From positions 25,501 through 89,500 of the forward strand of contig JAENZQ010000003.1 of assembly GCA_016841185.1 (NCBI GenBank): a stretch of DNA of 64,000 nucleotides, written 5' to 3'. Numbering within the stretch: position 1 is the first letter of the stretch; each line of letters opens with the position of its first letter. Under the pieces are notes generated by a model that did not search any database, had not been told where the DNA came from, and was given only the letters and a program-made list of their open reading frames with translations. Below, in pieces: positions 1 through 64,000 of this stretch. Source of the DNA: Anaerovorax odorimutans. GTDB taxonomy: Bacteria; Bacillota; Clostridia; Peptostreptococcales; JAAYPU01. The position numbers and the translations under genes are program-made.

Positions 1-534
1 AGTTCCCGGTGATTCCAGTTCAACTTTAGGAAGCTTTGCAGTCTTTTCAAAGAGTGCCTCACTGGAAATCTTGAGTCCCGGAGCAATGGATCCTCCAAGA
101 AATTCTCCCTGCTTTGAAATCACTGTAAAAGTTGTAGCCGTCCCAAAGTCAACAACAATAAGCGGCCCTCCGTATTTGTCGTAAGCGGATACGGCATTTA
201 CGATCCTGTCTGAACCGATCAATTTCGGATTGTCATACTTGATAACCATTCCTGTTTTTATTCCCGGACCCACAACAATGGCTCTTTTATTAAAATATTT
301 CATAGACATATGCTGAAGTGTATAGACGACAGGAGGCACAACAGTTGAAATAATAATGTCATCTATATCCTTAATAGATAAGTCTTCATACTGAAAAAGC
401 TGGTGAACGATCATACCATATTCATCTGCACTTTTATTTCTATCTGTTTCCAGTCTCCAGTTCTGAATTAGTTTTTTTCCTTGAAAAACGCCTAATACAA
501 TATTAGTATTTCCTACGTCAAATGTTAGCAGCAT
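1..534 (-). CDS. coaX: Type III pantothenate kinase; C-terminus runs off the left edge of the window
   Basis: Not in the ORF track because it is edge-truncated. Manual minus-strand translation from the ATG at 532-534 gives [17 protein letters not shown]...[14 protein letters not shown]...GGSIAPG, which carries CoaX/ASKHA phosphate motifs. The GGAGG complement lies at 545-549. Confidence 0.85.
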
Positions 535-722
535 TATAATAAATCCTCCTTAGAAATATACCGATTTTCGTTGCAGGTGTTTTATGTATGCAGAATCCCG
601 TCTTAGACAAACCATCCTGAAATTTTATATATTCTTCGTGATATTCTTTCTCTCTTGATGTTTGTCTTATACTTCAATATATTATAAAGGTTCCATGATT
701 TTTGTCAAACATTTTCAATGGT

Positions 723-1709
723 TCAATCTGTATAATGATAGAGGCCTCTTACAGATACTTCACCGGAAATAATCTCAATTTCAGCACCTTTTTTATCTTC
801 CACGATCAAAGTACCTCTATCTGTTAAATCAACGGCTCTTCCTATTGTTTCATGTCCATTTTGTATAATCCTGACTTCCTTATGAAGCGTAGCAGAATAT
901 TTTTTGCATATGTCTATAATACCTTTAAGAGATTGGTCTTTTAAAAATTCAAGATAGTATTGATTAAAATATTTAACCGTCTCTTTGACGATTCGTTTTC
1001 TTGAAATATCCTTTCCCATATACTCCCTGATAGAAGTAGCCTTATCCCTTATTTCATCCGGAAAATCTTTAGAATGCTGATTTACGTTTATACCAATTCC
1101 TACAACGATATAATTGATGCTTTCAATTTCACCACTGAATTCTGTCAGGATACCGCATACTTTTTTGTTTCTTATCACAACATCATTAGGCCATTTTATT
1201 TTGACTTCACAATCCAATACAGAGGTAATTCCTTTTACAACTGCAGCTGCAGCCACTTGTGTTATCAGAATGGCATCCGCAGGCAAAATATCCGGCTTCA
1301 ATATTAAAGACATCCAAATACCTGTTCCTGAAAGGGACCGCCATTCTCTTCCCAATCTTCCCTTTCCTTTATACTGATTTTCTGCTAATACAATTGTGCC
1401 GTCCGGTTTTTCAGAAGCGACCCTTTTTGCATATTCATTGGTAGAATCAACTTCCTCCAGATATATATATTCCTTCCCTATCACCCATTCCTTGTCAAAA
1501 TCCAGATAAACCATATCTAAAGAATCAGGCATCGCTAATAGCCGATATCCTTTATTTGTAACAGATTCTATCTCATACCCTTCTTCCTTTAACTTATGAA
1601 TATACTTCCACACATTAGCACGGGTAATATGAAGTCTTTTACTTACCTCCTGTCCTGAAATAAAGTTGCCCTTGTTTTCTATTAATTCTTTTAAAATTTT
1701 CTCCTTCAT
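723..1709 (-). CDS. birA: Bifunctional biotin-[acetyl-CoA-carboxylase] ligase / biotin operon repressor
   Basis: 328 aa. N-terminal winged HTH (NFISGQEVSKRLHITRANVWKYI), ligase motif GKGRLGREW, and a C-terminal SH3-like tail. Confidence 0.9.
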   Translation of the reverse strand: MKEKILKELIENKGNFISGQEVSKRLHITRANVWKYIHKLKEEGYEIESVTNKGYRLLAMPDSLDMVYLDFDKEWVIGKEYIYLEEVDSTNEYAKRVASEKPDGTIVLAENQYKGKGRLGREWRSLSGTGIWMSLILKPDILPADAILITQVAAAAVVKGITSVLDCEVKIKWPNDVVIRNKKVCGILTEFSGEIESINYIVVGIGINVNQHSKDFPDEIRDKATSIREYMGKDISRKRIVKETVKYFNQYYLEFLKDQSLKGIIDICKKYSATLHKEVRIIQNGHETIGRAVDLTDRGTLIVEDKKGAEIEIISGEVSVRGLYHYTD

Positions 1710-1742
1710 GAGATATTTCTCCTAAAGTTTTTATTAAAATTG

Positions 1743-1772
1743 AAAAAAGGACAGTAGTATCATCTACCGTCC
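1743..1772 (-). terminator. Rho-independent terminator after the decarboxylase operon
   Basis: Stem 1749-1757 pairs with 1764-1772 (9 bp, one A.C mismatch). On the minus strand it is followed by a U6 tract (A43-A48 on plus). It lies 20 nt after the mmdB stop. Confidence 0.7.
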
Positions 1773-1791
1773 GTCCTGTTTAAATAATTAT

Positions 1792-2922
1792 TTATCCAAA
1801 AAGTGATAGCATGACGCCTGCTGCTACGGCAGAACCGATAACACCTGCTACATTAGGCCCCATGGCATGCATCAACAAGAAATTGCTTGGGTTTTCTTTT
1901 TGTCCCACTGTCTGGGATACACGGGCAGCCATGGGTACTGCAGATACACCGGCAGAACCAATCAGCGGGTTTATCGTCCCTCCGGATAATTTGTTCATCA
2001 GCTTCGCTAATAGCACACCGGCTGCTGTACCTACTGCAAATGCCAATACACCTAATACAATGATCTTGATGGTTTCAGGTGTCAGGAAATTTTCGGCTGT
2101 TGCAGAAGCTCCTACGGAAGTTCCGAGGAATATTGTAACAATATTAATCAATGCATTTGCAGCCGTATCGGATAATCGGTTGGTCACACCGCATTCTTTG
2201 AAAAGATTCCCTAACATCAGCATGCCGATCAAGGTGGCAGCTGGTGGTAATATCAGAGATACAACGATGGTTACCATAATAGGGAATATGACCTTTTCTT
2301 TTTTGGATACCGGTCTCAACTGATCCATTTTTATGACACGCTCTTTTTTGGTGGTAAGTGCTTTCATTATCGGTGGCTGTATGATCGGTACTAAAGCCAT
2401 GTAGGAATATGCGGCTACTGCAATTGCACCAAGAAGTTCCGGTGCCAGTTTGGATGCCAGAAATATGGCTGTAGGTCCGTCTGCCCCGCCAATAATACCT
2501 ATGGCGCCTGCTTGTTTGGCTGTAAAGTTTAATAAAATTGCACCGAGAAATGTTGTGAAAATTCCAAACTGTGCCGCTGCACCCAACAAAAGTGATTTGG
2601 GGTTTGCAATAAGAGGTCCGAAGTCTGTCATTGCACCTACTCCCATGAAAATGATGGGCGGGAATATCCCCAGTTCATCTCCCTGATAAAAGTACCAAAG
2701 CAATCCGCCCGGATCGTGTCCGCTATGTGCTTTCATCATTTCAGCCAAAGGCAGGTTGGTAAGCATCATACCAAAAGCAATGGGTACAAGTAATAAGGGT
2801 TCAAAACCTTTTCCTATGGCCAGATACAATAAAACAAGGGAAATCAATATCATAATACCGTGCTGCCATGTAAATGCACTGAAGCCTGTACTATTCAAAA
2901 AATTAATAATAACTTGTTGCAT
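1792..2922 (-). CDS. mmdB: Na+-translocating decarboxylase beta subunit (integral membrane; OadB/GcdB/MmdB family)
   Basis: 376 aa and polytopic. The protein is full-length similar to the OadB family as I remember it, and the gene is last in an operon with a carboxyltransferase and a BCCP. Confidence 0.85.
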
Positions 2923-2958
2923 CGTTTTGTCTCCTTTCTGAATTTTTTTGTTTTGAGA

Positions 2959-3357
2959 CTAACCGATAACAACCAGAACGTCTCCGGCATTTACGGATGC
3001 ACCTTTATTCACCTGCACGGATGAAACCGTACCATCTGCCGGTGCCATAATCTCATTTTCCATTTTCATGGCTTCTAATATAACCAGAACCTGTCCGTTT
3101 GAAACCTGATCCCCTTCTTTTACTTTTACATCTAAAACAGTTCCCGGCATAGGTGCCGTAACGGTATTACCTCCTGCAGGCGCAGGTGCTGCTTTCGGTG
3201 CCGCAGGTGCCGCCTTAGGTGCAGGCGCAGGTGCTGCTTTCGGTGCTGCAGGCGCAGGGGCTGCCTTAGGTGCAGGCGCAGGTGCAAAATCACCTCCGAC
3301 TTCTTCTACTTCTACTTCATAGCTTTTTCCATTAACGGTTATATTGTATTTTTTCAT
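2959..3357 (-). CDS. mmdC: Biotin carboxyl carrier subunit of the decarboxylase (gamma)
   Basis: 132 aa. It has an Ala/Pro-rich linker ([17 protein letters not shown]...) and a biotinyl-lysine motif EAMKMENEI in a C-terminal lipoyl-like domain. Confidence 0.9.
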
Positions 3358-3393
3358 TGTAATCCTCCTATAACTTAGAAATAATATAATAAG

Positions 3394-3813
3394 TTAAAAG
3401 CGTCTGCTGTCCAATTGTTCATATTTTGCAACATTTGCCCAAGCAGGCATTCGCTCGGTTGATCTTTTTATGTTCCTGACCACAATGGTCTCAACCGGTT
3501 TTTTCAAACTTGCAGCAACGGCTGCTGTAATGACTGCAACAAGCTCTTCATCTTCATTATCTTTATTAATGGTTTGTTGAGTCTTCTGAGGTTCAACCTG
3601 CGGTGTCATAATCTTCTCTTCAGATTGCTTCTGGGGTCTGTGCAGCATTCGTGTCATCACACCAATCAACCCCCAAAGTATTATCAATACCGCAAATGTA
3701 ATTGCCATACCCAAAATTGCAACAATTAATGAACCTAATAACTTTTCAGAAGTACTCATTTGCTGTATGAGTTCGGGATCCGCAAATCTTTGCATTAAGC
3801 CTAATTTTTCCAC
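3394..3813 (-). CDS. Small membrane-anchor subunit of the Na+ decarboxylase (OadG/MmdD-like)
   Basis: 139 aa with one TM helix (LLGSLIVAILGMAITFAVLIILWGLIGVM). The EELVAVITAAVAA segment is typical of OadG-like proteins. The gene lies between the alpha and BCCP genes. Confidence 0.65.
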   Translation of the reverse strand: MEKLGLMQRFADPELIQQMSTSEKLLGSLIVAILGMAITFAVLIILWGLIGVMTRMLHRPQKQSEEKIMTPQVEPQKTQQTINKDNEDEELVAVITAAVAASLKKPVETIVVRNIKRSTERMPAWANVAKYEQLDSRRF

Positions 3814-3845
3814 TTTATCACCTCATTTCCGGACTTCAAATCTAT

Positions 3846-5387
3846 TTAAAGTGGTATATTTCCATGCTTCTTAGCAGGTAACGACTGTCTTTTAGAGGCC
3901 AGCATATCAAAAGCACTGACCAGTCTTGGTCTTGTTGTACTTGGTTCTACAACATCATCCACATAGCCCATTTCAGCTGCTTTATATGGATTGGCAAACC
4001 GATTCTTATAATCTTCTATTTTTTCCTGACGTTTTGCAACAGGATCATCTGCATTTTTAATATCGTTTTTGAATACGATATTTGCAGCCCCTTCCGGCCC
4101 CATAACCGCAATTTCGGCTGTCGGCCATGCAAAAACCATATCTGCTCCTAATTCTTTATTGCACATACCGATATAAGCGCCTCCATATGCTTTTCTGGTT
4201 ATAAGTGTTACCTTAGGAACAGTTGCCTCACTGTAAGCATACAGCATTTTAGCTCCATGACGGATAATACCGCCGTATTCCTGACCGGTCCCCGGAAGGA
4301 ATCCGGGTACATCAACGATATTTAAAATTGGAATATTAAAAGCATCACACCTTCTGATAAATCTCGCTGCTTTATCAGATGCATCAATATCAAGGCATCC
4401 TGCCAACACTTTCGGCTGATTAGCAATAACCCCAACTGTCTGACCATTGAGTCTTATAAAACAAGTTACCATATTCTTTGCATAGTGTGGCTGAACATCG
4501 CAAAGTTCATTATTATCCGCCAGCTTATGAATCACATCATATACATCATATGGCTTATTAGGATTGTCCGGAATAAAGGTATCCAGTTCAGGGATCAATC
4601 TGTTCAAATCATCGTCCGTTCCGTAAGCAGGAGGTATTTCCATGTTGTTCGATGGAAGATAGCTTAAAAGATTTCTGATCTGAGCAATACAGTCTTCATC
4701 ATCTGAAGCCATAAAATGAGCAACCCCGCTGATAGAATTATGTGTCATTGCGCCTCCAAGCTGTTCAGCAGATACATCTTCTCCCGTTACCGTTTTAATG
4801 ACCTGCGGCCCAGTAATAAACATCTGGCTTGTCTTGTCCACCATAAAAACAAAATCTGTTATTGCCGGAGAATATACTGCTCCACCGGCACACGGACCCA
4901 TAATAGCCGAAATTTGAGGTATAACGCCTGATGATATTGTATTTCGATAGAATATTTTACCGAAACCCGATAAAGCATTGACGCCCTCCTGAATTCTTGC
5001 ACCACCGGAATCATTCAATCCTACAACAGGTGCTCCGACTTTCAAGGCGTTATCTTGAACTTTGACAATTTTTTCGGCATGGTATTCACCCAAAGAACCG
5101 CCAAGAACCGTAAAGTCCTGAGCAAATGCATAAACAAGTCTGTCATCTACCATTCCATATCCTGTTACAACGCCTTCTCCGGGGGCTTCCGTTTCTGCCA
5201 TATTGAAGTTGGTACTTCGATGAATTACAAAAGCATCCAGCTCTACAAATGTACCTGCATCAAACAATAAGTTGAGTCTTTCTCTTGCCGTAAGCTTCCC
5301 CTTTTCATGCTGTGCTTCAATTCTTTTGGCTCCCCCGCCTTTGAGTATTTTTTCTTTTCTCCGGCGAAGTTCTTCAATTTTGCTCAT
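3846..5387 (-). CDS. mmdA: Methylmalonyl-CoA decarboxylase alpha subunit / acyl-CoA carboxyltransferase
   Basis: 513 aa. It is collinear with the propionyl-CoA carboxylase beta / 12S transcarboxylase family (GGGAKRIEAQHEKGKLTARERL, NDSGGARIQEG, MGPCAGGAVYSPA). Substrate is inferred from family and length, not proven. Confidence 0.85.
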   Translation of the reverse strand: MSKIEELRRRKEKILKGGGAKRIEAQHEKGKLTARERLNLLFDAGTFVELDAFVIHRSTNFNMAETEAPGEGVVTGYGMVDDRLVYAFAQDFTVLGGSLGEYHAEKIVKVQDNALKVGAPVVGLNDSGGARIQEGVNALSGFGKIFYRNTISSGVIPQISAIMGPCAGGAVYSPAITDFVFMVDKTSQMFITGPQVIKTVTGEDVSAEQLGGAMTHNSISGVAHFMASDDEDCIAQIRNLLSYLPSNNMEIPPAYGTDDDLNRLIPELDTFIPDNPNKPYDVYDVIHKLADNNELCDVQPHYAKNMVTCFIRLNGQTVGVIANQPKVLAGCLDIDASDKAARFIRRCDAFNIPILNIVDVPGFLPGTGQEYGGIIRHGAKMLYAYSEATVPKVTLITRKAYGGAYIGMCNKELGADMVFAWPTAEIAVMGPEGAANIVFKNDIKNADDPVAKRQEKIEDYKNRFANPYKAAEMGYVDDVVEPSTTRPRLVSAFDMLASKRQSLPAKKHGNIPL

Positions 5388-5578
5388 TTTTTAACCTCCT
5401 AAAGAATCATATAAATCCTTATAATATTTAACCATTAAAACTATATTTCTCAATACCGGCGGTAAAAATACCTTAAGTCCTGAAAAATACAATTTTCTCC
5501 CTATTCTCGTTAATATTACAACATTATTTTTTTTTTTTCAATGCTATTTATTATGTATACATGATTTTTTATAATATT

Positions 5579-6136
5579 TTAAAATTCCTTCTTGTATTTG
5601 TTTCTTCCTGAGTCATAAATACATTCTCCAAAGGTATCAATTGCAACAACTACGGGAAAATCTTTTACCGATAACTTCCGGACTGCTTCTGTTCCTAAAT
5701 CATCATATGCAATGATTTCAATGCCTTTGATTGAATTTGAAATCATTGCGCCGGCACCTCCAATTGCTGCAAAATAAACCGCTTTGTTTCTTTTTATTCC
5801 TTCAATAACCTCCGGACTTCGGAGCCCTTTGCCTATCATGCCCCTTAATCCCTGATCAAGAAGCGGGAGGGTCATCTTATCCATCCTGCTGCTGGTTGTC
5901 GGCCCGAAAGAACCCGATATATTTCCCGGTCTTTCCGGCGTGGGACCTGCATAATAGATAATAGAATCCTTTAATTCAAAGGGAAGTGTTTTCTTTTGTC
6001 TGATGTTATCAATCATCCTTAAGTGGGCTGCATCTCTTGCGGTATAAAGTGTTCCGGATATCAGGACCATATCGCCGCATTTCAGATTTACGGCTCTTTT
6101 TTCCGTTAAAGGTGTGTCCAGTATTATCTTTTCCAT
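5579..6136 (-). CDS. Class I Fe-S hydro-lyase beta subunit (fumarate hydratase / tartrate dehydratase type)
   Basis: 185 aa. Motifs GTLYTARDAAH, GPTTSSRMD and GKG match the C-terminal domain of class I fumarase. It is paired with the alpha subunit gene upstream. Confidence 0.85.
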   Translation of the reverse strand: MEKIILDTPLTEKRAVNLKCGDMVLISGTLYTARDAAHLRMIDNIRQKKTLPFELKDSIIYYAGPTPERPGNISGSFGPTTSSRMDKMTLPLLDQGLRGMIGKGLRSPEVIEGIKRNKAVYFAAIGGAGAMISNSIKGIEIIAYDDLGTEAVRKLSVKDFPVVVAIDTFGECIYDSGRNKYKKEF

Positions 6137-6260
6137 TAAATCACTCCTTTATTATACAATTTAAGCATATTGTATACACGATTCTTAAAGAAATTTTAGA
6201 TTTGTATAGTCTATTTTTTATATTCGTAATCGTCATTTAAGATTTTTAATAAAACTTAAA

Positions 6261-6416
6261 GAAGTTAGGGGGTAGAGGTTAGTGGTTAGAAATGAACAGA
6301 AATTCTTGCCAAAGGCAAGAGTTTCTACCTTATTAAACTTACACTTTCACTTTCACTTATACCTTCACTTATACTTATACTTACACCTTCTCTTACACTT
6401 TCACTTACACTTATAT
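6261..6416. repeat. Composite intergenic element, copy 1, between the fumarase alpha and beta genes
   Basis: It has a C-poor module gaagttagggggtagaggttagtggttag, a hairpin at 6298-6326 (agaaattcttgcc aaa ggcaagagtttct), and a 95-nt G-free tract at 6322-6416 made of cttacac/cacttata words. It shares the 13-mer acttacacttata (6403-6415) with 15567-15579. Confidence 0.8.
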
Positions 6417-7253
6417 GACGCTCTCTCTATGCCTTGCCACATGGCAGTTTATATTGACGGCAACAGGGAGTCCTGCAATATGGGTAGGGTAGTATTCCAT
6501 ATGAACGGCCATTGCTGTGCAGCTTCCGCCGAAACCCTGGGGTCCAATGCCTGATGCATTGATTCTCCCGAGGATATCCTTTTCAATCTCGCCATATGTC
6601 TGATTGGGATTCCGTTCCCCTAAAGGCCTGAGTAAAGCCTTTTTCGATAAAATTGCAGCCTTCTCCATTGTTCCGCCTACGCCGACGCCTACAATAACAG
6701 GAGGACATGGGTTAGGCCCTGCATCAGAGACCGTATCCACAACAAATTTAACAATACCCTCTTTTCCGTCAGACGGGTTCAGCATTTTGATCTTCCCCAT
6801 ATTCTCGCTGCCAAATCCTTTTGCCATTGCAGATATTTTTATCCGATTTCCGGGTACGATTTCATAATGGATGACTGCAGGTGTATTATCTTTTGTATTG
6901 ACACGTTCTAAAGGCTCTTTCACAACAGATTTTCTCAGATAGCCTTCCTGATATGCTTCCCTCACCCCTTGATTAACAGCCTCTTCAATAAACATATCTG
7001 TTAATGCTACCTCTTGACCAATTTGAAGGAATACAACGGCCATGCCCGTATCCTGACAAATGGGTATCTGTTTTTCTTTTGCTATGGCCAGATTATCAAG
7101 CAAATTTTCAAGGACTTCCCGGCCAATGGGGGATTCTTCTATTTCCCTTGTTTTATTAAGAAAGGCTTCCACATCATTTCCTAATTCATGGTTCATTTCT
7201 ATAAACATCTTTTTTATTTTTTCTTTGATCAATAAAGTACTGACTTCTCTCAT
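6411..7253 (-). CDS. Class I Fe-S hydro-lyase alpha subunit (fumarate hydratase type)
   Basis: 280 aa. CQDTG and the other Cys ligands are typical of the N-terminal domain of class I fumarases. Confidence 0.85.
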   Translation of the reverse strand: MREVSTLLIKEKIKKMFIEMNHELGNDVEAFLNKTREIEESPIGREVLENLLDNLAIAKEKQIPICQDTGMAVVFLQIGQEVALTDMFIEEAVNQGVREAYQEGYLRKSVVKEPLERVNTKDNTPAVIHYEIVPGNRIKISAMAKGFGSENMGKIKMLNPSDGKEGIVKFVVDTVSDAGPNPCPPVIVGVGVGGTMEKAAILSKKALLRPLGERNPNQTYGEIEKDILGRINASGIGPQGFGGSCTAMAVHMEYYPTHIAGLPVAVNINCHVARHRESVI

Positions 7254-7284
7254 TTTCCAATCACCTCAATTCATTTAAAATAAT

Positions 7285-7311
7285 TACCCCTTGAGAAGTT
7301 TTCTCAAGGGG
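7285..7311 (-). terminator. Rho-independent terminator after ftsH
   Basis: An 11-bp stem (accccttgaga / tctcaaggggt) with a 5-nt loop is followed on the minus strand by AAUUAUUUUAAAU. It starts 22 nt after the ftsH stop. Confidence 0.75.
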
Positions 7312-7332
7312 TTTATGAGTTCAATCATCTTA

Positions 7333-9306
7333 TTAGTCTTCGTCTTGGTCCTGTTCTTCCCGTGTATCTGATGAATCATTATCGGCTGTTTCATTGATTT
7401 CGCTGCTTTTTCCTTTATCAGCGTCTTTTTCCTCACTTTTTTTCTCTTTTGTTTCTTCTTGATCACTTCCGCTGTTTTCTTCAGTTTCGGAATCCTGGTT
7501 TTCTGTGAAAAAGGCTTCAAATTGATCTGCATCCAAAGTTTCGACTTCTAACAGTTTATTTGCTATTTGATGCAGTTTGTCAATATTCTCCGTAAGGATT
7601 GTTTCTGCCTTCTTATAGGCTTTTTCGATTAATTCCCTTATTTCCTTATCAATCTCGAAAGCTAAATCTTCCGAATAGTTCCGCCTTGTCGAGAAATCTT
7701 TTCCTAAAAATATCTCATCTGATGAACTGTAATTGACTGGGCCTAATCGATCACTCATACCGTATTTTGTAATCATTGCACGGGCAATATCCGTTGCTCT
7801 TTCCAGATCGTTGCTTGCTCCGGTGCTTATTTCATTCAGGACAAGATGCTCTGCTACACGGCCTCCAAGGAGATGGATGATACGTTCTTCCATATCGGTT
7901 TTTGTCGCATAATATTTTTCCTCTTTTGGCAGTATCATGGTAAAACCGCCTGCTCTTCCTCTTGGTATGATGGTAATCTGATGGACCGGATCCGTATTAG
8001 GCAGCATTCTTGCGACAAGTGCATGGCCTGCTTCGTGAAATGCCGTAAGCTTTTTCTCACTATCGCTGATGACCCTGCTTCTTTTTTCAGGTCCTGCAAT
8101 AACCTTTGTAATAGCTTCTTCAATAGTATCCATTTTAATGTATTTCCGGTTCTTTCTGGCAGTCAGTATAGCTGCCTCATTCATTAGATTCTCTATATCC
8201 GCAGGTGTAAAACCGGGCGTTCTTCTGGCTAAAACTTCCATTTCCACATCTTTGTCCAAAGGTTTATCCTTGGAATGTACCTTGAAAATCGCTTCTCTTC
8301 CTTTTATATCAGGTGCACCGACTACAACCTGACGGTCAAATCTACCGGGTCTCAGTAAAGCAGGGTCCAGAATATCCGGTCTGTTGGTGGCTGCAATGAT
8401 AATAATGCCTTCATTAACACCAAAACCGTCCATTTCAACAAGAAGCTGATTGAGCGTCTGTTCTCTTTCGTCATGACCGCCGCCGAGCCCGGCACCCCTT
8501 TTCCGGCCTACTGCATCAATTTCATCAATAAAAACGATACACGGCGAATTCTTCTTTGCCTGCTCGAAGAGATCACGTACTCTTGACGCACCTACGCCTA
8601 CAAACATTTCAACAAAATCCGAACCGCTGATACTGTAAAAGGGAACACCTGCTTCTCCGGCAGTCGCTTTTGAAAGGTAAGTCTTTCCTGTCCCCGGAGG
8701 CCCTACCATTAATATACCCTTTGGAATCCGCGCACCTAAATCAATATATTTTTTGGGATTTTTCAAAAAATCCACGATTTCTTCAAGTTCTTCCTTTTCT
8801 TCATCAAGACCTGCAACATCTTTAAAGGTTACCTTTTTCTGCTCATCCTCTTTGTGCAGCTTTGCTCTGCTCTTTCCAAAGGACATGACACGTCCTCCAC
8901 CCTGAGATTGCTGCATAAAAACAAACCAGAAAACGACAAAAATCAAAATCATAAAGATAGATGGTAAAATTTCTAAAATCCAGGGTGTTTTTGCCGGTGC
9001 CTGGCCGGACATTTCTATTTTTCCGTTTTCTACCTGAGGTAGAATATATTTATCAAATACGATATCCGGTTCCATAACAGATGGAACATAAGTCTCAAAT
9101 TGGCTGTTCGAAGACCTGATGGTTCCGGTTATTGTATTCTCCATTATATGAATGGACTTGATATTTTCATTTCCTAATTCAACAACAAACTTTGAAAAGC
9201 TGATTTTATCAATCGTCTGCGGAGGTTTTCCATACATATATACAATTGATAAAATGATCAAAAATATTAGAATATAAAAGCTTATTCCCCTGAAAAAGCT
9301 CTTCAA
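7333..9306 (-). CDS. ftsH: ATP-dependent zinc metalloprotease FtsH
   Basis: It has Walker A GPPGTGKT, the SRH region, zinc motif HEAGH, two N-terminal TM helices and an acidic/Ser-rich C-terminal tail. I prefer the TTG start at 9304-9306, preceded by AGAGGAGGG, which gives [13 protein letters not shown]. The ORF-track ATG at 9339 is the alternative. Confidence 0.9.
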
Positions 9307-9503
9307 TCTGAGCCCTCCTCTCAACTGCCACTTTAGCATTTTATATTGGATACTTCCGTTTCCGCAAAATGTTTTACGGATAAGTCGGTTTTTCTATTCT
9401 CTGTTCATGAAATACAATGATCTTTAGCCAAGAACTCCGTTAATTTTACCACATATAGATTTGATATACAATAAAACTTCTTAGTTTTTATATTTTGTGA
9501 AAT

Positions 9504-19341: not shown

Positions 19342-19417
19342 AGTAATTGAATAAAAACCTTGTCCTTAATTTTTACAAATAGAATTGCTTTTCCATTTTA
19401 CCGGACAAATTCCATTA

Positions 19418-21229
19418 TTATGGACTGATATTGTACTCATGGATTTTTTCATAAAATGAAGATTTTTTTATGTTCAGAATCTTCATAGCTTTCTTACTGT
19501 CACCTGCACACATTTTAATCGTGCTTTCTATTATTTTCTTTTCATACATTTTTAATTGGGTTTTTAGGTCCGTATCGTCAAGAAACCATTCATCTTTGTT
19601 TTTCGTATCAGGATAATAATTGATGTCTTCAGCCTGAATAATGATGCCTTCACATAAGTTCATTGCCCGTTCCAGGATATTTTCCAACTCTCTTATATTT
19701 CCCGGATAGTCATAATTTTTTAGTTTTAAAAAAGCCTCTTCACTGAGATACCGCATATCAATATTCATTTTAGTACAAATGCGGGGAAGGAGAAACCAGA
19801 TCAATTCGGTTATATCTTCACGTCTTTCTCTTAACGGTGCAATATAGATTGGTACAATAAATAGTCTGTAGTATAAATCTTCCCGGAAAAGATTGCTTTT
19901 TACCAATTCAATCAAATCTCTGTTCGTTGCCGCAATTATCCGTACATTTACCTTTATTTCATTTTCTCCTCCGACACGGTAGAAGCTCTGTTCTTGTAAG
20001 ACTTTCAATAATTTGGTCTGCAAGTGTGTACTTAATTCACCGATTTCATCAAGAAATATCGTCCCAGTATCAGCCAATTCAAACAAGCCTTTTTTCCCAT
20101 ATTTATGTGCTCCTGTGAAAGCACCCGGCTCATATCCGAATAACTCACTTTCTATAATAGAAGCAGGTAATGATGCACAATTTACATGGATAAAAGGCCG
20201 GTTTTTCCTGCTGCTTTTATAGTGAATCAATTGTGCCAGCTGGGATTTACCTGTACCGCTTTCTCCCATTATCAAAACGGTAGAAGTAGTATTTGCTGCT
20301 TTCATTGCTTGTTCTTTAACCTTCTCAATAGCTGTACTCATCCCTACAAATCCCGGTAAAGGATTGGCATCCGTCTGTTTCGAATGACATAGACGGTGAA
20401 ACGTCTTTAATGCATTGCTCTGCTCCTGAATGGTTTTATAAAAAGTGGATAAATCTACGAGACGAAGAAGTTTAAAGTGCTTTCCTCTTTCCTGAATAGT
20501 GTAATGGGAAACCAGGACCGGTACACTGTGAATCATATCAAAGTGATTTTCCCCATGTTTTAAATTTACACCATCGATGAGATAAGATTTTATGCTTTGG
20601 CATTTTATTATTTTATTTAAATTATAACCTATGATATTAATTGATTCACTTCCGGGTTTTTTAGCATAAAATGACTTTCCCTGTAAAACATCTTCAACAT
20701 TCTCTTCTCTTATCGTATATCCTCTTGATTGAAAAAACTTCACTTTCTTTGTATCTCCGTCCAGTATAACCACGTTCCCAATGGCATAAATATAATCAAG
20801 AGGAAAAATATAATCCTCTACCTTGATAAGAGTTGTATGTTTATTAAAATTCATGATGATTTCTACTGATGTCTCCAAATAAGTAATTTTTTCTTGAAAA
20901 CACTCGGTATCATCTTCTATAGAGAAAACATAGGGCTCTGTTTCTCCTCCCATTACGCCAACGATTGCATAGGGTTTATTCATATTAATCTGTTCTTTCA
21001 GTCCTATCCTATTGAAAGTACTTTCCATTACACCATCGTCTTCTCCCAACCGATTGGTACAAAAAATAACTATATCTCCTTTTTCGATACGTCCTTCGGA
21101 GTGAGATTGTGTATATTCGCCTGTCAAACCCAAAATTTTTTTTGCCGTGTAGTTGATAGATTCGATATTACCTTCCGAGTTGAGTAAGATCAATCCATCT
21201 GTTGTAAAATCAAGAATATCCTTTTCCAT
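19418..21229 (-). CDS. Sigma-54-dependent transcriptional activator (PAS sensor, AAA+ domain, Fis-type HTH)
   Basis: It has an N-terminal PAS-like segment and an AAA+ domain with GESGTGKS, GAFTGA in ESELFGYEPGAFTGA and Walker B IFLDEIGE, plus a C-terminal HTH. I prefer the ATG at 21227-21229; the track start is a TTG at 21235. Confidence 0.85.
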   Translation of the reverse strand: MEKDILDFTTDGLILLNSEGNIESINYTAKKILGLTGEYTQSHSEGRIEKGDIVIFCTNRLGEDDGVMESTFNRIGLKEQINMNKPYAIVGVMGGETEPYVFSIEDDTECFQEKITYLETSVEIIMNFNKHTTLIKVEDYIFPLDYIYAIGNVVILDGDTKKVKFFQSRGYTIREENVEDVLQGKSFYAKKPGSESINIIGYNLNKIIKCQSIKSYLIDGVNLKHGENHFDMIHSVPVLVSHYTIQERGKHFKLLRLVDLSTFYKTIQEQSNALKTFHRLCHSKQTDANPLPGFVGMSTAIEKVKEQAMKAANTTSTVLIMGESGTGKSQLAQLIHYKSSRKNRPFIHVNCASLPASIIESELFGYEPGAFTGAHKYGKKGLFELADTGTIFLDEIGELSTHLQTKLLKVLQEQSFYRVGGENEIKVNVRIIAATNRDLIELVKSNLFREDLYYRLFIVPIYIAPLRERREDITELIWFLLPRICTKMNIDMRYLSEEAFLKLKNYDYPGNIRELENILERAMNLCEGIIIQAEDINYYPDTKNKDEWFLDDTDLKTQLKMYEKKIIESTIKMCAGDSKKAMKILNIKKSSFYEKIHEYNISP

Positions 21230-21507
21230 TACCAATGTTCCTTTCCCGGCATATGGCCGAAGTACGTACCTTCCCTGTAGTCAATATATCATACTGATAT
21301 TTGAATTGCAGCATAAATTATACATAGGTCTTTTATAGCACACGCTTTCGCCTAATATTTAAACCGATCCGGAATTATCAGAAGTTAATTTTTCTTATAA
21401 TTCCAAATCGGTTTTAATATGCGGTTTAAAAAGAAGTTTTGTTGTATTTATTTCTATATTACTATTTGCATGTTTTCAATAAATTGCCCGAATTTTAAAA
21501 ATTATTT

Positions 21508-22275
21508 TTATTTGATTTTGAAAAATGATTTGGCATTTGCGCATGTAATCCGGGCAGTTTCTTCAAAGGGGATTTTCTTTATTTCTGCAACTTTCTCCGC
21601 CGTATATCTAACGTATGCAGATTCATTTCTTTTTCCTCTGAAAGGCTCCGGTGTCAGATAAGGCGCATCTGTCTCAACTAAAAGATGTTCTATTGGAACG
21701 GTTTCAACCACTTCTATTATCTTTTTTGCATTTTTGAAAGTAACCGGACCTGCAATGGATATCTTTGCACCAAGATGGATATATTGTCTTGCAAGTTCCG
21801 CACTTCCGGAAAAACAATGCATCAGGACGCCCAGCTCAAAAGCCTTTTCTTCCTTTAATATTTTTAAAGTGTCATCATTGGCATCCCGGTCATGTATTAT
21901 GATTGGCATTGAAACCTCATGAGCAAGCTGAATCTGCCTTCTGAACCAATGCTGCTGAAGATCTCTGGGCGAATGGTCATAATAGTAATCCAGCCCTATC
22001 TCTCCTATGGCACAGACTTTTGGTTTTTTTGCAAGCCCTTTGAAAAGCAGAAGTGTTTCTTCATCCAAATCTTTAACATCGTGAGGATGGCATCCTACGG
22101 AAGCATAGAACATATCATACTTATGTGCACATTCTATTGCTCTCATTGAAGTTTCAAGATCCGCACCGGCATTTAATACATACTCCACACCGGCTTCTTT
22201 TATTCTTTTAAAAACTTCCTCTCTGTCATTATCGAACTTAACTGAATACATATGTGAATGAGAATCGAATAACAT
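21508..22275 (-). CDS. tatD: TatD-family metal-dependent hydrolase/DNase
   Basis: 255 aa. LFDSHSHM is present along with the other His/Asp metal ligands. The gene occupies the conserved position downstream of metG. Confidence 0.85.
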   Translation of the reverse strand: MLFDSHSHMYSVKFDNDREEVFKRIKEAGVEYVLNAGADLETSMRAIECAHKYDMFYASVGCHPHDVKDLDEETLLLFKGLAKKPKVCAIGEIGLDYYYDHSPRDLQQHWFRRQIQLAHEVSMPIIIHDRDANDDTLKILKEEKAFELGVLMHCFSGSAELARQYIHLGAKISIAGPVTFKNAKKIIEVVETVPIEHLLVETDAPYLTPEPFRGKRNESAYVRYTAEKVAEIKKIPFEETARITCANAKSFFKIK

Positions 22276-22295
22276 AGCAACCTCCTTTCATTCGC

Positions 22296-22397
22296 AGAGA
22301 TTAGTGGTTAAGGGTCTTAGCCCTCCAACCTTCTAACCTCTGATTTAATCCATACTCTATACTCTATAATCCATACTCCATACTCTATACTCCAATT
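22296..22397. repeat. Composite intergenic element, copy 4, between metG and tatD
   Basis: It opens with gagattagtggttaaggg, followed by an imperfect hairpin. It ends with the module atccatactctatactctataatccatactccatactctatactcc. 22380-22393 is the exact reverse complement of ggagtatagagtat at 15462-15475. There is only one G in 22321-22397. Confidence 0.8.
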
Positions 22398-22401
22398 GTG
22401 T

Positions 22402-24345
22402 CTATTTTACAATTGATCCGCTTTCCGCTTCTGTTGTGACAAAATATAAATTATCACCTTTTTCGGCAAATAAAATCATACCGTTAGATTCTTTTCCTCT
22501 GAGATTAATGGGTTTCAAATTAGCTACCACCACCACTCTTTTACCCTTCATCTCTTCAGGTGTGTAATACATGGAAACACCTGAAACGATCTGCCTTGTT
22601 TCATCTCCTATTCTGATCTGAGATACCAAGAGTTTATCTGCCTTCGGATGCTTTTCACAACTGACGATTTCACCGACCTTCAATTCAACTTTAGCAAAGT
22701 CATCAATTGTGATGTAATCGGTTTTCGATTTTACTTCTTTAGAAGTTTTAGATTCTTCCTTATGATTTTTTTTCTGATCATAATAGCTGATTATCTCTTC
22801 CATTTTTTTTGACTGGTCTATTCTGGCAAAAAGAATTTCCGCTTTTCCTACAGAATCTCCAGGCTGCATCCCGCCAAATGTCTTCAAAGAATCCCAGTTT
22901 TTTATAGCGGTATTAAGCTGAATAAAAATACTTTCCGCTGTATCCGGCATAAACGGTGATAAAAGCACAGCTGAAAACCTGATAGCCTCGGATAAATTGT
23001 ATAGTACAGTGGATAATCTGTCTTTTTTGGATTCATCCTTCCCTAATACCCAGGGCATGGTTTCGTCTATATATTTGTTACTTCTTCTGAGCAATGTAAT
23101 AATATCATCAATGGCCTCGGTGACTTTCAATTTGTTCATTTTTTCTTCAACTTTACCTGGGGTTGAAAGAGCCAGCTTAATCAACTCTTCGTCAATATTC
23201 TCTCTTTCTTTCTGAGGTTGTATGACGCCATCAAAATATTTGTTGATCATGGTAACCGTTCGATTTACTAAATTACCCAGTATATTTGCCAGATCAGAAT
23301 TAATGCGTTCAATCAGAAGTTCATAGGTAAGTGTACCGTCCTGCGCAAAAGGCATTTCATGAAGCAAATAGTACCGTACGGCATCTACGCCAAATAAATC
23401 AACCAGATCGTCTGCATAAACAACATTTCCTTTTGATTTGCTCATCTTTCCCTCTCCAATGAGAAGCCAAGGATGACCAAACACCTGTTTCGGAAGTTCG
23501 ACTCCCAAAGCCATCAACATAATAGGCCAGTAAAGAGTATGAAATCTCAAAATGTCTTTGCCGATAAGATGCACATCCGCCGGCCAATATTTTTTATAAA
23601 GCTCACCATGATTTCCCTGAGGGTCGTAGCCGATACCGGTTATATAATTACTCAGCGCATCGATCCATACGTAAATAACATGTTTCTCATCAAATGTAAC
23701 GGGAATCCCCCAGTTAAAGGAGGTCCTTGACACGCACAAATCCTGTAACCCTGGTTTCAGAAAATTGTTTATCATTTCATTTTTCCTTGATTCGGGCTGA
23801 ATAAATTCCGGATTTTCTTCTATATGTTTCATCAGTTTGTACTGATACTTGCTGAGCTTAAAAAAGTAAGCTTCTTCTTTTGCTTTTTTTACTTCCCTCC
23901 CACAGTCCGGACATTTTCCATCCTCAAGCTGGGACTCCGTAAAAAATGATTCGCAAGGGGTACAATACCAGCCCTCATAATAGCCTTTGTAAATATCCCC
24001 TTGTTCATATAATTTTTTAAATATGCCTTGGACAATCCGGATATGGTCTTCATCTGTAGTACGAATAAATTTATTATAACTTGTATTCATTAAGTCCCAG
24101 ATCCGTTTTATCTCACCAGCCACCTCATCTACAAATTCTTTTGGTTTTTTCCCCGCTTCCTGGGACTTAATCTGAATCTTTTGACCATGCTCATCCGTCC
24201 CGGTCATGAAGTACACATCATATCCCGTCAATCTTTTAAACCGTGCAATGCTGTCAGCCAGAACAATTTCATAAGTATTGCCAATATGCGGCTTCCCTGA
24301 GGTGTAAGCAATTGCCGTCGTAATATAGTATTTTCCTTTGTTCAT
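22402..24345 (-). CDS. metG: Methionyl-tRNA synthetase with C-terminal tRNA-binding (EMAP/Trbp111-like) domain
   Basis: It has the HIGH-type motif KPHIGN, KMSKS as GKMSKSKGN, and a zinc knuckle CPDCG. I prefer the start at the ATG 24343-24345, preceded by GGAGGAG; the track start is 24363. Confidence 0.9.
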   Translation of the reverse strand: MNKGKYYITTAIAYTSGKPHIGNTYEIVLADSIARFKRLTGYDVYFMTGTDEHGQKIQIKSQEAGKKPKEFVDEVAGEIKRIWDLMNTSYNKFIRTTDEDHIRIVQGIFKKLYEQGDIYKGYYEGWYCTPCESFFTESQLEDGKCPDCGREVKKAKEEAYFFKLSKYQYKLMKHIEENPEFIQPESRKNEMINNFLKPGLQDLCVSRTSFNWGIPVTFDEKHVIYVWIDALSNYITGIGYDPQGNHGELYKKYWPADVHLIGKDILRFHTLYWPIMLMALGVELPKQVFGHPWLLIGEGKMSKSKGNVVYADDLVDLFGVDAVRYYLLHEMPFAQDGTLTYELLIERINSDLANILGNLVNRTVTMINKYFDGVIQPQKERENIDEELIKLALSTPGKVEEKMNKLKVTEAIDDIITLLRRSNKYIDETMPWVLGKDESKKDRLSTVLYNLSEAIRFSAVLLSPFMPDTAESIFIQLNTAIKNWDSLKTFGGMQPGDSVGKAEILFARIDQSKKMEEIISYYDQKKNHKEESKTSKEVKSKTDYITIDDFAKVELKVGEIVSCEKHPKADKLLVSQIRIGDETRQIVSGVSMYYTPEEMKGKRVVVVANLKPINLRGKESNGMILFAEKGDNLYFVTTEAESGSIVK

Positions 24346-24365
24346 TTTATCTCCTCCATTCAATT

Positions 24366-24431
24366 ACTTGTCAGTGTAAGTCGCTCCTTCGGAGCAATGT
24401 GTGTAAGTGTAAGCATGAGGTAAATATAAGT
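24366..24431. repeat. Composite intergenic element fragment, copy 5, between the T-box terminator and the metG RBS
   Basis: cagtgtaagt, then the hairpin gctcc ttc ggagc, then tgtgtaagtgtaagcatgaggtaaatataagta. The gtgtaag words are the reverse complement of the cttacac words in copies 1 and 3. Confidence 0.65.
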
Positions 24432-24690
24432 AAAAAAAAGCTCTTCGTATCATAGAGACGAAAAGCTTCGTGTTACCACTCTTTTTTGCATAAATCTCAC
24501 GATTTATGCCTCATTAGGTTAATTGAACCATATAATACTAACGGATATTACCCGCCATATCCTAAATTCTTCGGATACAGAGCTCCAGGGCCATCTTCAA
24601 CATATTCAACGTATCGGCTTTCATCCGTTTACCGACTCTCTGTAACGTCTTTTATGCCTACTCTTCCCTTCATCGCCAGACTTTTTTATT
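24432..24690 (-). promoter_or_regulatory. T-box riboswitch leader (Met-specific) of metG
   Basis: The minus strand shows an AGAGAG bulge motif, then GAAtATG as a candidate specifier region (AUG). The T-box sequence AGAGTGGTAACACGAAGC lies at plus 24465-24482. A terminator (aagcttttcg ... cgaagagctt plus U8) lies at plus 24432-24468. Confidence 0.8.
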
Positions 24691-24730
24691 TTATAATGAT
24701 TTTATACTAACATCTTTTCCCATGTCAATC

Positions 24731-25102
24731 CTATTCTCTTTTTTCTTTAAAGAAAACTTCATCCTGATCTATTGCTGTCTTTGAAGCAAGTATAATGGAT
24801 ATATCGCTTTCACCATTTACCAGTTTAAAGTCTTTATGGTATCGTTTTGCAAGTCTCATGCATTTTCCTCTCAGCGAGCTGCTGAGGCTTGAATTAACAA
24901 TAATTTTATGAACCAGTTGATTATTAAGAGCCGCTTCTATCTTTTCAAAGATATCCTCATTATTCAAATACGCTTCTTCAATTGCTAAAACCACTCTTTC
25001 TCTGAATTCACCGAGAAATTTTTTCTTTTCTTCTTTTTTTATCTGCGGGATTCCTGATAACCCATACTTAATATATTCTTCTATTTGATCTTTATTATTC
25101 AT
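24731..25102 (-). CDS. DUF1694 (YueI-like) small protein
   Basis: 123 aa. KKFLGEFRERVVLAI resembles the YueI/DUF1694 signature as I recall it. It lies 34 nt downstream of the ATPase gene, probably co-transcribed. Confidence 0.55.
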   Translation of the reverse strand: MNNKDQIEEYIKYGLSGIPQIKKEEKKKFLGEFRERVVLAIEEAYLNNEDIFEKIEAALNNQLVHKIIVNSSLSSSLRGKCMRLAKRYHKDFKLVNGESDISIILASKTAIDQDEVFFKEKRE

Positions 25103-25136
25103 GTCTTTCCTCTATTTCTGGACATATTCCTGCTTT

Positions 25137-26390
25137 TTATGTGTTTTCTCTGGATTTTAAAGTTGCTTTAAAGACAGGCGCATTTCCTTTTTCATATTTT
25201 TCCAGTTCGGCTTTGAACAATGTGTTATCCGGATGCTGCTCAATGATGTCGAAGACTTCCATTACTTTCATGATATACTTTCTTAAATTAATTTTTTCCA
25301 TCTCAGGCTCGACTTCTTTATACATGTACAAAGCCCAATTGCTTATGGATTCAACTGAAATTTTCGGATTTATATCGTACACCTCTTTGTACAATTCTAA
25401 AATATTTTTTGTGATTTGAATAAAGTCTTCTTCCGACATGTCCGGTAAATATAAAATAGGCTGCCTTATATCCGACAAAGAAGCATTCTTCTTATCCACA
25501 GGATTGCCCAATCTCTGGAAAAGTGCCTGGTAGGAAGGAATGCCTTTTTCCGTATCCGACAGCAATTCATTGGTTGCTGCAAAAATGAACATTGTATTCT
25601 TTAATTCTCCAATGGAGCATTCATCAATGATGTACCGGATATTTTCAAAAGCTTTTGATCGTATGTCTATTCTTTCATTCATAATCAGTTCAACTTCGTC
25701 TACCAGTATTACAATCCCATCGTAACCTACATATTTGATTAGGTGAATGAATGCTTTCAAAAAATCCAAGGCATTGGTTTTGTCAATACTCCCGATAACG
25801 TCAAATTTTGCTTTCAAATGATAAGGAATGTTGCTCTCACATGATACCCATGAAGCAATGGTCGCCGCCAATTCCTTATCTTCATTTATTCTGGCACGAA
25901 TGTAAAATGTGATTGCTCTTGCAAAGGAGGCATTGTATTTTTCAAGATTGTATAAAATTTTTCTGATTTCAGATGAAGCCTGACCGTAAGACATGTCCTG
26001 TATTTTTGTGATCCATTTGTTAAAAATGTCTTCTATATTGGTAGCCGTTTCTCCTTTTCCAAGAATCGACAAGTTATGCATGATATTGTAATATAAATGC
26101 TGAAGATTATTCAGGCGGAAACCCTGATTTATTTTTATAGAAGATACTATGAAATTATTTCTTAATGCTTCAAGCTTTATTCTCTGCATCAAGAAGGTTT
26201 TTCCCGTTCCATAAGCTCCGGTTATCACTTTAACGGTTCCGCTTCCATTTTTTATTAACTGCATGTTTCTTGAAATCTCTTGTAATTGTTTCTCTCTTCC
26301 AACGCACAAATATTCTATTCCATACTGAGGCACGACTCCACTCTTCAATGCACTGACAATATGCTGCATAGACTGTTCCATTAGACTCAT
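25137..26390 (-). CDS. P-loop ATPase of the DUF2791 / BrxD-like family (orphan; no other BREX genes nearby)
   Basis: The N-terminus ALKSGVVPQYGIEYLCVGREKQL is typical of DUF2791. Walker A is GAYGTGKT and Walker B is IVILVDEVE. I prefer the start at the ATG 26388-26390, preceded by GGAGGAAAGC; the track start is a TTG at 26408. Confidence 0.55.
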   Translation of the reverse strand: MSLMEQSMQHIVSALKSGVVPQYGIEYLCVGREKQLQEISRNMQLIKNGSGTVKVITGAYGTGKTFLMQRIKLEALRNNFIVSSIKINQGFRLNNLQHLYYNIMHNLSILGKGETATNIEDIFNKWITKIQDMSYGQASSEIRKILYNLEKYNASFARAITFYIRARINEDKELAATIASWVSCESNIPYHLKAKFDVIGSIDKTNALDFLKAFIHLIKYVGYDGIVILVDEVELIMNERIDIRSKAFENIRYIIDECSIGELKNTMFIFAATNELLSDTEKGIPSYQALFQRLGNPVDKKNASLSDIRQPILYLPDMSEEDFIQITKNILELYKEVYDINPKISVESISNWALYMYKEVEPEMEKINLRKYIMKVMEVFDIIEQHPDNTLFKAELEKYEKGNAPVFKATLKSRENT

Positions 26391-26460
26391 GCTTTCCTCC
26401 AAATACAAAAAATCAATATTATTATATCATATTACTCAAAAGGTTAAAATAATCGTGACA

Positions 26461-26665
26461 GAAAATCCTGGCAGAAATCAAGGTTTCCTGCAGGCGATAA
26501 CAAAGTTCCTTTGGAAATTAAATCCAGGCTGTTGAAAATCTCCGAATTTCTGCGTTGCTGCTTTCAAGCGAACATGCTCACTTACCTGAAGTAAGCTCCG
26601 CTGCTCGCTCTCAGCGCGCCTTGAACTTCGAATTTTTCAAAAGCCTGGAGATTGTAGACTTTTTC
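26461..26665. repeat. GC-richer structured intergenic element related to the composite family, copy 6
   Basis: A long-range inverted repeat joins 26523-26539 (tccaggctgttgaaaat) to 26632-26649 (atttttcaaaagcctgga), complementary at 16 of 17 positions. It encloses internal hairpins (cttac ctgaa gtaag; ttcaagcg / cgccttgaa). The words ttcaagcg and agcgaac recur at 60505-60600. Confidence 0.6.
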
Positions 26666-26675
26666 AACAATCTCG

Positions 26676-26720
26676 ATATAATAAATAGAATAAGGCATAG
26701 CCTTATTCTATTTATTATAT
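26676..26720 (-). terminator. Long AT-rich perfect hairpin after atpC (atp operon terminator, possibly bidirectional)
   Basis: A 20-bp perfect stem (26676-26695 with 26701-26720) surrounds the loop catag. It starts 5 nt after the atpC stop, and the 3' arm is U-rich. Confidence 0.55.
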
Positions 26721-26725
26721 AGTTT

Positions 26726-27139
26726 CTATTTACCCATGTATTCTTCTTTTACCTTTATCCTGCTTAATGCTCTGAGTATGGCTGCCTTCGCTCTATCCGT
26801 ATCTATATCCTGATCAGAAGAATCCAATCTTTTCTCTGCCCGCTCCTTTGCTTCAACAGCCCGGTCAAGATCTATTTCTTCAGGCCATTCCGCAGCGTCA
26901 GAAACGATAGTAGCCTTTCCTTCTTTAACATGAATAAATCCTCCTGAACATGCAGCTTTTTTTATTTCATTTTTCTCCCTGATTTTTAATAAACCAGGTG
27001 AAAGGGGTGTTACGGTCCACATATGATCCGCCATAAAAGCTGCATCTCCTTGTATGGTTCGTGCAACAACCATCTCTACTTCACCTTTATAAAAGGATCT
27101 TTCCGGAGTTACAATTTCAAGATTAAAAGTTTGGGCCAA
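26726..27139 (-). CDS. atpC: F1 ATP synthase epsilon subunit
   Basis: 137 aa. It is the last gene of the atp operon, with a beta-sandwich and a C-terminal helical hairpin. Confidence 0.9.
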   Translation of the reverse strand: MAQTFNLEIVTPERSFYKGEVEMVVARTIQGDAAFMADHMWTVTPLSPGLLKIREKNEIKKAACSGGFIHVKEGKATIVSDAAEWPEEIDLDRAVEAKERAEKRLDSSDQDIDTDRAKAAILRALSRIKVKEEYMGK

Positions 27140-27169
27140 AATATCACCTCCCGGTGTAAAATCTCTTCA

Positions 27170-28567
<1,398 letters not shown>

Positions 28568-28586
28568 TCACATCCTTTCTATGAAG

Positions 28587-29462
28587 CTACTTTAAAGCTT
28601 CAGCTCCACCGACAATTTCAGCTATCTCCTGAGTAATTGCCGCCTGGCGAGCTCTATTGTAATTCAATGTCAATTGATCGATCATTTCAATTGCATTATC
28701 TGTTGCACTTTCCATCGCCATCCGCCGCGCTCCCTGTTCACTGGCAGCTGATTCCACAAGCCCTCCGAAAATCAATGATTCTACGTATTGAGGTACCAGA
28801 TAGTCAAACACTGCCTTTGGAGAAGGTTCATAAGAAATATATTCAAAAAAACTCTCTTTCTTTTCCCCGGTTTCCTCTTTCATTTTTGTCTGAGATAAAG
28901 GAAGCAAGCGAATACATTCTGTTTTATGGGAAATCGTGCTTACAAAACTTGTATAAACCAGATAAACTTCATCTACCATTTCCTGCTCATAAAGCTGCAT
29001 GACCAAAGAGCTTATTTTCTTTGCTTCTTTAAAGGATATTGTTTCAAGAATATTGATATACTCTCCATCCAAATCGTAGCCGTGTTTTCTGAAAAAATCC
29101 CTGCCCCTCTGCCCTATGGCAATGACAGATATATCTTTTTTCTCTTTCATGCTTGATAAGGATTCCTTAATAACATTGGAATTATAGCCCCCGCATAGTC
29201 CCCGGTCGGCTGTAACCACAATATAGCAGCTTTTCTTTATTTCTCTTGCACCTTCAAAATAGATGCTGTCGATGCTCTCTGAATCTGCCAGGATCTCATT
29301 AATTGTTTTTCTGACGGTATCAAAGTATGGTTTTGTTTTATCTAATCGTTCCCTCGCCCTTCTTAATTTGGAAGAAGAAACAAGTTCCATTGCTTTTGTT
29401 ATCTGTTTTGTGCTGTTTACACTTTTGATTCTACGCTTTATCTCGCGTCCTTTTCCTGCCAT
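28587..29462 (-). CDS. atpG: F1 ATP synthase gamma subunit
   Basis: 291 aa, with an N-terminal RIKSVNSTKQITKAMELVS and a C-terminal ITQEIAEIVGGAEAL. Confidence 0.95.
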   Translation of the reverse strand: MAGKGREIKRRIKSVNSTKQITKAMELVSSSKLRRARERLDKTKPYFDTVRKTINEILADSESIDSIYFEGAREIKKSCYIVVTADRGLCGGYNSNVIKESLSSMKEKKDISVIAIGQRGRDFFRKHGYDLDGEYINILETISFKEAKKISSLVMQLYEQEMVDEVYLVYTSFVSTISHKTECIRLLPLSQTKMKEETGEKKESFFEYISYEPSPKAVFDYLVPQYVESLIFGGLVESAASEQGARRMAMESATDNAIEMIDQLTLNYNRARQAAITQEIAEIVGGAEALK

Positions 29463-29491
29463 CTACTCACCTCCGATCGTTGAGCAAACAG

Positions 29492-31018
<1,527 letters not shown>

Positions 31019-31026
31019 TTACTATG

Positions 31027-31569
31027 CTAAACTATTATGGTATCAATAGTTTCTTTAAGGTTTTTAAGCTGATTCTGTATCGAAGCATCTATAACCTTAT
31101 CACCTATTTTTACTTTTATTCCTCCTATTAATGAAGGATCCTGAATTGTATCTAATTTGATTGTTTTGCCTGTAATTTCAGTGAATCTCTTTTCCAGCAT
31201 ACCTATATGCGCATCAGAAAGTTTCACTGCCGAATAAACAATTCCTTCTTCAATGTTATTATATTGATTTGCAAGCTTTGTAAATTCTTTCGAAATATCA
31301 AAAAACCAATGGGTTCTTTTTTTATCCAACAGTATGAATAAGAAATTGATGACTTCATTGCTTATTTTATCTCCGAGGACATCATTTAATAATTTCTTTT
31401 TTTCCTGCTTATTGACCCTCGGAGAATCATATAATTCAAAAAAATCCGGTTCGTTTTTAAAAAGGCTCTTGATGAAATCAATTTGCTCAAGAAAAAGGTC
31501 AACGGACTCTGACTGTTGTGCAACCTCAAACAAAGCTTTCCCATATGTTAGAGCAACTAACTCTGCCAT
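31027..31569 (-). CDS. atpH: F1 ATP synthase delta (OSCP) subunit
   Basis: 180 aa, assigned by operon position and OSCP-like sequence. It overlaps the atpF 3' end by 13 nt. Confidence 0.9.
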   Translation of the reverse strand: MAELVALTYGKALFEVAQQSESVDLFLEQIDFIKSLFKNEPDFFELYDSPRVNKQEKKKLLNDVLGDKISNEVINFLFILLDKKRTHWFFDISKEFTKLANQYNNIEEGIVYSAVKLSDAHIGMLEKRFTEITGKTIKLDTIQDPSLIGGIKVKIGDKVIDASIQNQLKNLKETIDTIIV

Positions 31570-32069
31570 TCGGTTTCCCCTACCTCTTCAACAAATTTTC
31601 TCATCAGTTCGTCATGTTCTTTTTCATCAAGCTTCTTTCTCAATATCTTTTCAGCAGTCATGAAAGCAAGTGAAGTGATTTCATCTTTCAACTCATTCAT
31701 CGCTTTAATATTTTCTCTTTCTATTTCATTTTCCGCATGCTTAATCATAGAAGATGCTTTATCCTGTGCTTCCTTAACAATTTCTCTGCCTTGTTCATCT
31801 GCCTTAAGCCGGGCATCTTTTATAATTTCCCGTCCTTCTTCTTTGATTTGCTCAAGTTTGCCTTCATATTCCGCTTTTAATGCCATAGCATCATTGTGGA
31901 TGGTATCTGCTTCATCAATGGTATCTTCTATTCCTTTTTGGCGAGAAATCATAAATTCTCTAACAGGCTTAAATAGAATTTTCTTTAATACAAGAAAAAT
32001 GATAATTGTATTTATAATCTGGAAAATAAATGTCCATCCAAATTCAACCAGCCCTGTATATACTGCCAT
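31557..32069 (-). CDS. atpF: Fo ATP synthase b subunit
   Basis: 170 aa with a single N-terminal TM helix followed by a long charged helix. Confidence 0.9.
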   Translation of the reverse strand: MAVYTGLVEFGWTFIFQIINTIIIFLVLKKILFKPVREFMISRQKGIEDTIDEADTIHNDAMALKAEYEGKLEQIKEEGREIIKDARLKADEQGREIVKEAQDKASSMIKHAENEIERENIKAMNELKDEITSLAFMTAEKILRKKLDEKEHDELMRKFVEEVGETEWQS

Positions 32070-32104
32070 AGAACACTGCCTCCTTTCCCCGTTTTAAATA
32101 ATGA

Positions 32105-32371
<267 letters not shown>

Positions 32372-32408
32372 TTAAAATTCCTCCTTCAACGGTATATTTA
32401 AGTTAAAT

Positions 32409-33479
<1,071 letters not shown>

Positions 33480-33493
33480 TTATTATTAATTAT

Positions 33494-34192
33494 TTAATCC
33501 ATTGCCATGGAAACAAATACCATCGTCAGCATAACAAATATAAATGATTGAAGAACACCTGCAAAAATGTCGAAATACATATGGAATATAGATGGAATCG
33601 CTACCTCAAAAATAGGAACAGGTAGTCCCAGTTTTACACTTAAACCTGCAAGCGCACCATATAAGAGACTCATAATGATGAGTCCTCCCACAATATTCCC
33701 AAACAAACGAAAAGCCAAGGATATTGGCGTTGCCAATTCACTGATGATATTAAGAGGCAGCATAAAAGGAATCGGCTCTGTAAAGCCTTTTAAATATCCT
33801 AATATACCTTTTTTCCTCACTCCAAAGAAATGAATCATGAAGAATGTAATAATGGCTAAAGCAAATGTTGTATTTGTATCAGCCGTCGGAGCTCTGAATC
33901 CTGTTAATCCCCAGAGATTTGCAAAAACAAGATAAAAAAACAGTGTCCCAACATAAGGGGCAAAACCTAATTTATCTTTTCCCATCCCTTGTTCTGTAAG
34001 CTTGTAAATCATATCTACGATCATTTCTACGGCATTTTGGACTCCTTTGGGTTTCTTCTCAAAGTTTCTTACCAGAATAAGCGCTCCGATAATAAGAACA
34101 CCCATAATGATCCATGTGTTTACAACAGTTTCTGTAATAATAACGCCTCCCGGCAGTTCAAAAATTACTTTAGGTCCAAAATTTGTTTCCAT
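33494..34192 (-). CDS. atpB: Fo ATP synthase a subunit
   Basis: It has a-subunit TM helices with the conserved Arg in LAFRLFGNI. I prefer the start METNFGPK at the ATG 34190-34192, preceded by GGAAAGGAGGG. The track's 53-aa N-terminal extension to 34351 overlaps atpI and looks non-coding. Confidence 0.9.
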   Translation of the reverse strand: METNFGPKVIFELPGGVIITETVVNTWIIMGVLIIGALILVRNFEKKPKGVQNAVEMIVDMIYKLTEQGMGKDKLGFAPYVGTLFFYLVFANLWGLTGFRAPTADTNTTFALAIITFFMIHFFGVRKKGILGYLKGFTEPIPFMLPLNIISELATPISLAFRLFGNIVGGLIIMSLLYGALAGLSVKLGLPVPIFEVAIPSIFHMYFDIFAGVLQSFIFVMLTMVFVSMAMD

Positions 34193-34310
34193 TTTAACCC
34201 TCCTTTCCAGCTTACATTTATTATCGTTAAGGTTATTACCATAACATACAAAATTAAAATTATAGAAGTCCGTATACTTAAAATTATATAGCTTTAATCT
34301 TAAATATATA

Positions 34311-34709
34311 TTATTTTTTTCTAAAAATTTTTTTATAATACGTTTTGTCATTAAAAGCGTATCTTATTAGTATAACTACTTTAATTAGCAATAATCCAAT
34401 AATCGTTCCTATGACATTTATGTAATCCGCCTTTATGGAAATATACAAAACAACCCCATAAATGGTATATCTTATAAAGTATCTGGATGTTGCATAAGCT
34501 TTTGCTTTTTCCGGAGCCATCCGGGCTGCCCGCTCAATAGTATTGGCCAGCAAAGTAAAATTTAAAGTTGCAATAAGTGTGCCAAAAATCAATCCGTATA
34601 TTAACGGAACATAATCCTCTATAAAAAATACCAAAAACCCTGCTGCCACACATGCCAATATAATTGTATATTTATACACATTTATTTTCAAATCAGTAGT
34701 TTCACTCAT
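34311..34709 (-). CDS. atpI: ATP synthase protein I
   Basis: 132 aa small hydrophobic protein directly upstream of atpB. Confidence 0.75.
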   Translation of the reverse strand: MSETTDLKINVYKYTIILACVAAGFLVFFIEDYVPLIYGLIFGTLIATLNFTLLANTIERAARMAPEKAKAYATSRYFIRYTIYGVVLYISIKADYINVIGTIIGLLLIKVVILIRYAFNDKTYYKKIFRKK

Positions 34710-34728
34710 TTTTTACTCCTGTTATGAT

Positions 34729-34956
34729 TCAAGATTTGTCTTTCTTGATATCCTTCATTACCGTTTTATATATATTCATAAATCCTGTCATAACACCGAT
34801 TATTGTAAGGACAATCAGAAATAAATTTCCCGTATTAAACTTTGTATCTAATAAACCGCCCAGATAAACTCCGGCAATAATGGGTATTACCATGAGCAAG
34901 CCCATATGGGTTATAAGAGCAAGACCTTTGAAAATTGAAAATCGGTTATCCGACAT
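34729..34956 (-). CDS. atpZ: AtpZ/AtpR-like small membrane protein (first gene of the atp operon)
   Basis: 75 aa with two TM helices, in the position upstream of atpI seen in many Firmicutes. Confidence 0.65.
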   Translation of the reverse strand: MSDNRFSIFKGLALITHMGLLMVIPIIAGVYLGGLLDTKFNTGNLFLIVLTIIGVMTGFMNIYKTVMKDIKKDKS

Positions 34957-35218
34957 GGTTCAATCCTTTCAGACAAAAAGTCTATAATATTATAATTATA
35001 TCTCTAATCAGGCAATTGTAAAGGTGTCTCATGACTATTTCTTCACAATATTTTTTTTATTTGATAAAAAACGGGCTCGAATTGTACAAAATTGCATACA
35101 CCTTGTTCTAAAAATGATACAAAATAAAAAAGCCTGTAAAGATAGTCTGATTATTCAATCTTCATAAACAGGCCAAAATATCCAACTAAACTTTCGCAAC
35201 TGAAAAATTACATTTATT

Positions 35219-36349
35219 CTATATGCCGAAGGATTCTTTAATAATTTTAACAATCCTGTCTGAAGCTTTCCCGTCGCCATACGGATTAACGGCTTTAGCC
35301 ATTCTGTCATATTCCTTCCGGTGGAAAAGCAGATCTCTTGCCATCTCAAAGATTGCTTTTCTTTGGACCCCTGCCAGTTTCACAGTGCCTGCTTCTATGG
35401 CTTCGGGTCTTTCTGTTTCTTTTCTTACCACCAAAACAGGTTTTCCAAGAGCCGGAGCTTCCTCCTGCAATCCTCCTGAATCTGTGATGATCAGATAAGA
35501 CATGGACATGAGTTTAACAAAAGGTTGATATTCTAACGGATTAATCAAATGAATTCGTTCAATATCCCCTAATATTTCTGCTGCTATGCTTCTCACCTTC
35601 GGGTTTAAATGTACGGGAAAAACGATTTCTATGTCAGAAAACATTTCTGTAAGGTCCCTTAATGCATAAAAAATATTCTGCATGTATTCACCGAGGTTTT
35701 CCCTTCTATGACAAGTCACCGTAATAATTCTTTTATTAAAGTCAACTTTTAGTAACTCAGGATCACTAAAAGAATATTCTTTTTTTGAGGTTTCTATCAG
35801 TGCATCGATGACCGTATTGCCTGTTAGATATATTCTGTTTTCAGGTATCCCTTCCTTTAAAAGGTTCTGCTTGTTTCTGAAGGTAGGTGCAAAGTGAAAA
35901 TCAGAAATATGGCCTGTAAGTGTTCTGTTCATTTCTTCCGGAAAGGGTGAATATTTATTGCAGGTTCTCAGCCCGGCCTCTACATGCCCTATCTTGACCT
36001 GATGATAAAAAGCAGCCAAAGCGCCTGCAAAAGTTGTGGTGGTATCTCCATGGATCAGTATGATTTTAGGGTCGGCTTCTCTGATTACAGCTTCCAGTCC
36101 TTCTAATACTCTGGAAGTTATCTGCGTTAAAGTCTGGTTTTTTTTCATGATATCCAAATCAAAATCAGGTGTTATCTTAAAAAGATCAAGAACCTGATCC
36201 AACATTTCCCGGTGCTGTGCCGTTACACAGACACGGGCCTCTATTAATTCTTCCTGCTTGAGTCTGTTGATCAGGGGCGCCATTTTTATGGCTTCGGGTC
36301 TTGTTCCGAATATTGTAAGTACTTTTATTTTATCCTTATTATTTTTCAT
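35219..36349 (-). CDS. mnaA: UDP-N-acetylglucosamine 2-epimerase (non-hydrolysing)
   Basis: 376 aa with the WecB/MnaA family signature (VLTIFGTRPEAIKMAPL, HVEAGLRT, DSGGLQEEAP). Confidence 0.9.
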   Translation of the reverse strand: MKNNKDKIKVLTIFGTRPEAIKMAPLINRLKQEELIEARVCVTAQHREMLDQVLDLFKITPDFDLDIMKKNQTLTQITSRVLEGLEAVIREADPKIILIHGDTTTTFAGALAAFYHQVKIGHVEAGLRTCNKYSPFPEEMNRTLTGHISDFHFAPTFRNKQNLLKEGIPENRIYLTGNTVIDALIETSKKEYSFSDPELLKVDFNKRIITVTCHRRENLGEYMQNIFYALRDLTEMFSDIEIVFPVHLNPKVRSIAAEILGDIERIHLINPLEYQPFVKLMSMSYLIITDSGGLQEEAPALGKPVLVVRKETERPEAIEAGTVKLAGVQRKAIFEMARDLLFHRKEYDRMAKAVNPYGDGKASDRIVKIIKESFGI

Positions 36350-36361
36350 ATAGCGGCTCCT

Positions 36362-37402
36362 TTAACGGCGGTCTCTTTGGTTATCATCAATCTGTTCTTC
36401 TCTTTTTGTATAGGAAAATACATAAACAAGAGCAAAGGTAAGAATAATCAGAAGAAAGCCATAGACAAACATATTATTATTCACAAGCACAGCTGCTATT
36501 CCCAAAATACCGCTTAAAGTATAAAATACGATAACAGTCCTTTTCTGGTCCATTCCTTTTGAAAGTATCCGGTGATGGAGATGTTCCTTATCGGCTTCCA
36601 TAATAGGTTTTCTTTTTATAATACGCCGGAAAATAGCAAAAGCCGTATCAAAAATCGGCAGCCCCAAGACCAATACCGGTATGATGGTTGCAATGGCAGC
36701 TGCCCCTTTCATAGGGCCTACGATAGAAACTGCCGCCAGCATAAAGCCTAAGAACAATGAACCTCCATCCCCCATAAAAATTTTAGCAGGATTAAAATTG
36801 AACGGTAAAAAACCCATAGAGCTTCCTGCTACAGCCAGCGTAATCAATGATACTTCAGGTCTTTGGTTTATGTAGGCGATATAGGCAAGGGACAAAGATG
36901 CAATAGCCGCAACTCCTGCAGCCAAACCGTCCAAACCATCAATAAGATTGATGGTATTCGTTATGCCGGCAATCCAGATAACCGTAACAATCAGACTGAT
37001 AATCCACGGAAAATATAAATAGCCGCTACCAAAAGGCACTCCAATAAAATGAATCCTGACACCGAAAGTAAACAGGACGATGGCACTGGCTGCTTGACAT
37101 GCCAGTTTGGCCCATGGAGAAAGCTTATAAATATCGTCCGCTATTCCGGTTATGAGAATAACCGTCCCGCCTAAAAGAATACCGGTCACTTCAGGAGAAT
37201 AAGGGAGTACCAATACGATGCTTGCAACCGTCCCAAGGTATATGGCAATCCCTCCCAACCTTGGAATAGGGCTGGTATGCATCCTCCGGTCGTCACTCGG
37301 TACATCCATTGCACCTATTCGAATTGCAAGTTTAAGCGCAACAGGAGTAAAAATGTAGGCAATACCTGCCGCAATCAGAAATATCAGTATATATTTAAAC
37401 AT
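36362..37402 (-). CDS. tagO: Undecaprenyl-phosphate GlcNAc-1-phosphate transferase (MraY/WecA/TagO family)
   Basis: 346 aa and polytopic, with NLIDGLDGLA and FMGDGGS motifs. Confidence 0.85.
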   Translation of the reverse strand: MFKYILIFLIAAGIAYIFTPVALKLAIRIGAMDVPSDDRRMHTSPIPRLGGIAIYLGTVASIVLVLPYSPEVTGILLGGTVILITGIADDIYKLSPWAKLACQAASAIVLFTFGVRIHFIGVPFGSGYLYFPWIISLIVTVIWIAGITNTINLIDGLDGLAAGVAAIASLSLAYIAYINQRPEVSLITLAVAGSSMGFLPFNFNPAKIFMGDGGSLFLGFMLAAVSIVGPMKGAAAIATIIPVLVLGLPIFDTAFAIFRRIIKRKPIMEADKEHLHHRILSKGMDQKRTVIVFYTLSGILGIAAVLVNNNMFVYGFLLIILTFALVYVFSYTKREEQIDDNQRDRR

Positions 37403-37533
37403 TTAATTATCCTCCGCTTTTTAAATACGGTACGATTTCATTGTATCAAAACCGATATAGTGAAATCAATACATGCGTTCATCCGCACAAAAAAATATTA
37501 TCCCTTCAATGCTAAATTATTCAAATTTTCTAA

Positions 37534-38022
37534 TCAATATCCCGTCTGCTCTGTCAGGGATTCGTCGTTTCTGACCCAGTCTTCTACTTTTATAAAACGA
37601 TAGTTCTGATTGGTGTCACGGACAAATACGTTTTTTATTCCTGCGTTGATAATAAGCCTCTTACACATGGAGCAGGAATCTGCACCTTTAACAAGTTCGC
37701 CCGTGGTTTTTTCTCTTCCCACCAAAAATAAATCTGCTCCGAGCATATCCCTGCGGGCCGCCGAAAGACAGGCATTGGCCTCTGCATGGACCGATCTGCA
37801 TTTTTCATACATTTGCCCTCTTGGAATACACATTTTTTCCCTTATACAGACATTTATATCTATGCAGTTCTTTCTTCCCCTGGGAGCTCCGGTATATCCG
37901 GTAGATATGATCTCATCATTCTTCACGATAATGGCCCCAAAGTTTCGTCTCAGACAAGTACCTCTCTCCGATACGGTATCAGCAATATCCAAATAATAAT
38001 TTATTTTATCTCTCCGAAGCAC
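37534..38022 (-). CDS. comEB: dCMP deaminase (ComEB-type)
   Basis: 162 aa with zinc motifs HAEANA and PCSMCKRLI. Confidence 0.85.
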   Translation of the reverse strand: MLRRDKINYYLDIADTVSERGTCLRRNFGAIIVKNDEIISTGYTGAPRGRKNCIDINVCIREKMCIPRGQMYEKCRSVHAEANACLSAARRDMLGADLFLVGREKTTGELVKGADSCSMCKRLIINAGIKNVFVRDTNQNYRFIKVEDWVRNDESLTEQTGY

Positions 38023-38040
38023 AAAATTACCCCCTTGTGG

Positions 38041-38213
38041 AGTTAAGATAGAGATTAAAGGTTAGGGGTTAGGGAAGTTGCTTTTGGTAATAATTCTACC
38101 TTAACTGTTATCTCTTATTTATTATCTCTTATCTTCCCTATTCCTCCAAGTTCCTATCCTTCCAACCCTCCGCCCTTCTGACCTTCTATCCTTCTTCACT
38201 TAGACCTTCCGCC
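38041..38213. repeat. Composite intergenic element, copy 7, between metH and comEB
   Basis: It opens with agttaagatagagattaaaggttaggggttagggaag. A long C/T-rich arm follows, containing ctgttatctcttatttattatctcttatc and ctgaccttctatc. The latter (38178-38190) is identical to 15638-15650. Confidence 0.8.
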
Positions 38214-40592
38214 TTATTTTGTCTCCTGTCCTCGAAACAGTTCATTGGCGACTCTTACTGCGGCCATTCCGTCTTTGCAATAGAAATCTGCTCCTATTTG
38301 TGTTGAGTATTCAGGGTTAAGCACAGCACCTCCTACCATCACTTTACATTTTAACCCTTCGCCCTTAAGCGCCTGAATGGTTTTCTCCATACTTGTAACC
38401 GTTGTGGTCATCAAAGCGCTGAGACCAACTAAATGAACATCATTTTCTTTGACTGCCTTTACAACATCTTCTATCGGTACATCTTTTCCTAAATCCAGCA
38501 CCTCATAGCCATAATTTTCGAGAAGAACCTTCACGATATTTTTCCCAATATCATGAATATCTCCCCGCACTGTAGCAAGGATTATCTTTCCGTGATACAG
38601 GGAATCTTCATCATTTGCAAGGTTTTCTTTAATAACTTCAAAGGCCTTTTTAACAGTCTCTGCCGATTTTATCAATTGAGGCAGAAAAATCTCACCGGTT
38701 TCGAATTTTTGACCGACTATTTCCAATGCGGGTATCAGATAACGGTTTACAATCTCAAGAGGTTCTGAAGTCTTTAACATCTCAAGGGTTTCCCAACGGG
38801 ATTTATCTGTTAATCCTTTTATAATAATCTCATCCAACGACTCTCTTTTATTTTTTTGCTTGCTAAACTCCTCTTTTTCTTCAGAAAAAAATGATATATA
38901 GTCCTGGGCTTCTTTGTCTTTTACGCTTAATACTTCAAACGCCCTGATGATATCCATCACTTCTTTGTCTGCTGGATCTGTGATCGGTGCATCTAACCCA
39001 TAGGTCAGCGCTGCTGCAAGAAAAGTTTTGTTGAGTATTTTCCTCCGGGGAAGGCCAAAGGATATATTGCTTGTTCCAAGAGTCGTCCTCACCCCATAGT
39101 GCTCCTTAATGATTTTCATCGCCTTCAATGTTTCCAGAGCAGCTTCCTGCTGTGCAGATACCGTAAGAGTCAGGCAATCTACGATGATCCTTTCTTTATT
39201 TATTCCATAATTCTGTGCATATTGAATAATTTTACCTGCTATATCCACACGTTCTTCACAGGATTCCGGCAAGCCCTTTTCATCCAATGTCAATGCAACC
39301 ACACAGGTTCCATACTTTTTAACAATGGGGAATATGGAATCCATTACACTTTTTTTACCATTGACGGAATTGATGATTGGTTTTCCGTTGTAATACCGAA
39401 CTGCCTGTTCAAGAACTTCGGGATCCGAGCTGTCTATCTGTAACGGAAGATCAACTGTCTGCTCAACATGTCTGATAACCTTGTGCATCATCTCTTTTTC
39501 ATTAATTTCGGGCAACCCCACATTAATATCAAGAATATGAGCACCTTGCTCAGACTGGAGCAATGCTTCGTCAGCAATGTATCCCATATTTCCTTCTCTT
39601 AAAGCCTCTTTCAACAATTTTTTACCTGTAGGGTTGATCCTTTCTCCAATAATGCGAATCCTCTCATCCAACATAATGGTACGGCTAAAAGAGCTGACTG
39701 CCGTAAATGGCAAAACTTTTATTCTTTTAGGTTTTTTGTTTGATACGGTTTCCTTTAATCGATGGATATATTCAGGTGTTGTGCCGCAGCATCCTCCCGC
39801 AATCTGAACTCCTTCATCTATCATCTTTGCCATCGCATTGATATATGTCTCGATATTGACCTGAAATCTGGTTTCTCCATTTACCACTTCAGGAAGACCT
39901 GCATTCGGCTGAACCAATACAGGAAGCCGGGAATATTTCAGGACCTGAAATACAATATCGGTAATCTGGTCCGGTCCAAGAGAACAGTTAACGCCCAAAG
40001 CATCGATCCCCATATCCTGCAGAACATTTACCATGGTAAGGGGGTCCGTCCCCATTAAAGTCCGTCCGTCTTCCTGAAAGGTAACAGAGCAGAATACCGG
40101 TAAATGACTATTTTCTTTTGCTGCAAGTATACCTGCTCTTATTTCATAAATGTCGGAGAAAGTTTCAAAGAGGATCAAATCAGCTCCTGCTTGTGTCCCT
40201 GCAATAATTTGCTCTTTAAACAACTGATAAGCTTCTTCAAAGGATAAATCTCCTGCAGGTGCCATCATCTTACCTGTAGGTCCTATGCCCAATGCCACGC
40301 ACTTATTGCAGCCCGCTGCTTTTCTTGCTATTTTAACAGCTTCTTTTACAATAGTTTCCGCCGGGTAACCGCTTTTTTCAAGTTTTAATGAATTTGCCCC
40401 AAATGTATTGGTTGTGACCACATCACTACCGGCTTCTATGTATTCTTTATGGATCTTTTGTATTACTTCAGGACTGGTTATGTTCAAAAGATCCGGAAGT
40501 TCTCCAAGTTCCAGTCCATACTTTTGAATCATGGTTCCCATGGCCCCGTCAAAAATAATGATTTTTTTCCCCAGTACATTTTTTATATTCAT
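38214..40592 (-). CDS. metH: Cobalamin-dependent methionine synthase, short form (Hcy-MT, pterin-binding and B12-binding domains; no AdoMet reactivation domain)
   Basis: 792 aa. It has an N-terminal homocysteine S-methyltransferase domain, a pterin-binding TIM barrel, and a B12 motif GDIHDIGKN (DxHxxG) near the C-terminus. Confidence 0.85.
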   Translation of the reverse strand: MNIKNVLGKKIIIFDGAMGTMIQKYGLELGELPDLLNITSPEVIQKIHKEYIEAGSDVVTTNTFGANSLKLEKSGYPAETIVKEAVKIARKAAGCNKCVALGIGPTGKMMAPAGDLSFEEAYQLFKEQIIAGTQAGADLILFETFSDIYEIRAGILAAKENSHLPVFCSVTFQEDGRTLMGTDPLTMVNVLQDMGIDALGVNCSLGPDQITDIVFQVLKYSRLPVLVQPNAGLPEVVNGETRFQVNIETYINAMAKMIDEGVQIAGGCCGTTPEYIHRLKETVSNKKPKRIKVLPFTAVSSFSRTIMLDERIRIIGERINPTGKKLLKEALREGNMGYIADEALLQSEQGAHILDINVGLPEINEKEMMHKVIRHVEQTVDLPLQIDSSDPEVLEQAVRYYNGKPIINSVNGKKSVMDSIFPIVKKYGTCVVALTLDEKGLPESCEERVDIAGKIIQYAQNYGINKERIIVDCLTLTVSAQQEAALETLKAMKIIKEHYGVRTTLGTSNISFGLPRRKILNKTFLAAALTYGLDAPITDPADKEVMDIIRAFEVLSVKDKEAQDYISFFSEEKEEFSKQKNKRESLDEIIIKGLTDKSRWETLEMLKTSEPLEIVNRYLIPALEIVGQKFETGEIFLPQLIKSAETVKKAFEVIKENLANDEDSLYHGKIILATVRGDIHDIGKNIVKVLLENYGYEVLDLGKDVPIEDVVKAVKENDVHLVGLSALMTTTVTSMEKTIQALKGEGLKCKVMVGGAVLNPEYSTQIGADFYCKDGMAAVRVANELFRGQETK

Positions 40593-40605
40593 TTCTAATC
40601 ACCAC

Positions 40606-41490
40606 TTATTCTTTGCCTATATTCCTTATCATTTTTATGTTTTTTGCAATTTTTCTTGCTGTTTCCGATTTATTCATTGTATATAAATGGATGCCGTCTA
40701 CGCCCCATGCCATCAGGTCAATAATCTGCTCTAAGGCATATGCTTCCCCAGCCTCTTTCAAAGCCTCAGGGTTATTCTCATATTTTTCCAAAATTCTCCT
40801 GAACTTGGAAGGAAGACTGCATCCGGCAAGCTTCTGCATCCTTAATATTTGTTTTGCATTCAATACCGGCATGATCCCTGCCGAAACAGGCACTTGTATC
40901 CCAGCCAGATCTATTTCTTCCATAAACCGATAAAACAGTTCATTATCAAAAAATAACTGAGATATGAGGAAATCAACACCGGCATCTACTTTTTCCTTAA
41001 GGTGTTTTATATCTCGGACCTTATTTTCACATTTGGGATGCCCTTCCGGATAACAGGCTGCGCCTATTGAAACCTTCCGGGAATGATTGATCTGTTGTAT
41101 CAAATCTTTTGCATAAGTATATTGAAGAGGAGAAGGAAACTCAAAATCAGGGTTTTCCGGTATGTCACCTCTTAATGCCAGAATATTTTCTATGTGATTC
41201 ATATGCAAGGCATGTAAGATATCATCTATTTCATCGGTAGTAGAAGAAATACAGGTCAAATGAGCCAATGCCTCTATATGGTACTCATTTTTTATTTTTG
41301 AAGCGATTTCTACCGTTCTGTCTTTAGACGTGCCACCCGCTCCATAAGTAACGCTTATGAAATCCGGTTTCAAGTCTTTTAGTTCCTCTATGGTCTGAAA
41401 TACGGTTTTTAGAGGGTAATTTTTCTTTGGAGGAAAAATTTCAAAAGACAGTAGTGTCCTTTTTTTATCGTAAAGATCCTTTATTTTCAT
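40606..41490 (-). CDS. metF: 5,10-methylenetetrahydrofolate reductase
   Basis: 294 aa. LSFEIFPPK and SVTYGAGG are MetF family motifs. Confidence 0.85.
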   Translation of the reverse strand: MKIKDLYDKKRTLLSFEIFPPKKNYPLKTVFQTIEELKDLKPDFISVTYGAGGTSKDRTVEIASKIKNEYHIEALAHLTCISSTTDEIDDILHALHMNHIENILALRGDIPENPDFEFPSPLQYTYAKDLIQQINHSRKVSIGAACYPEGHPKCENKVRDIKHLKEKVDAGVDFLISQLFFDNELFYRFMEEIDLAGIQVPVSAGIMPVLNAKQILRMQKLAGCSLPSKFRRILEKYENNPEALKEAGEAYALEQIIDLMAWGVDGIHLYTMNKSETARKIAKNIKMIRNIGKE

Positions 41491-41570
41491 AATGTCCCCC
41501 TTCTTTTACAAAAATTGTTTATATATTATACCATAAAAACAAAGAGGCATTCCACCTTTTAGGATATTGT

Positions 41571-41762
41571 TTATAGAGTAAGGATTATAGATTATAACCT
41601 ATAAAAGGTTATGGAAGATTGGAGGATGAGAAGCATTTAAAATTTGATTAATATAGTAGGGACAGCCCTTGCGGCTGCCCAAGAATCGAAGGACAGGGTC
41701 AAGCCCTGTCCCTGCGAACACTAATCATTACCACTAATCACTAACCTCTAACCCCTAACAAC
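41571..41762. repeat. Composite intergenic element, copy 8, between upp and metF
   Basis: It contains aggattatagattat at 41581-41595, identical to 43208-43222. GC hairpins include ggacaggg tcaag ccctgtcc. The arm actaatcattaccactaatcactaacctctaacccctaac follows. 41744-41758 is the exact reverse complement of ttaggggttagaggt at 15512-15526. Confidence 0.85.
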
Positions 41763-41764
41763 TG

Positions 41765-42415
<651 letters not shown>

Positions 42416-42528
42416 TTATTATTTTTATTCTTTCCAACTCTAATTGGACAAAAAGCATTTGACTAATATCCCTATGAATAGGGATAGCCAAGAACTCTGT
42501 TTATAAAAAAAGTGAAAAACAGAGTTTC

Positions 42529-42984
42529 TCACTTTTTGTTCAAATACTTATTCTCAACTTCATGAATTTTTTGGACTCTTCTTTCATGCCTGCCGCCAAT
42601 GAATTCTGTATCCAGCCATGCATCAACAATTTCAGATGCAAGGCCTTTTCCTATCACTCTTCCCCCAAGAGCTAAAATATTTACATTATTATGTGCCTTG
42701 GACATTTTAGCTGAAAATACATCTGAAACAACTGCGCAGCGTATACCGGGCACTTTATTGGCCGCTATGGAAATTCCAATGCCTGTCCCGCAAAAAACAA
42801 TTGCATAGTCACACTTTCCGGACAGAATCGCTTCAGCAGCTTTTTCTCCGAATTCCGGATAATCTACCGATTCTTCCGAATAAGTTCCTAAATCTATATA
42901 TTGTATCTTTCTTTCTTCAAGGTGGTTTTTTATATCTTCTTTTAAAAGGTATCCGCCATGATCACTTGCAAGCCCAACTACCAC
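42529..42984 (-). CDS. rpiB: Ribose-5-phosphate isomerase B
   Basis: 151 aa with RpiB/LacAB family motifs (ASDHGG, CGTGIG). Confidence 0.9.
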   Translation of the reverse strand: MVVGLASDHGGYLLKEDIKNHLEERKIQYIDLGTYSEESVDYPEFGEKAAEAILSGKCDYAIVFCGTGIGISIAANKVPGIRCAVVSDVFSAKMSKAHNNVNILALGGRVIGKGLASEIVDAWLDTEFIGGRHERRVQKIHEVENKYLNKK

Positions 42985-43095
42985 TTTTCAGCCTCCTGTT
43001 TATCAATTAAATTCCCATTTAATTTTATTGGTTACATGATAAGATGTCAAGGCAAAATAAAAGCTTTGACAATTATAAAAGAAAATTTGTCAAAG

Positions 43096-43371
43096 CCGAG
43101 TATGAGTGTGAGTAGCTCCTTCCGAGCAGCGAAAGTATAAGCGCGAGATCGCCACGTCTCAAGCTCATCGCGATGACACAAAAACAGATTATAGTATAAT
43201 AGTATATAGGATTATAGATTATGAGTAGCTCTTAAAAATTGTAGAGTTTAGTAAAAAAGTGAAAATATGATTTACAGGATGAAAAATTTGCAAGCAAATT
43301 TTTTTTCTCAACTGTTATCTATTATCTCATTACTACCACTAATCACTAATCACTAACCACTAATCTAATCG
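43096..43371. repeat. Composite intergenic element, copy 9, between ywlE and rpiB
   Basis: Module order:
- gagtatgagtgtgagta
- hairpin gctcc ttcc gagc
- gctcatcgcgatgaca
- aggattatagattat (43208-43222)
- AT hairpin at 43281-43309
- ctgttatctattatctc
- ccactaatcactaatcactaaccactaatc. Confidence 0.85.
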
Positions 43372-43836
43372 CTAATTTTTATCAAATTCCTCAATACTTA
43401 TATACAGCTTATCTATCTCTTCTTCCAATTCCTTGACACATTTCCTGTATGCGGCCATCCCTTTTCCGAAAGGATCTTCAATATCCCCCGCACTAAAATC
43501 ACAATTAAATTCTTTTAGTGTAAATATTTTATTTTTGTATTCCGGTACTTTTTCAATGAGTAATTGTTTATGTCCCTTTGTCATGGTAAGAATAATATCC
43601 GCATCGCATAAAATTTCATGGGTAATACTTTTTGAAACATGTTTCGAAATATTGATACCCTTTTCCGCAGCAGCAAGAACCGCTTCTTTTGATGCATTCA
43701 TTCCTTCACGGACAAATATTCCAGCAGATAAAATCTCTACTTTTATGTCTTTTTCCCCTGCAATTTTTCTAAAAATACCTTCTGCTAAAGCGCTTCGACA
43801 TGTATTGCCTGTACATACAAACAATACCTTTTTCAT
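43372..43836 (-). CDS. ywlE: Low-molecular-weight protein phosphatase (YwlE-like arginine/tyrosine phosphatase)
   Basis: 154 aa with the CX5R(S/T) motif CTGNTCRS. Synteny tsaC-ywlE-rpiB matches Bacillus subtilis. Confidence 0.8.
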   Translation of the reverse strand: MKKVLFVCTGNTCRSALAEGIFRKIAGEKDIKVEILSAGIFVREGMNASKEAVLAAAEKGINISKHVSKSITHEILCDADIILTMTKGHKQLLIEKVPEYKNKIFTLKEFNCDFSAGDIEDPFGKGMAAYRKCVKELEEEIDKLYISIEEFDKN

Positions 43837-44879
43837 AATAATTCGCCTCCTGCATCAACAATATGATAACCGGCCGCTTTGACGATCCTGTTCATCACCG
43901 CCAGTCCCATTCCTTCTGAGGTAAAGCTTTCGGATAATATGATGTCGATATCTTCCTTGTCAAAGGATCTTAAAACATGAAAAAGCTCTCCTGCTACCGA
44001 ATCCAATTTCTCGCGGCTGCCTACCGACAATACACATCCTGAATATTGATCAATGGTCTCATCGGTTGCCAGTACACCAACTTTTAAACCTTCTTTTTCC
44101 TTTTGATTCTTTATTTTTCTTATTTCTGCCACCATATTGAAAATACTTCCCTTAAATACGATAACCGGCGCTTTGGGCGCATAATGTGTATACTTCATGC
44201 CGGGAGACTTGGGGATATCACCATCTTGCCCTCTATCTGAAACAATCGGGCCGATGGCCTTTTCTATCTGCCCCTTTGATATTCCTCCGGGCCTTAACAA
44301 AATGGGAGGCTCAGAAAGCGTATCAATAACTGTGGATTCAAGCCCTACTTCACAATCTTCTCCAATTATGATTGCATCTGCTCTTCCTTTCAGATCTTCT
44401 ATAACATGAGCCGCTCTGGTGGGGCTTGGTTTGCCGGAAAGGTTTGCACTGGGTGCTGCTACAGGCACCCTGGCTTTCCGGATCAGTTCCAGGGCCACAT
44501 CATTTGCCGGTATTCGGACAGCTACCGTACTTAACCCTCCTGTAACAATATCCGGTACATGCGGGCTTTTCTGAAACAGAAGTGTTAATGGTCCCGGCCA
44601 GAAGGTATCCATAAGTTTTTGACATTTCTCCGGTATATTATTGGTAATGGCTCTTAAATCCCTTTTGTCTGAAATATGAATAATCAAAGGATTGTCAGAC
44701 GGTCTTCCCTTTGCATGATAAATTTTTTTAACCGCTTCCTGATTTAAAGCATTTGCTCCAAGGCCATATACCGTTTCGGTGGGAAAAGCTACAATTCCTC
44801 CGTTACGTATTATCTCTGCTGCTATTTTGATGGTTCTTTCTCTGTTTTTATGATCTATGGTTAATAATAAGGTGTTCAT
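43833..44879 (-). CDS. tsaC: L-threonylcarbamoyladenylate synthase (Sua5/YwlC, long form)
   Basis: 348 aa with a YrdC domain (FPTETVYGLGA) and a Sua5 C-terminal domain. Confidence 0.9.
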   Translation of the reverse strand: MNTLLLTIDHKNRERTIKIAAEIIRNGGIVAFPTETVYGLGANALNQEAVKKIYHAKGRPSDNPLIIHISDKRDLRAITNNIPEKCQKLMDTFWPGPLTLLFQKSPHVPDIVTGGLSTVAVRIPANDVALELIRKARVPVAAPSANLSGKPSPTRAAHVIEDLKGRADAIIIGEDCEVGLESTVIDTLSEPPILLRPGGISKGQIEKAIGPIVSDRGQDGDIPKSPGMKYTHYAPKAPVIVFKGSIFNMVAEIRKIKNQKEKEGLKVGVLATDETIDQYSGCVLSVGSREKLDSVAGELFHVLRSFDKEDIDIILSESFTSEGMGLAVMNRIVKAAGYHIVDAGGELL

Positions 44880-44905
44880 TTAATTAACCTTCCTGAAGTG
44901 GATTT

Positions 44906-46057
44906 TTATTTTTTGGATTCTATCTCCTTTTTAAAAGACCATTTGAGCAGCGGCGGCGTAACCAAAGTCGTTCCGATGACCACTACAATGGCAGAAGAAA
45001 ATTCTGCTTCATTGATAATGTGCAAAGCAAGCGCAAGATTTGCAATGATTAAAGATACTTCAGCTCTTGGCACCATACCGATACCGATTTGAAGAGATTC
45101 TCTGTGCCCAAAGCCTGTTGCACCTGCACCTAATCCGCATCCGGCAACTTTTCCAATGATACCCAAACCCAACATGGTTAAACTGAAGACGACATCCTGA
45201 CCAAGCACCTGCAAATCAACACCAAGACCAATGGCAACAAAGAAAATCGGGGCAAAGAATATTTGAGTCATAGTCTGTATATCGTGGGATATTTTGTGGG
45301 CATAAGGTGTCCTTGAAAAAATGACTCCGGCAAAATATGCCCCCGTAATGCCTGCTACTCCTAATTCCTCCGAAACATATGCCATAATCAGGCATAATAC
45401 TAATGCAAATCCTACAATAATATCTTTGGTTCTTAAAAACAATGACATCTTGGATAAAATCTTAGTGATAATAAATCCAACAATAGAAATAATTATAAAA
45501 ACAAGTATGATTTTAATGAGAACAATTTTAATGTCTGTTGCTTCACCCGGTAACGCCATACCGATAATAATCGTCAAAAGGATAACCCCTATGATGTCAT
45601 CTATTATTGCTGCTCCTAAAATTCCAACCCCCTGTTTTGTCTTAAGAAACCCTATTTCCTGGAGCGTTTGAACAGATACGCTTACACTTGTTGCGATGGA
45701 AATAAGTCCGACAACAAGACTGCTTATCAGATTATTTGTGAATAAATATGCTGCACCACTTACCAATAAGATAGGAACCAAAACACCCATTACTGCAATG
45801 GCGGTAGAAGACTTCCCGCTGGCCTTCAATTCATCGATATCGGTTTCAAGCCCTGCAATAAAAAGCAAGAATATTACACCTATTTCCGATATATCCGTAA
45901 TGATTTCAGTTTTTTCCATTACTAACCCAATCACCATTCCGGCAATAATTTGTCCTAAAACAGCAGGCTGCTTTATTTTCTTGCTGACAACACCTCCGAT
46001 ATTTGCTGCAAGCAGCAAAATACCGACCTGGAAAATAACCCCCACGCCTTCATTCAT
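44906..46057 (-). CDS. Monovalent cation:proton antiporter (CPA1/CPA2, NapA/KefB-like membrane domain only)
   Basis: 383 aa and polytopic with a Na_H_Exchanger-type sequence. There is no RCK/TrkA domain. Confidence 0.75.
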   Translation of the reverse strand: MNEGVGVIFQVGILLLAANIGGVVSKKIKQPAVLGQIIAGMVIGLVMEKTEIITDISEIGVIFLLFIAGLETDIDELKASGKSSTAIAVMGVLVPILLVSGAAYLFTNNLISSLVVGLISIATSVSVSVQTLQEIGFLKTKQGVGILGAAIIDDIIGVILLTIIIGMALPGEATDIKIVLIKIILVFIIISIVGFIITKILSKMSLFLRTKDIIVGFALVLCLIMAYVSEELGVAGITGAYFAGVIFSRTPYAHKISHDIQTMTQIFFAPIFFVAIGLGVDLQVLGQDVVFSLTMLGLGIIGKVAGCGLGAGATGFGHRESLQIGIGMVPRAEVSLIIANLALALHIINEAEFSSAIVVVIGTTLVTPPLLKWSFKKEIESKK

Positions 46058-46084
46058 AATATCATCTTCTTTCCACTGGTTTTC

Positions 46085-46192
46085 TTTTTCCTTTATCTCT
46101 CTATATTAAGGAAATTTGATCAATTTTTTTAGTCAGTATACTTACTTAATACTTTTCTTCCATATGATATATTTTATACTTCTTATACTTCC
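46085..46192. repeat. Degenerate composite-element words in the antiporter/prfA divergent region, copy 10
   Basis: ctttatctctctat and agtatacttacttaatacttttcttcc...tatacttcttatacttcc resemble the C/T/A word modules. There is no exact long match. Confidence 0.3.
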
Positions 46193-46320
46193 TAAAAAGC
46201 TAATAATAAGTAATATAACATGCTGAGATATTTTCTGCAAGCATAGAGAATATTATTATACAACCAATTTTAAACTATATCGCCATCCCTATTTCAAAAA
46301 ATCTCTTTACCGGACCTACC

Positions 46321-46349
46321 TTGAAATCAAATTTCGGTTGTGATAAACT
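46321..46349 (+). promoter_or_regulatory. Candidate sigma-A promoter for prfA
   Basis: TTGAAA (46321-46326), a 17-nt spacer ending in TGA (extended -10 TGn), then TAAACT (46344-46349). It lies 36 nt before the prfA ATG. Confidence 0.4.
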
Positions 46350-46384
46350 AAGTTGTTAACAAATTATATCGAGGTGAAAAATTA

Positions 46385-47452
46385 ATGTTTGATAAACTTG
46401 ATTTTATACAGGAAAAATATGATACATTGAGTATGAAAGTATCCGATCCGGAAATCATTGCAAATCAAAGCATCTGGCAAAAATATGTCAAGGAACTATC
46501 CGATATTGAAGATATCGTCCTTAAATATAAAGAATACCGGAAATTAAAAAATGAAATTGACGAAACAAAGCTATTATTGGAGGACAGTAATGATTCAGAA
46601 CTCAGGGAAATGGCTAAATCCGAACTTAATGACTTGGAAGAAAAGATTTCCCATGTTCAGGAAGAACTTAAAATGCTCCTTATCCCCAAAGATCCTAATG
46701 ATGATAAGAATGTCATTATAGAAATACGTGCGGGAGCAGGAGGAGATGAGGCAGGCCTTTTCGGAAGCGATCTTTTGAGAATGTATATGCGATATGCCGA
46801 AAGACGAAGGTGGAAAACAGAAATGCTTGAGATGAATGAAACCGGTGTAGGCGGCATCAAAGAAGCCATTGTCCTGATAAAAGGAAAAGGCGCCTATTCC
46901 AGACTTAAATACGAAAGCGGCGTGCATAGGGTCCAAAGGATACCAACAACGGAATCCGGCGGCAGGATTCACACCTCAACAGCAACAGTAGCCGTACTGC
47001 CGGAAGTAGATGATGTTGAAATCGACATCAACCCCAATGAAGTAAGGGTCGATGTTTATCGGTCATCGGGAAATGGCGGCCAGAGTGTTAATACCACAGA
47101 TTCAGCCGTACGATTAACGCACATACCAACAGGAATTGTCGTCACCTGTCAGGATGAAAAATCTCAATTAAAAAACAAAGAACGAGCTTTTAAGGTTCTG
47201 AGAGCCAGGCTTTATGATATCAAACTGCAGGAACAGAATAAGGAAATTGCGGCTGAAAGAAAAAATCAGGTGGGCACAGGAGATCGGAGTGAAAGAATCC
47301 GAACCTATAATTTCCCACAGGGAAGAGTGTCCGACCATCGAATTAATCTGACCATTTACAAGTTGGATTACTTCCTTGATGGGGATATCGACGAAATAGT
47401 AGATGCGCTCATCACATCCTCTCAGACAGAAAAATTACAGGAAGCACAATAA
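46385..47452 (+). CDS. prfA: Peptide chain release factor 1
   Basis: 355 aa with the GGQ motif [16 protein letters not shown]. The RF1 tripeptide region is read as PTTES, which is tentative. Confidence 0.95.
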
Positions 47453-47460
47453 TATAAGCT

Positions 47461-47588
47461 CGGGTGTCAGGGCAAGAGGAATTAGAAAAAAATAAGAGAT
47501 AGATAACAGATAATAATGAAGGAAAGAAATTATGACAAGTCATAATTTCTAACCATAACCTTTATCTCTTATTTGTTATCTTTTATCT
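47461..47588. repeat. Composite intergenic element, copy 11, between prfA and the giant gene
   Basis: The left arm is aataagagatagataacagataataatgaagga. A hairpin at 47525-47550 (agaaattatgac / gtcataatttct) follows. The right arm is aaccataacctttatctcttatttgttatcttttatc, and the arms are imperfectly complementary. Confidence 0.8.
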
Positions 47589-47620
47589 AAACCAGTAATG
47601 TTAATAAGTTTGAGGTGGAT

Positions 47621-50600
47621 ATGGTGAATAGAGATGTCTTAATCGGTATACAGAAAAAATTGATCAACACTTTCAGGGATAAAGCTTTTTTAGAAAGAAT
47701 TCTCCTAAAAGAAGAAGATTTGCTTCCGTTTATTGAAAGTACTGCATTTATTGTAGAACTTTCAATTTTATATGAAAAAGAAAAGCGTACCTGCCAGGAT
47801 ATTTTAAACCTATGCAAGCTTGTTTTTATAAAAGTTTTTGAGAATGAACCCAAACAAGGCTGGCTGAATTGCGCTTATCAGTACACTTTAAAAAAATCCT
47901 TTCCCCATCTTAATATTACGACTGAGAAGCAATACGAAGCACCTGTCATTGTTTTTCTGCAATTCTTAAAAACATTTCTGGAAGCCGACAGAACAAGTCA
48001 GAAAGAAGATCCGGAAAAATCTTTTTTGATATTGGATCTGTTATCCAAGGAAGAAATAAAAAAGCTGTATAATCCAATGGAATATCGAAGCTTTTTGAAA
48101 GCTTTTAATAACCTTTATATTTGTGAAATGATGCGTTTGCATCAGGAAATTACAAATCATAATATTTTTGACCATATTTGTGCCGTACACTTTGTTGCAG
48201 TTAATATTGGACGGCAGCTGAACAAAGCCGGCATACCTGTCGACCTTGGCCGGGTTTCCGGTGCTGCAGCGGGGCATGATATCGGAAAATTTGCATGTAC
48301 CGGCGAAGAAATTAAACGGATTCCTTATTTACATTATTACTATACGGATTTATGGTTCAAAAATAACAATATTCCGCATATCGGCCATGTTGCCATTAAT
48401 CATTCTACTTGGGATTTGGAACTGGAAAACCTTCCTTTGGAATCATTGATTCTGATTTATGCTGATTTTCGAGCAAAAAACGAACACAGCAAAGGTCAGA
48501 AGAACATGAAAATTTATTCCCTTGCACAGGCTTTTGACATTATTTTAGAAAAATTGGATGATGTCAATGAAGCAAAAGCAAACCGTTATAAAAAAGTATA
48601 TAATAAGCTCTATGACTTCGAAAGCTATCTGAAGTACCTTGGAATCAATGTGGATATGCTGTCTGAAGAAAAACTCACGCCCTCATATAAAAACTGCACT
48701 TTGATGAACGGCAAAGAAATTGTTGAAAATTTAAAATACAAAGCGATCGAACACAATATCTATCTGATGTTTAAGCTAAGAAGTGAAACAGCGCTGACTT
48801 CCATGATAGAAGTAGCTAAAAGCAGAAACAGTTCCAATATTTTAAGAAGCAATTTAAATATCCTGAGTGAATATTCCACATACTTTACTCAGAAGCAAAA
48901 ACTCATTACTCTAAATTATCTGTTTGATCTTCTGGTTCACCATGAAGAAGATATAAGAAAAAAAGCATCCGAACTTATAGGTATTATTATTGGTATTTTT
49001 GATGAGGAATATAGAAAAGAAGTCCCTGAAAATTCATCCTTAGAGGTGCCTGTAGTCACCAGTCTGCAGCTCTTTGAAAAATATATCGAAGCAATGGTTC
49101 ATCCGGACCATAAAATCATGGATACCCATAAAGAAAGACTTGGATACGGTCTTAGGACTTATATTGAATCCTTTTTTAAAAAGTGCAAAAAATCTTTAAT
49201 TCCTGATTACAGGAATATTATGGTTCAATATTTGATTAATACGCCGAAAGAAGATCCGGATACTCAAATCAATCTTCTGCAGGCAGTTAAATTCATTCCC
49301 TGGGAAGGTTCTAATCTTAGAACTGTTAATATTCTTGCAGATATTCTCTTAGATGCATTAAAGAATGAAAACAGTGATATACGCCTGATTTCTATGGACA
49401 GGATTAATCTGCTTTTAGACATTTTTCCCTATAGTTCTTTTAAAGCTAAGATTACTGAGGCTTTAAATACTTTTTATCGTTCCTCACCCAACCTGACTGA
49501 AAAATATATAAGGTGCAGGATATTACGAAAGCTGGACTTATGTGAGAAAGAAGAAGACTGGTTTCAGGAATGCTTTATCAACAGAAATGAACGGTTATCC
49601 GATATATATTTAAGAAATCTGAAAAGCGGAACAAGCTGGATCTCCAAAAAATATCATATTGAATTGATGCTGGACCATTCAAATTATGCATCCCAAAGTG
49701 ATGCATTATACACAGCCATGCATTTTTGCAACCTTATAAAAGTCAGTTCCAAGGAAAACGTAAGAATCAATGCCGGTAAGGCACTTTTAAAAATTATCGA
49801 GCATCTTTCTTTAGAACAGCGGAATGACATTTCTGTTGAATTACTCAGAGCTTTGGAAATCGAAAGTTTTGAGCACGGGGCTTATATTCCCGAATATCTC
49901 GGTCAGGTGTTTTTATACTTAGGTCCGGGTGAATTGGATGAGCAGATTACCGAATTATATACAAAGATGAAACGTATGAGCAATCAGACCGTATTTCTTG
50001 TTTTACATACCATTGAAATTGCCATCGAGCATTATTTCGGATATCAGAAAAAAACGGATGAACCGGATGAAAACTTTTTATTCAGGTTGGAACGCATGCT
50101 TGGAATTTTATTGATTGGCTGTTCCAATTATGACGATGAAATCAAACAGGAAGCCTTTACCGTTATCGGAAATATTTTTGCATCCGATAAGCTAAGCCTT
50201 GAAGAGAAACAAACCATTTTTAATATTATAGCCAAAAAAACCCTGGTACTCCTGACAGAAAAAGAAGTAAACGAATTCCTGTTTATTAATAACGCTGCTT
50301 CCTTAAACCATATTTACCGTTTTGTTTCAGATTATTCCCACAAGTACGGAAATATTTATGTGTCCGTACCGGAAAAAATCGCTTTTTTCCCGGGTACTTT
50401 TGACCCCTTTTCATTAAGCCATAAAAAAATAGCTGTAGAAATAAGAAATCTGGGATATGAGGTTTATTTAGCGGTAGACGAATTCTCTTGGTCCAAATCA
50501 ACTCAACCACATCTAAAAAGACAAAAAGTTATCAGTATGTCTATTGCTGATGAACGAAATATATTTTTGTTTCCTGAAGAGATTCCTGTAAACATCGCCA

Positions 50601-52507
50601 ACCCCTCCGACATGAAAAAGCTTAAAAGCACTTTTGATTATAAAGAAGTTTACGTTGCAGTAGGAAACGATGTGGTTGTTAATGCTTCTGCCTACAAAAA
50701 AAAGCCTTGTGAAGATTCTATCCATCATTTTCCTCATATCATCTTTAAAAGAGAGTACGGAGAGCATGAAAAATACAATCAGAGTGAGTATAGAAAAGCC
50801 CTGCAGCAATTGACAGGAGATATTATAGAGCTGCAGCTGGGTAAACAATTTGATATGATTCGTTCTTCGCTAATCCGGCAGTGCATCGACGAGAACCGCG
50901 ACATCAGCAACCTTATTGATCCTTTGTCTCAGCAATATATATATGAATATGGCCTTTATTTAAAAGAACCTCAATATAAAATTCTGGTTGAAAATCATTC
51001 CATATCTTTAAAACATTTTAAAAAAGCTAATAAACAGCTGATCGAATCACTTACGGACAAGTTGTTTTTTGGAAATAAAAATCAGCAACATACCATCAAT
51101 CAATTGATCAAAAGTAAAAATGCAGAATTAATCGTGTTATATGATACAAGTTACGGGCTCAATATTTCAGGGTGTGCTATATTCCACAGAGTCAACTCCA
51201 GTACCCTTTACAGTGAATTTAAAAATAATTATGTTTCTGAACATATAAGGCATCATTCCATAGGCAGAATGATCGTAATCGACGGTATCTTTACTCACAA
51301 TGATGCTCCGGACAATTCCGAGCAGATGATTCTGAGTGAAACACTCTCTTATTGTTTGTCAGAAGACTATACTTATGCAATTTTTAAACCTGCATTTGTA
51401 ACTGAAAATCTGAACAAGGTTTGTTCCGTTTTTAAGCTGCAGGGTTTTGAAGAAATATTACAAGACGCCTCTATCCCCGTTCTGGATGTGGATATGTCAA
51501 AGCCTTGCATTCTGAATCTTGATTTGCTTACATTTATAAAAGAACCTTTCAGAAGCAATGAGAAGATCATTCATGCCGTTAAAAAATCAAGAGCAAAGCT
51601 TCAAAAAGCACTTGCGGATCTGTTCCCGGGAAATCTTGTTATTTCCTTTGAGAGAGAAGCTTTATATCAAACTCTTATAGAAAAAGTCTGCTCCACCAAT
51701 AACGTACCCATGAAATCCGTATCGCCGCAACATCTGGGACCATATATGTGTGTCCCCTTCGGTCAGATTTTAAAAGGCCATATGGTGCCAAATACGGTGA
51801 CGAAATCTCTTCATACGGAAAAAATATATAATTCCAAGGTGTCAGATTTTTATATCGGTCCGTATCCCCAATATCTGAATCTGGAAACACAAATAAAAAC
51901 CATTCACTCTTTTAATCGGCCGGTTATTTTACTGGATGATATTTTAAATAAGGGATATCGTATTAAAGCTTTGAATCCTCTTCTTAAACAAGAAAATATC
52001 GAAGTGAAAAAAATTATTGTCGGTATACTATCTTCCAGAGGAAAAGAGCTCATGGATATTCAGGGACGGGAAATAGATTCTGCTTATTATATACCAAATC
52101 TCAAGAACTGGTTTACGGAAGCCACCATGTATCCCTTTATAGGAGGAGATTCCGTTTCAAGAGGCTCTGCACCTGTAAAATATCTTATTCCGTCTATTAA
52201 CCTGATTTTCCCATATGCTTCTCCGTCCTTTATACGAGGAGCTTCCCTGGAATCTTTGTTCCGGTTATCACAAGTATGCATCGAAAATACAATGAATATA
52301 TTTAAAGTATTAGAAAAGGAATATCAGTTTACACAAGAAAAAAGCCTTACATTAGGCCATCTGGGTGAGGTTATTGTTTTTCCAAGATATCCGGATAAAG
52401 GAGATGGCATCCTATATGACTATAACCAGAAAGCATCTTCCTATCTGGCAGATGACCTGGAACATTTATTCCGGCTTCAGCCTTTATCCTCAAATTTGTT
52501 GAAGTAA
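47621..52507 (+). CDS. Giant multidomain protein: N-terminal region, HDIG phosphohydrolase, long helical-repeat (HEAT-like) region, NadD/cytidylyltransferase-like domain, possible GNAT-like region, PRTase-like C-terminal domain
   Basis: Continuous ORF of 1628 aa from the ATG at 47621, which follows a GAGGTGG RBS.
- HD motif: HICAVH...AAGHDIGK...IYADFRA, about aa 185-300
- NTase motifs: FFPGTFDPFSLSH and MIRSSLIR, about aa 925-1110 (compare NadD GTFDPxHxGH and ISSTxIR)
- PRPP-loop-like motif: RPVILLDDILNKGYR, about aa 1470. Confidence 0.8.
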   Translation: MVNRDVLIGIQKKLINTFRDKAFLERILLKEEDLLPFIESTAFIVELSILYEKEKRTCQDILNLCKLVFIKVFENEPKQGWLNCAYQYTLKKSFPHLNITTEKQYEAPVIVFLQFLKTFLEADRTSQKEDPEKSFLILDLLSKEEIKKLYNPMEYRSFLKAFNNLYICEMMRLHQEITNHNIFDHICAVHFVAVNIGRQLNKAGIPVDLGRVSGAAAGHDIGKFACTGEEIKRIPYLHYYYTDLWFKNNNIPHIGHVAINHSTWDLELENLPLESLILIYADFRAKNEHSKGQKNMKIYSLAQAFDIILEKLDDVNEAKANRYKKVYNKLYDFESYLKYLGINVDMLSEEKLTPSYKNCTLMNGKEIVENLKYKAIEHNIYLMFKLRSETALTSMIEVAKSRNSSNILRSNLNILSEYSTYFTQKQKLITLNYLFDLLVHHEEDIRKKASELIGIIIGIFDEEYRKEVPENSSLEVPVVTSLQLFEKYIEAMVHPDHKIMDTHKERLGYGLRTYIESFFKKCKKSLIPDYRNIMVQYLINTPKEDPDTQINLLQAVKFIPWEGSNLRTVNILADILLDALKNENSDIRLISMDRINLLLDIFPYSSFKAKITEALNTFYRSSPNLTEKYIRCRILRKLDLCEKEEDWFQECFINRNERLSDIYLRNLKSGTSWISKKYHIELMLDHSNYASQSDALYTAMHFCNLIKVSSKENVRINAGKALLKIIEHLSLEQRNDISVELLRALEIESFEHGAYIPEYLGQVFLYLGPGELDEQITELYTKMKRMSNQTVFLVLHTIEIAIEHYFGYQKKTDEPDENFLFRLERMLGILLIGCSNYDDEIKQEAFTVIGNIFASDKLSLEEKQTIFNIIAKKTLVLLTEKEVNEFLFINNAASLNHIYRFVSDYSHKYGNIYVSVPEKIAFFPGTFDPFSLSHKKIAVEIRNLGYEVYLAVDEFSWSKSTQPHLKRQKVISMSIADERNIFLFPEEIPVNIANPSDMKKLKSTFDYKEVYVAVGNDVVVNASAYKKKPCEDSIHHFPHIIFKREYGEHEKYNQSEYRKALQQLTGDIIELQLGKQFDMIRSSLIRQCIDENRDISNLIDPLSQQYIYEYGLYLKEPQYKILVENHSISLKHFKKANKQLIESLTDKLFFGNKNQQHTINQLIKSKNAELIVLYDTSYGLNISGCAIFHRVNSSTLYSEFKNNYVSEHIRHHSIGRMIVIDGIFTHNDAPDNSEQMILSETLSYCLSEDYTYAIFKPAFVTENLNKVCSVFKLQGFEEILQDASIPVLDVDMSKPCILNLDLLTFIKEPFRSNEKIIHAVKKSRAKLQKALADLFPGNLVISFEREALYQTLIEKVCSTNNVPMKSVSPQHLGPYMCVPFGQILKGHMVPNTVTKSLHTEKIYNSKVSDFYIGPYPQYLNLETQIKTIHSFNRPVILLDDILNKGYRIKALNPLLKQENIEVKKIIVGILSSRGKELMDIQGREIDSAYYIPNLKNWFTEATMYPFIGGDSVSRGSAPVKYLIPSINLIFPYASPSFIRGASLESLFRLSQVCIENTMNIFKVLEKEYQFTQEKSLTLGHLGEVIVFPRYPDKGDGILYDYNQKASSYLADDLEHLFRLQPLSSNLLK

Positions 52508-52544
52508 TTTGATCTCAAGATATACAAACATGAAAGGAAATGCA

Positions 52545-53783
52545 ATGTTTTACTACTATAAATATAAAGATAAGGTTTTGTTTTCCCTCAAAGAATATCG
52601 CGGTTTTGTGAGCATCAATGAAGAAATGGCAAAAGAGCATGGCGATACTATGTATTTCCTTGGAAAACTGCCACCGATGAAATCCCGTATGTCTTTTACC
52701 CTGTCAGATTCCGATATGTTTTACCTTGAAAAAGAATCCTTGGATTTACTAAATTCCCCTGATGTAAAGAAGCCTGTCATGTCTTGGCTTTCAGAAAGAA
52801 TAAATAACCGTCAGATAGTCTATATTAATACGGAATATGAACATTGGAAATGCGCATTGGAAAAAGCACCGCCAAAAAAATGGAAGATTCACATTATTGC
52901 TTTGGGAGATATCGGAAGTACCCTATTAACAGGTTTAAGAGTACTTGGAAGTGAGCACATCGACGAAATAGGTATTTATGACAGGAAAATGAACAATGTA
53001 AAAAGATGGGAATTTGAAATGAATCAGACAATGCCTCCTTTTAAGTATCAATTCCTGCCGGAGGTGAAACTGATTAACGAAAACCGGCTCATGACCTGTG
53101 ATATCCTGATATTCTGCGCTGCAAAGGGATATGTTTTGGATAATACGATTTCTGATGTACGAATGGCACAATTTCAGCAGAATTCCAACATTATCTCAAC
53201 CTATGCAAAGAAAGCACGTTCCGCCGGATTTAAAGGAATTTTTGCCATTTTATCCGACCCTGTTGATTTATTATGTAAAAAAGTGCTTCTGGAAAGTAAT
53301 TATACCTCCGATGGTTGCCTTGACTGCAAAGGATTGGCTCCCGAGCAAATCCGGGGTTTTGGTTTGGGTGTCATGAATTCAAGAGCAGTCTATTATGCAA
53401 AAAAATTTACAAAATTCCGGCACTATATAGAAGAAGGCAGAGCCTTTGGCCCTCACGGTTCAGGACTGGTCATTGCCGATAGTATAGAGCATTATAACGA
53501 TGATTTGTCCATTGAGCTTACCGACCTTGCTGTAAAAGCAAACCTTAAAATGCGTGAATTGGGATTTAAGCCTTATGTGGCGCCGGCCTTATCCTCCGGC
53601 ACCTATTCTATATTAGCCATGATCTCCGGACAATGGCATTATTCTTCTACTTTCTTAGGCGGTGTCTACATGGGTTCCAATAATCGTCTTGTTAACGGGT
53701 ATACGGAATTAGAGCGATTAATGCTGCCTGATAAGCTCATGAAGCGCCTAAGGACTTCTTATGACGGATTAAGCATTTTATAA
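52545..53783 (+). CDS. Lactate/malate dehydrogenase-family Rossmann protein with a ~110-120 aa N-terminal extension
   Basis: KIHIIALGDIGSTL...IGIYDRK (dinucleotide fold), CDILIFCAAKG, ILSDPVDLL and FGPHGSG align with the LDH motifs GAGxVG...D, ADxVVxTAG, TNPVD and GEHGDS. The start is ambiguous: ATG at 52545 with an AGGA RBS, ATG at 52530, or TTG at 52509. Confidence 0.65.
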   Translation: MFYYYKYKDKVLFSLKEYRGFVSINEEMAKEHGDTMYFLGKLPPMKSRMSFTLSDSDMFYLEKESLDLLNSPDVKKPVMSWLSERINNRQIVYINTEYEHWKCALEKAPPKKWKIHIIALGDIGSTLLTGLRVLGSEHIDEIGIYDRKMNNVKRWEFEMNQTMPPFKYQFLPEVKLINENRLMTCDILIFCAAKGYVLDNTISDVRMAQFQQNSNIISTYAKKARSAGFKGIFAILSDPVDLLCKKVLLESNYTSDGCLDCKGLAPEQIRGFGLGVMNSRAVYYAKKFTKFRHYIEEGRAFGPHGSGLVIADSIEHYNDDLSIELTDLAVKANLKMRELGFKPYVAPALSSGTYSILAMISGQWHYSSTFLGGVYMGSNNRLVNGYTELERLMLPDKLMKRLRTSYDGLSIL

Positions 53784-53877
53784 GTTTTCTTGTAAATGTA
53801 TATACAAAAATAGACTTGCTGCCTTATAAATGAAAAGGTGCTGATTTCAACAGGCAGGATTTAAAAGGGTGGTGCAA

Positions 53878-54930
53878 ATGTCTGAATCATTATATGTAAT
53901 ATCAGGAGGAAAACCTTCTTCGTTGCTTAAAGAAATGACAGTTTCGGTTTCCAAGTATTTTGAAGAGGTTGTTGAAGCCGGTCGTGAGTCACTTCCTGAT
54001 TTGAGCAATAAAAAAATCCTTTTTTCCGTTCAATTGAATCAGGCAGGCTTCTGCCCGGAGATGGATGCTGTTTTATTTTCATTATGGGACAAGGGGCATA
54101 AATCTCTTGCAGGATCATCAGCTATCGTACTGATCCATTGTGATTCTGAACTCTTTACTAAAACATACTGTCAAAATCTTATATATCATGCCAATATGAT
54201 GGGCTGCTCTTTTATGGGCCGCCCCTTTGTAGAAGCAGCAGGAAATTTGTATAACCTGGCAGTAGCTCAAAAAACAATAAAAAAACCTTTAATGGATGTC
54301 TGCTTTGCTTTATGCGAAAACTTAGCCAAAAGATTTAAAAGCTACTCTCCCCGGCTTATTGAAAATCCAAGGATTTGTGTACTCCATTCAAGCAATTTCG
54401 AGACTTCTAATACCTTGATGCTTTGGAATATGGTTGCTGAGTATTTAATGCCTTGTATTCCTAAGGTGCTGCACATTGAAAACGGCACGGTAAAAGATTG
54501 TATCGGATGTTCCTATATAACATGCAAGCATTACGGGGAGAGTCAATCCTGTTTTTATGGCGGTGTCATGGTTGAAGAAGTATATCCTTCGATTCTCGAA
54601 GCCGATGCCCTTATTTTTTTATGCCCCAATTATAACGATGCCTTGTCAGCTAATATTTCTGCTGTCATCAATCGGTTAACCGCTTTGTTCCGGAAAACTA
54701 AATTTTACAACAAATCGGTTTTTGGTATAATAGTATCAGGCAATTCAGGCTCGGATGCCTTAGGAAAACAGCTTATCAGCGCTTTGAACATGAATAAAAC
54801 CTTCCGGCTACCGCCTTATTTTTCTTTGTGTGCCAATGCAAACGATCCCGGTGCAATACTCAAAGTACCCGGAATAGAAGAATGCGCAAAGGCTTTCGCC
54901 GAAAATATAAAGAAAGAAATCAAAAAATAA
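53878..54930 (+). CDS. Flavodoxin-fold NADPH-dependent FMN reductase / iron-sulfur-flavoprotein-like protein with a ~165 aa N-terminal domain of unknown function
   Basis: The C-terminal half reads RICVLHSSNFETSNT...CIGCSYITCKHYGESQSCFYGG...ILEADALIFLCPNYNDALSANISAVINRL. This matches the ISF/FMN_red pattern (GSxRxxxNT...CxGCxxC...C...ADxxIxxSPxY). The start is the ATG at 53878 after GGGTGG. Confidence 0.65.
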   Translation: MSESLYVISGGKPSSLLKEMTVSVSKYFEEVVEAGRESLPDLSNKKILFSVQLNQAGFCPEMDAVLFSLWDKGHKSLAGSSAIVLIHCDSELFTKTYCQNLIYHANMMGCSFMGRPFVEAAGNLYNLAVAQKTIKKPLMDVCFALCENLAKRFKSYSPRLIENPRICVLHSSNFETSNTLMLWNMVAEYLMPCIPKVLHIENGTVKDCIGCSYITCKHYGESQSCFYGGVMVEEVYPSILEADALIFLCPNYNDALSANISAVINRLTALFRKTKFYNKSVFGIIVSGNSGSDALGKQLISALNMNKTFRLPPYFSLCANANDPGAILKVPGIEECAKAFAENIKKEIKK

Positions 54931-54994
54931 AAATAGAAAATCGATATAAAAATGTGTGTATTGATTATTATATTATTATACCGGTTCATATTCA

Positions 54995-55003
54995 TGCTAT
55001 AAT
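54995..55003 (+). promoter_or_regulatory. Candidate extended -10 promoter (TGcTATAAT) for DUF1385-prmC
   Basis: TGCTATAAT lies at 54995-55003, 52 nt before the ATG. There is no convincing -35 element. Confidence 0.3.
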
Positions 55004-55054
55004 TGATAAAACCCAAGCGATTCGGGCACGGAGACCCAACCCTACAAAATTTAA

Positions 55055-56023
55055 ATGGAGGATATCAATTTGGACTTTGATAAAATATTCAGAAAGGATG
55101 CAAATCCTACGAAAATAGGAGGACAGGCCGTAATAGAAGGCGTTATGATGAAAGGCTCCTCCTGTATGGCGACATCCGTAAGAAAACCGAATGGAGAAAT
55201 AACCCTTAAAGTGGATAAAATAAAACCATTGGGAAAAATTGCAAAACTACCTGTCATCAGAGGTATCTATGCCTTTGGAAGCGCTTTAGTCACCGGAACC
55301 AAGACATTGATGTATTCTGCGGAAGTTCTGGAGGAAGCCGGCGTATATATGGAAAAAAGTAAATTTGATCTGTGGATTGAAAAAAAATTAGGGGATCATG
55401 CTACCACCTTTTTATTATATTTTTCCGTAGTGATCGCATTGATTTTCACCATTGGAATATTTGTCATTCTCCCTACCATTGCCGTTAATTTTTTTTCGCG
55501 CTTTACCGAAAATACGATTCTTCTTAATCTTTATGAAGGAGTTTTGAGGATTGTTATGTTCGTCGTCTATGTTGCTGTGATTTCCAGACTGGAAGATATC
55601 CGGCGAGTTTTCCAATATCATGGCGCCGAACATAAATCCATTCACTGCTATGAAAGCGGTCTGGATCTCACTGTGGAAAACTGCAAACCTTTTCCGGTAC
55701 TTCATCCCAGATGCGGAACCAGCTTTATGATGTTTGTTCTGGTCATTAGTCTGCTGCTTTTTTCTCTTTTAGGATGGCCGAATCTTTTGGTACGGATCAC
55801 ATCACGGCTTTTATTCATCCCCCTGATCGCCGGTTTATCCTATGAATTACTGCGGTGGGCAGGAAAGAGCAGTTCTTCTCTGGTAAAGATCATCAGTTTA
55901 CCGGGTCTGTGGCTTCAAATGCTTACCACGAAGGAACCGGATGCTTCTCAGATCGAAACGGCATTGTCCTCGCTTAAAGCCGTTTTAGATTATTCGGAAG
56001 GCAATGAAGATCTATGGAATTAA
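55055..56023 (+). CDS. DUF1385 (YqhQ-like) membrane protein
   Basis: 322 aa. IGGQAVIEGVMMKG and HGAEHK are DUF1385 hallmarks. This gene is the conserved partner upstream of prmC in Clostridia. Confidence 0.85.
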   Translation: MEDINLDFDKIFRKDANPTKIGGQAVIEGVMMKGSSCMATSVRKPNGEITLKVDKIKPLGKIAKLPVIRGIYAFGSALVTGTKTLMYSAEVLEEAGVYMEKSKFDLWIEKKLGDHATTFLLYFSVVIALIFTIGIFVILPTIAVNFFSRFTENTILLNLYEGVLRIVMFVVYVAVISRLEDIRRVFQYHGAEHKSIHCYESGLDLTVENCKPFPVLHPRCGTSFMMFVLVISLLLFSLLGWPNLLVRITSRLLFIPLIAGLSYELLRWAGKSSSSLVKIISLPGLWLQMLTTKEPDASQIETALSSLKAVLDYSEGNEDLWN

Positions 56024-56877
56024 AAATCAAATCGGTCTTGAAATATGCCGCTTCTCTGCTTAGAGAAAGCGGCTGTTTGTCTCCTCAGCTTGATGCAGAA
56101 CTCCTTTTGGCCTTTCTTCTGCATAAGGAAAGAAGCTATCTGTTTATGTACCCTGAAAAAGAAATACCTCTTTCAGTCTATCATCATTATCTTGCTCTAA
56201 TAGAAAAACGAAAAAAAGGAAAGCCTGTTGCGTATATAACAGGAAATCAGGAATTTATGAAGCTTGATTTTTTTGTAAATGAAAGTGTGCTGATTCCCAG
56301 GCCGGATACTGAAATACTGATTGAAAAGATAATAGAAACCGTGAAAGGAAACCCCCAAAGTATTCGTATTTTAGATCTTGGATGCGGAAGCGGTGCCATA
56401 TCGGTAAGCTTGGCCTGTTATCTACCTGATGCTTTTGTTTGTAGTACGGATATAAGCCCTGAGGCCATACGAATTGCACAGATAAACGCCTCAAATCATA
56501 ATGTCAATAATCAAGTTACCTTTTTATGCGGAGATTTATTCGCTCCCGTAAAGAACAAATTCGATATCATTGTATCCAACCCCCCTTATATCCCAACCAA
56601 GGACATTGACACACTACAGGCCGAAGTCTCAAATCATGAACCTCGAAAAGCATTGGACGGCGGTGAGGATGGCCTTGAATTTTACAGACGGATTATTTCT
56701 GAAGCGCCTGAATATATAAAAAACACCGGCTACCTCTTCCTTGAAATCGGATATGACCAGGCCCGGGATATCTCGTCTTTGCTTGCTGAAAGGAAAAAAT
56801 ATTCAAATATTGAGATTTTTAAAGATTTAGCGGGAAGAAACAGGGTTGTAAAGGCAGAGATTAAATCTAAAGTGTAG
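56014..56877 (+). CDS. prmC: Release factor glutamine N5-methyltransferase
   Basis: 287 aa with SAM motif LDLGCGSGAI and catalytic NPPY (VSNPPYI). It overlaps DUF1385 by 10 nt. Confidence 0.9.
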   Translation: MELKIKSVLKYAASLLRESGCLSPQLDAELLLAFLLHKERSYLFMYPEKEIPLSVYHHYLALIEKRKKGKPVAYITGNQEFMKLDFFVNESVLIPRPDTEILIEKIIETVKGNPQSIRILDLGCGSGAISVSLACYLPDAFVCSTDISPEAIRIAQINASNHNVNNQVTFLCGDLFAPVKNKFDIIVSNPPYIPTKDIDTLQAEVSNHEPRKALDGGEDGLEFYRRIISEAPEYIKNTGYLFLEIGYDQARDISSLLAERKKYSNIEIFKDLAGRNRVVKAEIKSKV

Positions 56878-56878
56878 G

Positions 56879-57115
56879 CTTATGATTTAAGGTTTAAGAT
56901 TTATGATTGGAGATTGGTGGTAGAAATTTTGATGATCATCAAAATTTCTGCCCATAATTATTCATTGTTCCATTATTAATTGTAAACAAGTGTCGGAGGT
57001 AAGAGTATTTAAGATTTAAGTTGAGCTTTGTCCCAAAGCCTTCAACTTGTCATCGCGAGGAGCGATAGCGACGCACCTTTTTGACCCAAGCTTGTCTTGG
57101 CAAGGCAAAACAGTA
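56879..57115. repeat. Composite intergenic element, copy 12, between prmC and rpmE (convergent)
   Basis: Module order:
- cttatgatttaaggtttaagatttatgattggagattggtgg
- a perfect 28-nt palindrome at 56922-56949 (agaaattttgatga|tcatcaaaatttct)
- gtcatcgcgaggagcgatagcgac
- cttgtcttggcaaggc. Confidence 0.8.
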
Positions 57116-57121
57116 AAGGTA

Positions 57122-57150
57122 AAAAATCGGAGAGTAACTCTCCGATTTTT
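57122..57150. terminator. Bidirectional Rho-independent terminator shared by rpmE and prmC
   Basis: aaaaatcggagag taa ctctccgattttt forms a 13-bp stem. T-runs follow on both strands (tttttggttttttt on plus, ttttt on minus). It lies 8 nt after the rpmE stop. Confidence 0.8.
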
Positions 57151-57157
57151 GGTTTTT

Positions 57158-57373
57158 TTAATTTTCTTTTTCTTCATCCATATTGTATTTTTTCTTGAAT
57201 TTCTCAATACGTCCACCACGGCTTAAGAATTTTTGTGTTCCGGTAAAGAAAGGATGGCATTCTGAACAAACTTCAAGTCTGATTTCTTCCTTAGTGGATT
57301 TTGTTTTAAAAGTATTGCCGCATGCGCATTTAACTTCACATTCTTTATATTCTGGATGTATTCCGTTTTTCAT
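57158..57373 (-). CDS. rpmE: 50S ribosomal protein L31 (zinc-binding type A)
   Basis: 71 aa starting MKNGIHPEY, with Cys pairs CACGN and [10 protein letters not shown]. Confidence 0.95.
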
Positions 57374-57522
57374 ACCGACTCACCTCTTTCCATCCTGTAT
57401 TATATATCTAAAAACACTTTTTAGCGATAGCTATTCAATTATAGCACAATCTCTTTTCCGATTCAATGGTTTTTTTAGCGGTTGTCTTATCTTTATAGCT
57501 ATCTTTAATAGGATTAATTTTT

Positions 57523-58932
57523 TCAATCCACCAGTACTTTCTTCATCATATGGACAAAATCCTGATTGCATTTTGTTTTCATTAAATGCGTAATAATGGT
57601 TTCCGTCACTTCCTGAGTAGGGTTATTTGCCATTGCCCGCCGAATATTCCAGATAGTCTCCAGTTCTTCCTGGTTCAACAGCAATTCTTCCCTTCTTGTA
57701 CCTGATTTATTCAGATTTATAGCCGGGAATATACGCTTCTCTGAAAGTTTTCTGTCCAAATGCAGTTCCATATTGCCGGTTCCTTTGAATTCCTCAAAAA
57801 TCACATCATCCATCCTGCTTCCCGTATCCACCAGTGCCGTTGCAAGTATGGTAATACTTCCGCCTTCTTCCATATTTCTTGCAGCGCCGAAAAACCGCTT
57901 GGGCTTATGTAACGCACCGGGGTCGAGACCTCCCGATAAGGTCCTTCCTGTTGGAGGAATAGTAAGGTTATAGGCTCTTGCAAGTCTGGTAATGCTGTCA
58001 AGAAGGATCACGACATCCTTTCCGTGTTCCACTAATCTCTGGGCTCTCGACAACACCATTTCAGCAACCTTTATATGATTGGAAGGCAGTTCATCAAAAG
58101 TAGAATATATGACTTCCCCATCTATGGAGCGCTGCATATCTGTTACTTCTTCAGGACGTTCATCAATCAATAAAACGATGACTTCAATAGCTTTATATAG
58201 TTTCGTAATACTATTGGCTACCTTTTTTAACAGAATCGTTTTTCCAGCTTTAGGAGGTGCCACGATCAATCCTCTTTGCCCTTTTCCGATGGGAGCAATC
58301 AGATCGATCAAGCGTGTTGACAAGTCTCTTGTACTGTATTCCAGGGATAGCCTCTCATCGGGATAGACAGGTGTCAGATCATCAAAATTAGGTCTTCTGA
58401 CAGAAACCTCCGGGTCATCTCCGTTTACCCCTTTAACGTACAATAAAGCCCTGAATTTCTCGCCATCGTTGGGAGGTCTGGTAAGCCCGGATATCTTATC
58501 TCCTGTTTTTAAATTAAACCTTCTGATCTGTGACGGAGAGATATAGACATCCTCATCACTTGTCAGAAAATTATAGAAGCGAAGAAAACCAAAACCCCCC
58601 TCAGCAATTTCTAAAATGCCTTCAACCTTGTCACTGTTTCCTGAATTCTCAATATCATGAATATGTTTTCTGCGTTCTTCTCTTTTGTTTTGTGTTTCAT
58701 TATTGGATTTCTCTTTTTGTCCATCTGGATATTTTTCACTTGGCTCATGAACAGAAGGGCTTTTTTGATCGGATGCCTTTTCTTTAGTGTCTTTTGGCGT
58801 TTTTTCTTTCAATGATAAAATCGCTTCAATAAGTTCATTCTTTTTCAGCCTGCTTATATTAGGGATTTCAAAAGCTTTGGCGATTTCCCGAAGCTCTGCA
58901 AGCTTTTTTCCCTTTAAAATACTTTCTTCCAA
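57523..58932 (-). CDS. rho: Transcription termination factor Rho with a ~60 aa hydrophilic N-terminal insertion
   Basis: 469 aa with a CSD-like RNA-binding domain (GFGFLR), Walker A APPKAGKT and the Q/R loops. The inserted segment (aa ~42-102) is rich in K/E/S/N. Confidence 0.95.
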
Positions 58933-59297
58933 ACTATTACCTCCCTGGGAATTATATATTTAACAAGATTATGGTTTATGGATTATCGATCATGGATAAT
59001 GGTTCATAGAAATATAAGGTGAAATTTTACTCAAAGAAAATAATTTTATTTCCCTTTCTCTCTTCCTATTCTTTTTTCTCTCATTGTTACGGGTATAGTT
59101 TCGGGTTATGTAAAAAGAACAGCTGTCCGTGGCAGGAACACAGAAATAATCAATGTAAAGGAATGTAAAAAGCTTGTCAGTTTTTGCTTTGTTCATACAC
59201 ATTCCTGAAAATCTATCACATTTTTCTCCTTGGAATATCTATATGGCTATTAGAACCGCCGATGTAAAATCTAATCATAATTAAGAAATGATAAACA

Positions 59298-60413
59298 TTA
59301 ATCCTGAATCTGCATTTCAATAATTTTGATACCATCACAAGTATACTCAACTTCCATATTCAAAGTCAAGTAAATCATGCTTTTTTTATTGTTGTTTTCA
59401 TCATATATCTCTGAATTGTCATCCAATATATATGAAACCTCGTCTCCCCTTCTTCTTTCAATGGTGATTTTGTAAATATTATCTGTTATCTGACGCATTT
59501 CGGAGATTGTCCCGTCATATACATCTTCTTCTGTCCAAATAAGTAACTGTTCATCATCCACCTCATTGTTATAAGCAATCATTGCTTTCGTACCGTCTTT
59601 GAGCTCCCTGATAGAGCTGTCTTTTCCATTGATGATTATTCCCGCTTCTTCAGAAATTATAAGTGTGTACTGAATCCCTGAGGTATCTTCAAAGAAAAGA
59701 GTATTGCCTCTGACTTCTTTAATAGTCCCATTGAAGGTGTTCCCTTCTTTTTCTATATCCGGTTCCCGGCTGTTCCCAAGATAATACAATCTTGAACATA
59801 CTGCAGCAAACTCAGCACGGGTGATGGTATTATACGGCCGGAATTCATTATGATCATCCCCGATCATAATCTGATGCCGGTACATAAGATCGATATAGGG
59901 AGTTGCTTCTTCATCGATAGCTTCCCTGTCGTTATAAGGCAGAGCATATAAGGGGGATATTTCTTTATCCACAGCCTTTGCAGCCCAAACCGCAACTTCC
60001 TGTCTGTTTGCAGGAGTCCCTATCTCATTGCTGACAAACCCGATCAGGTCTTCTTCCTCGATAATATCATATTCCAAAGCATAAGCCACGTAAGGGCGGG
60101 CCCATTGGGCTATGCCGTAAGCATTCATAGGCTCAATATATGCATCCGTAAAGTTATCACTGTTTTCTAAAACTCCTGCCGCATTTAGAGACCTGTAGAT
60201 CATGGCCAGGGACTGCTCTTTTGTAACCGGACTGGAAGGTAGAAAAGTTCCGTCCGGGAAACCATTTATAATGCCCTTATCTGCCGTAAATTCTATATAG
60301 CTATATGCCCAGTGCCCAGCTGTGTCTGTGAATTTGACACCGGCATAGGATAAGGTTGATAGTGCCAGAAAAGCTATGATTATAAACACTAATACTTTAT
60401 TGCTTTTTCTCAT
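59298..60413 (-). CDS. Secreted protein with three N-terminal SLH (S-layer homology) domains
   Basis: 371 aa with a signal peptide (VLVFIIIAFLALSTLSYA). SLH motifs are FTDTAGHWAYSYIEFTADKGIINGFPDGTFLP..., a second region, and a third ending RPYNTITRAEFAAV. Confidence 0.8.
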   Translation of the reverse strand: MRKSNKVLVFIIIAFLALSTLSYAGVKFTDTAGHWAYSYIEFTADKGIINGFPDGTFLPSSPVTKEQSLAMIYRSLNAAGVLENSDNFTDAYIEPMNAYGIAQWARPYVAYALEYDIIEEEDLIGFVSNEIGTPANRQEVAVWAAKAVDKEISPLYALPYNDREAIDEEATPYIDLMYRHQIMIGDDHNEFRPYNTITRAEFAAVCSRLYYLGNSREPDIEKEGNTFNGTIKEVRGNTLFFEDTSGIQYTLIISEEAGIIINGKDSSIRELKDGTKAMIAYNNEVDDEQLLIWTEEDVYDGTISEMRQITDNIYKITIERRRGDEVSYILDDNSEIYDENNNKKSMIYLTLNMEVEYTCDGIKIIEMQIQD

Positions 60414-60461
60414 TGTATTCCTCCGACTGTTCCTTTTTTGTAAATATATTTTTACTTCTCC

Positions 60462-60612
60462 AAATTCCCATAATCCATACTCTATAATCTATTATCTGTC
60501 AATGCGAGCGAACTGAAAAATTTTATAAAATCAAAGATTTTAGAATTGCTGAATGAGACCTGCGACGTAATCAAAGATTACTGATAGGGCTTCAAGCGCG
60601 GCAATCCTTGTA
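60462..60612. repeat. Composite intergenic element, copy 13, between the TolC-like and SLH genes
   Basis: Module order:
- cccataatccatactctataatctattatc (reverse complement of gagtatgg words)
- gcgagcgaactg
- the direct repeat aatcaaagatt, twice
- gggcttcaagcgcgg (compare ctttcaagcgaac at 26562-26574). Confidence 0.65.
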
Positions 60613-60773
60613 ATTTATTATATCATTTAAAGCAATCCTTTTCCATTACAGCAATGTTCAATCCGACACTTAAGGACTATCGCAAATTAATGAAACAAAA
60701 AGAGACTTTGATATATAAAAGCCTCTTTTTCGGTTATTTTTCAGTTGTATGGGTGAATCGCTTTTTTTTGAAA

Positions 60774-61997
60774 CTATGACAATGGTACGGTAAAACGTCC
60801 AGCGCCCATGGATTCTTCAAATGCATCGACTGCAAGGTTATAATCGAGGATCGCATTGGAAAGACCCACTTTTGCCTGAAATACTTTTGTCTGAATTTCC
60901 TGTACATCCGTGAGAATTGCCATACCGGAATCATAAGTCAGCTGTGTCAGCCTCAAGGCTTCCTCCAGTGATTCTACAGACTTTTTACTTGTTTCAACAG
61001 CTGATTTCTTTTGCATCATATCCATATACTTTCCCCTGACATCTATCTCTACATCATCTAATGCTACGACATATTTTTCTGTTGATTCTTCCAAAGCAAC
61101 TCTTTGCTTCTTTACTTCAGAAGCCGAAGTTGATTTTTTCTTTAAACTTTCCATAGTCATTTCGGAAAGATCCAGCTGAAATTTCGCAGCATAGATTTCG
61201 TTTCTTTCTAAAAGTGCTTTTGATACGGCATCTGCTATACCGATGTCCTTTTCTTCCGCATTTTCTGAAATAGTATCTGTTAAAACAACCTCCTGCATTG
61301 GATCATATCCTAACAGTAAATTAAACTTCATTTTTACGTTTTTCAAATTAACAACAGATTCTTCATAATCGGTTTGAGCGCTCATAAGCTCATATTCTGC
61401 AGACAGGACATCCTGCTTTGCAACCATGCCCAACTCAAATTTTGTCTGTGTATCATCATAAAGCTTTTGTCTCACCTCAACATTTTCTTTATTGACTGTA
61501 ACCAATTCATTTAAGTTGTTGACTGTAAAATAAAGCTCCTTTACTTGTGCGTTCAGCATGTTTTCCTCAGCCGTTTTATTTCTGAGTCTTTGATCCTTAT
61601 AAAACTCTCCTGTAAATTTCAATATCTCCGCATCGGAACGGGTAGAACTAATACTGCTTTGTATTAATTCAGCATTAGCATAAGCTTCCGCTTTCTTCTT
61701 TTCATTAGGATATGTGCCTCTAAATAATGTATTTGCAGTATCCCATCCCGCGTTAATAGCTTTAGCATTTTCCGTATACTCCCAATAGGCAGCTACTGCT
61801 TTTTCCTCATTCCAGTCAATGCTCTTTCCCGAAACGCTTTCGTTACGTGCCCTGTCGATAGCCTCTTCCAGCGAAAGGGTTATTGCATCCCCTTGAAAGT
61901 CCATGCTATCTATAACATTGATATCGGCTGATGTGAATACAGCAAAGGAAAGGATCAAACCAAATACTAAAATTCCTGATACAATTTTTTTATTCAT
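60774..61997 (-). CDS. TolC/OEP-family (outer-membrane efflux protein-like) protein with signal peptide
   Basis: 407 aa. After the signal peptide comes LSLEEAIDRARNES, and the protein ends ...LTQLTYDSGMAILTDVQEIQTKVFQAKVGLSNAILDYNLAVDAFEESMG. This is the two-repeat coiled-coil pattern of OEP proteins as I recall it. Confidence 0.6.
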   Translation of the reverse strand: MNKKIVSGILVFGLILSFAVFTSADINVIDSMDFQGDAITLSLEEAIDRARNESVSGKSIDWNEEKAVAAYWEYTENAKAINAGWDTANTLFRGTYPNEKKKAEAYANAELIQSSISSTRSDAEILKFTGEFYKDQRLRNKTAEENMLNAQVKELYFTVNNLNELVTVNKENVEVRQKLYDDTQTKFELGMVAKQDVLSAEYELMSAQTDYEESVVNLKNVKMKFNLLLGYDPMQEVVLTDTISENAEEKDIGIADAVSKALLERNEIYAAKFQLDLSEMTMESLKKKSTSASEVKKQRVALEESTEKYVVALDDVEIDVRGKYMDMMQKKSAVETSKKSVESLEEALRLTQLTYDSGMAILTDVQEIQTKVFQAKVGLSNAILDYNLAVDAFEESMGAGRFTVPLS

Positions 61998-62205
61998 TCT
62001 TATTCCTCCAAACTGACCGGCAAGTCACATTTATATATTTATATTTTATCTTTATAGTTTGTACGAGTCAAGGAGTAGCTTGAAATGTAACATAAATGAA
62101 ATCACTTGAATCTAAATAAAATATTACTAAAGTAAGAGGCGTGTGTAAAGGGTGTAATTGTTAGAGTTTTGTAAGAAATTTAAAAACAGATTATGGAGTA
62201 TAGAG

Positions 62206-62238
62206 AAAAGCTCCCGCCGAATTTCGGCGGGAGCTTTT
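62206..62238. terminator. Strong bidirectional Rho-independent terminator after the acidic surface-protein gene
   Basis: aaaagctcccgccga att tcggcgggagctttt forms a 15-bp GC-rich stem with U-runs on both strands. It lies about 30 nt after the stop at 62271. Confidence 0.85.
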
Positions 62239-62270
62239 GTTTAACTGTTTTTCAGTTTTGTGTCAATGAT

Positions 62271-64000
62271 TTAGATTGTTGGCATATAGGCATTATATTT
62301 GTCGATATCGTCTTCTTCTACTACGAATACCATATCAACTAAGCCATCGCCATCTAAGATATAGATTACGAAATCGCCAGCACGTAAGTCTCTGACTTTG
62401 CCTACTTCAACATCATCAGGAGCATCTCCGTCAAATGTCATGAAGTATACAACAACGTCGTCACTATAATCGTCAACCCATCCGCTTTCTAAGTCAAGTC
62501 CTTCGCTGTCTCGGCTTTCAACGATACCAAAGCCATCAACTACTGCTGCACCAGTTCTAACCATCTCTGCTTGTTTTACTGCATCGCCGCTGTATTTAAC
62601 AACGTATACGAGTCCTGTCTCAGTATCTGCATCAATACCAGTTGGGTTCTTAGTTGTCAGAACATTATCTGGTTCGCCGTTTACAAAGCCTTCAAGTTCA
62701 AATACATCGTCGCCGCTTTCATTTTCTGTTTCATAGACTTTGTTTACTGCAAAGTAGTCTTCAGTTGTGGAAGTTGTTGCGGTAATAAGCATTACGGCAA
62801 TTTTACTGCCATCCAGAGCATAATGTGCAGTATACGAATCATCATCTGTTAGAGAAGAAATTACTTCCCAGTTACTGTCATCGACAGTGTTTTGAGTAAA
62901 GCTATATTCAGCATCATCTACGAAGAAGAATACCGCATCACTGTCAAGTGTTCTGCCTGCCCATCTGTTGCTCTTTTCACTGTAGTCACTTTCAATTGCA
63001 TCACCGGTACTGATAACAACATCCATTTCGTCAATCACATCTCTGGAGGTTAAGCTGTAAGATACAACCGCACCTGTTACTATGTCGGCTCCCCATACAC
63101 TATCCTCAACAATGCTATTAGAAATATCATCGTCGTCTACATCAAATGTTACTGTATCGCCTTCATTTGTGAAGAGCTGGATTCGTGCATTGTCAAAACC
63201 GTCACCGTTATCAAGTCCGACTACAACACCATAGGTATCCGGTGTAGAATCTACTTCCTCGATGTCAAAGATAAATCCGAATTCATCAAGGTATACATCA
63301 TATACATCGCTTACTGAGAATTCACTGATTCCTACGCCGTCGCCTGCTACTTCAAGCTCTACGGAAGCAAGTTTGAATTCGTTGTTATCTGTGTCATATA
63401 CTTTATCGCCTGAAATTTTCTTAACTTTGATTTCTTGTACGTCTCTGGTAACAACAAATTTAACTTTGTCATATTCGTCATCACTGTTTTCTTTATTCGC
63501 TGAAGCATAGATTGTAACGATGTCATCTTCTTCGATATCTTCCAAGTCGTCAACATCGCCTTCAACGATGATATTGTCCATGTCAAGCTCGTCGCCGTCA
63601 TTGTCTACGGTAGGAAGCTCGATACCGAATACGTCGCCATTACCGTCTTCAACGGCATCTTCGATATCATCCAAGTCTCCGTCTTCTGCCATTACTTCAA
63701 GAGTAGGTGCCCATGCAACGATACCGTCAATTTTGTCAAATTTTTCATCATCGTCATCGTCAAATTTACCGTAAACGGTGATTTCAAAACCGTCAAGAAG
63801 ATCTTTAACATCCGCATAATCTGCTTCGCCGCCATTTAGATAAACACCTGCGTCTGAAGCTTTGCCAGTTAATATAGAAACATCATAGTCATCATCATCA
63901 GCATCTGTAATTTCAAGATCGTCTAAATCAAATTCGCCTGTTACGAAATCCGTATAATCGTCATCAATGCCTGTAGTAGCGATGATTACATCATCTTCGT
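62271..64000 (-). CDS. Hyper-acidic secreted/cell-surface protein (putative S-layer or wall-associated); N-terminus off the right edge
   Basis: The reading frame stays open upstream of the track's Met (63692) to the window edge (…VYLNGGEADYADVKDLLDGFEITVYGKFDDDDDEKFDKIDGIVAWAPTLEVMAEDG…). Of the 60 residues after that Met, 27 are D/E and none are K/R. It shows beta-rich repeat-like sequence, a strong terminator and codon usage richer in GC3 than its neighbours. Confidence 0.6.
   Translation of the reverse strand, partial: EDDVIIATTGIDDDYTDFVTGEFDLDDLEITDADDDDYDVSILTGKASDAGVYLNGGEADYADVKDLLDGFEITVYGKFDDDDDEKFDKIDGIVAWAPTLEVMAEDGDLDDIEDAVEDGNGDVFGIELPTVDNDGDELDMDNIIVEGDVDDLEDIEEDDIVTIYASANKENSDDEYDKVKFVVTRDVQEIKVKKISGDKVYDTDNNEFKLASVELEVAGDGVGISEFSVSDVYDVYLDEFGFIFDIEEVDSTPDTYGVVVGLDNGDGFDNARIQLFTNEGDTVTFDVDDDDISNSIVEDSVWGADIVTGAVVSYSLTSRDVIDEMDVVISTGDAIESDYSEKSNRWAGRTLDSDAVFFFVDDAEYSFTQNTVDDSNWEVISSLTDDDSYTAHYALDGSKIAVMLITATTSTTEDYFAVNKVYETENESGDDVFELEGFVNGEPDNVLTTKNPTGIDADTETGLVYVVKYSGDAVKQAEMVRTGAAVVDGFGIVESRDSEGLDLESGWVDDYSDDVVVYFMTFDGDAPDDVEVGKVRDLRAGDFVIYILDGDGLVDMVFVVEEDDIDKYNAYMPTI

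Follow-up and report, generated by a model that had tools for sequence, protein, structure and literature searches.

A conserved clostridial operon encoding a giant multidomain protein and two redox-type partners, with a possible role in dinucleotide metabolism

Organization of the locus

The window, i.e. the whole stretch of 64,000 nucleotides of Anaerovorax odorimutans DNA analysed here, carries three tightly spaced, co-directional genes on the + strand between prfA (46385-47452, +; PCRF and RF-1 domains) on one side and DUF1385 (55055-56023, +) and prmC (56014-56877, +) on the other, these flanking genes lying outside the conserved unit. The three reading frames are found where the original prediction had placed them, and their starts were refined by exact matches to NCBI-called proteins. 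The first gene (47621-52507, +, stop included), hereafter the giant gene, encodes 1,628 amino acids from an ATG, matches P0001 (1,628 aa) at 100% and is preceded by the ribosome-binding site GAGGTGG; the frame first proposed for it opens at GTG 47615, versus ATG 47621 in the NCBI-called protein. A gap of 37 nt separates its stop at 52507 from the gene of an LDH/MDH-superfamily protein, the LDH-like gene (52545-53783, +; 412 aa, ATG 52545), with the ribosome-binding site AAAGGAAA. The FMN_red flavoprotein gene (53878-54930, +; 350 aa, ATG 53878) starts 94 nt beyond the LDH-like stop.

The extended -10 promoter predicted past the module is present as a promoter-like element, TGcTATAAT, at 54993-55001, in the 124-nt gap between the FMN_red gene and DUF1385. 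Terminator-like matches inside the module are all intragenic, none falling in the intergenic gaps, and are few enough for chance; strong terminator-like hairpins appear only past prmC (56919-56952 and 57122-57150). No riboswitch was found for the operon.

An imperfect AT-rich inverted repeat (47487-47589) occupies the gap that separates prfA from the giant gene. It contains TTATCT/AGATAA repeats and a perfect palindrome with 11-bp arms, GAAATTATGAC-AA-GTCATAATTTC (47526-47549), for which no chance match is expected; the RNA form of the repeat has a folding energy of -36 kcal/mol (z = -2.9). The composite repeat reported at this left junction (47461-47588) is real in this form, and nothing in it points to a mobile element or to the scar of an insertion. 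Among the loci compared, L002 is the sole one with similar TTATCT repeats ahead of its giant gene. The repeat is lineage-specific and may act as a prfA terminator/attenuator or as an operator.

Domain architecture of the giant protein

The giant protein belongs to a family of more than 4,000 homologues of about 1,620-1,650 aa, which form 187 clusters (50% identity, E<=1e-30). Structure prediction and motifs divide it into five domains, namely HD, HEAT/ARM solenoid, NadD-like, GNAT-like and type-I phosphoribosyltransferase (PRT), between two helical ends. The N-terminal region (residues 1-170; 47621-48130, +) is all-helical in the AF2 model m626a133156fa, with pLDDT about 80-95, and has no Pfam match or assignable family; the C-terminal region (residues 1543-1628; 52247-52504, +) corresponds to helices at residues 664-748 of the AF2 model m01ace2f9b58a.

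The predicted HDIG-type HD domain (residues ~175-345; 48143-48655, +) was recognized from invariant columns, a motif table and weak profile matches. By the ligand-pattern rule for binuclear HD enzymes (PMC8177086), all six ligands are present, H185, H219-D220, H238, H261 and D282, in the pattern H..HD..H..H..D. Pfam HD is matched weakly in 10 of 25 members, the NCBIfam models HDIG, TIGR00295 and DVU_1551 match weakly, and so does 1xx7 in the PDB. The HEAT/ARM alpha-solenoid that follows (residues ~365-910, ~550 residues; 48713-50350, +) is modelled by AF2 with pLDDT 88 and pTM 0.86; its Foldseek matches are CAND1, Kap121p, SF3B1 and PP2A-A (E 7e-6 to 2e-4), and Pfam HEAT is detected in 21 of 25 family members.

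Residues 918-1120 (50372-50980, +) form a NadD/NMNAT-like nucleotidyltransferase domain. Pfam CTP_transf_like scores 27 bits and TIGR00482 34 bits, far under its 112-bit cut-off; Foldseek retrieves NadD structures (E 1e-6, TM up to 0.74), and HMM alignments to NadD run end-to-end. The motif PGTFDPFSLSH is an SxxH variant of (H/T)xGH, and the second motif reads IRSSLIR in the window copy versus ISSTQIR in the family consensus. Tyr1025, which is invariant, falls opposite the Tyr of a WY pair in Enterococcus faecium NadD, a pair that stacks on the pyridine ring.

The GNAT-like fold (residues ~1128-1300; 51002-51520, +) is supported by Foldseek matches to FeeM 2g0b (5e-5), GCN5 5trm (1e-4) and the HAT-like domain of OGA 6r45; inspection of the family consensus revealed no recognizable acetyl-CoA P-loop. 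The type-I PRT-like domain (residues ~1376-1540; 51746-52240, +), identified from Pfam, Foldseek and a motif table, has the PRPP loop VILLDDILNKGYR and a conserved loop VPNTVTKSLHTEK. Pfam Pribosyltran is matched in 12 of 25 family members (best E 7.7e-6), NCBIfam APRT/HGPRT/PyrR models match weakly, and the Foldseek match is the UPRT 2e55 (E 1.7e-4). Motifs kept family-wide are the six HD ligands, PGTFDPFS-x-(G/S)-H and ISSTxIR of the NadD-like domain, and VILVDD..KGYR of the PRT domain; in 8 loci that retain all three genes, Asn or Thr replaces the second acidic residue of the PRT loop.

The two redox-type partners

Residues 1-112 of the LDH-like protein (52545-52880) are an N-terminal extension; residues 113-412 make up an LDH-like body, in which Pfam Ldh_1_N matches weakly from residue 114. 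hhalign aligns it to an LDH sequence across both domains with 96% probability, mapping R109 to R206, R171 to R280, H195 to H304 and D168 to M277. A GxGxxG motif is retained; the window copy departs from the family, reading ALGDIG. With an invariant Met at the position of LDH Asp168, chemistry of the classical LDH type is uncertain.

In the flavoprotein, an N-terminal domain without an assigned family (residues 1-160; conserved C110, C142 and C146) precedes the FMN_red domain (residues 164-317), which Pfam recognizes with 63 bits versus a cut-off of 24. Inside the latter, the motif C208-x2-C211-x4-C216-x8-C225 (54499-54552, +), invariant in 25 homologues, is a probable [4Fe-4S] site.

The domain calls stand, profile search giving CTP_transf_like/NadD-like, a weak Ldh_1_N and FMN_red, and folds, profiles and motifs support the proposed combination of nucleotide-handling domains, a HEAT-like scaffold, a Rossmann dehydrogenase and an FMN/Fe-S protein. 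The extra N-terminal domains ascribed to both partners are present in the window proteins, since the Pfam matches begin at residues 114 and 164, leaving extensions of ~112 and ~160 aa. They are not general: several lineages that keep the triad have LDH-like partners of 303-331 aa that lack the extension, so docking through these extensions cannot be essential.

Conservation and genomic context

Neighbourhoods were counted in 72 related loci having at least 2.6 kb of downstream DNA. The test had been set beforehand, and the triad is conserved as a unit: the giant, LDH-like and FMN_red genes follow one another in identical order on one strand in 66 of the 72, which excludes chance adjacency, and the LDH-like and FMN_red frames abut or overlap in 31 of 62 loci. 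Triad-bearing loci span 30-89% identity and very different genomic contexts, the triad being still intact at 30% identity (L089, L090 and L094). The three genes are one operon, a unit conserved across many Clostridia; its order and conservation are established, as are the folds and the retained catalytic-type motifs.

The supposed tie to prfA and prmC did not hold. Only the window locus and one close relative (L002, 82% identity) have a prfA-adjacent triad, which is found elsewhere in a variety of unrelated settings. In many lineages the giant gene is preceded by promoter-like sequences of its own, of the sigma-A-type extended -10 class. These sequences point to vegetative, housekeeping expression.

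Variants of the unit are few. Crassaminicella thermophila has the full triad and a second, solo copy of the giant gene. Where the giant has a degenerate PRT loop (L091 and L092), the LDH-like gene is kept and no FMN_red gene is adjacent; where its HD and NadD motifs are ruined and the PRT loop is intact (L088 and L093), neither partner is adjacent, both groups being small. Family members P0435 and P0477 have lost HD ligands, and P0487 and P0488 both HD and NadD motifs. Flavodiiron protein and rubredoxin genes directly follow the most divergent complete triad on the same strand (L089 and L090), and two genomes have hpt and the gene of a small alarmone synthetase near the giant locus. Locus comparison revealed no transporter, regulator or further biosynthetic gene travelling with the triad, and no gene-context link to NAD genes or the NAD regulon. 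PADLOC gave a weak match to the PRT domain only and none to a known defence system. The view that the system is undescribed stands for the Pfam/NCBIfam family models, PADLOC and the literature searched, none of which describes the triad or its function.

Possible function of the operon

Our preferred reading, put forward tentatively, is that the operon encodes a scaffolded multi-enzyme complex that makes, edits or turns over a pyridine-type (NAD-like) dinucleotide, coupled to two redox partners; the substrates, the reaction directions, the physical complex and the physiological role given here are those that we infer. The PRT domain would convert a heterocyclic base and PRPP to a mononucleotide, which the NadD-like domain would adenylylate with ATP to a dinucleotide. 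The binuclear HDIG domain would hydrolyse pyrophosphate bonds of wrong or surplus products, by analogy with YqeK beside NadD, while the HEAT solenoid would hold the modules and recruit the partners. The LDH-like protein may bind NAD(P)(H) together with a substrate that bears a carboxylate, the flavoprotein may transfer electrons through FMN and [4Fe-4S], and together they might couple dinucleotide synthesis, repair or turnover to the cellular redox state. Support comes from the conservation of the triad, the folds, the kept motifs, the invariant Tyr1025, the partner motifs, the NadD-YqeK precedent, the variants and the promoters. Against it stand the low score of the NadD-like domain (34 versus 112 bits) and the Ser replacing the first His/Thr of (H/T)xGH, the further deviation of the window copy (IRSSLIR; ALGDIG), the replaced acidic residue of the PRT loop in 8 triad-keeping loci, the Met at LDH Asp168, the absence of a contextual link to NAD genes or regulon and of a riboswitch, and a GNAT-like domain that has no role in the scheme. 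The known pyridine PRTs (PncB, NadC and NadV), moreover, are type II, whereas that of the giant is type I.

The main idea of the original prediction, that the operon builds a redox metabolite or cofactor which is linked to a nucleotide and new to science, is unlikely. In this view a moiety bearing a carboxylate would be made or tailored by the LDH-like protein and the flavoprotein. Ribose-phosphate and AMP would be added to it by the PRT and NadD-like domains, the HD domain would trim a phosphate, and the GNAT-like domain would add or hold an acyl or amino-acid group. Five enzyme-type domains and two redox enzymes stay together, the LDH-like protein keeps the equivalents of the carboxylate-binding Arg171 and of His195, the GNAT-like fold, closest to that of FeeM, an N-acyl amino acid synthase, would suit tailoring, and domains well under the cut-offs of every housekeeping equivalog fit a new substrate. 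No accompanying transporter, regulator or further biosynthetic gene is seen, however, Clostridia are not known to contain such a metabolite, the CoA-binding loop is missing from the GNAT-like domain, and lineages persisting with one or two degenerate domains would be odd for a linear pathway. Its second idea, somewhat less probable still, is a regulatory scaffold whose domains sense PRPP, ATP, NAD(H), Ap4A or alarmones and whose solenoid relays the signal to partners including the redox proteins. Long HEAT solenoids are typical of protein-protein scaffolds, and PRT-like and GNAT-like domains are often effector-binding modules, as in PurR, PyrR and the pseudo-HAT of OGA, itself among the Foldseek matches. 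The persistence of P0435, P0477, P0487 and P0488 shows that catalysis by the lost motifs is dispensable in some lineages, and the nearby alarmone synthetase and hpt genes would suit sensing; that neighbourhood is not general, however, Pfam and NCBIfam profiles detect no DNA-/RNA-binding or signalling output domain, and strict retention of HD ligands, NadD motifs and PRPP loop in most of the family argues for chemistry rather than binding alone.

Iron-sulfur flavoproteins are implicated in O2/H2O2 reduction in anaerobes, and the triad could be an electron-transfer or oxidative-stress unit in which the Isf-like flavoprotein joins the LDH-like protein in a reductase driven by NAD(P)H or a 2-hydroxyacid and feeding acceptors such as rubredoxin and flavodiiron protein, the giant supplying or regulating a nucleotide cofactor. 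The FMN_red fold with its four invariant cysteines and the genes following the triad in L089 and L090 agree with this, but the latter link concerns one lineage, on two contigs of identical gene order, FMN_red is the gene of the three that is least constant (missing beside the giant in L091 and L092), and the reading leaves unexplained that, of the partners, a 1,628-aa nucleotide enzyme should be the most conserved; we consider this improbable. Far less credible is that the genes are neighbours without functional relation, or a foreign island of recent insertion, as the unusual, lineage-specific position between prfA and DUF1385-prmC and the inverted repeat at the left junction might suggest. 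The neighbourhood comparison refutes this, the order being kept across such divergent loci; besides, the G+C of the module (0.33-0.40) equals that of the flanks, no integrase, transposase or tRNA was found at its junctions, and PADLOC offers only its weak PRT-domain match.

Comparison with known systems

Like the giant, citrate lyase ligase CitC combines a GNAT-like domain and an HxGH-type nucleotidyltransferase of the cytidylyltransferase superfamily in a single chain. The giant differs in its opposite domain order and in a nucleotidyltransferase that is NadD-like over its full length, including ISSTxxR; Pfam searches gave no Citrate_ly_lig match in the giant or its family members.

In its Rossmann NAD-binding domain the LDH-like protein resembles L-lactate, malate and 2-hydroxyisocaproate dehydrogenases (profile E 3.5e-7 to PDB LDHs), and it keeps the counterparts of Arg109, Arg171 and His195. 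It differs in the extra N-terminal domain (~112 aa) of most members, a C-terminal half unrecognized by Pfam Ldh_1_C, a TIGR01771 score of 27 bits versus a 303-bit cut-off, and the changes Asp168 to an invariant Met and Asn140 to Asp, with loss of Thr246. The flavoprotein resembles iron-sulfur flavoproteins (Isf of methanogens) and NAD(P)H-dependent FMN reductases: its FMN_red domain is flavodoxin-like and holds both a phosphate-binding loop (HSSN..TSNT) and a compact four-cysteine cluster motif. The spacing is Cx2Cx2Cx4-7C in Isf, whereas it is Cx2Cx4Cx8C here; the ~160-aa N-terminal domain, with three more conserved cysteines, sets the triad flavoprotein further apart, and its match to solved FMN reductases is marginal (E 0.09).

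The closest precedent is found in Gram-positives, where the HD hydrolase YqeK, fused to NadD or encoded in a cluster with it, breaks down mis-made NaAD analogues by hydrolysis (PMC9426524). NadD is the NaMN adenylyltransferase, and YqeK a binuclear HD diphosphatase that also hydrolyses Ap4A (PMC9426524, PMC8177086). The likeness is that of a NadD-fold nucleotidyltransferase and a six-ligand H..HD..H..H..D domain in one polypeptide or operon. In the giant, by contrast, the HD domain comes first, ~550 residues of HEAT solenoid separate the two, GNAT-like and PRT domains and two dedicated redox partners are added, and the NadD-like domain, far under NadD cut-offs, has SxxH in place of HxGH. Its HD domain is only weakly similar to any HD model, and its likeness to YqeK lies in the ligand pattern. 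Three of 25 giant-family members match NCBIfam PRK07152, which we take to be the model of the NadD-YqeK fusion. If true, the pyridine-dinucleotide reading would extend this known pairing.

A conserved three-gene unit

Between prfA (46385-47452, + strand; PCRF and RF-1 domains) on one side and the DUF1385 (55055-56023, +) and prmC (56014-56877, +) genes on the other, the interval 47453-55054 holds three co-directional ORFs on the + strand. They encode a giant multidomain protein of 1,628 aa (47621-52507), an LDH-like protein of 412 aa (52545-53783) and an FMN_red flavoprotein of 350 aa (53878-54930). The original prediction had placed a three-gene module here; the ORFs bear it out, with slightly corrected start codons, and the ATG starts at 47621, 52545 and 53878 are likely to be right, judging from the exact identity of the three products to NCBI-called proteins. 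The genes of this triad are separated by 37 nt and then 94 nt, with a Shine-Dalgarno sequence in both gaps, and a TGcTATAAT sequence occurs at 54993-55001, within the 124-nt gap 5′ of DUF1385. Terminator-like sites in the module are all intragenic and at chance level in number, strong ones occurring solely 3′ of prmC.

A composite repeat had also been described at the left junction. The repeat exists, but it is of the AT-rich inverted type, imperfect over 47487-47589 and with a perfect palindrome at 47526-47549 (GAAATTATGAC-AA-GTCATAATTTC). As RNA it folds with -36 kcal/mol (z = -2.9), and it could be an operator or a terminator of prfA. TTATCT/AGATAA repeats lie 5′ of the giant gene in the window and in its closest relative, L002 (~110 nt upstream there), and are missing from other lineages. 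Searches for a riboswitch or leader 5′ of the giant gene, with Rfam gathering thresholds in the window and six related loci and with a permissive scan of 47300-47800, returned hairpin-type noise only. In many lineages, a sigma-A-type extended -10 promoter-like sequence is found 30-50 nt 5′ of this gene.

The usual clostridial gene order is DUF1385-prmC-prfA. Here prfA precedes DUF1385-prmC, against that order, which suggests a local rearrangement in the lineage of the window. The block from prfA to prmC (46385-56877) comprises nearly all + strand genes of the window; the sole other + ORF in the non-overlapping set is at 13731-14417.

The conservation of the triad was followed in 95 related loci, two of them genome loci and the others obtained by a metagenome scan or by looking up single proteins; a scan of genome contigs with a single protein query gave two close loci only. 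More than 4,000 homologues of the giant protein, of ~1,620-1,650 aa, are found. Of the 64 loci first compared that extend 2.6 kb or more 3′ of the giant gene, 62 have this gene immediately followed by the LDH-like and FMN_red genes, in this order and in the same orientation; in half of those 62, the LDH-like and FMN_red ORFs adjoin or overlap each other. Once divergent members are added, the full triad is present in 66 of 72 loci, as expected if it is conserved as a unit. The six exceptions are two solo giants with intact motifs, two giants accompanied by the LDH-like gene only, and two solo giants with degenerate motifs. One of the solo giants with intact motifs (L006) represents a second copy, because the Crassaminicella thermophila genome holds a complete triad elsewhere. 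The expectation that the triad always sits near prfA and prmC did not hold: only L002, a MAG from Clostridia with 82% identity, has the triad in this position, and the other flanks vary by lineage, so that a constant tie to these genes is rejected. Clustering of 853 adjoining ORFs gave no other constant neighbours, only lineage-specific sets (rlmN, ndk, carD-yacL-DUF421-DUF4363 and others).

A wider search with the N-terminal half of the giant protein against 1.84 billion cluster representatives returned 511 relatives, with identities down to 27%; those reaching E<=1e-30 make up 187 clusters at 50% identity. Among the matches listed, most relatives have 1,540-1,740 aa and the shorter ones are probably fragments. 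The whole architecture is thus old and stable, since length is kept among relatives down to 27% identity.

In one metagenomic clade (L019, L020, L022-L025, L027, L028, L030, L033, L034, L042, L045 and L068), the spacer between the giant and LDH-like genes extends to 190-450 nt and is packed with REP-like elements; these are short GC-rich palindromes, for example GGGGCGTATTGCATACGCCC and CCTCTCCCCTGGAGGGAGAGG, whose number differs from locus to locus. These spacers share no ORF, and REP-like palindromes were the sole elements found in them.

Domain architecture of the giant protein

Pfam recognizes a single domain in the giant protein, CTP_transf_like, and no curated family model covers it beyond the corresponding NadD-like domain. 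Its structure was approached by prediction of the two halves separately, each from a 61-sequence alignment. The model of the N-terminal half (residues 1-910) is all-helical, with a pLDDT of 88 and a pTM of 0.86. Within this AF2 model, residues ~365-910 are predicted to form a HEAT/ARM-type superhelix of stacked antiparallel helix pairs; Foldseek searches with the N-terminal half match CAND1, karyopherins, SF3B1 and PP2A-A, and Pfam HEAT is detected in 21 of 25 family members.

Ahead of this solenoid, residues ~175-345 contain an HDIG-type signature with the ligands H185, H219-D220, H238, H261 and D282 (H..HD..H..H..D). The six ligands are invariant in sets of 25 and 61 homologues and kept in 27 of 31 divergent members. 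Six ligands in this arrangement are the mark of binuclear HD enzymes, YqeK among them (PMC8177086). Profile matches to the region are weak, with Pfam HD in 10 of 25 members (best E 0.006) and low-scoring NCBIfam HDIG, TIGR00295 and DVU_1551 matches; PDB 1xx7 aligns at E 0.037, and in the fold search HEAT matches swamped all others.

The model of the C-terminal half (residues 880-1628; pLDDT 82.8) resolves by Foldseek into three folds, namely NadD/NMNAT, GNAT and phosphoribosyltransferase (PRT). The NadD-like domain matches many NadD/NMNAT structures (E 1e-6, target TM 0.62-0.75) and aligns with NadD from end to end. Its first-loop motif, PGTFDPF-S-L-(S/G)-H, stands in place of (H/T)xGH, with Ser or Thr, never His, at the first position; the last His is present in 26 of 31 members and gone from the motif-degenerate ones. 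The position of the giant's Ser is occupied by His in NadD and by Thr in PPAT (TxGH), and the same SxGH form is seen in the uncharacterized PDB protein VPA0413 (3h05). Near the C-terminus of the domain, an ISSTxxR motif has the family consensus EDISSTQIR, which in the window reads DMIRSSLIR with Ser and Arg kept. NadD equivalog cut-offs are missed (TIGR00482, 34 vs 112 bits; NF000840, 27 vs 150 bits), and on sequence grounds the domain is best described as NadD-like, not as a NadD orthologue.

The GNAT-like domain retrieves FeeM, GCN5 and the pseudo-HAT of O-GlcNAcase (OGA) at E 5e-5 to 1.5e-4. By inspection, the acyl-CoA pyrophosphate-binding loop (Q/R-x-x-G-x-G/A) is absent from the family consensus between the 'IDGIF' strand and the 'NLEQI.LTETL' helix, and the giant family has no Pfam acetyltransferase match. 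The PRT domain carries a near-canonical PRPP loop, VILVDDLLNKGYR, with the family form VIL(V/L)DD(L/I)L(N/H)KGYR, in which the second acidic residue is replaced by Asn or Thr in eight triad loci. Pfam Pribosyltran is detected in 12 of 25 members (best E 7.7e-6), the Foldseek match to the 2e55 UPRT has an E of 1.7e-4 with a TM of only 0.42, and NCBIfam APRT, HGPRT and PyrR matches are weak.

The two redox partners

The LDH-like protein has a clear LDH-type NAD-binding domain. Ldh_1_N is detected in all 28 members examined (best E 5.6e-9), the window copy itself scoring 22.4 bits, under the 27-bit cut-off. The GxGxxG motif takes the form GLGDVG in the family (ALGDIG in the window), followed by IGIYD with the acidic residue after strand 2. 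Alignment by hhalign with a hand-entered Bacillus stearothermophilus LDH sequence covers both domains with 96% probability. Against this hand-entered reference, Arg109, Arg171 and His195 correspond to R206, R280 and H304, which are invariant or near-invariant, and the catalytic set is incomplete, Asp168 being aligned with an invariant Met277. The L-LDH/MDH equivalog cut-offs are missed by a wide interval (TIGR01771, 27 vs 303 bits; NF004863, 20 vs 283 bits). The ~112-aa N-terminal extension, for which no relatives were detected, is missing in several lineages that retain the triad.

In the flavoprotein, the FMN_red domain scores 63.1 bits (Pfam gathering 24) and is found in 25 of 25 members. 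It is accompanied by four invariant cysteines (C208, C211, C216 and C225; Cx2Cx4Cx8C) and by an N-terminal domain of ~160 aa with three further conserved cysteines. In its cysteines and FMN_red domain the protein resembles iron-sulfur flavoproteins, with a putative [4Fe-4S] cluster site recognized from sequence, and the cysteine spacing differs from that of the usual Isf motif. Pfam gives no match on the N-terminal extension of either partner, and hhalign detects no homology between the two extensions or of either to the giant protein.

Natural variants

A motif table of 31 divergent giants, read together with the genes around them, relates the state of the domains to the presence of partner genes. 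Giants with intact NadD-like and PRT motifs, the HD site being intact or lost, belong to full triads (for example, the window copy and the homologues P0440 and P0477). Where the PRT loop is degenerate and the HD and NadD-like motifs are intact (as in P0458 and P0468), the LDH-like gene alone is adjacent, and where HD and NadD-like motifs are degenerate and the PRT loop is intact (as in P0487 and P0488), neither partner is adjacent. This link between motif state and partner genes is suggestive but, the numbers being small, no more than a lead.

The solo giants of L088 and L093 are of the latter kind, lacking the HD ligands and NadD-like motifs and keeping the PRT loop. They lie in a conserved carD-yacL(PIN)-DUF421-DUF4363-giant-DUF378 context, with a radA-like gene ahead in L093; the same upstream genes (carD to DUF4363) also adjoin full triads in some fermentation-metagenome loci. 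Directly 3′ of the most divergent complete triad, a flavodiiron protein (Lactamase_B and ODP domains) and a rubredoxin are encoded (L089, 8203-9598; L090, 9664-11059), and an IclR-type regulator lies divergently upstream of this triad.

Other features of the window

In the ATP synthase operon, a 350-aa ORF (32409-33461, -) consists of four fused c-subunit hairpins, with four Pfam ATP-synt_C matches. The ion-binding Glu (AETSG) is found only in the first hairpin, with Gln in the other three, and next to the ORF an ordinary c subunit of 88 aa is encoded, which has the Glu (neighbouring features at 32105-32371, -, and 33494-34351, -). A gene beside them probably encodes the a subunit, from its sequence and position. 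These features suggest that the c-ring is a hybrid and has few ion sites, akin to the c1 subunit of Acetobacterium woodii but with four hairpins.

Between this operon and the metG leader lies a BrxD/SngB-like ATPase gene (25137-26408, -; Pfam BrxC_BrxD 2e-86, PADLOC BrxD 2.6e-63). The leader is a T-box (24451-24682, -; 119 bits) 5′ of the methionyl-tRNA synthetase gene (22402-24363). An SLH-domain protein (59298-60413, -), a TolC-like outer-membrane efflux protein (OEP; 60774-61997, -) and SpoIIE (11076-13493, -) occur together in the window, a hint that the organism is Clostridia-like, forms spores and has an envelope of the diderm type.

Possible function and comparison with known systems

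The family to which the window copy belongs, as an ordinary member, is large, visible in databases and uncharacterized; full-text literature searches returned no description of it, and all its component folds are already known. We tentatively read the giant protein as a scaffolded dinucleotide machine, tied to redox chemistry by its partners, a reading held at less than even confidence. The PRT domain would produce a mononucleotide, the NadD-like domain would adenylylate it, and the HD domain would edit or turn over the product; the LDH-like protein and the Fe-S flavoprotein would couple the machine to redox chemistry. In this scheme, we infer both the substrates and a physical complex; conservation, folds and motif retention are what the analysis shows. 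The scheme has several weak points: the PRT domain is of type I rather than type II, Asn or Thr stands at its second acidic position in the eight triad loci, the GNAT-like domain has no place in it, Met occupies LDH position 168, and gene context and Rfam searches revealed no link to an NAD regulon or riboswitch.

Four other explanations rank lower. A pathway for a nucleotide-linked metabolite of a new kind would also make use of the PRT and NadD-like domains, and we consider it unlikely. A ligand-sensing scaffold, built on the predicted superhelix, is less likely still, next to the catalytic motifs retained in the HD and PRT domains. An electron-transfer or oxidative-stress unit would give the leading role to the two redox proteins, and seems improbable. 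Chance adjacency or a foreign island would explain the unusual position beside prfA, and is effectively refuted: the triad recurs across the related loci, the G+C content of the module (0.33-0.40) is the same as that of its flanks, and a mobile island is ruled out by this unremarkable composition, with no integrase, transposase or tRNA at the junctions. A known anti-phage defence system was likewise rejected, PADLOC giving on the three proteins only a weak ShosT match (E 1.2e-3) on the PRT loop.

A bolder form of the dinucleotide-machine reading, which we regard as doubtful, is that the triad forms a new Clostridia-wide enzyme complex on a eukaryote-style HEAT scaffold, devoted to a new dinucleotide-type cofactor or to pyridine-nucleotide quality control. 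The latter would comprise salvage, re-adenylylation, hydrolytic editing and flavin-dependent re-oxidation of damaged forms. If this is true, the triad would be a metabolic machine of a new kind and not a variant of NadD-YqeK. Thousands of ~1,600-residue homologues are widespread in anaerobic, mostly spore-forming Clostridia, and working out the triad could show that strict anaerobes possess a new branch of nucleotide-cofactor metabolism, or of damage control. The giant protein could also serve as a bacterial model of HEAT-scaffolded enzyme complexes, and its natural variants, where loss of partner genes goes along with inactivation of single domains, point to structure-function tests.

The dinucleotide-machine reading is drawn from the closest characterized system, the NadD-YqeK pair or fusion, in which the HD hydrolase removes mis-made NaAD analogues and Ap4A (PMC9426524). 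Giant and partners are filed as a NadD/HD-type nucleotide system in expanded form, with redox partners. A NadD-like and an HD domain are united here in one chain, and the unexplained genomic linkage of these two activities in Gram-positives was interpreted as NAD 'proofreading' only in recent work. To this pairing the triad adds a base-salvage-type PRT domain, a HEAT scaffold and two redox enzymes.

Follow-up and report, generated by a model that had tools for sequence, protein, structure and literature searches.

The 64-kb window, that is, the whole stretch of DNA that was analysed, contains three consecutive genes that are the subject of this report. The first (47621..52507) encodes a 1628-aa protein with five domains, referred to here as BIG. 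The second (52545..53783) encodes a dehydrogenase-like protein, partner 1, and the third (53878..54930) a flavoprotein, partner 2. All three genes, and the domains for which coordinates are given below, lie on the plus strand.

The BIG gene and its protein family

The open reading frame of BIG runs without interruption from an ATG at 47621 to the stop codon at 52505-52507. The mechanical list of open reading frames places the start upstream, at GTG 47615; the ATG is preceded by a GAGGTGG ribosome-binding site, and translation from it gives exactly the 1628-aa product that is present in the public collection as protein P0001 (100% identity). The motifs HICAVH, GHDIGK, ADFRA, FSLSH, IRSSLIR and VILLDDILNKGYR are all found in the protein. 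For partners 1 and 2, the mechanical starts are TTG 52509 and GTG 53869, and the likely starts are ATG 52545 and ATG 53878, respectively.

BIG is a member of a large, length-invariant and uncharacterised protein family. Its homologues form more than 4190 clusters and occur in at least 493 species genomes, and the best 120 of these >4190 homologues are uniformly 1620-1650 aa long, so that all parts of the protein seem to be required. The reading frame is also unbroken in every related locus of sufficient length, which, together with the number of clusters and the near-constant length, argues that it is not a chance product. The taxonomic range is confined to part of the Clostridia and one clade of Atribacterota, with hosts that include gut Lachnospirales, amino-acid-fermenting Clostridia and subsurface Atribacterota. 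Public names for the relatives of BIG are ‘nicotinate-nucleotide adenylyltransferase’, ‘cytidyltransferase’ and ‘NadD’. A search of the PDB with BIG returned as relatives only single-domain NadD matches, leaving the family without a solved structure; scans against Pfam and NCBIfam found no model specific to the family, and literature searches aimed at it found nothing.

The initial annotation had described a single uninterrupted reading frame that combines five parts in an architecture known from no characterised protein. This description holds in each respect: the frame is intact here and in the related loci of sufficient length, the architecture is supported by Pfam, Foldseek, AF2 models and invariant residues, and the searches just listed brought up no characterised protein of this kind. 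The order of the parts is an N-terminal helical region, an HD domain, a HEAT-like solenoid of ~550 aa, a NadD-class nucleotidyltransferase, a GNAT fold and a uracil phosphoribosyltransferase (UPRT)-like PRT fold.

Domain architecture of BIG

The N-terminal region (aa 1-130, 47621..48010) is all-helical in the AF2 model mf14924714825, with helices over H4-127 and high pLDDT, and has no Pfam or NCBIfam match. It is followed by a putative HD-type metal phosphohydrolase domain (aa ~175-290, 48143..48490). The H...HD...H...D metal-ligand pattern of HD phosphohydrolases is present, and H185, H219-D220 (of GHDIGK), H261 and D282 do not vary among 30 sequences that are 44-68% identical to BIG. When the scan was restricted to aa 125-345, Pfam HD (PF01966) matched BIG with 17.4 bits against a gathering score of 22 (E 0.0057, model positions 2-111 of 116). 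HD was the top Pfam match in 6 of 8 family members when aa 125-345 were scanned alone, one of them reaching 22.3 bits, at the gathering score, and it matched 16 of 30 members at E<=1. The best PDB sequence match of the domain has an E-value of 0.067 and no structural match was obtained; the sequence evidence for an HD domain, as had been proposed, is weak but consistent.

The central part of the protein is a HEAT/ARM-like alpha-solenoid (aa ~360-910, 48698..50350; AF2 pLDDT 87.8), in agreement with the HEAT-like repeats noted initially. Foldseek matched it to CAND1, Kap121, PP2A-A and SF3B1 at E ~1e-5 with probability 1.00, and the top 50 matches are all helical-repeat solenoid proteins, mostly of the HEAT/ARM type. 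Pfam HEAT is found in 24 of 30 family members, with a best E-value of 1.2e-5. The AF2 models of BIG have pTM values of 0.84 and 0.87, indicating that its domains pack rigidly.

A NadD/NMNAT-class (HIGH-type) nucleotidyltransferase domain occupies aa 918-1115 (50372..50965). CTP_transf_like (PF01467) matches BIG above its cut-off (E 5.6e-6; 27 bits, cut-off 21), and the top 30 Foldseek matches of the domain are all NadD or NMNAT, with E-values down to 7.7e-8 and target TM-scores of 0.63-0.78. The likeness extends from the fold to GxFxPx(S/T)xxH and ISSTxIR-type motifs and to an aromatic residue at the position of the NadD tryptophan: in PDB profile alignments, the invariant Y1025 aligns with a tryptophan of Enterococcus faecium NadD, which we take to be the base-stacking residue. 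The nearest PDB sequence is the uncharacterised NadD-like protein VPA0413 (3h05), whose motif is PPSLGH.

The class assignment and the retained ISSTxIR-like motif of the initial annotation both stand, but the degeneracy that it attributed to the (H/T)xGH motif does not. In BIG (GTFDPFSLSH) a serine takes the Thr/His position and the final histidine is invariant in the main family. Nearly all representatives at 50% identity carry a first motif of the form [ST]x[GSA]H, most commonly SLGH, SLSH or TLSH, and judging from these sequences FSLSH counts as a conservative variant of the type (S/T)x(G/S)H; we have accordingly rejected its description as a degenerate motif. The second ATP motif has the family consensus ISSTQIR and the form IRSSLIR in the subclade of BIG. 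Across sequences at 41-89% identity to BIG, residues G925, F927, D928, P929, H934, K935, Y1025, S1082 and R1086 are invariant, and so are the HD residues listed above.

Unlike in NadD, the domain is flanked by a HEAT solenoid and a GNAT fold in a 1628-aa protein of a taxonomically restricted family, and BIG falls far short of the NadD equivalog cut-offs, with 34 bits for TIGR00482 (cut-off 112) and 26.8 bits for NF000840 (cut-off 150). Comparable in organization are NadR and NadM-Nudix, multifunctional NAD enzymes in which an NMNAT-class domain is likewise fused to other nucleotide-handling domains, and CitC, in which a GNAT-like domain is joined to a HIGH-type adenylyltransferase. All three differ from BIG in their partner domains and domain order, and no match to their families was reported in the Pfam and NCBIfam scans of BIG.

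HD phosphohydrolases are also paired with nucleotidyltransferases in the nadD-yqeK operon, GlnD, SpoT/Rel and the CCA-adding enzymes, with which BIG shares the invariant H...HD...H...D pattern. By analogy, the occurrence of both domains in one protein suggests opposing make and break activities. However, the nucleotidyltransferases of GlnD, Rel and the CCA enzymes belong to the pol-beta class and that of BIG to the HIGH/Rossmann class; compared with these systems, the HD domain of BIG is also very divergent, and BIG has no ACT or TGS sensor domains.

What had been noted as a possible GNAT-like segment (aa ~1128-1300, 51002..51520) has a GNAT fold according to Foldseek, with matches at E ~1e-4 to GCN5 (5trm), NatD (4u9w) and AtaT (7chd), and according to the AF2 model, in which the order of strands and helices agrees with GNAT topology. 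The canonical acetyl-CoA pyrophosphate loop is missing: the Q/RxxGxG/A loop between beta4 and alpha3 was sought across the family and is absent, aa 1226-1232 varying in sequence and length with no Gly-rich motif. Pfam scans of BIG and 30 members reported no acetyltransferase match. Its role is probably one of binding or structure, and not that of an acetyltransferase dependent on acetyl-CoA.

The C-terminal part (aa ~1335-1628, 51623..52504) is a type-I PRT-fold domain with C-terminal helices, which carries the segments PNTVTKSLHTEK, VILLDDILNKGYR, AYYIPNL and YPFIGGD. The fold had been recognized initially, along with its atypical PRPP loop, and can now be specified as UPRT-like. Its best structural matches are UPRTs (Foldseek E 7.5e-5 for 2e55 and 1.1e-4 for 6wn8), and hhalign against the Upp encoded in the window gives an E-value of 0.027, with DDxxNKGYR aligned to DPMLATGGS. 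The order of motifs (hairpin, YY, hhhhDD and AY(F/I)(I/V)P) is shared with this Upp. Pfam Pribosyltran is found in 14 of 30 members, BIG itself being below the Pfam threshold, and weak matches to profiles of APRT, ShosT and Upp coincide on this stretch of BIG. A phmmer search gave 395 matches in 1.84 billion representatives; among the matches listed, all are family members or fragments of these, with no relative from outside the family.

The type-I PRPP motif (four hydrophobic and two acidic residues, then xxTGxT) is kept in part in the family. In VILLDDILNKGYR the hydrophobic run and the DD are kept and T-G-x-T is replaced by K-G-Y-R. Among representatives in which the motif was detected, 98 of 102 have DD and 100 of 102 have GxR, mostly KGxR. 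The two acidic residues are thus kept as in type-I PRTs, including PyrR and PurR, whereas the phosphate loop is TGxT or, in Upp, ATGGS in those proteins and KGxR in the BIG family. Also changed are the positions that align with the window Upp at its C-terminal PGLGD motif, which presumably lies in the uracil-binding region. Given the KGYR loop and these changes, the domain may bind its ligand rather than catalyse.

Two oxidoreductase partners and a conserved cassette

Partner 1 (52545..53783) is an NAD-binding dehydrogenase of the LDH/MDH superfamily with an N-terminal extension of ~110 aa. Ldh_1_N matches all 28 members examined, and PDB profiles of LDH, MDH and HicDH match at E 2e-9. As in lactate, malate and 2-hydroxyisocaproate dehydrogenases, there is a Rossmann GxGxxG motif and, after beta-2, an aspartate (IYD) of the kind found in NAD-dependent enzymes. 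The conserved motifs are GLGDxG, IYD, DVR, SDPVD, GVMxxRA and GPHG; DVR, GVMxxRA and the histidine motif are retained even in the most divergent cassettes, with GPHG changed to GTHG and GPHN in two branches. The DVR arginine aligns with that of the LDH E-T-R-L-D segment, which we take to be Arg109, and from motif similarity and hit boundaries that span the region, the invariant GVMxxRA arginine and GPHG histidine probably correspond to LDH Arg171 and His195. Partner 1 differs from LDH and MDH in that confident alignment is limited to its N-terminal half, in its extra N-terminal domain and, by motif comparison, in the counterparts of LDH Asp168 and Asn140, which are Asn/His/Phe and Asp, respectively. 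Its scores are well under the LDH/MDH equivalog cut-offs (27 bits for TIGR01771, cut-off 303). Members are 364-430 aa long where BIG has the HD module and 306-349 aa, without the extension, in variants that lack it; this co-variation hints at physical contact between partner 1 and BIG.

Partner 2 (53878..54930) is a two-domain flavoprotein, with an N-terminal domain of ~165 aa and a C-terminal FMN_red domain (E 2.9e-17, found in 26 of 26 members). The latter contains four invariant cysteines (C-x2-C-x4-C-x8-C), and weak matches to the FeS model PF04060 occur in 4 of the 26 members; a PDB sequence search with partner 2 gave no match. The iron-sulfur flavoproteins (Isf) of anaerobes similarly have an FMN_red fold with a compact four-cysteine motif inserted near its start; besides FMN, they contain a [4Fe-4S] cluster on the motif CX2CX2CX5-7C (PMC3164229). 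Partner 2 differs from Isf in the spacing of its cysteines and in its additional N-terminal domain, and its cluster is putative.

The three genes form an autonomous cassette with translational coupling, in which BIG comes first. Partner 1 lies directly 3' of BIG in 74 of 81 loci (74 of the 77 that are informative), and partner 2 comes next in 70 of 81 (70 of 73 informative); the co-occurrence check on the two downstream genes that had been suggested is therefore strongly positive. Junctions within the cassette are mostly -4 to +20 nt, and the LDH-like partner still adjoins BIG homologues of just 26-30% identity. The cassette is equipped with promoter-like -10 boxes of its own, and a metabolite riboswitch was sought there and not found. 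It is the gene context that is new here: BIG, an LDH-like dehydrogenase and a four-cysteine FMN flavoprotein as a defined system. An odd reading frame has thereby become a three-gene system with catalytic residues that are open to testing.

Beyond the cassette, no further gene family is common to more than 13 of the 81 loci, and the immediate neighbours have no overall functional theme. BIG directly follows pyrB-pyrK-pyrD-carA-carB at one locus (L010), has carAB immediately upstream at two (L077 and L079) and has pyr or car genes within ~5 kb at three (L012, L045 and L051); in the window itself, upp lies 5 kb away. This pyrimidine context amounts to ~7 of 81 loci that are not phylogenetically independent, and gives weak hints of pyrimidines at least as much as pyridines. 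The window cassette is located inside a prfA ... DUF1385-prmC translation-factor cluster, a neighbourhood that does not recur in any of the 80 related loci. A peptidase-U32 gene adjoins the pair of BIG and its partner in one deep branch; the peptidase-U32 family has been linked to RNA pyrimidine hydroxylation (PMC6599085).

The analysis also yields natural variants. Some BIG proteins lack the HD domain, which is thus a separable module. In one such set, HD-less group B, both partners are replaced by a PPDK_N-type protein, the nucleotidyltransferase histidine has become aspartate and the ISST motif has decayed, and the protein is nevertheless retained, so nucleotidyltransferase catalysis must be dispensable at least in this group. 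A known anti-phage defence system was considered as well and rejected: PADLOC gave only a weak match of the PRT stretch to the PRT-like ShosT (E 0.0012), and no matches in the two partner proteins.

Possible functions of the cassette

Five enzyme-like domains in a near-constant operon with two oxidoreductases point to a part of nucleotide or cofactor metabolism that has not been described, and it is plausible, as originally read, that BIG serves to synthesize, salvage or sense a nucleotide-derived molecule, NAD-like or other. We tentatively favour, at somewhat less than even confidence, a HEAT-scaffolded multi-enzyme complex of BIG and its two partners that would make and turn over a small molecule derived from a nucleotide. 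The PRT-like domain would form or hold a ribonucleotide; its base may be a pyrimidine, as hinted by the UPRT-like features and by some of the gene contexts, though a pyridine would be equally compatible. The NadD-like domain would adenylylate this ribonucleotide to a dinucleotide-type product, and the HD domain could cleave a phosphoester or pyrophosphate bond as an opposing or editing step. The partner oxidoreductases, using NAD(H) and FMN/Fe-S electrons, might carry out the oxidation or reduction of a group resembling a 2-oxo or 2-hydroxy acid, located on the substrate or a co-substrate.

Support for such a complex comes from the reality of the domains, the invariant catalytic-type residues, the near-constant length, the conserved cassette, the rigid packing, the hint of contact with partner 1 and the nucleotide-metabolism contexts. 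It is weakened by the KGYR loop, the changed PGLGD-aligned positions, the lack of a GNAT CoA loop, the His to Asp change in group B, the sub-threshold HD and PRT matches of BIG itself, the low number of loci with pyrimidine genes and neighbours with no functional theme. In its fullest form, the complex would constitute a new pathway of strict anaerobes, from base to ribonucleotide (UPRT-like step) to adenylylated dinucleotide (NadD-like step), with HD recycling and redox tailoring by the docked partners, leading to a new dinucleotide-type cofactor or metabolite; we regard this full version as possible, though on the doubtful side. If BIG is enzymatic, the cassette may reveal a new dinucleotide or cofactor. 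A protein of ~1630 aa that may have three active sites, and that comes with two redox partners of its own, has kept a near-constant length over hundreds of anaerobe species. Its public names are just ‘cytidyltransferase’ or ‘NadD’, which marks a considerable blind spot in what is known of nucleotide and cofactor metabolism in anaerobes.

The main rival to the multi-enzyme complex, which we consider somewhat unlikely, is a ligand-sensing scaffold, in which the NadD-, GNAT- and PRT-like domains would be pseudo-enzymes that bind nucleotides such as ATP, NAD-type dinucleotides or PRPP, and would control, by way of the solenoid, the activity of the bound partners or of other proteins. PRT-fold proteins that sense nucleotides and PRPP exist in PyrR and PurR. 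The altered phosphate loop and PGLGD-aligned positions, the GNAT fold without its CoA loop, and the ~550 aa of HEAT repeats, which argue for protein-protein contacts, would all suit a sensor, as would group B, which keeps the protein with a decayed nucleotidyltransferase and pairs it with a PPDK_N protein. In the main family, however, the HD metal ligands and every other catalytic-type residue of the HD domain and the nucleotidyltransferase are invariant, for which a pure sensor would have no need, and the PRPP motif retains its two acidic residues. Should BIG be a sensor after all, it would be an unusually elaborate case of enzyme folds recruited to regulation.

Less probable still is that BIG makes and destroys a signal nucleotide, the nucleotidyltransferase synthesizing a dinucleotide or dinucleoside polyphosphate that the HD domain degrades, with the PRT- and GNAT-like domains as regulatory sensors, after the logic of SpoT/Rel, GlnD and the nadD-yqeK pair. 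The HD and nucleotidyltransferase domains have intact motifs on one rigid polypeptide, the HD module is separable and missing in some subfamilies, and the cassette has promoter-like boxes of its own and no metabolite riboswitch. This explanation leaves the obligatory LDH-like and flavoprotein partners unaccounted for, no conserved receptor or effector gene lies nearby in the 81 loci, and we know of no HIGH-type nucleotidyltransferase that acts as a signal synthetase.

HEAT repeats typically bind macromolecules, the GNAT matches include AtaT, a tRNA-acetylating toxin, and the surroundings of the cassette in the window (prfA to prmC) and in the peptidase-U32 branch recall translation and RNA modification; the solenoid might then hold an RNA or a protein, such as a translation component, for the other domains to nucleotidylate, ribosylate or acylate. 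We judge this improbable, as the prfA/prmC context recurs in 0 of 80 related loci, NadD-class enzymes use small molecules and the GNAT fold has no CoA site. That BIG is an ordinary NadD that merely bears extra domains is highly improbable: public sources do use such names and the best single-domain similarity is to NadD, but the equivalog models reach at most 34 bits against cut-offs of 112-197, just ~12% of BIG is NadD-like, and NadD is universal whereas the BIG family is limited to part of the Clostridia and Atribacterota.

Domain architecture of the 1628-aa protein

The open reading frame runs unbroken on the forward strand from an ATG at 47621, preceded by the ribosome-binding site GAGGTGG, to a stop codon at 52505-52507. 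It encodes the 1628 aa that the initial annotation had proposed, and all the motifs quoted there are found in the translation. The product is 100% identical to P0001 of the public collection. With more than 4190 matching clusters (E ≤ 1e-5) and relatives encoded in at least 493 species-level genomes, this is not a chance reading frame; the best 120 matches are 1620-1650 aa long and 44-88% identical.

Five domains had been proposed: an HD phosphohydrolase, a HEAT-like solenoid, a NadD-like nucleotidyltransferase, a GNAT fold and a phosphoribosyltransferase (PRT), with HMMER/Pfam searches and AlphaFold with Foldseek as suitable checks. All five are supported, with sequence and structural evidence in agreement, and the HD domain is the least firm. 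AlphaFold2 was run on two pieces, each aligned with 44 homologs, and both models are confident (aa 1-915, pLDDT 87.8, pTM 0.87; aa 900-1628, pLDDT 85.4, pTM 0.84). In Foldseek searches against the PDB, the C-terminal half matched NadD/NMNAT enzymes first (E 7.7e-8, target TM-score up to 0.78), next the GNAT acetyltransferases GCN5, NatD and AtaT (E ~1e-4), and also the UPRT-type phosphoribosyltransferases 2e55 (E 7.5e-5) and 6wn8 (E 1.1e-4). For the N-terminal half, the top 50 matches are all helical-repeat solenoids, mostly of HEAT/ARM type (CAND1, karyopherins, PP2A-A, SF3B1). These solenoid matches filled the list, and the HD call is drawn from sequence, not from structure; a search for an HD fold among viral structures, with the N-terminal model as query, gave weak repeat-protein matches only.

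Across 30 family members, Pfam detects CTP_transf_like in all 30, HEAT in 24, HD in 16 and Pribosyltran in 14. When aa 125-345 are scanned alone, Pfam HD is the top match in six of eight members, one of which reaches the gathering score; the window protein gives E 0.0057, with nearly the whole model covered. Residues H185, H219-D220, H261 and D282 are invariant.

Each of these folds is of an already known kind. For their assembly, the motif variants and the cassette described below, our searches turned up neither a solved structure nor a curated model or a paper, in keeping with the earlier remark that no characterized protein has this architecture: a sequence search of the PDB with the protein alone as query gave no match, and a literature search on the architecture and its database names yielded nothing. 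Its annotation as a plain NadD was rejected, as it falls below the NadD equivalog thresholds.

The nucleotidyltransferase motif FSLSH had been called degenerate, which proved incorrect: among 50%-identity representatives the motif is [ST]x[GSA]H, and SLSH is, with SLGH and TLSH, among its commonest forms. The ISSTxIR-like motif is kept as expected, reading IRSSLIR in the window's subclade. The motif Ser occupies what we take to be the position held by Thr in pantetheine-phosphate adenylyltransferase and the eukaryotic NMNATs, and NadD-like VPA0413, the closest PDB sequence to this domain, has PPSLGH. Where Enterococcus faecium NadD has a Trp that presumably stacks on the pyridine ring, the alignment places an invariant Tyr.

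The GNAT fold has no Q/RxxGxG/A acetyl-CoA loop, its beta4-alpha3 loop being variable in sequence and length, and a standard acetyl-CoA enzyme was rejected on this ground. The layout of the PRT domain is UPRT-like. In a profile alignment with the window's own Upp, VILVDDLLNKGYR falls on an 11-residue Upp stretch and AYFIPNL lies opposite AYIVPGLGD. The acidic pair is retained, but the phosphate loop is KGxR throughout the family. A phmmer search with the GNAT-PRT module gave 395 matches among 1.84 billion representatives; the best 150 of these comprise full-length members and shorter proteins, of which many are probably fragments. To judge from this search, relatives of the module beyond the family are essentially undetectable.

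A cassette with two oxidoreductase partners

The first downstream gene, with a likely start at ATG 52545 (forward strand), encodes a member of the LDH/MDH superfamily (PDB profile E 2e-9) with the motifs GLGDxG, IYD, DVR, SDPVD, GVMxxRA and GPHG. In alignments, the ETRLD segment of LDH has its Arg opposite that of DVR. To judge from motif similarity and the hit boundaries, the remaining invariant Arg and the His probably correspond to LDH Arg171 and His195. Unlike LDH, the protein lacks the equivalents of Asp168 and Asn140, as judged by motif comparison, and it has an N-terminal extension of its own. The second gene (likely start ATG 53878, forward strand) encodes a flavoprotein with an N-terminal domain of ~165 aa without a family match and a C-terminal FMN_red domain carrying an invariant C-x2-C-x4-C-x8-C. 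This motif resembles the compact Cys motif of iron-sulfur flavoproteins but differs in spacing (PMC3164229).

Co-occurrence with these two genes, another check that had been suggested, was assessed in 80 related loci plus the window, counting as informative those with enough downstream sequence. On the same strand, an LDH-like gene lies downstream of the large gene in 74 of 77 informative loci and an FMN_red gene in 70 of 73; any other gene family is common to at most 13 of the 80 loci plus the window. Junctions within the cassette are mostly -4 to +20 nt, and the gene upstream of it is usually divergent or distant. In one locus (L002, 12269-17472), ~5 kb separate the large gene from both partners; by its ORF translations, the insertion resembles an ammonium transporter and three glutamate-synthase-like (split) subunit genes, and we judge it unrelated to the cassette. 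The MAG JBMOKU01 has two copies on separate contigs, L044 and L058, one copy with both partners and one without any.

A search for a Rex box or common upstream motif found only sigma-A-type -10 boxes, and Rfam searches of the whole window and six related loci found no riboswitch or leader 5' of the cassette. Among 112 immediate neighbors, no functional theme was seen; the commonest Pfam families are each lineage-specific, namely FAA hydrolase (9), glutamate dehydrogenase (6) and RlmN (6). PADLOC matched the cassette to no known defense system.

In the window, the cassette lies in a forward-strand block (46385-56877) between prfA (46385-47452) and DUF1385-prmC (55055-56877). A scan found no terminator-like site from prfA to the hairpins after prmC (56919-56952 and 57122-57150). 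Between prfA and the large gene, a gap of 168 nt holds a perfect inverted repeat rich in AT (GAAATTATGAC..GTCATAATTTC; 47526-47549, forward strand), which is not a typical terminator because no T run follows. Since prfA, DUF1385 and prmC are neighbors in none of the 80 other loci, this placement is organism-specific; a functional link to prfA/prmC was rejected, the adjacency being limited to the window.

Variation across the family

The neighbor-joining tree tracks taxonomy, with Lachnospirales, Sedimentibacter/Tissierellia, Alkaliphilus and Clostridium clades, and the Atribacterota form a single clade nested among Clostridia. This topology suggests that descent was mostly vertical, apart from a single old transfer. 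The HD motif persists in two deep-branching full-length homologs. Downstream of P0259 (30% identity) come an LDH-like gene and, in place of FMN_red, a peptidase-U32 gene (L087/L088, 11117-13607); P0267 (26% identity) is followed by an LDH-like gene only.

Variants without HD are 1050-1310 aa long and form two groups. In group A (P0162, P0192, P0213), the LDH-like partner is 306-349 aa long and has no N-terminal extension; FMN_red comes next in P0162 and P0192, and the P0213 contig stops within the third gene. After the cassette of one group-A locus (L086, 11884-15801) come two DUF2229 genes, the first encoding a 976-aa activase-type protein that combines BcrAD_BadFG with DUF2229. Group B (P0243, P0226, P0230) has neither partner, and an 860-aa PPDK_N-type (ATP-grasp dikinase-type) protein overlaps each member from upstream. 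The loci concerned (L081-L083, 3426-9198; L085, 3-5377; L092, 1-4140) encode HD-less relatives of 1065-1259 aa. PPDK_N with the HEAT-nucleotidyltransferase-PRT core is a second cassette type. The nucleotidyltransferase His is replaced by Asp in P0243 and in the HD-less P0210, P0228, P0245 and P0255.

It follows that the large protein and the LDH-like protein are the ancient pair, and that HD, plus GNAT in some variants, are optional modules. The N-terminal extension of the LDH-like partner and the HD module vary together, a hint that the two may be in physical contact.

Possible chemistry

In one complete Clostridiaceae genome (L010, 274-12190), a partner-less copy comes directly after the last gene of a pyrB-pyrK-pyrD-carA-carB operon, which it overlaps by 11 nt. 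Two Anaerotignum-type loci (L077 and L079, ~2600-7100) have carA-carB directly 5' of the cassette; L012, L045 and L051 have pyr or car genes within ~5 kb, and in the window upp is 5 kb away. The large gene of L050 comes after a cluster that includes panB along with genes for a DUF2520 Rossmann-type protein and an APH-family kinase. Characterized U32 family members are linked to C5 hydroxylation of pyrimidines, and the family to prephenate-dependent hydroxylation (PMC6599085). Because of these context genes, the UPRT-like domain and the U32 neighbor, we lean toward pyrimidine or cofactor chemistry; the hints are weak and come from few related loci, with no theme overall.

What is shown is which domains are present, which residues are conserved and which genes are linked; the chemistry is inferred. 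The best-supported reading, still a tentative one, is a HEAT-scaffolded multi-enzyme complex of the large protein and both oxidoreductase partners. The PRT-like domain would form or hold a ribonucleotide, which the NadD-like domain would adenylylate; the HD domain may hydrolyze a phosphoester or pyrophosphate bond, and the complex may redox-tailor a 2-oxo or 2-hydroxy-acid-type group. We regard it as somewhat unlikely that the cassette hides a genuinely new pathway by which anaerobes make a dinucleotide or cofactor. The altered PRT loop, the GNAT fold without a CoA loop and the decay of the nucleotidyltransferase motif in several HD-less variants support a ligand-sensing scaffold, the main rival, which we consider unlikely. 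A signal-nucleotide synthetase-hydrolase is less likely again, and a macromolecule-modifying enzyme is improbable.

Three features elsewhere are unrelated to the cassette. The sole Rfam family found in the window is a T-box leader (RF00230, 119 bits; 24451-24682, reverse strand). Several kb from the cassette, L045 has a group II intron (17314-19181, reverse strand) and L039 a cobalamin riboswitch (2950-3129, reverse strand). The window also encodes a 371-aa ORF (59298-60413, reverse strand), whose only match is a weak one to a NEAT/leucine-rich-repeat model (E 6e-7, far under the cut-off).
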